Source of the DNA: a virus
Taxonomy: Duplodnaviria > Caudoviricetes
Direction: 5' to 3' (one strand)
IMG/VR virus record: IMGVR_UViG_3300025503_000164
Span: 1 to 34,413 of that record
Length of the DNA stretch: 34,413 bases
Below are positions 1-34,413 of the stretch, one piece after another (the first letter of the stretch is position 1; every line of letters begins with the position of its first letter). The notes under the pieces were generated by a model. It was given only the letters and a program-made list of their open reading frames with translations, did not search any database and was not told the origin of the DNA. The translations under genes and the position numbers were made by a program.

Positions 1-441
1 TCACGGGCTCGTTGCCGTGCCCGGCAGGAGCGTGGACGTGAGCTGGTCGGAGATCGTCACCGCCGGGCCCGTGCCCGGAAGCGGGAACGGCAGCGAGAGC
101 GACGCGGTCGCGGCGACCGTCACCGTGGCATCCGCCGGCTGGCCGACCTGGCTCGAAACGAGGCGCATCGCGGGTGGCAGGTCCGGGCCGAGGAGGCGGC
201 CGACCACCGACGCCTCGCAGCCCTGGACGGTCGCGACCGTGGACCCGGGCGCCGGCGCGAGGCAGCGCGCCGCCGCGCGGCCCGCGGTGGCGAGGGCGGA
301 CCACAGCCGGGCACGGCCGAAGGCAATCGCCTGCGCGTCGGCGGCGAAGGCAACGCCGGCGAGCATAACGAGGGCCAGGCTGAAGCTCAGCAGGTATGAC
401 CAGTCGCCGTTGTCGGCGCGAAGCACGCGCTGCCACCTCAC
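1..441 (-). CDS. TadE/TadG-like pseudopilin (host Tad/Flp pilus locus)
   Basis: GTG start overlaps the upstream TGA (GTGA). Short basic leader 'RWQRVLRADNG' ending in Gly, then a hydrophobic helix and a beta-rich C-terminus ('VTVAATASLSLPFPLPG'). This is typical prepilin-like Tad architecture. Confidence 0.6.
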   Translation of the reverse strand: MRWQRVLRADNGDWSYLLSFSLALVMLAGVAFAADAQAIAFGRARLWSALATAGRAAARCLAPAPGSTVATVQGCEASVVGRLLGPDLPPAMRLVSSQVGQPADATVTVAATASLSLPFPLPGTGPAVTISDQLTSTLLPGTATSP

Positions 442-890
442 GGAGCGACGTTGCTGGTCGCGTAGGTCGTGCCGCCGAGCGTGACGGTCTGGCCGGCGAG
501 GCCGAGGAGCGTCCAGGGGAAGCCCGTGAGCGTGACGGGCTCGGTCACCGTCACGGCGACCTCGCCGCCCCAGGCAACCGGTGCGGGCGTGCCGGTCACC
601 GTGGCCGCCGACACGCTCAGGCCAAGGCCGGCGAGGGCGTTGTCCGCAGCCGCCACGACCTGGCTCGTCACGCCGCCCTGGACCTCCGCCGCGAGCGAGG
701 CCACGTCGCGGGCATCCGAGACGTTGGCGGCGGTCGCGGCGAGCCCTGACAGGGCGATCCCGGCGCCGGCCAGCATGGCGAGGAGGGGCAGCACGACCGC
801 GACGGCGATGTACGTCGACAGCGAACCGTCGTCCGCGCGCGCGGCCGCGGTCAGCCACCGGTGCCGGTTGTGATGGGCACGCTGATCCAC
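438..890 (-). CDS. TadE-like minor pilin (start uncertain)
   Basis: 'ARADDG|SLSTYIAVAVVLPLLAML' is a prepilin-like cleavage site plus TM helix. Also 'AAEVQGG' and 'PVAWGGEVAVTVT' motifs. Only the 3' part of track ORF 438..1604 looks real; GTG at 890 chosen as start. Confidence 0.62.
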   Translation of the reverse strand: MDQRAHHNRHRWLTAAARADDGSLSTYIAVAVVLPLLAMLAGAGIALSGLAATAANVSDARDVASLAAEVQGGVTSQVVAAADNALAGLGLSVSAATVTGTPAPVAWGGEVAVTVTEPVTLTGFPWTLLGLAGQTVTLGGTTYATSNVAP

Positions 891-937
891 TGGTTGACGA
901 TGTCCGACAGATGCGTCCCCACGCTCGTGAACACCAT
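851..937 (-). pseudogene. 3' remnant of a Flp-like major pilin, 5' part displaced by the prophage
   Basis: Frame reads MVFTSVGTHLSDIVNQWISVPITTGTGG* with strongly GC3-biased codons. It resembles the amphipathic C-terminal half of Flp pilins and lies directly upstream of the tadE-like genes. No leader or TM helix upstream; in-frame TAA at 962-964. Confidence 0.45.
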
Positions 938-966
938 CGTCGTGAAGGTACACACCTTGCATTAGG
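925..966. other. candidate left attachment junction (attL)
   Basis: Boundary between the pilin-like frame and the last phage early gene. Contains inverted repeat AAGGT-acac-ACCTT (945-958) and direct repeat TCGTGAA (925, 940). The exact crossover cannot be determined without attR. Confidence 0.3.
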
Positions 967-1165
967 CTTCGATCAATTCGAGGGCGCCGATGTCGACGGG
1001 GCAGGTTGCCGCGATCAAGACGGTGCCCGACTCGAACTCCATGCCGAGGGCCGCGTCGCCGGTCGTGCCGCCCCAGGTGCATGTGGTGCATCGGACGGTG
1101 TTGGCGATGATCTTCTTCAGGTCGTCTTTGGACATCGGCTCGACCTTGCGTGCCAGTTTGCTCAC
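962..1165 (-). CDS. hypothetical protein with CxxC motif
   Basis: 67 aa, GAGGGG SD, GC3-biased codons, last gene of the early operon. Confidence 0.65.
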   Translation of the reverse strand: MSKLARKVEPMSKDDLKKIIANTVRCTTCTWGGTTGDAALGMEFESGTVLIAATCPVDIGALELIEA

Positions 1166-1171
1166 CCCCTC

Positions 1172-1537
1172 TCAGAAGATCGTGGTCGGCTTGATCGGCG
1201 CCTTGGGCGGCTTCTTGCGCTTCCGACCGGACGAGCGGCTGCCGCCGCCGGGTGGCGAGAGTGCCTTCTTGGTGCGGAGCTCGTCGCGCAGCATCGCCGC
1301 CCCGAGAACCCCCGGCGGGCCGGTGGGGTAGTCGGCGTCGATCATCGCCACGACGGCCGCCGTCCGGGCGCGGAAGGGCTGCCAGAACATCTCGTCGACC
1401 TCGGCCTTGAACAGGTCGACCCAGCGGTACACCGTGGAGAGGCTGACGCCGACCTCGGACGCCGCCTCGTAGACGGACCGGCCCTCGGCGACCATGCGGA
1501 GCGCCCGCACGACCTGCTCCTTGGAGTGCCGCTTCAT
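1172..1537 (-). CDS. helix-turn-helix DNA-binding protein
   Basis: ATG overlaps the rusA stop. HTH 'GRSVYEAASEVGVSLSTVYRW' and a basic C-terminal tail. Confidence 0.75.
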   Translation of the reverse strand: MKRHSKEQVVRALRMVAEGRSVYEAASEVGVSLSTVYRWVDLFKAEVDEMFWQPFRARTAAVVAMIDADYPTGPPGVLGAAMLRDELRTKKALSPPGGGSRSSGRKRKKPPKAPIKPTTIF

Positions 1538-1947
1538 GCTGGCACCTGCTCGACGATGTACTTGAGCCACAGCCCCGCCTCGGACAGGGGGCAGAACCGC
1601 ACATGGACGACCTGCGTCTTGGCGGGCTCGAACCACTTGAACAGACCGCGAACGCGCACGTCGTTCGGGTAGACGACGCCCTCGCAGGCGTCCAGGATGG
1701 CCTTCACCACGTTGTCCAGGTCGGTGCGGCCCTGCTTGCCGTGCCAAACGACGGCCGCCAGAACGGGGCCGTCGATCTGCTTCGGGCCGTGGGCCTGGCG
1801 GGCGAGGCCGCGGACCAGCGCCTCATAGGACCGGGTCGTGGGTGGCGTGTAGACCTGCGCGAACGCCTTGCCGAAGGTCGGCTGGACGACGCGGGTGCGG
1901 GGACGGCCTTTGGGCACCGGGCGGCCCGGGACGCTGAACGCCGTCAC
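1534..1947 (-). CDS. rusA: RusA-family Holliday junction resolvase
   Basis: 'PVPKGRPR' and 'DLDNVVKAILDACEGVVYPND' RusA motifs; GTGA coupling with the upstream gene. Confidence 0.9.
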   Translation of the reverse strand: MTAFSVPGRPVPKGRPRTRVVQPTFGKAFAQVYTPPTTRSYEALVRGLARQAHGPKQIDGPVLAAVVWHGKQGRTDLDNVVKAILDACEGVVYPNDVRVRGLFKWFEPAKTQVVHVRFCPLSEAGLWLKYIVEQVPA

Positions 1948-2657
1948 GCGCTCGCCCCCCGAAGGTCGGGACCCACGAACGTGACAACGTCGCAGGTCGC
2001 GGCCAAACGCGACAGGATGCGTTCGCCGTATCTCTGCGCGATGTTCTTCGGGGTCAGGTTCGTGGTCACGATTAGGCTGCGTTGCTCGTTGTAGCGGTCG
2101 GTCACGAGCGCGTCCCACCGGGCCTGCACGGCGGCCGTCAGGTTCTCCGCGCCGAGATCGTCCAGCACCAGCAGGCGTCCCTTCACAAGCCGGGACTCGA
2201 GCCGTGCCCACTCCTCGCGGTTGGTGTCCCGAAGGACGTTCAGCCGCTCATGCAGCCCGGGCGCGGTGGCGAATTGGCCCTGGCCGACGTGCAGCTCGAT
2301 GAGCGCACGCAGCACGCAGACGCTCAGAGAGGTCTTGCCCCGTCCGGTCTGACCGGCGAGGACGAGGCCGCGGCCTTCGCGCACCATGACCTCCAGGTTG
2401 GCGATGTAGAACGCGACTCGTTCCACCGTGGCCAGCGTCTTGGCGTCGGGCGATTTGGCCCTGAGGTCGTGCAGCCGAACGTCCAGGTATCGCTTGGGCA
2501 CCCCGACCCGTTCCAGCGCCTCTCGGACGTCAGGGGGCGCGTCGACGGTCGTCCTGGGACGCGTGACGGCCGCCAGTCGGCTCACAATGGCCTGCACGTC
2601 GCCGCCTAGCGTCGCACCAAGGTGCGCAGGTCCCCCGTCTCGTCGTCCTCCCGCCAT
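1944..2657 (-). CDS. DnaC/IstB-like AAA+ helicase loader (alternative start 2597)
   Basis: Walker A GQTGRGKT, Walker B LLVLDDLG, 'IVTTNL', 'RILSRL'; follows the initiator gene. Confidence 0.9.
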   Translation of the reverse strand: MAGGRRDGGPAHLGATLGGDVQAIVSRLAAVTRPRTTVDAPPDVREALERVGVPKRYLDVRLHDLRAKSPDAKTLATVERVAFYIANLEVMVREGRGLVLAGQTGRGKTSLSVCVLRALIELHVGQGQFATAPGLHERLNVLRDTNREEWARLESRLVKGRLLVLDDLGAENLTAAVQARWDALVTDRYNEQRSLIVTTNLTPKNIAQRYGERILSRLAATCDVVTFVGPDLRGASA

Positions 2658-3334
2658 GTGCTGTTCGCAACCCCCTTCCGTTGGAGCCTCTGGGTGTTCA
2701 GCCGGTCGAAGTTCTTCCGCAGGTTGTCGCCCGACAGGATGACGGTCTGCCAGAACGAGCTTCGGTAGGCCCACTCGATGCAGGCCCGGATGTCGTCCCA
2801 ACTCGCGCCGTCGATCCGATGCAGGAGGTCGATGGCGCGTGCCCAGCGGATGATTTGCTGGGCACGCGGGTTGATGGTGGTGTTTACCTGCCGCATCCGG
2901 TCGGACATGAAGGCGGCCATCGACATCGCTTCCTCGCCCGGCTGTGGTCGCTCTCGCCTGGGCTTCTTGATCTCGGCGCGTTCCTCGCGGCGTTCTCGCT
3001 GGGCCTGGGGCCGGTCGGAGGGGTGGTCGTATTGCAGGTCGTCCCAGTTGACGATCATCACCACGCCCGCCGAGTCCCGTTCGATGAGTTTCAGCGACTC
3101 GATGTGCGCGAGGGCGAGGTCTGGGTCCTCAATGCCCGCGCCGGAGCCTTTCACCAGCGCATCCGGAGGGTATCCAACCCCGTCTGCCATCTGAATGACA
3201 CCGCGCACCTTCGATTCCGACGCCCGACACCACAGATGGACCAGCAGTCGAAACTCCGCGTCGGTCAGACTCAGGATCTTCTCGTCCCGAGTCATGCGGT
3301 TGTAGAAGCGAAACCATGGCATCGTGCGCGGCAT
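2606..3334 (-). CDS. phage replisome organiser / replication initiator
   Basis: N-terminal 'PWFRFY...LTDAEFRLLVHLW' winged-helix-type domain. C-terminal 'FWQTVILSGDNLRKNFDRL' resembles the lambda O C-terminus. Upstream of the DnaC-like gene. Confidence 0.85.
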   Translation of the reverse strand: MPRTMPWFRFYNRMTRDEKILSLTDAEFRLLVHLWCRASESKVRGVIQMADGVGYPPDALVKGSGAGIEDPDLALAHIESLKLIERDSAGVVMIVNWDDLQYDHPSDRPQAQRERREERAEIKKPRRERPQPGEEAMSMAAFMSDRMRQVNTTINPRAQQIIRWARAIDLLHRIDGASWDDIRACIEWAYRSSFWQTVILSGDNLRKNFDRLNTQRLQRKGVANSTWREDDETGDLRTLVRR

Positions 3335-3406
3335 CGGCCGTCAGCCTCCCGTGTTGGATGTCGCGCGGCGGTCATGGTGGTGCCCTAGCCACGGAATCGT
3401 GCCTCC

Positions 3407-3550
3407 TCATGCGGCGAGCAGGTACAGAATCCCGAACACGGTGGCGATGGTCAGGGTCGTTGCCGTGAGCGTCAAGGCCATCTCGCCGCGAAGCGTGACA
3501 CGGTAGCGGCGCCCGAACAGCCACAGCGTCGGGTTAGAACGGCGGCTCAT
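3407..3550 (-). CDS. small membrane protein
   Basis: 47 aa with one C-terminal TM segment; overlaps the end of ssb. Confidence 0.5.
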   Translation of the reverse strand: MSRRSNPTLWLFGRRYRVTLRGEMALTLTATTLTIATVFGILYLLAA

Positions 3551-3884
3551 CGTCGTCGCTGGTGGGGGTGGCCTGGTCGTCGCGCTTGGGCGCGAAGAAG
3601 TCGACGCGCACGGCATGGAGCTCCCAGACGACGCGCTTGTCGCCGCTCTGGGCCTCGTACGACCGTTGGTGCATCGCGCCCGAGAAGCCGGCCTTGTCGC
3701 CCCTGTGCAGGTAGCCGGCGATCGCCTCGGCCGTCTTGTCCCAGGCGACGACGGTGAACCAGTCGGGCTCCTTGCCCCGGCCCTTGTCGACGGCGACGGA
3801 CACCGTGCAGATGGGCTTGCCCTCGCTCGTGTAGCGCAGCTCGGGCTCCTTCCCCAAGCGCCCGATGATGGCGGCGACGTTCAC
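3534..3884 (-). CDS. ssb: single-stranded DNA-binding protein
   Basis: 'IIGRLGKEPELRYT' and 'WFTVVAW' motifs; acidic C-terminal tail DDDEPPF. Confidence 0.95.
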   Translation of the reverse strand: MNVAAIIGRLGKEPELRYTSEGKPICTVSVAVDKGRGKEPDWFTVVAWDKTAEAIAGYLHRGDKAGFSGAMHQRSYEAQSGDKRVVWELHAVRVDFFAPKRDDQATPTSDDDEPPF

Positions 3885-5041
3885 GCGGCATCCCCCTTCG
3901 CCTTTCGGCCCAGGGCGTCCACGATGGCGCCCGTCTTGATCTCGCCGCCCTGGTCGAGAACGAACACCTGGGCCTCCTTGGCGAGCGCGATCACGTCCTT
4001 GGTGTCGAGACCGCCAACCTTCGTCACGCCAGCGCCCCGGGCCATGAGCACGACTTCCCAGTCGATCTCGGCCAGCGGAAGCGCGTCGAGGAAGGCGAGG
4101 GCCTGGCTGCGGCCGGTGATCTTGGTCGGAGGAACGATGGTCGCGGGCGGGAACGACGCCTCGGTGCCCTCGGGGGGCACCTGGGGCGCGTTGGAGGGCA
4201 GGGCCTGCTGGCCGAGCAGCACCTTGAGGGCAAGCTCCTTGGGCTTGCCCACGACGGTCTTGACCAGCTCGGCGAACGTCGCCACCTGGGTGTCGGACAG
4301 GTCGCCCGACTTGCGGACGTTGAAGCGGGCCAGGAGGATGTCCGTTGCCTTGTCGAGCAGGCCCAACTCGCCCAGGCCGTGGGCCGCCTGCTGGACGAGC
4401 GCGTTGCGGTCGACGGACGGACGCGGCGCGCGCGGCTCCTCGGCCTGGCCGCCCTCGGGCGTCTCGTCCTTGGCGTCGTACGGCGTGGCCTGCGCCATTT
4501 CGTCGGCGGTGTAGAGGCCGGACAGGTCCTGGGGGAACGCCTTGCGCAGCGCCAGGGCCTCCGCGCACTTGGCGATCATGTGGCTGCCGAGCTTCTTCCA
4601 CATGGGGTTGAGCCCTTGCTGACCGTACTGGGCGTACGCCTCGAACTCGGCGACCGCGTAGATGGGGGCCTGGAATCCTGAGCGCAGCACCCCGACCCGG
4701 GCGGCGTAGGGCATCGCGTTCTTGTTGGTCCAGATGTCCTTCCAAGCGCCATCCTCGCCGCACCACTCGGGCCCGACCTGTCCGGCGTACTGGCCGCTGC
4801 GTTCGGCGACCACGCGGAAGCCGTCGATGGTCGCCTGGGGCTTGGGCGGTACGCGCTTGCCGTGGGACAGGCGGGCCTGCGGCAGGTAGATCTGACGGGT
4901 GATGGGATCAAGACCGGTGCGTTCCGCGTAGGCGATGAGCAGGTTGAACTCGTCGTCGGTCGTGTCCGAGGGCACGCAGCTACGGCGGATCGTCGCCTTC
5001 TCGGTGTCGGTGAACTGTCGCCGCGGCTCCGGGGTGCTCAA
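3881..5041 (-). CDS. bet: Bet/RecT-family single-strand annealing protein
   Basis: 'TGLDPITRQIY', 'IDGFRVVAERSGQYAG' and 'MIAKCAEALALRKAFPQDLSGLYTADEM' motifs; TTG start coupled to the upstream stop. Confidence 0.93.
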   Translation of the reverse strand: MSTPEPRRQFTDTEKATIRRSCVPSDTTDDEFNLLIAYAERTGLDPITRQIYLPQARLSHGKRVPPKPQATIDGFRVVAERSGQYAGQVGPEWCGEDGAWKDIWTNKNAMPYAARVGVLRSGFQAPIYAVAEFEAYAQYGQQGLNPMWKKLGSHMIAKCAEALALRKAFPQDLSGLYTADEMAQATPYDAKDETPEGGQAEEPRAPRPSVDRNALVQQAAHGLGELGLLDKATDILLARFNVRKSGDLSDTQVATFAELVKTVVGKPKELALKVLLGQQALPSNAPQVPPEGTEASFPPATIVPPTKITGRSQALAFLDALPLAEIDWEVVLMARGAGVTKVGGLDTKDVIALAKEAQVFVLDQGGEIKTGAIVDALGRKAKGDAA

Positions 5042-6087
5042 GACGCTGCCTCCCTTCCAGCGATGGGCTTGACCGTCCAGCGCCAGTAGCCGCCCGCCTC
5101 GGGCGTGTACTTGGCGACCTGCTCGTTCGTGAGGATTCCGGCTGCCACCATGGCGTCCACGTCCGGGTCGCCCTTGGTCGGCACCCAGGTACGCCACGCC
5201 CGATGGGTCTCGGTGCGGATCGTGTTGGTGCCGTGGGTCTGCATGATGGCGGCGACCACCTTGCGACGGTCGTTGCGCTCCTGCTCGGCCGCCTTCTTGT
5301 GACGGCCGGCCACGCTCGCCTCACTCTCGACCTCGAATAGCGACGCGACGGCGGCGCCCATCGACGGGATGAACACCGCGTCGCGCTCCGCCGTGCCCTC
5401 CCAGCAGTGGCGGAAGAAGGGGCAGGTCTTGACCTCCCCCTCCGAGCGCCAACTGCACGGGAACGCCTGTGGGGCGTAGCCCTCCGGGATGGGCATGGGC
5501 TCGCCCAGGGACACCGAGTGCAGGAGCCCCTGGCCGTAGCCCAGCAGCTCCTTCACGCGGGCCTCGTCGTACACGACCGGGATGGACTTGACCTCGCCGG
5601 TCTCCTTGATCCGGTAGGCGATCTCAGCCGTGGCGCCCCTCGCGTTGCCCCAGAAGTGCAGGTACAGGAGCACCTGGTCGCGGTGGCTGTCGAACGGCAG
5701 ACGGTGTAGGTTCTTCTTGGTCGTCGACTTGGACTCGACGATGTGCTTGAGCGGCGCCACCCAGATGTCGATGTGGCCCGGTGAGCGCCCGAACGGGTGG
5801 GGTACCTTCACCTGCCGCATCACCTGCCGCGGGTAGAGGTCCTGCCAAATGCGGGCGATGTGGTCCTCGTGCTCGTCGCCAGACAGGAAGATCGACTCCT
5901 GCTCGAGCGTGGTCTGCTCGGAGTCGAAGTCGAGGATCCGAAGGCTGGCCTTCCGCAGGCACGAACCCAGCTCGCTCAGGCGGATGTCGTGCGGATCGAA
6001 GTCGGCCTGGTCGCGGCGCTCAATGAGCCGCTGCGCGTACAGGGCCTCCGTGGTCGGTGCGAGTGTCGTCGGTGCGGGTGTGCTCAC
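5038..6087 (-). CDS. PD-(D/E)xK exonuclease, Cas4/AddB-like with Fe-S cysteines, partner of Bet
   Basis: 'SELGSCLR', 'GHID...IVESKS', 'QVLLY', and a C-terminal 'C-x10-CPFFRHC'. Confidence 0.85.
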   Translation of the reverse strand: MSTPAPTTLAPTTEALYAQRLIERRDQADFDPHDIRLSELGSCLRKASLRILDFDSEQTTLEQESIFLSGDEHEDHIARIWQDLYPRQVMRQVKVPHPFGRSPGHIDIWVAPLKHIVESKSTTKKNLHRLPFDSHRDQVLLYLHFWGNARGATAEIAYRIKETGEVKSIPVVYDEARVKELLGYGQGLLHSVSLGEPMPIPEGYAPQAFPCSWRSEGEVKTCPFFRHCWEGTAERDAVFIPSMGAAVASLFEVESEASVAGRHKKAAEQERNDRRKVVAAIMQTHGTNTIRTETHRAWRTWVPTKGDPDVDAMVAAGILTNEQVAKYTPEAGGYWRWTVKPIAGREAAS

Positions 6088-6154
6088 TACGGTCCCTCCC
6101 TGCGAGTTCCATCAGGTAGCTCCAAGCCGCATCGACGGCGTGCTGGCTTGGCAT
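6020..6154 (-). CDS. small first gene of the early operon, possible recombination directionality factor
   Basis: 44 aa MPSQHAVDAAWSYLMELAGRD..., preceded by GGAAGGG, divergent from the repressor. Function is inferred from position only. Confidence 0.3.
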   Translation of the reverse strand: MPSQHAVDAAWSYLMELAGRDRSEHTRTDDTRTDHGGPVRAAAH

Positions 6155-6212
6155 AGCCTCGATCCCTTCCACCCCCCCTGCGGTTCTGGTACATCGTCAT
6201 AATGCGGGCGTA

Positions 6213-6339
6213 CCTAATTTGGATGAAGTACGATGCGCTCCTGCCTAATCACAGGGCAGGGGGTATGCTCGTTCGGGCGACGCCGCACGCGAAGGCTTGA
6301 ACAATTAGGGGAAACTTGGTATCGTCGCCCTGACCTAAT
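6213..6339. promoter_or_regulatory. immunity region with four CCTAAT half-sites (putative operators)
   Basis: CCTAAT at 6213, 6244 and 6334, and inverted ATTAGG at 6304, inside the repressor promoter spacer. This motif is rare in such GC-rich DNA. Confidence 0.55.
6297..6325 (+). promoter_or_regulatory. sigma-A-type promoter of the repressor operon
   Basis: TTGAAC-17 nt-TATCGT with an extended -10 TG. Confidence 0.6.
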
Positions 6340-6340
6340 C

Positions 6341-6841
6341 ATGGAGGTGATGGCTTTTCCGGAGGATAGGGAGTCCGAGCGCCGGAAGCAGGTCGGCCGA
6401 CGAATCCGGTACTACCGCGAGGCGAGAGGCATCCAGCAGAAGGACCTAGCTGAGAGGCTAGGTGTGGCTGGGGGCACCCTTTCGGGAATCGAGAGCGGCA
6501 AGAACTATCCCGGCCTCGGGCTCCTGCTCGACATAGCGAAACACCTCGGCGTGGACGCCGGGTGGCTGTGTACCGAGGAGCACGACGCCGTGGATCTTTG
6601 GCTGCTGTTGAACGAGCCCAAGATCGCCGTCCGCTTCAAGGAGACCGAGTTGTCCACCGCCGACAGGCGCCGTGTCGAGACGATGATCGAGCAACTGGTC
6701 AGCGCCAAGCAGGAGGCGCGAATGCAGCTCGCCGCGTTCGCCAAGGGCGGCGTGGTTGACCTGACCGCGCTACGCAGGGAGATTCAGTCGCTACTGGATG
6801 CGACCGGAGCGACAGAACAATCGCAGGAGGGCGAGGCTTGA
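6341..6841 (+). CDS. XRE-family (cI-like) repressor
   Basis: HTH_3 'RIRYYREARGIQQKDLAERLGVAGGTLSGIESG'; no S24 peptidase domain; followed by an ImmA-like gene. Confidence 0.9.
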   Translation: MEVMAFPEDRESERRKQVGRRIRYYREARGIQQKDLAERLGVAGGTLSGIESGKNYPGLGLLLDIAKHLGVDAGWLCTEEHDAVDLWLLLNEPKIAVRFKETELSTADRRRVETMIEQLVSAKQEARMQLAAFAKGGVVDLTALRREIQSLLDATGATEQSQEGEA

Positions 6842-7281
6842 GGCCAGAGTTGGCGGATGCGCTAGACCGCGAGAACATCCAACTGCGTTACCACACCTTC
6901 ACCGACCCCAACGTGTACGCGGTCGCCGCCATCATGCCAGCATCCCGCCACATCATCCTCCGACCAGGCATGGACAAGCCCCTGTCTGACGCGATGGTGG
7001 CCCATCAGATCGGCCACTTCGTGGACGGGTCGGTGGGCGACGGCATCTGCACGCCCCCTGACCAGCCCGTCAGCACGACCGAACTGGTGGCATGGTCCTA
7101 CGCCGCCCGCCTGCTCATTCCGTGCGTGCGCTGGAATGATCCCGCCAAGATCGACAAGTCCGTGCCCGAGCTCGCACGGGTGTTCGAGGTGCCGCCGTGG
7201 CTCGTGGTTCTCGGCCTCCGGTCGATGCTCTTGACACCGCCCCACGCAGGGCCGGTGCTAGTGACATCCCGCCCGGCGTGA
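6838..7281 (+). CDS. ImmA/IrrE-family metallopeptidase homologue with HQxxH in place of HExxH
   Basis: 'VAHQIGH' and 'ELVAWSYAARLLIP' match the family pattern except the catalytic Glu. Confidence 0.8.
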   Translation: MRPELADALDRENIQLRYHTFTDPNVYAVAAIMPASRHIILRPGMDKPLSDAMVAHQIGHFVDGSVGDGICTPPDQPVSTTELVAWSYAARLLIPCVRWNDPAKIDKSVPELARVFEVPPWLVVLGLRSMLLTPPHAGPVLVTSRPA

Positions 7282-8687
7282 CTCGTCGGGCCGCCCTGTA
7301 CGCTCGGGTCAGCACCGAGGATCAGGCGGATCGGGGAACGATCGCCACCCAGCTCGACTTCGCACAGAAGTACGCGGACCTGCACGGCTACGAGCTGGTC
7401 GACCGCTATTGCGACGACGGCATTTCGGGCACGGTAGCGTTCTCCAGGCGCCCCGAGGGTCAAAGACTCCTCGATGACGCGCGTGGACGGCGGTTCGACG
7501 TCGTGCTTGTGTACAAGCTCGATCGGGTAGGTCGACGGCTCAAGGTCATCCTCGACGCCGTAGACGCGTTGCAGCAGCTCAACGTCGGCATCGCCAGCAT
7601 GACCGAGAGTTGGGAGACTGCAACGCCAACCGGCGTGTTCTTGATGCAAATTCTCTCCAGCGTGGCGGAACTCGACCGAACAACGCTCATCTCGCGGATG
7701 ACGGCTGGCAAGCGACGGGTCGCCGCGAACAACAAGTGGCTCGGTGGCGCCATCCCGTTCGGCTACGAGCTGGGGGCCGACTCCCGCCTGGTGCCGAGTG
7801 ACGCCATCGTGCCCGACGGTCGCACGGAGGCCGAGGTCGTGCGATGGATCTTCGAGCAGGTGGCGGCCGGAGCCTCGGCGCATCAGGTAGCTCCGGCGCT
7901 CACCCAGGCGAGGGTTCCGACCGGCCAGGTGACGATGAAGCCTGGAGGGCCCCGGGTACGGCGCAACGACTCCGGGCTTTGGTGGCCCGAGCGGGTCGCC
8001 CGGACTGTGCGGAACACCATCTACATCGGCTCGAAGCCGTGGGGACGGACCGACCCCATCGAACGGTCCTACCCCGCGCTGGTGAGCGCGGAGGTGTGGC
8101 ACGCGGCCAACGCGCGCCTCGACGCCGCTCGCAGACCCAGGGGCGAGCGGTTCTACCTGCTGCGTGGGCTGCTCAAGTGCGGGGGCTGCGGACGGTCCTA
8201 CGTCGGCACCTACTCGCACAACGGCCACGGCCAGACGGTGACGAGGTACCGCTGCACCGGGAACAAGCCCCCGTACCGCTCATGCCGCTACCCGCTGGTG
8301 AACGCACGGAAGATCGAGGCGGCGGTGTGGGACGACGCCCGCCGCCATCTGCTTGAGAATCACCCCAAGCCCAAACCGGATGACACGGCCCGCCAGCTCA
8401 TGCGCGTGGAGAACGACCGCGCCCGCCTCCTCGAGCGCGAGGCGGCGGGGCTCATTCCGCCGTCCGAGGTGGATCGACGGCTGCGAATCCTGGCGCGGCG
8501 CGAGCAAGCCTTGAAGGCCGCGGTGCCCAAGGTGTCCGCGACCCCGGCAGAGGCAAGGGCGCTGCTCCTGGCAGGCGACCTCACGCAAGAGCAGATGCGC
8601 GACGTGCTGGTGCTGCTTTGTCGACGGGTGCTCGTCACCGTCGACCCCGAGACCCGGAAGTGGGCCTACGTCATCGAGTGGCGCTAG
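7278..8687 (+). CDS. large serine recombinase (integrase)
   Basis: Catalytic 'YARVST', 'DDGISG', 'KLDRVGR', recombinase domain 'PFGY', and zinc ribbon 'LLRGLLKCGGCG...YRC'. Confidence 0.96.
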   Translation: MTRRAALYARVSTEDQADRGTIATQLDFAQKYADLHGYELVDRYCDDGISGTVAFSRRPEGQRLLDDARGRRFDVVLVYKLDRVGRRLKVILDAVDALQQLNVGIASMTESWETATPTGVFLMQILSSVAELDRTTLISRMTAGKRRVAANNKWLGGAIPFGYELGADSRLVPSDAIVPDGRTEAEVVRWIFEQVAAGASAHQVAPALTQARVPTGQVTMKPGGPRVRRNDSGLWWPERVARTVRNTIYIGSKPWGRTDPIERSYPALVSAEVWHAANARLDAARRPRGERFYLLRGLLKCGGCGRSYVGTYSHNGHGQTVTRYRCTGNKPPYRSCRYPLVNARKIEAAVWDDARRHLLENHPKPKPDDTARQLMRVENDRARLLEREAAGLIPPSEVDRRLRILARREQALKAAVPKVSATPAEARALLLAGDLTQEQMRDVLVLLCRRVLVTVDPETRKWAYVIEWR

Positions 8688-8700
8688 CCGCGTGTATTAC

Positions 8701-8941
8701 TCTCTATCTCTATCTCTTTCTCTAGCGGGCAAACGTCGATCATGGGTCGATCAAACCTCGATCAAAACCGAGGACGGAAAACCCGCACCACGACAGGGTT
8801 TCCGCGTCGCGTGATCCCGGCTCGTCGACGGCCCGGGCGGGGAGAACACCGTGTTTCGAGCCGCGAACACCGTGGTCGTCCACGTGTTCACCGACGGTGA
8901 TCGACCCATGATCGACCCATGATCGACCTATGATCGACCCC
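8701..8941. repeat. iteron-like 11-bp phased repeats plus pyrimidine tract; candidate replication origin
   Basis: TCGATCA at 8736/8747/8758; inverted TGATCGACC at 8898/8909/8920/8931; GAACACCGTG at 8844 and 8865; CT-rich tract 8701-8723. Confidence 0.65.
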
Positions 8942-8988
8942 AGCGCATGGGCACAACCTAATATCTTTGGCAGAACCGAACAAACATC

Positions 8989-9017
8989 TTGTGCGAAAAG
9001 CTCAGGCCCCGTATAGT
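8989..9017 (+). promoter_or_regulatory. sigma-A-type promoter of the HNH-QueC-ParB-ABC/GNAT operon
   Basis: TTGTGC-17 nt-TATAGT; a CCTAAT half-site lies at 8957. Confidence 0.6.
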
Positions 9018-9076
9018 AGGGTTGTATCGTGCGCCCTTGAGTGGGGCGCATCTTTCGTTTGCGCGGGAGGGAACCG

Positions 9077-9469
9077 ATGCAGCCCGAGGGCGTGCCGATC
9101 GTGCCGCTCCCCTCCGGCAAGCGGGTGGTCGATCGCAAAGCACTTGCCCGGATACGAACAGGTGTTTGCCTAGTTTGCTGGAAACCTGGAACAGACGTTC
9201 ACCATTGGCTGCACTCTCGCGGCGCCGGGGGGCCTGACCTGGAATGGAACCTGGTGTGCCTGTGCCGCATCTGCCACAACCTCGCCCACGCCGGACAGAT
9301 CACCAAGCTCGACCTGTTCCGGGTGGTCGCCGCAAGGGAGGCAGAGGCGGGAAGGGCCGCGCCGTGGGACCAGACCTCGTCCGAAACGCCCGCCGCGTCC
9401 TCGCCGTCTACGGCGGCCGAAGGGCCAGCGCCCTTGTTCGGCTTCGGGGTGAAGGCGGCGACATCGTGA
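9077..9469 (+). CDS. HNH endonuclease
   Basis: CxxC, 'VHH...SRGAGGPD...NLVCLCRICHNLAH'; GGGAGG SD. Confidence 0.9.
   Translation: MQPEGVPIVPLPSGKRVVDRKALARIRTGVCLVCWKPGTDVHHWLHSRGAGGPDLEWNLVCLCRICHNLAHAGQITKLDLFRVVAAREAEAGRAAPWDQTSSETPAASSPSTAAEGPAPLFGFGVKAATS
9155..9201. promoter_or_regulatory. two Gram-positive-type LexA (SOS) boxes inside the HNH gene
   Basis: CGAACAGGTGTTTG (9155-9168) and GAACAGACGTTC (9189-9200) fit GAAC-RNRY-GTTY. Local codons are atypically AT-ending. Confidence 0.55.
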
Positions 9470-9588
9470 TCGACCTCCTGACCGGCGAGGTCACGGGTGT
9501 CGGTGAAAGTCTCGCAACCCTGGCCGACCTGGAAGACGCCGAAACGCGGCGGCTGATGGTGCGGCGTCCTCTACCACCGGAGGGATGA
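9466..9588 (+). CDS. hypothetical protein (40 aa)
   Basis: GTGA-coupled to the HNH stop and fills the gap to the QueC-like gene. Confidence 0.45.
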   Translation: MIDLLTGEVTGVGESLATLADLEDAETRRLMVRRPLPPEG

Positions 9589-9589
9589 C

Positions 9590-10126
9590 ATGATCCTTGG
9601 GCTCTCGGGCGGCATCGACTCGGCTGTGCTGTACGGCTGGCACAGGAACAAGGGCGAACGGGTGACGCCCGTCTACGTCCGCGCTGTTCGGCGCGGTCGA
9701 AACGTAGGGGCGGATGAGCGGGCCGCTACGGCAATCGCCCGTCATTACGGCGACGGCCTTGTGATCGTGGACGCGACGTGGGCGCGCAACGAGTACCTGA
9801 CGGTGCCGTTCGCTCTTGCGATGGCGACGCCCCCGGGAGAGGACTGCCACCTGGGCGCGTCGATGGTCGAGGGCGTCGACGCCTTTCAGCGCGAGCTCCA
9901 GGACGCGAAGGTGACGACGGCGGTCTCGGACCTCACCGGGTTCCCGATGCGGTTCGCCCGACCAACCTCCCGCTGGACGAAGGCCGCGCTCATCGAGCTC
10001 GGTCGACGGTTGAAGGTGCCGCTCGACCTGACGCACTCCTGCGCGCAGGACACGCCCTGCGGCGAGTGCGCCAAGTGCCTTGCGGTGGGCGCCGCCTGGA
10101 ACGAGGTCAACGGTGCAACCGCTTAG
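9590..10126 (+). CDS. divergent, short QueC-like PP-loop ATPase
   Basis: PP-loop SGGIDS, 'ARN', 'TKAALIELG', and Zn site 'THSC-x5-CGECAKC'. Lacks the YPDC motif. Confidence 0.8.
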   Translation: MILGLSGGIDSAVLYGWHRNKGERVTPVYVRAVRRGRNVGADERAATAIARHYGDGLVIVDATWARNEYLTVPFALAMATPPGEDCHLGASMVEGVDAFQRELQDAKVTTAVSDLTGFPMRFARPTSRWTKAALIELGRRLKVPLDLTHSCAQDTPCGECAKCLAVGAAWNEVNGATA

Positions 10127-10583
10127 CTTCGACGAGGCGGCGGGCAAGGTCGCGGAGGTGCAGGAGGGCATCATCGGCCTGCAGTTCGCCGAGGCCGACC
10201 TGCTGGCGTACCTGCTTGCCGAGTCCGGCAGCCTGTCGCAGGTCGCGGCCTCGACGGGCATGAGCCGGTATCAGGTGCGAACGCGCATCGCGGTGGCCGA
10301 GCGGTTCCCCGAGGCGCACCGGCATCCCACTCTGACCTGGCGGCACTACGAGCTGCTGCTGAAGGGCAACGCGGCGCCGGGCACCTGCTGCGAGGCAGCG
10401 GACAAGGATTTGTCCACGCGGGGCCTCAAGAAGCACATCGGCTGGGTGAAGGCGCCGCCGGATCTGGACGCGGACGAGCGCGTGCTTGGGAACGACGCTC
10501 GACGGTTCAACGAGCGGTGGGATGGCACGGCCCGAGCCGAGGTGACGATCAAGCACCTGGAGGCGAGTGATGGCGCAGAGTAA
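10113..10583 (+). CDS. putative DNA-binding protein (LmbU-like motif)
   Basis: HTH-like segment followed by 'VAERFP...R...LTWRHY'; GAGGT SD before GTG. Confidence 0.6.
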   Translation: MQPLSFDEAAGKVAEVQEGIIGLQFAEADLLAYLLAESGSLSQVAASTGMSRYQVRTRIAVAERFPEAHRHPTLTWRHYELLLKGNAAPGTCCEAADKDLSTRGLKKHIGWVKAPPDLDADERVLGNDARRFNERWDGTARAEVTIKHLEASDGAE

Positions 10584-11145
10584 GCCGACCGGCCTCGTCA
10601 TGCAGACGATGGCGCTCGCCGATCTCGTCCCCGCCGACTACAACCCGCGCAAGGCGCTGCAGCCGGGCGATGCGGCCTACGAGCAGCTCAAGCGGTCGAT
10701 CCTCACGTTCGGCTACGTCGACCCGATCATCTGGAACCGGCGCACCGGGAAGGTGGTCGGCGGTCACCAGCGACTCTCGGTGCTCAAGGCCCTGGGCCAC
10801 ACCGAGACCGAAGTGAGCGTGGTCGACCTGAACGAAGAGGACGAGCGGGCGCTGAACATCGCCCTGAACAAGGTCGAGGGTGAGTGGGACATGGAGCGCC
10901 TGCGGATGGTCCTGGCAGACCTGGACGCGGCCGGGTACGACCTGGACCTGACCGGATTCTCGGCGAAGGAGCTGGAGAAGATCCTTGCCCCCATGCCGGA
11001 GCTGGACGAGGGTGCGGGCGACGGTTCTGGTTCTGGGCCGGCGGGTATCGTCATCATCGTCACGGTGCACGACCAGGCCGACGCCGAAACCCTGAGCGCG
11101 TTCTGCGAGGGCAAGGGCTTCGAGTGGCACGTCCAGGGGGCGTAG
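10570..11145 (+). CDS. ParB/Srx N-terminal domain protein (phage DNA-modification-associated type)
   Basis: 'PADYNPR', 'LKRSILTFGYVDPIIWN', 'VVGGHQRL', 'NIALNK..GEWD', 'LTGF'. Confidence 0.9.
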   Translation: MAQSKPTGLVMQTMALADLVPADYNPRKALQPGDAAYEQLKRSILTFGYVDPIIWNRRTGKVVGGHQRLSVLKALGHTETEVSVVDLNEEDERALNIALNKVEGEWDMERLRMVLADLDAAGYDLDLTGFSAKELEKILAPMPELDEGAGDGSGSGPAGIVIIVTVHDQADAETLSAFCEGKGFEWHVQGA

Positions 11146-11147
11146 GC

Positions 11148-11882
11148 GTGGACGTACGGGTGGATGTGGCCTACGACCTCGGGCCGAAGGTGAACACGCT
11201 CAAGACCCAGGCGGTCAAGGACTCGTTCGGCATCGACTTCGAGATCGGACGGCGGGTGATCGTCGACGGTCTCAAGTTCACCGTAGAGCCGGGCAGCATC
11301 GTGATGTTCACCGGGGAGAGCGGCAGCGGCAAGTCGTCGGCGATGCGCGAGGCTGGCAGGCAGCTCGGGGCGGTCGACATCGACGGCCTGGATCTGGGCG
11401 ATCCCGACGCCGCGCTGGTCGACCTCATCCCCGGGGACGTGAAGGCGACGGTTGGACTGCTCAGCCAGTTCGGGCTGGCCGAGGCGTTCCTGATGCTCCG
11501 AAGGGTGAGCGAGCTGTCGGACGGCCAGCGGTACAGGTTCCGGCTCGCCAAGGGCTGGAGCCACGGCGGCGCGCTCATGGCCGACGAGTTCACCGCCAAC
11601 CTGGACCGCATCACGGCCAAGACCATCGCGGCCAACCTGCGCAAGCAGCAGCTGCGCGAGCCCGAACGGATCTGGCTGGTGGCGACGACGCACCAGGACA
11701 TCATCGAGGACCTGCAGCCCGACGTCTTGGTGGACCTGACCCGGGGTGAGGTGGGAAAAGGACTCCCCGGAGGCGGCCGATCAGCTTTGCGGCTGAACTC
11801 GACCTCACCTCCGGGGCTAAGGCGGACTGGCCGTTCTTTGCTCGGTGGCATTACCTCGGGCACGGCATCGGCATCGTCCTAG
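11148..11882 (+). CDS. soluble ABC-type ATPase; zero-frame product and N-terminal part of the ABC-GNAT fusion
   Basis: Walker A GESGSGKS, signature LSDGQ, Walker B 'MADEF', H-loop 'ATTH'. No membrane subunit nearby. Confidence 0.88.
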   Translation: MDVRVDVAYDLGPKVNTLKTQAVKDSFGIDFEIGRRVIVDGLKFTVEPGSIVMFTGESGSGKSSAMREAGRQLGAVDIDGLDLGDPDAALVDLIPGDVKATVGLLSQFGLAEAFLMLRRVSELSDGQRYRFRLAKGWSHGGALMADEFTANLDRITAKTIAANLRKQQLREPERIWLVATTHQDIIEDLQPDVLVDLTRGEVGKGLPGGGRSALRLNSTSPPGLRRTGRSLLGGITSGTASASS

Positions 11883-12331
11883 GGCTGTACGTCCTGTGGC
11901 ACGGCGACCGGCCGATCGGCTGCGTCGTGTTCGGGCCGCCCGCTCTCCAGTCGCGCAACCGGCACATCGCGTTCGGGCGCACCCTGGCGCCGCAGGTGCT
12001 GAACAAGCACTTCGTCAACGTGAGCCGGGTGGTGCTCGACCCGACCTACCGCGGGTGCGGCCTCGCGCACCGGATGCTCCGCACGGCCTGTGAGCTGTAC
12101 GCGGACAGGAAGGGCGTCAGGTACTTCGAGGCGTTGTCCTCGATGGCGCACCTGAACCGCCTGAACGCCGCCGCCGGCTTCAAGACGGTCGGCACGTCGA
12201 ACATGCTCAAGGCCCAGACGGCGAAGGGATCGTGGTGGTCGAACAAGGGCTACCAGGTCAAGGGCAAGCACCGCGTGCTGGTCTACGAGATCTTGGACAT
12301 CCAGAGCGCCCGAACGGGTCCGTCCCGGTAG
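11753..12331 (+). CDS. GNAT (Mom-like) acyltransferase domain reached by -1 frameshift at GGGAAAA
   Basis: The -1 frame opens right after TGA 11747-11749 and reads KRTPRRRPISF...WPFFARWHYLG...SRVVLDPTYRGCGLA. No conventional start codon precedes the WHYL motif. Confidence 0.82.
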   Translation, partial: GKRTPRRRPISFAAELDLTSGAKADWPFFARWHYLGHGIGIVLGLYVLWHGDRPIGCVVFGPPALQSRNRHIAFGRTLAPQVLNKHFVNVSRVVLDPTYRGCGLAHRMLRTACELYADRKGVRYFEALSSMAHLNRLNAAAGFKTVGTSNMLKAQTAKGSWWSNKGYQVKGKHRVLVYEILDIQSARTGPSR

Positions 12332-12603
12332 GCGTCGGTGTAGTACCGCGACCAGTTCTCCACGACGCCCTCGGGCGTGTTGCCGTGGGCCGAAGGCGGA
12401 ATCGCCCGCACCGCGGCGACGATGCTCGGGTAGTCGTCGATCCGGTAAATCTTTTGCAGCAGGCGCTTCCGACCGCACATGAACAGCACCTCGTCGCCGG
12501 CCTCGTACGTGGCCGCCTTGAGGGCGGGCCGGAACTCAACCTGCTTGATGCCCTGCTCCATGAGCTCGAACGGGTGGGCCCGGAGGAATAGCTGCCTTCG
12601 CAT
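12283..12603 (-). CDS. ASCH-domain protein
   Basis: 'F..M..GIKQVEFR......GDEVLF' matches GxKxxExR; 3' end overlaps the GNAT convergently. Confidence 0.8.
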   Translation of the reverse strand: MRRQLFLRAHPFELMEQGIKQVEFRPALKAATYEAGDEVLFMCGRKRLLQKIYRIDDYPSIVAAVRAIPPSAHGNTPEGVVENWSRYYTDAYRDGPVRALWMSKIS

Positions 12604-12636
12604 TCCGGCATTCTGGCACGGCTGGGTGGCCATGAC

Positions 12637-12662
12637 AAAGGGGGCGCCGCAGCGCCCCCCTT
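12637..12662 (-). terminator. terminator-like hairpin just upstream of the ASCH gene
   Basis: GGGGGCGC-4 nt-GCGCCCCC followed by TTTG on the minus strand. Confidence 0.5.
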
Positions 12663-12689
12663 CGGTCGCCTGGTCGTCTGTCACCTCCC

Positions 12690-12930
12690 CTGGATCGTTG
12701 TCCCCTCGGGCACATGGTCGCGCACGCACGACCGGGCGGCGAACGCGGGCAGGCGACGGCCCGACCGACGGTTACGCGGGGTCGAGGGTTCGCGGGGTCG
12801 GGCTCGTCGGATTGAACGGGATCGCGTGATCGACGGCGCCGATCGAGCCCCGACGGTCCTGATCGGGGGGGGCGCACGATCCATCGCGTCGACGGTCCGG
12901 ACGCGACCTTGCCCCCTTGCACGACGAGCA
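12690..12930. repeat. structured intergenic element, copy 1 (most diverged)
   Basis: Non-coding; shares GGATTGAACGGG, GCACGCACG, TGATCGACGG and GTCGACGGTCC with the other copies. Confidence 0.45.
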
Positions 12931-12936
12931 CGACGA

Positions 12937-12964
12937 AGGGGCGCCCCCTGTCGGGGACGCCCCT
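12937..12964 (-). terminator. intrinsic terminator-like hairpin
   Basis: AGGGGCG/CGCCCCT stem just after the stop at 12976; tail TCGTCGTG on the minus strand. Confidence 0.6.
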
Positions 12965-12975
12965 CGACGTTGGAA

Positions 12976-13227
12976 TCACGCGGCGGGTATAGGGCGCAGC
13001 ACCTTCCAACGCGGGCCGGGAGCGTCGGCGACGGTTACCTCGAGCCCCCAAACCTTGGCGAGGTTCAGGTACTCGCCAAGCTCGTCCTCGTGGACCGATC
13101 GGGCCTGGCCGTCAGCGACGCACAGGAGCAGCGCGAGCCGACGCACCTCGGCCTGCGCCGCCACGGCCTCGATTGCGGCGTCAGCGATGCGGGCGCCGAT
13201 GCGCTCCTTCACCTCGACGGGGGTCAT
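12976..13227 (-). CDS. hypothetical protein (83 aa)
   Basis: ATGA coupling with the upstream gene; GC3 bias. Confidence 0.7.
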   Translation of the reverse strand: MTPVEVKERIGARIADAAIEAVAAQAEVRRLALLLCVADGQARSVHEDELGEYLNLAKVWGLEVTVADAPGPRWKVLRPIPAA

Positions 13228-13478
13228 CCGAAAACCACCCGGCTGACTGGGAACCGAACGGACGTCAGCCAATCCTTGATCGTCTCGGCGGCGCGCTTCG
13301 CCTGGGCAGGACGCGGTGCGTCCCAGCCCCTGGCAGGCTCAACGCGGATCACAGCGCCGGCGGGCTCCCGGGCGTCGGTGAGCGTGGTGAACATGACCCG
13401 CGTGTCGTCGACGTAGACGAAGCCGTATGCCACACCCAGGGAGCGGCTGATGCCGCGCACGTCGATCTGCGCCTTCAT
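13224..13478 (-). CDS. hypothetical protein (84 aa)
   Basis: GGAGGG SD and ATGA coupling. Confidence 0.72.
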   Translation of the reverse strand: MKAQIDVRGISRSLGVAYGFVYVDDTRVMFTTLTDAREPAGAVIRVEPARGWDAPRPAQAKRAAETIKDWLTSVRFPVSRVVFG

Positions 13479-13783
13479 GCCTGGCCCTCCAATTCGAAGA
13501 TGACGCTGATCCGGTACTGGCGACGGTTGCGCTCGGCCCACTCGACGGCTGCCGCCAGGGCGTCCGCGTCCTCGCCCTTCACCATGGCGCCCATGCGCGA
13601 GCCGTCCTGATGGGCGACGGCCGTGAGCTGGCTGTCGCTGACCATGGCGACGAGGTGCGTGACGCACAGCGGACGACCGCCCCACCAGATCTCGGTGGGC
13701 GCGTAGCAGCGCGGCGTGTCGCAGCTCTCGTCCTCGTCCGGGATGCGCGTGGCCCAGTGGTCGTAGGTGGCAAACCCCTGCAT
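13475..13783 (-). CDS. hypothetical protein (102 aa) with C-x4-C...C-x2-H metal-binding motif
   Basis: AAGGGGG SD; first gene of its cassette. Confidence 0.72.
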   Translation of the reverse strand: MQGFATYDHWATRIPDEDESCDTPRCYAPTEIWWGGRPLCVTHLVAMVSDSQLTAVAHQDGSRMGAMVKGEDADALAAAVEWAERNRRQYRISVIFELEGQA

Positions 13784-14090
13784 GATCGACCCCCCCTTCA
13801 TCCGGGACGGTTGGAGGGTAGGACGCCCCGGGGGACGGTCTACAGACGCGCCTTGATCGACGGCCGCACACCCGATCGACGGATGCGGGGCGCGCTTCGG
13901 GGCACTACGCCGGGCGCATGGGATCGACGCGAAGGGGATGATCCGAGGGGTCGACGGTCCCCCCGGGAATCGCGCCTGCCGTGGTGCAAGGGGGCGCCCT
14001 GCGTTCGCGTCCCCGTTCGCGGGGGGAACGTGCGTCGACGACGGCGAGGACGCGTCGAAACCGATTGGCGCCAACGTGTCACGAACACGA
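13784..14090. repeat. structured intergenic element, copy 2
   Basis: TAGGACGCCCC (13819), GGGCACTACG, CCCCGGGAATCGCGCCTG...GCAAGGGGGCG (13961-13996); long fold-back 13784-13943. Confidence 0.6.
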
Positions 14091-14093
14091 CGA

Positions 14094-14113
14094 AGCCCCC
14101 CGTGCGGGGGGCT
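14094..14113 (-). terminator. intrinsic terminator-like hairpin
   Basis: AGCCCCCC-gtgc-GGGGGGCT, 20 nt after the stop at 14133. Confidence 0.62.
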
Positions 14114-14132
14114 CCGGCGGGCGCGGCGCCCG

Positions 14133-14255
14133 TCAGGCCGGGACGATCACCTCGCAGGCGGCGCAGAACGTCTGCCCCTCGCTGTTCAACATCGTGGGAT
14201 ACCCGCAGATGTGGGTGCCGTTGAACAGCTCGACCGCCTCGATCTCCGGTGCCAT
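14133..14255 (-). CDS. 40-aa zinc-ribbon-like peptide
   Basis: AAGGGGGG SD; HxC...CxxC pattern; has its own terminator. Confidence 0.65.
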   Translation of the reverse strand: MAPEIEAVELFNGTHICGYPTMLNSEGQTFCAACEVIVPA

Positions 14256-14720
14256 CGTGTCGCCCCCCTTGCGCGTCGTTCGATCCCGGGGCAAGGGTCG
14301 CACGCCCCGTCGACGGTCCCCGAGACGCGCCCACGACGATGCCCCGCGACCTGGTCGACGGCCGAGGGGGCGGGCGCGACCATGCCCCCGGGATCGAACG
14401 GGCACTACGAATCCCGCGCATCGCGGGGGGACGCGTGCGCGTGCGTGCGGGGGTGTCACAACAGGCTTGTCCGGGAAGATCGTGATCCAGACCGCGTGCG
14501 CGTGCGTGCGGGGGTGTCACCCTTCGGGGGCATCGCGCCTGACGCGAGCAAAGGGGGCGGGGCGCGTCGTCCCTGCGAACGCGGGGGGAACGTGCATCCT
14601 CCCCTGCGTCGGACGCGAGGGCGCCCCCTAGCTTGCGGGGATCGTTCCCCCTGCGAAGCAATCCCGACAGGGGATCGTGACGGGGGAGGAACGTTCCGCC
14701 CTCGAAGCGATCGCTCGACG
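14256..14720. repeat. structured intergenic element, copy 3
   Basis: Colinear with copy 4; long hairpin 14277-14400; contains the 28/33/28 insertion. Confidence 0.7.
14432..14520 (-). CRISPR. single-spacer CRISPR-like unit (28-bp repeat, 33-bp spacer, 28-bp repeat), orphan
   Basis: Perfect direct repeat CGCGTGCGCGTGCGTGCGGGGGTGTCAC at 14432-14459 and 14493-14520, 61-bp period. The spacer starts with G on the minus strand. The repeat is not a canonical palindrome and no cas operon is in the window. Confidence 0.5.
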
Positions 14721-14741
14721 AAACGCCCCCCGCAGGGGGCG
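14721..14741 (-). terminator. intrinsic terminator-like hairpin
   Basis: CGCCCCC-4 nt-GGGGGCG followed by TTT on the minus strand, after the stop at 14757. Confidence 0.6.
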
Positions 14742-14756
14742 CCCGCCGGCCCCGCG

Positions 14757-15203
14757 TTACGCGGTCAGGTCCTCCTCGCGGTACGGCGGAATGTCCAGCA
14801 TCGCGGACAGGCTGGCGGCACAGCCCTCAGCCTGCGCCTGGGTGAGCCCGGTGGCGAGCACGACGCCTTCGACGCCGACGCCGTTCTGTGCCACGCCGAG
14901 ACGGTCGCCTTCCACGGTGCCGACCTTGACCACGGACCATTCGGGTGCCTCAGCGGCGCGTTCCGTGCGGTTCGGCGACAACGCCACCTGCCAGTAGTCG
15001 ACGCCTTGCATGTGGGGCGTAGGCCAGTGGGTGGCGATCACGACGCGATCGTAGAAACGAGGGTCGTACCCGCCCCTGGTCTGGACCTCTGCGGCGACGG
15101 CGGGCAGGTCGCGTCGTTCGACCGAAGGCGGCGGGCACTCGTTCGGCCTCAGATGGTGCCGGACAAGGCGGGACATGACATCGTTCAGGTCGCTGCGGTT
15201 CAC
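14757..15203 (-). CDS. hypothetical protein (148 aa)
   Basis: GAGGAGG SD before GTG; GC3 bias. Confidence 0.75.
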   Translation of the reverse strand: MNRSDLNDVMSRLVRHHLRPNECPPPSVERRDLPAVAAEVQTRGGYDPRFYDRVVIATHWPTPHMQGVDYWQVALSPNRTERAAEAPEWSVVKVGTVEGDRLGVAQNGVGVEGVVLATGLTQAQAEGCAASLSAMLDIPPYREEDLTA

Positions 15204-15225
15204 GCGGGTACCTCCTCGTGTTGGG

Positions 15226-15501
15226 TCAGATGCAGCAGGTGCCGGGGCAGCCCTGACGCCCGCAGGCCATGCAGGGAACGTGGCCGGGCATGGTGATGGT
15301 GCGCCGGTTCTGGGCGAAGCGGGCGCGACGCGGGCCGGGGGTGCAGGGGCGGTAGACGTCGCCTCCCATCGAGGCGATCCACCCGGCGCTCTCGCGCCCG
15401 TACATGACGACGGGTTGGTAGCAGAGCCCGCCGGGGCCGACTGCCGTCGGGATGCCAAGCGTGTCGGCGTGGGCCTGCGCTCTGGCGGCCAGCGGCGTCA
15501 C
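15226..15501 (-). CDS. hypothetical protein with Cys-rich C-terminus
   Basis: GTGA coupling; 'CMACGRQGCPGTCC'. Confidence 0.65.
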   Translation of the reverse strand: MTPLAARAQAHADTLGIPTAVGPGGLCYQPVVMYGRESAGWIASMGGDVYRPCTPGPRRARFAQNRRTITMPGHVPCMACGRQGCPGTCCI

Positions 15502-15662
15502 GCCGGTACCGTCGCGCCGTCGATCTTGTCCAGCAGGTCCTGGTACGCCTCGAGCGCGCCCCGGGTCTCGGCGCGTTCCACGCGGCTGTCCAGCTCGTCG
15601 ACGTCGGCCTCCAGATCCGAGATCTGGAGCAGGATGTAGGCGCGCACCTCGGCAAGGGTCAT
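15498..15662 (-). CDS. small acidic helical protein (54 aa)
   Basis: GAGGAGG SD; MTLAEVRAYILLQISDLEADVDELDSRVE...; below the size of the ORFs listed in the track. Confidence 0.72.
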   Translation of the reverse strand: MTLAEVRAYILLQISDLEADVDELDSRVERAETRGALEAYQDLLDKIDGATVPA

Positions 15663-15749
15663 CGTGGTCAGCCTCCTCGGATGTGGGGAGTTGTGGCCTC
15701 CCGCGACGGGCCGATTCTGGACCCGTTTCGGCCGTGGCCGGCGGCCTCG

Positions 15750-15947
15750 TCAGGCGGGCAGGGTGCAGGTGCTGGCGGCCTGTACGCCTCGGAGCGAGTG
15801 AAACGGCGTGCCGAGCGAGGCGTTGTTGAACCGGACGAAGCGCGCCACGTCCTCGGCGTCGGCGTGGAAGTGGACCGGTCGCATCGGGCAGCAGGTGCAG
15901 CTCACGCGGGCCTGCTCCGGGGTAGCGGGTGCGGTTGCCGTGGTCAT
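15750..15947 (-). CDS. hypothetical protein (65 aa)
   Basis: AGGGGGG SD; CTCC motif; first gene after element copy 4. Confidence 0.6.
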   Translation of the reverse strand: MTTATAPATPEQARVSCTCCPMRPVHFHADAEDVARFVRFNNASLGTPFHSLRGVQAASTCTLPA

Positions 15948-16485
15948 CGGTCGTGCCCCCCTGCGGCGTGTCGTTCGGGTCGGGTCAAGGCTAAGACGCC
16001 CCCTGGGGCGTGCCACGACGCGCCTCGGACGAGGGCGGCGGGGTCGCGCAGGGGTGCCGGGGAACCCTCGGGCATGCCCCCTGGCTCGCACGATCCGACG
16101 AATCCGTGGGAGTTCGAACACGTCCCCGTGCGCGTGATCGCCCCCGTCCCCCCTGGGGAATCGCGTAGGACGCGAGCAAAGGGGGCGCCACGCGTTCGAC
16201 CCCCGACGCACGCACGAGAACGCGTCGACGGGGGATGAACCGCGTGGTGCCCCCCTAGCTTCGCGGGAACGATCCCCCTTGGGGATGCGATGATCGACCC
16301 CCTTCGGGGAATCGCGCAGGACGCAAGCAAAGGGGGGTAGGTCGCGTCGAACGGGGGATCGCGGGGGAATGTACATCCCCCCGATCAACGTCGCGTGGCG
16401 CCCCCTTTCTCGGGGTCGGGGGGATCGTGGGCACGCTCACGATCCGATCGGGAGATCGTGAGCGAACCCGCAAGCCGGGGGACGA
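15948..16485. repeat. structured intergenic element, copy 4
   Basis: TAAGACGCCCC (15992); internal duplication GGGGAATCGCG.AGGACGC.AGCAAAGGGGG (16151-16185, 16301-16336); GGGGATGAACCG (16231). Confidence 0.7.
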
Positions 16486-16515
16486 GAAAGGGGAGGGCGC
16501 GTGCCCTCCCCTTTC
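16486..16515 (-). terminator. intrinsic terminator of the DUF932 gene
   Basis: Perfect 13-bp stem GAAAGGGGAGGGC-gcgt-GCCCTCCCCTTTC. Confidence 0.75.
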
Positions 16516-16524
16516 CCTGGGGGC

Positions 16525-17760
16525 CTACCGGAGCGCGAGGAGAAACGAGGTGGCGCGGTCGACCAGGGGGTGGCCGTCGACGACCTTCTCGAACCGCCGG
16601 TCCAGCGACACGTCGGATTCGCGCTTCACGTTGGCGTGGTCGACGTAGTCGGCGACCGCGTTGATCGCGCCCCAGGCGGTGCCCCGGTAGTTGGCGAGGT
16701 CGTCGACGTTCAGCGCCTCGGTGAGGGCCACACGGCGCTCGTTCACCGTGTCCTTGCGGCGGTCCGTCCCCTTCTTCGGCTCCGGGAACAGGGTGGCGAC
16801 CAGCGCGTCCCAGGTCTTCGGTGTGACCTTGATGGCGGCCATGATCTCGGCCTGGGCCTGTAGAGCGGCCATGTAGGTGTTGGTGAGTTCGAGGGCGCGG
16901 GCGGCCTCGGCCATCTTGTCCGACAGGCCCGAGTAGTGGCGGGCGGTCCAGGAACGGGAGGCGGTGGCGCAGGCGAGGTTCAGGGTGTTCTGGCACACGA
17001 TCCGGATGGGGGTGGTGCCGACCTGCAGGGCGCCGGAGCCGTCGTGGGAGTTCGAGATGAAGATGTAGGTGTCAACGGGGTCGTCGAGCAGCTTCGTCTG
17101 TTCGGCCATCTTCGCCGACACCCACACCCGGCGGCCGCCGTGCAGGTAGCCGGCGGTGGATGGGATGCACGCGCCGCCCAGGAGGGTGTCGAGCCAGTTG
17201 AACGCCTCGCGGTTCTGGAGGGCGGTGAACTGGCGGCCCACGATGCCGAGCACCGAGTTGTCGTCGGAGCGGGTGGTGGCGTACTGGCCCTCGATCTCGA
17301 GGTGCGTGCCGTCGACGTCGACGAGCAGCGGGCGCTTCACGACCGCCCAGTCGAGGCCGGCGAGGGTCAGCACCTGCTCGGTGTCCTTCGCCTCGGACAC
17401 GTCGGCGCCGATGTCGAAGATGTTGCGACGGAGATTGGAGTCGTACAGGCGGAAGTTTTCGAGTTGGGCGCGGCGGGCTTTGCGGGCGGCGCGGCGCTCC
17501 CGGCGCTTCGCGGCGCGGTCGGCGAGGTCCGCGTTGCCCTCGACGGGCGACGCGTCCGTGTCCTCGATGCCCTGCGTGTCGGTGGCGTCGGGCACGATCT
17601 CGGAGCCGGCGAGGATGTCCGCGACGGTGGTCGGGGCTTCGGCGGCGGCCTCGGGGGTCGTGTCGGTTGGCGGAGCCGTCTGGGCCTCGGGCAGGGTCAG
17701 CTCGACCTTCGCGGTCTCGGGGGTCGTGTTCTGCTGGGCCTTCGTGCTCTTGCGTGCCAT
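16525..17760 (-). CDS. DUF932-family phage/plasmid protein with acidic low-complexity N-terminal extension
   Basis: 'AGLDWAV', 'LQNREAF', 'TAGYLHGGRRVW', 'NSHDGSG', 'PIRIVCQNTL', 'RGTAWGAINAVADYVDH'; GAGGAGG SD. Confidence 0.9.
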   Translation of the reverse strand: MARKSTKAQQNTTPETAKVELTLPEAQTAPPTDTTPEAAAEAPTTVADILAGSEIVPDATDTQGIEDTDASPVEGNADLADRAAKRRERRAARKARRAQLENFRLYDSNLRRNIFDIGADVSEAKDTEQVLTLAGLDWAVVKRPLLVDVDGTHLEIEGQYATTRSDDNSVLGIVGRQFTALQNREAFNWLDTLLGGACIPSTAGYLHGGRRVWVSAKMAEQTKLLDDPVDTYIFISNSHDGSGALQVGTTPIRIVCQNTLNLACATASRSWTARHYSGLSDKMAEAARALELTNTYMAALQAQAEIMAAIKVTPKTWDALVATLFPEPKKGTDRRKDTVNERRVALTEALNVDDLANYRGTAWGAINAVADYVDHANVKRESDVSLDRRFEKVVDGHPLVDRATSFLLALR

Positions 17761-18260
17761 TGTCGGTTGCCTCCTCGATTTTGGGGGGTCGACGCGGGTC
17801 GATTGGATCGTAAGACGCCCCCACAGACCCCTGTAGATCAAGGGCGGACGATAGCGCATCGGCACGCGGATTGACGCGACGTGGTTCCCCCGCACGCTGT
17901 CGGGCTCGAACGGGCACGACGAATCCCTCGGATTCTCAGGGGACCCCCCTGACCCTTCATTCCATGGCGTGTGGCGCGCACGCACGCGACCCCCTGCGCG
18001 ACCCCCATCCACGGGGCGATTGCCACTTGCCCCCGCGACCCCCCTTGAACGCACGACCAGGGGAATGCAACCCCCCCCTAGGACGGCAGCCAAGGGGGGT
18101 AGGCGCGTTCGATTCCCCCTGCGTGATAGATCATGCGTCCCTCCCCCCGTAGGCGAGGGCAAGTGCTTCTCGCCCCTAGACGACTCGCACCCCCTTTCCC
18201 CGCGCGAGCGATGCCATCGCGCGGGACCGTTTGCCTCTGTCGCCACGCGACGACCCGACC
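17761..18260. repeat. structured intergenic element, copy 5
   Basis: TAAGACGCCCC (17811); GGCTCGAACGGGCACGACGAATCCC (17903-17927) matches 14391-14415 at 23 of 25 positions. Confidence 0.62.
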
Positions 18261-18265
18261 CTCCC

Positions 18266-18320
18266 TCGATCACGTCTCGATGAAAGGTCGATCAACCCTC
18301 GATGAAAGGTCGATCAAGCG
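18266..18320. repeat. second 11-bp-phased iteron-like array
   Basis: TCGAT(C/G)A at 18266/18277/18288/18299/18310; same core as the 8736-8941 arrays. Confidence 0.7.
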
Positions 18321-18340
18321 CGACCCCCGGGGCGCCGCGA

Positions 18341-19087
18341 ATGCCGGCTTCCCTGCCTGTCGCCGCGTTCAGAGGTGGATCGCGCTTCGTCGAGAGTGAT
18401 CCCCCTCCTGAATCGCCCTGCGTCTCGACGTGGCTTTGCCTTCGATGCCCCCAGTCGTTCGCCAGCAAGGAGGACAGGGACGCGCACATGGCTGACTGCG
18501 CAGACGATCTCACGCCCCAGGACGGGGCGAGCATGATCCGCACGGATGGAACGTGGACGCCGCGGCTCCAGACGAGCGAGGTCGACGCCCAGGGCAACGG
18601 GACGCCGGGGACCAGCGCAGACGACACTCGCCCCGTAGTCGAGTCGCCTCGCGCTGTCGACGCGCATGACGCGTTCCCCCTGCACGAGCTGATCGACGCC
18701 CTCGGGGAAAGCGAGCCGCGCCCCGCTGAGCCGACACCTTCTGTCGCCCCGGGGACAGCCGACATCGGACATCCCGAGTACCAGGGCGCGTACACCGTGA
18801 CGCTCGTGATGCCGTACGTCGGCCCGCCTCGCGTCGTGAGTCACACCACGACCACGGACGACGACGCCATGCGTGAGCTGCGCCGTCGCCTGTCCATCCA
18901 GGAGAGCGATCCCGGACTTCTCACCGCGAAGGACGCGCTCACGCACCTGGCGACGAGGTTCCGACGCCTGTGGCTGGAGCAGCGCATGGGGCACGACACC
19001 GACGCGGCACAGTACGCCCTCGACCTGGAGGGAGCGGTCCTGAACGCGCTCGCCCAGGCAGGCATGATCCAGGGCCTGTACCGGTGA
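18341..19087 (+). CDS. hypothetical protein with N-terminal C2HC zinc finger (start uncertain)
   Basis: 'CLRCPQSFASKEDRDAHMADC'; coupled to the sigma gene by GTGA. Confidence 0.7.
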   Translation: MPASLPVAAFRGGSRFVESDPPPESPCVSTWLCLRCPQSFASKEDRDAHMADCADDLTPQDGASMIRTDGTWTPRLQTSEVDAQGNGTPGTSADDTRPVVESPRAVDAHDAFPLHELIDALGESEPRPAEPTPSVAPGTADIGHPEYQGAYTVTLVMPYVGPPRVVSHTTTTDDDAMRELRRRLSIQESDPGLLTAKDALTHLATRFRRLWLEQRMGHDTDAAQYALDLEGAVLNALAQAGMIQGLYR

Positions 19088-19617
19088 CGCCCGAGGAACG
19101 CGGGGCCATGTACGAGGCCAACGAGCGTCTGGTGACGTGGGTGGTCACCCGTCTCATGCGGTACTGGGCCATCCCAGATGCCACACCGGATTGGGCGATG
19201 GACGCCGGGATGTACGGACTTGCTGTGGCGGCCACCCTGTTCGACGCCGAACGGGGCTACAAGTTCTCGACCTTCGCCGTGCCCGTGATCCGCCATGAGG
19301 TCGCCAAGGCCCGGCGATCCCGCATGAGGGACATGGTGGGCCACACCGTGAGCCTCGATGCCGAGGTGAGCAACACCGACGAGCTGCACCTGCTCGACAT
19401 GCTGCCCGATCACGCCGCACAGGCAGCACTCGAGGACGTCGACACCCTTTCGAGCCTGGGGGAGACCGTCACATTGTTGCCGGTCCTCATGGACCGCAGT
19501 TTCGCCGAGATCGGTCGGTCTGTCGGATACACGCGACAGGCCATGCACCAACGTTTTCGGGTGGAAGGGAGGGCGTATCTGTGGCTTACTCAGCATCCTC
19601 GCAGACAGATGGTGTGA
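19084..19617 (+). CDS. phage sigma-70-family factor, sporulation/SigF-G-like
   Basis: Region 2 'NERLV...GMYGL..AA..FDAERGYKFSTFA...I', 'VSLD', and region 4 'SFAEIGRSVGYTRQAM'. Confidence 0.88.
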   Translation: MTPEERGAMYEANERLVTWVVTRLMRYWAIPDATPDWAMDAGMYGLAVAATLFDAERGYKFSTFAVPVIRHEVAKARRSRMRDMVGHTVSLDAEVSNTDELHLLDMLPDHAAQAALEDVDTLSSLGETVTLLPVLMDRSFAEIGRSVGYTRQAMHQRFRVEGRAYLWLTQHPRRQMV

Positions 19618-19847
19618 GGCGCCCGTCGACGCGCCGGAGAGCAACACCGGTCCAGGGGCCGTTTGCCGGCGCGCACGCCCTCGGCGCCCGTTGGCCGGGA
19701 GAACCGGCCATCAGCACCGGGGCGCTCTCGCGGGCGCAGACGATCGTGCTGGAGCACGCAAACGCGATCCGCGACGAGGACCCGACGCTCGCGGAGGAGC
19801 TGGGTAGGCTCGCCCACTGGCTCCTACCGCCTGGTGGGGGTGTATGA
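19614..19847 (+). CDS. hypothetical protein
   Basis: GTGA and ATGA coupling on both sides. Confidence 0.55.
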   Translation: MRRPSTRRRATPVQGPFAGAHALGARWPGEPAISTGALSRAQTIVLEHANAIRDEDPTLAEELGRLAHWLLPPGGGV

Positions 19848-20050
19848 GGCAGAACCGCAAGAGCGCCTGGGCTACGGCCCGGGCGTTTCTCGTTGATGGC
19901 CGTCTATCCATCGGCCTCGGCATGGGGTTCGGCGGCGCCGTCCTGCGGTACATCGGTGTGGCGCAGTCGTGGCCCGGCATCATCCAGATCGGCCTGGTGG
20001 CCGTCGTCGTCGCCGTGGCCGTCGTCGTGAGCGCGGTGATCTGGCCGTGA
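19844..20050 (+). CDS. small membrane protein (2 TM)
   Basis: Two hydrophobic stretches and a basic N-terminus. Confidence 0.65.
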   Translation: MRQNRKSAWATARAFLVDGRLSIGLGMGFGGAVLRYIGVAQSWPGIIQIGLVAVVVAVAVVVSAVIWP

Positions 20051-20161
20051 GCCCCCGGTTATGCGGCCCGTATGCAGACCGCTGCATGAGGGTGTGCCGA
20101 ATCGACGTTCAGATACTCTGGCGGTGCATAAACGGTGCATCGCCACCTAGCAGGTGACACC

Positions 20162-20638
20162 GTGGTCAAGATCAACTGGCTGCCGATCCGCCAGGAGTAC
20201 ATCGAATCAGACGTGACGATGGAGACGCTGGCCGAGAAGTACGGCGTGAACGGAAGCGCCCTGCGGCGTCGTGCCTCCAAGGAGGCGTGGACGACCCAGC
20301 GCGAGGAGTTCCGGCGCAAGGTGCAGGTCGAGCGTGAGCGCCAGCGCGTCGAGGAGATGGCCAAGGATCTGGTCGACTTCGATGAGCGCGCCCTGCACAT
20401 CGCCAAGGCCGGACTGGCGCAGGTGGCCCGCAACATCGCGAGTGCCGGTCAGACCGCCATCCCGCCTGGCCGTCTGGAGGCGTTGTCGAACAGCGCACGC
20501 CGGTTCCAGGAGGTGGGCAGGTTGGCCCTGGGCGCATCCACGAACCGCACGGATGGCAAGAGCGAGGTGAGCGGGCCGAACGGCGGGCCGGTTGCGGTCA
20601 GCTGGGTCGACCTGCTGAGTGCCGCCGAGGGCGATTGA
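20162..20638 (+). CDS. terS: terminase small subunit
   Basis: N-terminal HTH 'NW..IRQEY...LAEKYGV...LRRRA..E.W'; C-terminal 'EVSGPNGGPV'; directly upstream of TerL. Confidence 0.85.
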   Translation: MVKINWLPIRQEYIESDVTMETLAEKYGVNGSALRRRASKEAWTTQREEFRRKVQVERERQRVEEMAKDLVDFDERALHIAKAGLAQVARNIASAGQTAIPPGRLEALSNSARRFQEVGRLALGASTNRTDGKSEVSGPNGGPVAVSWVDLLSAAEGD

Positions 20639-22058
20639 GGCACACGGCTACGACCGCACGCTGGCGAAGCGGATCGTCGCGGTCAAGGACGACCCCGTTG
20701 AGTGGGTGCGCCGCGTCCTCGGCCAAGACCCCTGGAGCTCGCAGCAGGTCATCCTGCGGGCCATCCGCGACCACCGCCGCGTAGCGGTCAAGTCGTGCCA
20801 CGGTGCGGGCAAGTCGACCGTCGCCGCCTGGGCCGTCCTGTGGTTCCTGTTCTGCCACCGCAACAGCACGGTGGTCACCACCGCACCGACGGGCAGACAG
20901 GTCGACGAGATCCTGTGGCGAGAGATCCGCGCGGCCTACACCGCCTCGAAGTACCCGCTCGGCGGTCGGATGCCGCCCAAGGCCAGCACCATCGAGGTCG
21001 GCCCCAACTGGTTCGCCCTGGGCTACAGCACCGACAAGGGCGACAAGTTCCAGGGCTTCCACGCGCCGCACATCCTCGTGGTGCTGGACGAGGCATCCGG
21101 CGTCGAGCCGGCCATCTTCGACGCGATGGAGGGCCTGACGACCGGCGCCAACGTCCGAGTGCTGCTGATCGGCAACCCGACGAACCCCTCCGGCCACTTC
21201 GCCAGGGCGTTCAGGCCCGACAGCGGCTACTTCACGATGTCCATGCCGGCCTTTGCGACGCCCAACTTCACCGGCGAGTCGGAACGGCCGTACCTCGTCA
21301 CGCCCGAGTGGGTGGAGGAGCGGCGTAAGGACTGGGGCGAGGACGATCCCAACTGGACCGCCCGAGTGCTGGCCGAGTTTCCGGGCCAGGACGAACACCA
21401 GCTGATCGCGCTCCACCAGGTCATGGCCGCTCGGACCCGCGACGTGGACGAGGACGAGGCGAGCATCATCGCCGCCGACGTGGCGCGCTTCGGCGTGGAC
21501 CGGACGGTGATCGTGCACCGCAAGGGGCTGCGCACCGAGTTCGTGTCGGTCACCACCAAGGAGCCGATCACCGAGACCGCGGCGCGGGTCATCGCCGCCA
21601 TGCTTGCCGTGGATGCCAAGTACGCCGTCATCGACGACGACGGGGTGGGCGGCGGCGTGACCGACGTGCTGCGAGCCAAGGGCATCCGGGTGTTCCCCTT
21701 CCGCAACGGGTCCAAGTCGCGGACGCCCAAGCGATTCGCCAACCGGCGGGCCGAGGGGTACTGGGGCCTGCGCGAGCGGTTCCAACAGGGCCTCATCGCC
21801 ATCCCCGACGACGAGAAGCTGACCGGCGAGCTGACGGCGCTCCGGTACGGCTTCACGAACGTCGACCAGATCAAGGTCGAGAGCAAGGACGAGATGCGAA
21901 AGCGCGGCCTTCGCAGCCCCGACCTGGCGGACGCGGTGATGATGGCCTACGCCCACCACGACCCCGCGCTCATCTTCGAGCCCGACGCGCCCACCGACGT
22001 CCTCGAAGCCGACTACACCGACATCCTGGCCGACGCCGCTTCGGCCCTCGGGAGGTGA
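20619..22058 (+). CDS. terL: terminase large subunit (start uncertain)
   Basis: Walker A 'SCHGAGKS', Walker B 'VVLDEA', 'GNP', and nuclease residues 'DVARFG.D' and 'SPDLADA'. Confidence 0.95.
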   Translation: MPPRAIEAHGYDRTLAKRIVAVKDDPVEWVRRVLGQDPWSSQQVILRAIRDHRRVAVKSCHGAGKSTVAAWAVLWFLFCHRNSTVVTTAPTGRQVDEILWREIRAAYTASKYPLGGRMPPKASTIEVGPNWFALGYSTDKGDKFQGFHAPHILVVLDEASGVEPAIFDAMEGLTTGANVRVLLIGNPTNPSGHFARAFRPDSGYFTMSMPAFATPNFTGESERPYLVTPEWVEERRKDWGEDDPNWTARVLAEFPGQDEHQLIALHQVMAARTRDVDEDEASIIAADVARFGVDRTVIVHRKGLRTEFVSVTTKEPITETAARVIAAMLAVDAKYAVIDDDGVGGGVTDVLRAKGIRVFPFRNGSKSRTPKRFANRRAEGYWGLRERFQQGLIAIPDDEKLTGELTALRYGFTNVDQIKVESKDEMRKRGLRSPDLADAVMMAYAHHDPALIFEPDAPTDVLEADYTDILADAASALGR

Positions 22059-22062
22059 TGCC

Positions 22063-24426
22063 TTGGCAGAGAACAACGGCCTGATCCAGCGCATCCTGTC
22101 GTGGTTCCAGCGCGCCTTCGCCTCCGAGACCGAGGATCCGAGGCGGCAGGCCACCGACACCGGCCTGCAGATCCACACGTCGCCGGAGCTGTGGCCGTAC
22201 GAGATGTACGTCCTCGAGTACGACCGGCGCATCATCATCAGCGACATCCACCGCATCCTGCAGGCCGACCCGAGGACGTGGCGGGCGCTGAACAAGATGG
22301 CGGCCGGTGCGGTTCGAGGCGGCATCACGATCAAGGTAATGCCGCAGCCGGGCACGCCGGACAGCGTGGCCGTGAAGGCGCAGGACGTGCTCGACCAGCT
22401 CCGCAAGGACACCCGCATCGACGCCAAACTGCCGTCGTGGTCGCGGATGCTCCTCGCCGAGGGCGACCTGTTCCTGGAGGTCGTGGCCGTGCAGGACGGC
22501 CAGTTGTTCCGCATCGTGAACCTCAAGCGCATCCCGGCCATCACGATGCACCGGAACGACGACATGCAGGGCAACTTCCCCGACATCCAGGCCGCGTTCA
22601 CCCAGATCGACCCGATCTCGCTCGGGCCGCTGTCGGACTTCAAGCTGTGGCAGGTCAACCACATCCGCTGGAACCACGAGGACGGCGAGCGGTACGGCCA
22701 AAGCCAGCTCCTCCAGATCCGCGGCTACGCGAAGAAGCTGGCGATGGCCGACGACGACCTGGTGGTCAGGCGGCGCACCCGCGCTGCCCTGAGACGCCTG
22801 CACGTCATCGGGACACCGGAGAACCCCGGCGACGAGGCCGAGATCGCCAAGTACAAGGCGCGCAACTCCTCGGCCAAGTACGGTGCGGCGTCGGTGGTCA
22901 CCGACTACTACTCGAACGGCACCACCAGCATCGTGAACCTGGACGGCGACGCCAGCCTGGGCGACATCGCCGACGTGGAGTACCTCAACGACCTGCTGTT
23001 CCTGGGCGCGGGTGTGCCGCAGGGCCTCCTCGGTGCGGCCTACAAGGTGAGCCATGACGTCCTCGACCGCCAGCAGAGCGAACTGTTCATGGACCAGGAG
23101 ACCGTGACCGACGTGCTGGAGAACGGTGACGGCGGCGCGTTCTCGGGCCTGCGGTCGATCATGGAGTTCGCCCTGTCGCTGGCCGGGATCAACCCCGACA
23201 GCGTGTCCATCAGCCTCACCTGGGCGGAAAAGAGCCAGGAGACCAAGCAGGCGCGGTTGTCGCGGGTCATCGACGCCCGCTCCTCCCAGCCCGACCCGCT
23301 CATCAGCCGCAAGACGGCGCTGGCCGTCATCGCCGAGGACTTCGGCATCGACGACCTGGACGCGGAGCTCAAGCAACTCGCCGACGAGCTTGCCGAGGAG
23401 CGACAGGCCCAGCAAGCGGCACAGACGGCGGTCAACCCCGTACACGGCTCGCCGATGCCGCAAAGCCGCGGCGCCCAGATGGCCGGCGAGAAGTTCACTC
23501 CCGACGCTACCGGCGCACCGCAGATGGACGCGACCGATCCCCAGGACGCCTTCGGCGGCCAGGTGGGGCTGTACTCGCGTCACATGGTCCACCTCGAACA
23601 CACCATGGCCGAGGGCGTGCATCGGTACTTCACCAGCGCGGCGCAGGGCTTTCTGCGCGAGACCGGCCTGGAAATGTACCTGGGTGGCGACCGGCTCAAC
23701 CCGTACCCTCCCACGGCGAACCCCTGGCCGCTGGAGGACGCGGAGGACGACGAAGGCGAGGCAGCGGATGACGACCTTGACTGGTCTGACGCTGAGCCGC
23801 CCGACACCGAGGCTGCGCCGCAGGCCGTGGCCGCCCTGGGCGATCAGGTGCTCACGGCAGAAACGGCGCGCTGGCTCGAACGTCGCTGGCGGGCTGTCGT
23901 GAGCCGTCACCGGCCCGGGTTCGTGCAGACCGTATCGGCCTTCCGCAAGGCAGCCGCGAACGAGGGCGGCAAGGAGGGCAACCGTCAGGTCGGCCAGGGC
24001 GTGAACGTGGTCAACCCCGAGACGATCCGGCTCCTCAGCGATGAGGCCGGGGAGCGCGTCAAGGGGATCGACCACACCACCCTGACCAAGCTGCGGCACG
24101 CCCTCTCGACGTCCTACAAGAACGGCGCCCGCCTGTCCGGTCCCAACGGCTGGCTCGAGGCCGTGATCCAGGCGATCGGCCCCGGGACCAACGGCTACCG
24201 CTCGCGGATGATTGCCCGAACCGAACTGGCCGATGCGTACGGCAAGGCCAACCGGTCGGCGTGGCAGGACGCAGGTGTGGAGCGTTGGACCTGGGTGGCG
24301 ACCATCGACAACCGCACCTGCCAACGGTGTCGGGCGCTCAACGGCCAGACCTTTCCCATCGCACACGACATGCCACCCCTCCATCCTCAGTGCCGATGCT
24401 TCGGCATGCCGGTGGTGGGTCCGTGA
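22063..24426 (+). CDS. portal protein fused to MuF/SPP1 gp7-like minor head domain
   Basis: GGAGGTG SD and TTG start; portal-like N-terminal part ('HIRW...YGQS.L'); C-terminal 'IARTE...W....D.RTC..C..LNG...PPLHPQCRC'. Confidence 0.88.
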   Translation: MAENNGLIQRILSWFQRAFASETEDPRRQATDTGLQIHTSPELWPYEMYVLEYDRRIIISDIHRILQADPRTWRALNKMAAGAVRGGITIKVMPQPGTPDSVAVKAQDVLDQLRKDTRIDAKLPSWSRMLLAEGDLFLEVVAVQDGQLFRIVNLKRIPAITMHRNDDMQGNFPDIQAAFTQIDPISLGPLSDFKLWQVNHIRWNHEDGERYGQSQLLQIRGYAKKLAMADDDLVVRRRTRAALRRLHVIGTPENPGDEAEIAKYKARNSSAKYGAASVVTDYYSNGTTSIVNLDGDASLGDIADVEYLNDLLFLGAGVPQGLLGAAYKVSHDVLDRQQSELFMDQETVTDVLENGDGGAFSGLRSIMEFALSLAGINPDSVSISLTWAEKSQETKQARLSRVIDARSSQPDPLISRKTALAVIAEDFGIDDLDAELKQLADELAEERQAQQAAQTAVNPVHGSPMPQSRGAQMAGEKFTPDATGAPQMDATDPQDAFGGQVGLYSRHMVHLEHTMAEGVHRYFTSAAQGFLRETGLEMYLGGDRLNPYPPTANPWPLEDAEDDEGEAADDDLDWSDAEPPDTEAAPQAVAALGDQVLTAETARWLERRWRAVVSRHRPGFVQTVSAFRKAAANEGGKEGNRQVGQGVNVVNPETIRLLSDEAGERVKGIDHTTLTKLRHALSTSYKNGARLSGPNGWLEAVIQAIGPGTNGYRSRMIARTELADAYGKANRSAWQDAGVERWTWVATIDNRTCQRCRALNGQTFPIAHDMPPLHPQCRCFGMPVVGP

Positions 24427-24432
24427 TCGGAG

Positions 24433-27297
24433 GTGAACCGTTTGCCGGAGTCCCGCGAGGCGCTGCATAAGGCGGCCGAGGCGCGGGCCGCCAAGTACCA
24501 CATCGCGTTCAAGGAGGGCGGCCACCTCACCCCGCCCGCCAACTACCCGACCGACGAGTCCCAGTACGGCGACCCTGTGAACTTCCGCTACCCCTGCGAC
24601 GACAGCCGCAAGGTGGCCGCCATCACCCGGTACAACGACAGCGCGAACCGGACGAAGGGCGGCTACTCCACGGAGGAGTGGGCGGTCATCGGACGGCGCA
24701 TCGCCAAATTGGTCGGGGATGGCCACAGCCTCAAGGACGGCAAGATCGTCAAGCGCGAGGCGGCCACCGACGAGGCGATCGCCGATGCCGTCCAGATCCT
24801 CGACGAGCCCACCCCGGACGACCCGAGCCGGCCATTCCGGTTCCGCCTGCCGGTCATGCGGGCCAACGTGGTCAACGTCAACCGGCGCCTGTACCCCAGG
24901 GAACTGGTCGCCCAGGCGCTCGTCGACGCTGACCGCAGGGCCAAGCAGGGCGAGATGCTGGCCGAGAGCCCGCATCCCAAGTGGGTGCGCGGCGCTGACG
25001 GCCAGATCCACTTCCAGACCAACTACGCGAACACCGTGGCCCGCGTGATCGGGGCCATGATGGACGCGGCAGGCGTCGTCTATGCCGACTACGAGCTGGT
25101 CGACGGCAACCCCCTTGCCGCGACCATTCGCGGCATCGTCAAGACGGGCGCGAAGCTCGGCAGTTCGCTACGGGCCATCGGTGACACGGTGACCAAGGAG
25201 CTGAACGGCCAGCACGTCGCGGTCGCCAAGACGCTCGACATCAGGACGTGGGACCTCGTGCCCAACCCGGCCACCGCTGACGCCCTGGGCGTGCCGATCC
25301 CGCTGACCGACAGCGAGATCGCCGCGCTCCCGGATCCGGTGGCCGACCCCGAGCCCAACCCGGCCCCGCAAGGAGATGTGCCGCCAGTGCCCGAGAGCGC
25401 CACCCTCGACTCGATCCTCGACCAGAACCCGGCGATCAAGGCCGAGCTCGAGGCCCGACTGAAGGCGGCCGGTGAGGCCGCTGCCAAGCCCCTGCAGGAC
25501 GCCATCGCCGACCGCGACCGCAAGGAGGCCGCCGAGAAGGCGAAGGCCGAGGCGGTGGCGTTCGTCGACGCCGAGGTCGTCAAGCTCGACCGCTTCCCCG
25601 AGGCGGTGCGGCAGGCCATCGCCACGTCTGCCAAGACCGCCCCGACCCAGGAGCAGGCCAAGGCGATCCTCGACGCCGAGGTGGCGCAGGCCGACCGACT
25701 CGCGGCGGGCCTGGGCACCCAGCGCCTGGGCTTCACCGGCGACCCCGGCAGCCCCGGTGGAACCGCCAGCACCCAGGTTCCGGCCAAGGTGAACGAGCCC
25801 AGCCCGTACCTCGACTCGGCGAACGCGCTGCGCGACGCCCTGGAGGACTATGCGCACGGCCAGGGCTACAGCCCGGACACCAAGCTGCGGGCGATCAACG
25901 CGCCGCGCGTGAAGAAGATCCTCGACGCGTTCGACAAGGCCCACGCCCGGGCGATCGCCGACGAGATCCAGTTCCGCCGCGCCTTCGCCGACAGCGTGGC
26001 CCAGGGCCGTCCGCTGACCGACGCCGTGACCACCGCCACCGTCGTCAACCAGCCGTCCGTGGTGCGCACCATCATCGAGCAGCAGTTCCAGGAGCTCCAG
26101 GGGCTCCAGCTGGTCGAGGAGGGCGTGTTCGAGGGCCAGACGGCGTACATCCCGGTGGAGACCTACACCCGGGAGTCAACCGCCGCCACGAACCTGCAGG
26201 TCGCCGAGGGCGGCATCGTCGGCCGCGCCCGCGTGAACCTGTCCTACCTGCCGGTTGCCGGGCAGTACCGCAAGCTCGCCACGGTCATCAGCCGTGAGGT
26301 CGAGGAGATGATGCGGTCCGGCCCGCTGCACTACCAGGCGATCGCTCGGGCGCTGTTCCACGTCGGGTACGACATGCGGCGCCAGCTCGACCTGGACATC
26401 CACAACGAGCACCTGCAGGCCGCCGACGAGTACGGCTGTGTGGCGGTGACGGGCGAGTCCATCGCCTGGAACGCCGCCAGTCAGGTCCTCGTCGACGCCG
26501 CCACCAACCAGACGTACCTGCTGCCCCTGAAGGGCGGCGCGGCAAACACCCCCAACACCTACATCCCGCTCGTCCGGCCGCGCACGTCGACCTACCTCAC
26601 CTCGAACGGCCCGAACACCGTCACCACCAACGCCATCACCGCGTCGAACGGGTCGAACCTCACCATCGGCTCCTTCACCGCGGACGGCATCGTGACCGGC
26701 GGCGACTGCGCCATCGACTACGAGAACGGCCGCATCTACCTCGCCGCGGGGTCGGTGCTCACCTCGGGCAACTACACCCTGGCGTACAGCTACGCCACCA
26801 ACCTCGCCCTGTTCTCCACCGCCGTGCCCGACAGCGCGCCGTACAACGCGCAGCCGCAGGAGTGGTACTGGAACAACCTCGTCCACACGATTGGCCAGCA
26901 GAAGACGAAGATGGGCGAGGCCCCGGTGTTCTACACGCCCAACTTCGGCGTGTGCTCGCTGGCTACCGGCGAGCTGCTGTCCCAGGCGATCATGACGATG
27001 GGCCTGTTCAAGCAGGCGGGCACGGACGTCGACCAGGACGGCTTCATCGCCTACGTCAAGGGCATCCCGTTCATCGGGATCAACGCGCCCTGGAACGCGG
27101 GCGACAGCCGCATCCTCCTCGGCCAGCGTGGCGCCCAGAAGTTCTTCATCGGCCAGCCGCTGCAGATCGACGGCCCGTACGAGGTACGCGACCAGTCGAC
27201 GCTGCAGCTCACGGACGAGAAGGAGTTCCTGGCGACCACGATGGTCGCGCAGAAGACCCCGGTTCCGGCCCGTCTGCGCACGATCAAGCTGTACTAA
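24433..27297 (+). CDS. head polyprotein: DUF6582-like domain + T4 gp21-type prohead protease + scaffold + major capsid protein
   Basis: 'NVNRRLYP', 'ESPHP', 'GSSLRAIG' and 'WDLVPNPA' protease motifs; Ala/Glu/Lys helical scaffold; ~424-aa capsid-like C-terminal domain. Confidence 0.88.
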   Translation: MNRLPESREALHKAAEARAAKYHIAFKEGGHLTPPANYPTDESQYGDPVNFRYPCDDSRKVAAITRYNDSANRTKGGYSTEEWAVIGRRIAKLVGDGHSLKDGKIVKREAATDEAIADAVQILDEPTPDDPSRPFRFRLPVMRANVVNVNRRLYPRELVAQALVDADRRAKQGEMLAESPHPKWVRGADGQIHFQTNYANTVARVIGAMMDAAGVVYADYELVDGNPLAATIRGIVKTGAKLGSSLRAIGDTVTKELNGQHVAVAKTLDIRTWDLVPNPATADALGVPIPLTDSEIAALPDPVADPEPNPAPQGDVPPVPESATLDSILDQNPAIKAELEARLKAAGEAAAKPLQDAIADRDRKEAAEKAKAEAVAFVDAEVVKLDRFPEAVRQAIATSAKTAPTQEQAKAILDAEVAQADRLAAGLGTQRLGFTGDPGSPGGTASTQVPAKVNEPSPYLDSANALRDALEDYAHGQGYSPDTKLRAINAPRVKKILDAFDKAHARAIADEIQFRRAFADSVAQGRPLTDAVTTATVVNQPSVVRTIIEQQFQELQGLQLVEEGVFEGQTAYIPVETYTRESTAATNLQVAEGGIVGRARVNLSYLPVAGQYRKLATVISREVEEMMRSGPLHYQAIARALFHVGYDMRRQLDLDIHNEHLQAADEYGCVAVTGESIAWNAASQVLVDAATNQTYLLPLKGGAANTPNTYIPLVRPRTSTYLTSNGPNTVTTNAITASNGSNLTIGSFTADGIVTGGDCAIDYENGRIYLAAGSVLTSGNYTLAYSYATNLALFSTAVPDSAPYNAQPQEWYWNNLVHTIGQQKTKMGEAPVFYTPNFGVCSLATGELLSQAIMTMGLFKQAGTDVDQDGFIAYVKGIPFIGINAPWNAGDSRILLGQRGAQKFFIGQPLQIDGPYEVRDQSTLQLTDEKEFLATTMVAQKTPVPARLRTIKLY

Positions 27298-27380
27298 TCG
27301 CCTGCGCGCACAGCGCGCCTCGGTTGACCGGCCGTGGGTAGCCACCCCCACGGCCTAACTCTGTCTGGAGGTGACGAGCC

Positions 27381-27587
27381 TTGGACCGTGACCGGACCCA
27401 CCAGGCGGCCATCGACGACACGGAGCGCACGCACCGCGTTGGCGGGCGGGGCGAGCAGTCCACGAACGCCATGCGACCCGTCGCCGACCGGAACGGCGTG
27501 AACGACCCGGCCGACCCCGGCCTCAATCCGCCCGGCCGTATCGGCGGCGTGACCAACCCGGGCGGCGCCCCGACGTTCATCAAGTAG
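27381..27587 (+). CDS. small virion-region protein
   Basis: GGAGGTG SD with TTG start; 68 aa. Confidence 0.65.
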   Translation: MDRDRTHQAAIDDTERTHRVGGRGEQSTNAMRPVADRNGVNDPADPGLNPPGRIGGVTNPGGAPTFIK

Positions 27588-27659
27588 CCTTCGGGCAGGG
27601 TGCGCTTCGAGCGCGGGAGGGCGCAGGAGGGGTGGGCCTGCGCGGAAAGGGGTGCCAGC

Positions 27660-27887
27660 ATGGCGACTGACCTGAACCCGTCCCTGGCCGCCGGCGGCAA
27701 CACCGTCATGACCACCTCGAACAAGATCGTGTTCCCGGGCGAGACGTACAGCACGCTGCCGACGCCGCCCGACAGCCAGGTGAACAGCATGACGGTCAAG
27801 CAGGTGGGCAGCGGCCTGACGGCGGTCAACGTCGAGGTCGACCCCACGAACGGCACGACCGACCCGACCACCCTGTCGGGCAACTAA
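27660..27887 (+). CDS. small virion-region protein
   Basis: AAGGGG SD, ATG at 27660, 75 aa, GC3 bias. Confidence 0.7.
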   Translation: MATDLNPSLAAGGNTVMTTSNKIVFPGETYSTLPTPPDSQVNSMTVKQVGSGLTAVNVEVDPTNGTTDPTTLSGN

Positions 27888-27991
27888 GGTGAGGGCGCTC
27901 CACACCGGAGCGCGCCCCCGATTTGACCACCGGGGCCGCCTCACCATGCCCGGCGAGTTCCATGAGGTTCCCAAGCAGGAGGTGAAGGCGG

Positions 27992-28198
27992 ATGTGGCCG
28001 ACGCAGCTGTACGCGCTGAAGCTCCAGCCGTCGCTGACCCTGACGGAGGGGGACAGCCTGTTCGCCGAGGGCGTCGCCCGCGAGGCGCAGACGTCGGACC
28101 TTCCGAGCCAGGGGCAGACCCCGGTGGCACTGGAGACGACGGCCCTGACTGACCAGGGCCTCGACACCACCGGCATCGAGAAGGTGGCGCAGGGATGA
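27992..28198 (+). CDS. small virion-region protein
   Basis: GGAGGTG SD; ATGA coupling to the next gene. Confidence 0.65.
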   Translation: MWPTQLYALKLQPSLTLTEGDSLFAEGVAREAQTSDLPSQGQTPVALETTALTDQGLDTTGIEKVAQG

Positions 28199-28809
28199 GC
28201 CCCTTCCTCGGCCCCCAGGTGCTCCCGGCCGCCATCAGCGGGCCGATGGAGCAGCAGTCCGTCGTGTCCACCTCGGGCACGGTCACGCTGTCGATGGACA
28301 AGAACGCGGGCATCGCGGTGGACTCGAGCCCCACGCTCGTGTGGCCGACCGCCGAGGTGCAGCTTCTGCTCGTGCAGGGTGCGCTCAGGGTCTCGACTGC
28401 CGACACGGCCGACGAGCAGCAGGCGGCGCTCCAGATCGCCCAGCCCGAACCGGTGTGGGCGTTCCAGAACGTCGCCATCGCCGCCAACGGCAACAGCGGG
28501 TTTTTCAAGGTCGCGAACCCGTCGCGGGCCAAGGCCATGTCCTTCACCTACGACATCACGCCCAGCGGGACGGCCACCGGCCAGATCGCCGTGTACCCGC
28601 CGCAGTTGAACGCGGACGGCACCCTGAGCGAGACCAACCCCGACGACACCATCTGGGTGAGCAGCAACAGCCTGACGGGCCAGAACACCCTGGCTGCCTC
28701 GGATGTGAGCGCCGACATGAGCCAGTACGACTGGTTCTTCGTGGCGATCTGGGCGGGCAGCGTCGCCATCACCGCCGCATCGCTCGGCGTGTTCCTGGGT
28801 CCGAGCTAA
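28195..28809 (+). CDS. beta-rich virion accessory/decoration protein
   Basis: 204 aa, Ser/Thr/Ala-rich; lies between capsid and neck genes. Confidence 0.7.
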   Translation: MSPFLGPQVLPAAISGPMEQQSVVSTSGTVTLSMDKNAGIAVDSSPTLVWPTAEVQLLLVQGALRVSTADTADEQQAALQIAQPEPVWAFQNVAIAANGNSGFFKVANPSRAKAMSFTYDITPSGTATGQIAVYPPQLNADGTLSETNPDDTIWVSSNSLTGQNTLAASDVSADMSQYDWFFVAIWAGSVAITAASLGVFLGPS

Positions 28810-28821
28810 GGGGGAAGCGCG

Positions 28822-29778
28822 GTGGCAACCATCGGCGACTTCCTCCAGCAGACCCGCTCGTTCATCCGAGACACCGGCCTGTACACCACGCTCACCGCCG
28901 TCGCGCCCGCTGGATCGCAGTCGATCCAGCCGATGTCGGTGTCGCGGATCAAGCAGGGGCAGGTCTTGTCGCTCGACACGATGGCGAGCGGCATTCAGGA
29001 GCAGGTCACCGTCCAGTCGGTCTCGGGCCTCACGGTGAACCTCGCCTCACCGACCCTGCTCGAACACGCCGAGGGCGCCGTCGTGTCGGCCCTCGCGTTC
29101 GACGACACGGAGCTGACGGATCTCGTTCAGGCGGCCGTCGCCGACTACTCGCGGTGGAAGCCGTACCTGAACGAGTACACCCTGAACATCCAGGCGGGCG
29201 TGTCGGTCTACCAACTGCCCACCGACTGGATCACACGCGACCCGATCTCCTGGCGCCGGGCGACCCGCCCCCTGTCCTACCCCCGCATCGACCCGCTGGG
29301 GATGGGGGACTGGGACGGCGCGTTCGTTTGGCCCACGACGCTCTCCACCGACCAGCCTGACGGGCCCCCGGTCCAGGTCGTGTGGTACGACGCCCAGCAG
29401 CAGGTGACGATCGACCCAACCCCCACGGCGGCGACGACCATCGGGCCGTTTCGCTACTTCGCCATGCACGTCGTCGCCGCTGACAGCAGCACCATCGCGG
29501 CCCAGGATCAGGGGTTCGTCTGCCGGTTCGCCGCCGCCCAGGCACTTCGGGCGCTCGCCGTCGATCAGACGAAGCTCTCGAAGTACAGCGTGGGCGGCTC
29601 CGCTCTCGCCGTCGACCAGTCCAAGGTGCCAGACCAGCTCATCGCCCAGGCGGCGGCCCATGAGGCGATGTACGACGAGCGGGTGCGCAAGCGCGCCATC
29701 CTCACCGACGACTCCGACGACCACATGGTCAGGCCGGTCCGGGTCTTCCCGGTCGATCTGCCCTATACGGGGTGGTGA
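28822..29778 (+). CDS. putative head-tail adaptor
   Basis: Position; helical N- and C-termini flanking beta insertions. Confidence 0.6.
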   Translation: MATIGDFLQQTRSFIRDTGLYTTLTAVAPAGSQSIQPMSVSRIKQGQVLSLDTMASGIQEQVTVQSVSGLTVNLASPTLLEHAEGAVVSALAFDDTELTDLVQAAVADYSRWKPYLNEYTLNIQAGVSVYQLPTDWITRDPISWRRATRPLSYPRIDPLGMGDWDGAFVWPTTLSTDQPDGPPVQVVWYDAQQQVTIDPTPTAATTIGPFRYFAMHVVAADSSTIAAQDQGFVCRFAAAQALRALAVDQTKLSKYSVGGSALAVDQSKVPDQLIAQAAAHEAMYDERVRKRAILTDDSDDHMVRPVRVFPVDLPYTGW

Positions 29779-29780
29779 GT

Positions 29781-30164
29781 ATGCCGCTCGGCAACTTCCC
29801 GTTTGGGCGTGTGGCCTCGGACGCCCTGGCGATCATCGGCCAGAACGGCATCGCGGCGAGCCTGAGGCGCGTTACCGGCCAAACCGCTTACACGCCGATG
29901 GGCACGGCGCAGCCGACCCAGGCGACGATCACGTTCCAGTTCGCGCTGGTGAAGGATCAGCCGGACGAGTTGCAGACCCTCGCCGGTGGCCGGGTCAAGG
30001 AGGTGCTGGAGGGCCTTGTCGCCCCCGGCACCGTCCTGCTGAACGACCAGATCACCTGGAACGGCCTGCCGTACCTCGTGACCGGCGTGTTCCCGTACGA
30101 GTTGGGCGGCGTCATGGCCGCTCAGAAGTTCCATGCCGAAAGGGCGGTGGTGCCCGGTGCGTAA
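29781..30164 (+). CDS. putative head-closure protein
   Basis: Size and position; 'NDQITWNGLPYLVTGV' pattern. Confidence 0.65.
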   Translation: MPLGNFPFGRVASDALAIIGQNGIAASLRRVTGQTAYTPMGTAQPTQATITFQFALVKDQPDELQTLAGGRVKEVLEGLVAPGTVLLNDQITWNGLPYLVTGVFPYELGGVMAAQKFHAERAVVPGA

Positions 30165-30642
30165 CACGTCGTTCTCCAAGATGATCTCCTGGGCCGGGGC
30201 CACCGCCCCGAAGCTTGCCGCCGCAGCGGCGCCAGTGGTGGCGACGACCGCGGTCAAGGTGCAGGCGCGAGCGATGAACAAGATCGGCCACTACCAGCCG
30301 GCCGTTGGACCCTTCAACGCCTGGCAGACGCTCGCCCCGGTCACCCTCGCCCAGAAGCAGCGCGCCGGGGCGGCCGGTGACGACCCGCTCATTGGCTACT
30401 ACCCGGCGGGGTCGGCAAACGAGGTGTGGCCGGTCGCTCTGCGGGCGAGCATCGAGATCGCGCAGCACACCCCGCTCGTCGCCGAGGTGGGCACCAACGA
30501 CCCGATCGGCCCCTGGCAGGAGTTCGGCACCTCCAGGGGCATCCCGCCGCGCCCGTTCATGCGGCCTTCGGGATACGAGGAGGCCCAGGACTTCAAGAGG
30601 GCGATGGAGGCGGTCATCCTCGCGGTGGCCGCTGGCCTCTGA
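30157..30642 (+). CDS. HK97 gp10-like / virion morphogenesis neck protein
   Basis: 'VGTN....WQEFGTSRGIPPRPFMRP' motif. Confidence 0.82.
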   Translation: MRNTSFSKMISWAGATAPKLAAAAAPVVATTAVKVQARAMNKIGHYQPAVGPFNAWQTLAPVTLAQKQRAGAAGDDPLIGYYPAGSANEVWPVALRASIEIAQHTPLVAEVGTNDPIGPWQEFGTSRGIPPRPFMRPSGYEEAQDFKRAMEAVILAVAAGL

Positions 30643-31196
30643 TGGCGACGAGCCCGACGACCGACCAGCTGGAGCAGCTGATGTCGGCGCTGGTCACGCT
30701 CGCCATGGGGGCCGCAACCTCGCCCGCCATCACGCAGGCGATGGGCGCCTGGCCCGACGCGGCGTTCTTTCAGGAGGACAGGAACCTCCCGGCCATGTTC
30801 TTCCTCGTGGCCGGGGCGCGGCCGTTGACCTCCAGGCAGAGGTGGTATCCCTTCGCCGTCGTGCCGAACGGCGATGGAACGGTCACCAAGTACTTCGAGG
30901 TCGCCAAGATCGGCTACATGATCGACCTGCACGCGGTCGCAAACACGCGCGAGGACGCCGTGAACATCGCCAAGGCGGTCGCCGACGCCATCGACGAGCA
31001 GCAGGACATCCCGCTGCCCGGTGGCGTCGGTAACTCTCTGGCGACGTTCATGGGCGACGCCCTGCCGTACACCGACCAGTCGCTCAACGTGTACCACCGC
31101 GTCCTCACCTACCAGTTCCAACTGCGAAGGCTGATGGCCGTCACGTCGCCCATCGTGCAGGCGATCCAGCTCAACACGACGATCCAGGGGGGATAG
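30642..31196 (+). CDS. putative tail terminator/completion protein
   Basis: TGATG coupling; positioned before the sheath gene. Confidence 0.65.
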   Translation: MATSPTTDQLEQLMSALVTLAMGAATSPAITQAMGAWPDAAFFQEDRNLPAMFFLVAGARPLTSRQRWYPFAVVPNGDGTVTKYFEVAKIGYMIDLHAVANTREDAVNIAKAVADAIDEQQDIPLPGGVGNSLATFMGDALPYTDQSLNVYHRVLTYQFQLRRLMAVTSPIVQAIQLNTTIQGG

Positions 31197-31200
31197 GCTC

Positions 31201-33021
31201 ATGCCAATCGTGCCGAACCTGCCGGCGAACGCTCCGGACGCGGTGTACGCGCTGCTCCAGCAGGCCGTTGCCTCCGTCCCGGCCTCGCCGAACGCCAACC
31301 AGGTTGCCGTCGTCGGCACCTTCAACTCGGGGCCGGTGGGAACGCCGACCCTGGTCTCGAGCCCGCAGCAACTCGTCGACGTGTTCGGCACGGACGAGGC
31401 GGGCCTGACCGGCTGGATGGAGGCGTACACCGCGCTCCTTCAGGGCGGTGCGATCTGGGTGGTCCGCATCACGGACGGCACGGACGTGGCGGCCTCGGCC
31501 ACCGTGAATCAGGCGAGCGGCGGGCAGGCCGGGGCGCGGTTCGTCTCCCCGTACACCGGGGACGACAACAACGGCGCCCAGGTCATCGTCGCGGCCGGTT
31601 CCGTGAGCGGGGCGAACAACATCCAGCTCGTCCAGGGGTCCAAGATCGAGAACTACGTCAACGTGTCGTTCGCCCAGAGCGTGCCCACCGGGGCGAGCTA
31701 CGGCGTGACCGCGATGGCCGGTTCGCAGATCGCCCCCGGCCTGCTGCCGGTCGTCACCTCGCCAAGCGTCGCTCCGACCGTCACCCCCAGCACCACCGGG
31801 GGCACGATGGCCCAGGGCGAGGTCTACGGCAAGATGTGGTGGTCGACCGCTGCGGGCAACACGATCCCCGGCCCCGAGTTCAGCTTTAACCTGACCGGCA
31901 GCGGCAGCACCAACAGCGCGAGCATCGCACCCCCGGCGGCGCCGACCGAGGCGACCGGCTGGGGCGTGAGCCTGTCTGCCGCGTCTGACGGGGAGGAGTA
32001 CGTCGCCGGTACGGCCACGTCGCCCACCGCCGCCATCGTCGTCACGTCCATCCCGACCACCGGCCAGGTCATCCCGGCCGATAACACCGCGACCTACTAC
32101 CCCACCGGGGCACTCGCCACCGGCACCTACCAGCTTTCGGGCGGCACGAACGGCACGACGGGCGTGACCCCCACCAGCTACGTCGGATCGAACACGAACG
32201 GGGTCCGCACCGGGATGCAGGCGCTCGCCGCCATGCCCTCGGGTGTGAACCTCGCCGCGTTCTGGTTCGCCGGGCAGTCCGACGCGACCGCCAACGCCAG
32301 TGCCAGCGAGTGGACCGAGAGCCACGGCGCGGTGTTCTGCGCGAACATGCCCGCTGGCCTGTCGCCCACCGCCGCCGAGACCGTCGCTCAGACGCTCCAG
32401 ACCGCGGGCATCCCCGGCTGGACGATGGGCTGCTACAACTGGCAGACCTCGGTGAGCCCGTACACCGGCCTTAGCGTGCTGGTGAGCCCGGCGGCCTACG
32501 CCTGCGGCATCCTGGCGACGCTCAACCCCTGGCAGAGCCCCGGCAACAAGGCCATGGTCGGCAGCCTGGGGGGGCAGTACAACGTCTCGCTCATGGACGA
32601 CGGGCCGACCCTGCAGGGTGCGAACCTGTGCGGCATCGGCCCGATCGCCAGGGGTGGGAACGGCTTCATGTCCGGCCAGACGCTGGACGGCGGGGAGGTG
32701 TCGACCGCGCTCATGCGAGCCTACGTCGGCAACCTCACCACGTCCGTTCTGGGCCCGCTCGTCGAGGAAGCCATCGACGACCAGACCGAGAAGCAGGCGA
32801 CGCAGCTCCTCACCGGGGCGTGGCAGGCGATGCTCAAGGCCGGGGACATCGCGGCCTACAGCGTCGTGTGCGACTCGACCAACAACACCGCCCAGAGCGA
32901 GCAGGCCGGCAACCTCGTCGTCGACCAGGTGATCTCGCTCAACTACCGCGCCCGCCGGATCATCGCCCGTACCACGGTCGCCCCCGGCGCCCAGGTTCAG
33001 ACCAGCACGCAGGTCGCCTAA
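31201..33021 (+). CDS. contractile tail sheath protein
   Basis: 'VVGTFNSGPVGTPTLVSS...VFG', 'VVRI', 'LSGGTNG', 'YSVVCDSTNNT'. Confidence 0.92.
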   Translation: MPIVPNLPANAPDAVYALLQQAVASVPASPNANQVAVVGTFNSGPVGTPTLVSSPQQLVDVFGTDEAGLTGWMEAYTALLQGGAIWVVRITDGTDVAASATVNQASGGQAGARFVSPYTGDDNNGAQVIVAAGSVSGANNIQLVQGSKIENYVNVSFAQSVPTGASYGVTAMAGSQIAPGLLPVVTSPSVAPTVTPSTTGGTMAQGEVYGKMWWSTAAGNTIPGPEFSFNLTGSGSTNSASIAPPAAPTEATGWGVSLSAASDGEEYVAGTATSPTAAIVVTSIPTTGQVIPADNTATYYPTGALATGTYQLSGGTNGTTGVTPTSYVGSNTNGVRTGMQALAAMPSGVNLAAFWFAGQSDATANASASEWTESHGAVFCANMPAGLSPTAAETVAQTLQTAGIPGWTMGCYNWQTSVSPYTGLSVLVSPAAYACGILATLNPWQSPGNKAMVGSLGGQYNVSLMDDGPTLQGANLCGIGPIARGGNGFMSGQTLDGGEVSTALMRAYVGNLTTSVLGPLVEEAIDDQTEKQATQLLTGAWQAMLKAGDIAAYSVVCDSTNNTAQSEQAGNLVVDQVISLNYRARRIIARTTVAPGAQVQTSTQVA

Positions 33022-33061
33022 CCGACCGGCGACCGTTTCCGTGAAGGGAGGACGATGACGG

Positions 33062-33517
33062 ATGGCGGGTCCGAACGTGCAGGGCGGCGACCGCATCCTT
33101 GGTCGTCAGGTACTCATCCAGATCAGCGGGCCGTCGGGCCTCATCGACTGGGGCGAGTGCGACGACTTCGAGCCCGAGGACCAGTCCAAGACGATCAGCA
33201 ACCAGCCGCTCGGGCAGGCAAGGCCGCGGCCTCAATACGTGCCGGGCGACTGGAAGCTGTCGTTCAAGGGCGCGATGATCGACGGCACGGTGGACGGCAT
33301 CGTGACCGACGCCGAGAACGCCGTCGAGGCGTACAGCGAGCCGCCCCGGTACACGGTGTCCGAGACCGTGTACTACTACGACGGCACCGCCCAGGCGTTC
33401 ACCTACCCGGACGTGGTGCTGTTCGGCTTCAAGAAGTCCGCCGCCAAGGCCGACGAGGCGATCACCTGGAACTTCTCGGGCCAGTGCAGCCAGCGCCTCG
33501 CCGGCAAGCGTTCCTAG
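33062..33517 (+). CDS. tail tube protein
   Basis: 151 aa, beta-rich, directly after the sheath gene. Confidence 0.8.
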   Translation: MAGPNVQGGDRILGRQVLIQISGPSGLIDWGECDDFEPEDQSKTISNQPLGQARPRPQYVPGDWKLSFKGAMIDGTVDGIVTDAENAVEAYSEPPRYTVSETVYYYDGTAQAFTYPDVVLFGFKKSAAKADEAITWNFSGQCSQRLAGKRS

Positions 33518-33548
33518 AATCCGGGGTTCGAGTAACAGGAGGGCTCCG

Positions 33549-33977
33549 ATGGACGGGCTGACCAAGGAGACGGTCGAAATCACCCTTCCCACCGGAAGGG
33601 TCGCCGTCATCCGAGAGACCGATGGGGCCGACGAGGAGGCCGTCGACCGGCTGGTGCGGCAGATGACCAACATCGAAACCGGCGTCCAGTACGCCACCGC
33701 GTTCGGCAAGGCGCTCATGCTGACGAGCGTGGTGAGCGTCGACGGGGTGAAGCTCCCGCCGTTCCGCAAGGTGCTGGACTACCGGCAGGTCGCGGGCGGG
33801 TTCAAGTCGAGCGAGCTGCGCGCCATCGAGAAGGCGAGCAGCGCCCTCAACGGCATGGCTGACGACTCGGGGGAAGCCGATGGCGACGCCTCGCAAGACG
33901 AGGATGGTTCCGAGAGTGCGTCGCCCTCGTCCGCGCCGGGTTCTCGTGGGAGGCGGCACGCGGCCTCACGCGAGTAG
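33549..33977 (+). CDS. tail assembly chaperone (zero-frame form)
   Basis: 'ITLPTGRVAVIRE' pattern; lies between tube and tape measure genes. Confidence 0.82.
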   Translation: MDGLTKETVEITLPTGRVAVIRETDGADEEAVDRLVRQMTNIETGVQYATAFGKALMLTSVVSVDGVKLPPFRKVLDYRQVAGGFKSSELRAIEKASSALNGMADDSGEADGDASQDEDGSESASPSSAPGSRGRRHAASRE

Positions 33978-34048
33978 AACGCAGGGCGGCCTTCGAGGTC
34001 CTGCAAGAGATCGACGAGGCCATCGCCGACAGCATGAAGGGGGTCTGA
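33869..34048 (+). CDS. tail assembly chaperone -1 frameshift extension
   Basis: Slippery GGGGGAA at 33869-33875. The -1 frame opens after TGA 33860 and reads ...WFRECVALVRAGFSWEAARGLTRVERRAAFEVL...KGV*. Confidence 0.75.
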   Translation, partial: GGSRWRRLARRGWFRECVALVRAGFSWEAARGLTRVERRAAFEVLQEIDEAIADSMKGV

Positions 34049-34061
34049 CCCCCCGCCTTTA

Positions 34062-34083
34062 CCGCCGAGGGGCGGCTTTTTTG
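34062..34083 (+). terminator. intrinsic terminator before the tape measure gene
   Basis: CCGCC-gagg-GGCGG followed by CTTTTTTG. Confidence 0.6.
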
Positions 34084-34116
34084 TTGTCCAGACCGCCTTT
34101 TGGGGAGTGACGGGCG

Positions 34117-34413
34117 CTGAACGGCGAGACCTTCAAGCTCGGTGTCCTGATCTCGGTGGTCGACGGCTTCTCGACCATGCTCGGCGACTACATGAAGAAG
34201 ATGCAGCAGGCGGCGGGGGCCACCGATAACCTCCAGAAGCGCGTCAAGATGTTCGCCGCCGCGTTCGCCGTCGGTGCCGCGATCACTGGTGTGGGTGCGG
34301 CCGGCGCCGATGCGCTCCTGCACATGGCGAAGGCAGCCGGGCAACTGCAAATGAGCATGAAGGGTGTCCAGGACACCATGAAGTGTAATCCGCAAAAGTC
34401 GTGGGCCGCGTAG
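34117..34413 (+). pseudogene. tape measure protein N-terminus, terminating prematurely
   Basis: Reads (M)NGETFKLGVLISVVDGFS... from CTG 34117 with GGAG SD, then Ala/Gly-rich helices. Sequence style changes abruptly at ~34384 and a TAG follows at 34411-34413. Confidence 0.7.

Follow-up and report, generated by a model that had tools for sequence, protein, structure and literature searches.

An exact 28-33-28 unit in prophage non-coding DNA

How does a short repeat-spacer-repeat unit come to lie in the non-coding DNA of a prophage, and is it a working CRISPR array or the trace of a single integration event? We address this question in a window (the whole stretch of DNA analyzed, 34,413 bases, GC 68.5%) that makes up an entire IMG/VR provirus record with a CheckV completeness estimate of 39%. 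On the plus strand of this window, the 28-mer CGCGTGCGCGTGCGTGCGGGGGTGTCAC occurs twice with 28/28 identical positions and a start-to-start spacing of 61, and its two copies (R1 and R2, Table 1) enclose the insert AACAGGCTTGTCCGGGAAGATCGTGATCCAGAC. The bases flanking the copies differ on both sides (14431 A vs 14492 C; 14460 A vs 14521 C). Within the record, the 28-mer is present exactly twice and the 33-mer once, even allowing up to 3 mismatches, which bears out a preliminary description of this DNA that had claimed a 28-bp duplication with mismatched flanks around a unique 33-bp segment. Given the base composition of the window, 2.6e-9 exact 28-nt pairs are expected at a spacing of 150 or less, and the longest short-range repeat reached 11–13 nt in 20 first-order Markov simulations compared with the 28 nt observed; a chance origin of the direct repeat is excluded. 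No further exact short-range repeat of this kind was present elsewhere in the 34.4-kb window.

The unit lies in a distinctive part of the phage. From about 12.3 to 18 kb, small minus-strand genes are separated by long non-coding stretches sharing two modules, P and U, which recur upstream of small minus-strand early genes. The insertion is located between P and U of the second module copy, upstream of a 40-aa Cys-rich ORF whose 53-aa TTG-start form (14133–14294) has a GC3 of 0.91. This ORF matched no family above the curated cut-off, and the small genes neighboring the unit gave no anti-CRISPR or other named function in Pfam or PHROGs. Module P exists in four paralogous copies (the one beside the unit and those at 13957–14036, 16148–16195, and 16299–16382) and contains a palindrome, TCGCG-N5-CGCGA, within C-run/G-run arms, with compensatory changes in 4 of its 21 predicted pairs. 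Judging by these features, P may represent a cassette with operator or promoter function, or alternatively an RNA hairpin; a sigma-70-type promoter was looked for in the P and U modules and none was found there.

Table 1. Coordinates and strands of the features discussed (positions in the window)
Feature	Position	Strand	Description
RecT	3881–5197	(−)	
Serine recombinase	7197–8687		
40-aa Cys-rich ORF	14133–14255	(−)	Upstream region carries the insert
U module	14389–14431; 17901–17933	(−) at the unit	Second copy at 88% identity; partial copies elsewhere
Q	14405–14432	(−)	28-nt hairpin segment abutting R1, part of U module; stem 6 bp CCCGCG/CGCGGG, loop 3 nt
R1	14432–14459	(−)	Downstream copy of the 28-nt duplicated target; exact repeat
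Insert ("spacer")	14460–14492	(−)	33 nt, GTCTGGATCACGATCTTCCCGGACAAGCCTGTT on minus strand; unique in window
R2	14493–14520	(−)	28-nt target copy, upstream in minus-strand orientation; GTGACACCCCCGCACGCACGCGCACGCG on minus strand
P module	about 14520–14603	(−)	Conserved, non-coding; directly upstream (minus orientation) of insertion
DUF932 protein	16525–18273	(−)	
Portal	22063–24426	(+)	Fusion with C-terminal Mu F-like domain
Replisome organiser, small and large terminase, tail sheath			Encoded in window

The paralogous copies are laid out alike from P to U but are 61 nt shorter, and the other three P modules all lack the insert, as the preliminary description had reported for a paralogous site. 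One paralog has a 10-nt core in common with the 28-mer, which for this reason seems to be native there. No relative with an empty site was found in viral_contigs, in genome_contigs, or by blastn against phages. Specifically, the 28-mer had 0 exact matches in viral_contigs, and blastn of 12500–16500 against phages gave no match. The DUF932 protein was recovered at 2 viral_contigs loci with only 33–34% identity, while its 153 pattern hits in genome_contigs and the 13 terminase pattern hits in viral_contigs included 0 confirmed cases, and a degenerate P-module pattern gave 0 matches.

The insert is an exact copy of part of rplP from the probable host

A scan of metagenome_contigs with the 33-mer picked up two contigs, namely the 81-kb contig that holds the window (L006) and L007, part of a 135-kb contig. 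The insert is 33/33 identical to L007 10001–10033, inside rplP, the gene for ribosomal protein L16 (Ribosomal_L16, E 4e-55), in an operon ordered S19-L22-S3-L16-L29-S17-L14. The protospacer that the preliminary description had proposed to search for is thus present. The exact identity between the window and L007 spans 34 nt (14460–14493; extension left 0, right 1; E 2.5e-12), with one ambiguous base in this shared 34-mer, and the second-best match between the two is 17 nt. The 33-mer had 0 matches in genome_contigs and 0 in viral_contigs. Against plasmids, blastn of the unit gave a weak match only, in which the spacer part aligned at 88% over 34 nt to a Subdoligranulum record, with no match for the 28-nt repeat.

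On the minus strand, the insert consists of the rplP codons for VWITIFPDKPV of L16. The segment had been described as foreign coding DNA encoding TGLSGKIVIQ; it is indeed coding, but that plus-strand peptide is in the wrong frame, and the sequence is most likely the host's own rplP rather than foreign.

L007 is probably the lysogen's own chromosome, as suggested by depth, GC, and tetranucleotide usage. The sequencing run examined, X1, is a hypersaline lake metagenome (Logan contigs) and probably the source sample of the window, so that the depth and assembly checks made in it do not amount to an independent sample. The stretch was found in this single run, a DNA run, with no RNA run listed. 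The eight longest exact pieces of L007, among 142 records, had depths of 52.5, 56.2, 58, 53.3, 52, 59, 54.4, and 54.2; summed bin depths along L007 are higher where conserved genes of other organisms pile up. GC is 68.5% in the phage window and 68.9% in L007, and their tetranucleotide correlation is r = 0.96, compared with 0.82 and 0.80 for two unrelated viral loci. The host itself is probably a high-GC Gram-positive bacterium, as judged from phage protein matches, an S3 alignment, and GC content. The phage DUF932 protein and terminase matched mainly actinobacteriophages (<40% identity among the matches listed, <60% for all matches), and S3 aligned best with PDB chains that we take to be of Bacillota and mycobacterial type and clearly worse with one presumably of Bacteroidota type. 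The insert provides a sequence-level link between the prophage and a contig of its probable host.

The second assembly (X1) supports the same structure. The left flank with R1 and the insert, and the insert with R2 and the right flank, lie on long unitigs with depths of 53.4 and 55.2. Both phage unitigs end inside the insert, where the 34 nt at 14460–14493 form a unitig of their own at depth 100, joined by two rplP unitigs (1,057 nt at depth 53.3 and 3,221 nt at depth 52). No empty-site branch was seen at the unit in the X1 Logan contigs. Although this is a metagenome assembly and a 34-mer common to two contigs is able to mislead assemblers, two assemblies concur, the junctions lie within long unitigs at 53–55x, and the 34-mer has a summed depth of 100, making an assembly or chimera artefact extremely improbable.

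An AAG adjoins the donor and the junctions lack microhomology

The preliminary description had predicted AA before the first G of the insert on the minus strand. On the rplP sense strand, which corresponds to the minus strand of the window, AAG stands directly 5' of the 33-mer. The motif therefore abuts the insert on the predicted strand, but it is one base off the canonical type I-E register for a 33-mer and falls into exact register if a 34-mer is counted. The latter corresponds to an alternative and equally valid parse of the unit, in which 27 bp are duplicated around a 34-nt insert starting with the G of the PAM. For type I-E of E. coli, the insertion of 33-bp fragments with the G of AAG as first residue is described, and "near-AAG" slippage, in which spacers are selected 1–2 nt off the AAG, is documented in the same system (PMC4027179). 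AAG occurs in L007 at a frequency of 0.0125 per position; with two registers and two orientations allowed, the probability of finding it by chance is ~0.05, and its presence is only moderate support for integration by Cas1-Cas2. Microhomology is 0 nt at the left junction and 1 nt at the right one, which fits an integrase better than template switching. The period of 61 compares with 61–62 in the E. coli K-12 array, a real type I-E array.

The duplicated 28-mer shows no clear likeness to known CRISPR repeats

The 28-mer had been described as resembling type I-E repeats. We found the likeness to be no better than background: ~5,000 of the ~137,000 28/29-mers in the window outscore it against the E. 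coli I-E repeat (taken from L008), a reference that may differ from the host's own repeat. Nor does the 28-mer form an RNA hairpin (z +1.5, with a fold worse than 192/200 shuffles) or have a 3' handle-like end, and Rfam gave nothing at gathering score and no CRISPR-DR match for the repeat at E values up to 10. A canonical type I-E array has adjacent cas genes and a palindromic repeat of 28–29 nt with a Cas6e hairpin. The hairpin is absent here, and the window has no cas genes: Cas1 was not found in it, and a scan of 47 ORFs against Pfam detected no Cas family.

The hairpin segment Q, which abuts R1, has a fold z of −2.05 and a layout that recalls a I-E repeat. Its score against the E. coli I-E repeat is 4, with 142 window sites scoring higher; it has no Rfam CRISPR-DR match, and its hairpin is not conserved in the paralogous modules.

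Separately, a hairpin in the first P module copy (14002–14030, minus strand, CGTTCCCCCCGCGAACGGGGACGCGAACG) scores 8 against the E. coli I-E repeat, the joint best in the window; since two unrelated sites tie at 8, this score is not significant.

A single off-target integration is the favored origin

We consider it rather probable, though far from settled, that the unit arose in one event, in which type I-E Cas1-Cas2 integrated a self-derived prespacer off target. The unit itself shows an exact 28/33/28 arrangement, an exact rplP donor, an adjoining AAG, and next to no junction microhomology; from these, we infer Cas1-Cas2 as the agent. Under such a scheme, a prespacer of ~33 nt would have been cut from the lysogen's rplP beside the AAG motif. 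Cas1-Cas2 would then have inserted it into prophage non-coding DNA through attacks staggered by 28 bp, and the 28-bp target would have become duplicated when the gaps were repaired. The resulting unit might have been tolerated because the duplicated 28-mer would be no working repeat. As the 28-mer lacks the hairpin needed for crRNA processing, its transcript would probably remain unprocessed and the rplP match would be harmless, leaving the unit presumably inert. The reading as a natural spacer-integration scar, already proposed in the preliminary description, has thereby gained a donor protospacer and an AAG on the strand that had been named, and has lost the repeat likeness and, most likely, the foreign origin of the insert. 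Weighing against Cas1-Cas2, the 28-mer is not detectably I-E-like, has no hairpin and no Rfam CRISPR-DR match. In addition, no further scars were found in the 34.4 kb phage window or in 20 kb of L007, leaving a single scar in 54 kb of phage and L007 sequence.

The same properties of the 28-mer favor, in turn, repair without CRISPR. A staggered break or template switching would have produced a 28 bp fill-in and captured a 33–34-bp filler from rplP, for example through Ku/LigD end joining. No host cas genes were seen, the 28-mer lacks repeat-like character and includes a short low-complexity stretch of CGTG type that might promote slippage, and the AAG is possibly due to chance (p ~0.05). This route would, however, require three rare events that together yield exactly the I-E numbers of 28 and 33, and the 0–1 nt of microhomology at the junctions speaks against template switching. 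We also know of no process that gives 28-nt staggered breaks at such a site, which counts against non-CRISPR repair. On balance, we regard it as unlikely, while still deserving weight.

The unit could instead be a functional one-spacer mini-array of the phage, transcribed from the upstream module and directing host Cas proteins against rplP for shut-off or regulation. The 33/33 match with AAG in the interference position is compatible with such a role, as is the location of the unit just downstream of a conserved, possibly regulatory module. There are also precedents, since some phages carry arrays whose spacers are directed at transcription and translation genes of the host (PMC7162821) and virus-borne mini-arrays have been described (PMC6858448). 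Nonetheless, the repeat belongs to no repeat family and has neither hairpin nor 3' handle-like end, and the target is a bacterium, with no rival virus involved. Moreover, the rplP target is intact and at equal depth in the lysogen, which implies that any guide is silent or inert in lysogeny. Function as a mini-array is accordingly a decidedly improbable reading.

A more elaborate version holds that the promoter-proximal non-coding module acts as a landing pad for the I-E integrase of the host and that the unit is a working guide, transcribed on induction and sending the host's Cascade-Cas3 against rplP. We regard this combination as a long shot. If true, the enzyme with which the host stores its immune memory would have written a weapon that the phage uses to shut the host off.

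Very improbable indeed is capture of the unit from a genuine host array, by recombination at a solitary repeat of the phage, in which case the 28-mer would be the host repeat. Solitary repeat units in viruses have been proposed to permit recombination with arrays (PMC10651486), and the period of 61 is array-like. That period, however, suggests type I-E, whose repeats are palindromic, and the 28-mer is not; a paralogous module has part of the 28-mer, suggesting native phage sequence; and no other X1 contig matched the 28-mer at 85% likeness, a weak argument given that 28 nt is short.

Other candidates were rejected. The site lies within the prophage, and a serine-integrase att remnant is not expected to leave a duplication. 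Cos ends that were filled in do not suit a site 6 kb from the terminase, and we know of no cos overhang of 28 nt. An antisense RNA against rplP is incompatible with the strand of the neighboring genes, from which a sense sequence would result.

Relation to known CRISPR-linked elements

The unit is most likely a further case of a kind already known, off-target integration giving rise to neo-CRISPR units. The evidence for such integration comes mainly from E. coli in which Cas1-Cas2 is overproduced. Nivala, Shipman, and Church (2018) reportedly described non-canonical Cas1-Cas2 integration and neo-CRISPR units for the E. coli type I-E system. Here as there, a non-CRISPR target has been duplicated over the length of a repeat on either side of a spacer-length insert whose donor is elsewhere in the cell, and the unit shares the I-E numbers (28/33) and an AAG beside the donor. 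Unlike those reports, the present case is natural, lies in a prophage, and has a spacer from an essential host gene, rplP; its site does not detectably resemble a I-E repeat or leader, and the integrase is known only by inference. Neo-CRISPR units spawned by off-target integration are described for E. coli, and two other species have yielded circumstantial cases (as cited in 10.1101/148544 and PMC7054753).

Several other elements share single features with the unit. The virus-borne mini-CRISPR arrays of Medvedeva et al. 2019 (PMC6858448) likewise present a repeat-spacer-repeat structure in a virus without cas genes, but as described there they have host-type repeats and spacers against rival viruses, whereas our unit has an unstructured repeat and a spacer that matches bacterial rplP. 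Solitary repeat units and Racr elements (Camara-Wilpert et al. 2023, PMC10651486) are also small, non-coding, CRISPR-linked prophage elements. In that account, Racr elements are found just downstream of promoters, mimic the host repeat, and have no spacer; our unit is abutted by the hairpin segment Q, and neither the 28-mer nor Q is significantly repeat-like. As in the work of Al-Shayeb et al. 2020 (PMC7162821), a spacer on a phage genome corresponds to a translation gene of the host, although the examples presented there are true arrays in huge phages, often with cas genes, in contrast to a single unit with a non-repeat. Finally, the protospacer start one base off the AAG register recalls the near-AAG slipped spacers of Shmakov et al. 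2014 (PMC4027179), which, in the experiments described, came from canonical arrays with cas expression induced, unlike the unit studied here.

Read as a scar of off-target integration, the unit has consequences beyond this phage. Natural scars are few and bear on the birth of new CRISPR arrays, and in this instance the donor, PAM, and target duplication are all readable from one metagenome. A perfect, PAM-flanked rplP spacer would kill in a real array. Its survival at a non-repeat site suggests that off-target sites can record the self-sampling of adaptation that autoimmunity erases from true arrays.

Other features of the phage record

We also noted several features away from the unit. A 349-aa protein (5038–6087, minus strand) adjoins RecT. 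Its PHROG matches include "CRISPR/Cas system associated" (E 3e-14), a Cas4-domain exonuclease, and a RecE-like exonuclease, while a Pfam search gave no match; from these profiles, it is probably the exonuclease partner of RecT. In Campylobacter, phage Cas4-like proteins have been linked to the acquisition of host-derived spacers, according to PMC4283603.

The gene next after the portal encodes a 954-aa protein (24433–27297, plus strand) with a weak prohead-protease match, possibly a fusion of protease, scaffold, and capsid. Short tandem iterons occur beside the integrase end (8898–8940 and 8736–8768) and upstream of the DUF932 gene (18266–18317), with units of TGATCGACCCA repeated ~3.9 times and 11-mers of the TCGATCAAACC / TCGATGAAAGG type; they are candidate binding sites that may serve a repressor or an origin. 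On the plus strand at 9590–12331, a run of genes encodes a QueC-like C-terminal piece, a ParB-like nuclease/methyltransferase-type domain, and an ABC-type ATPase, and may represent a putative DNA-modification or host-takeover cluster.
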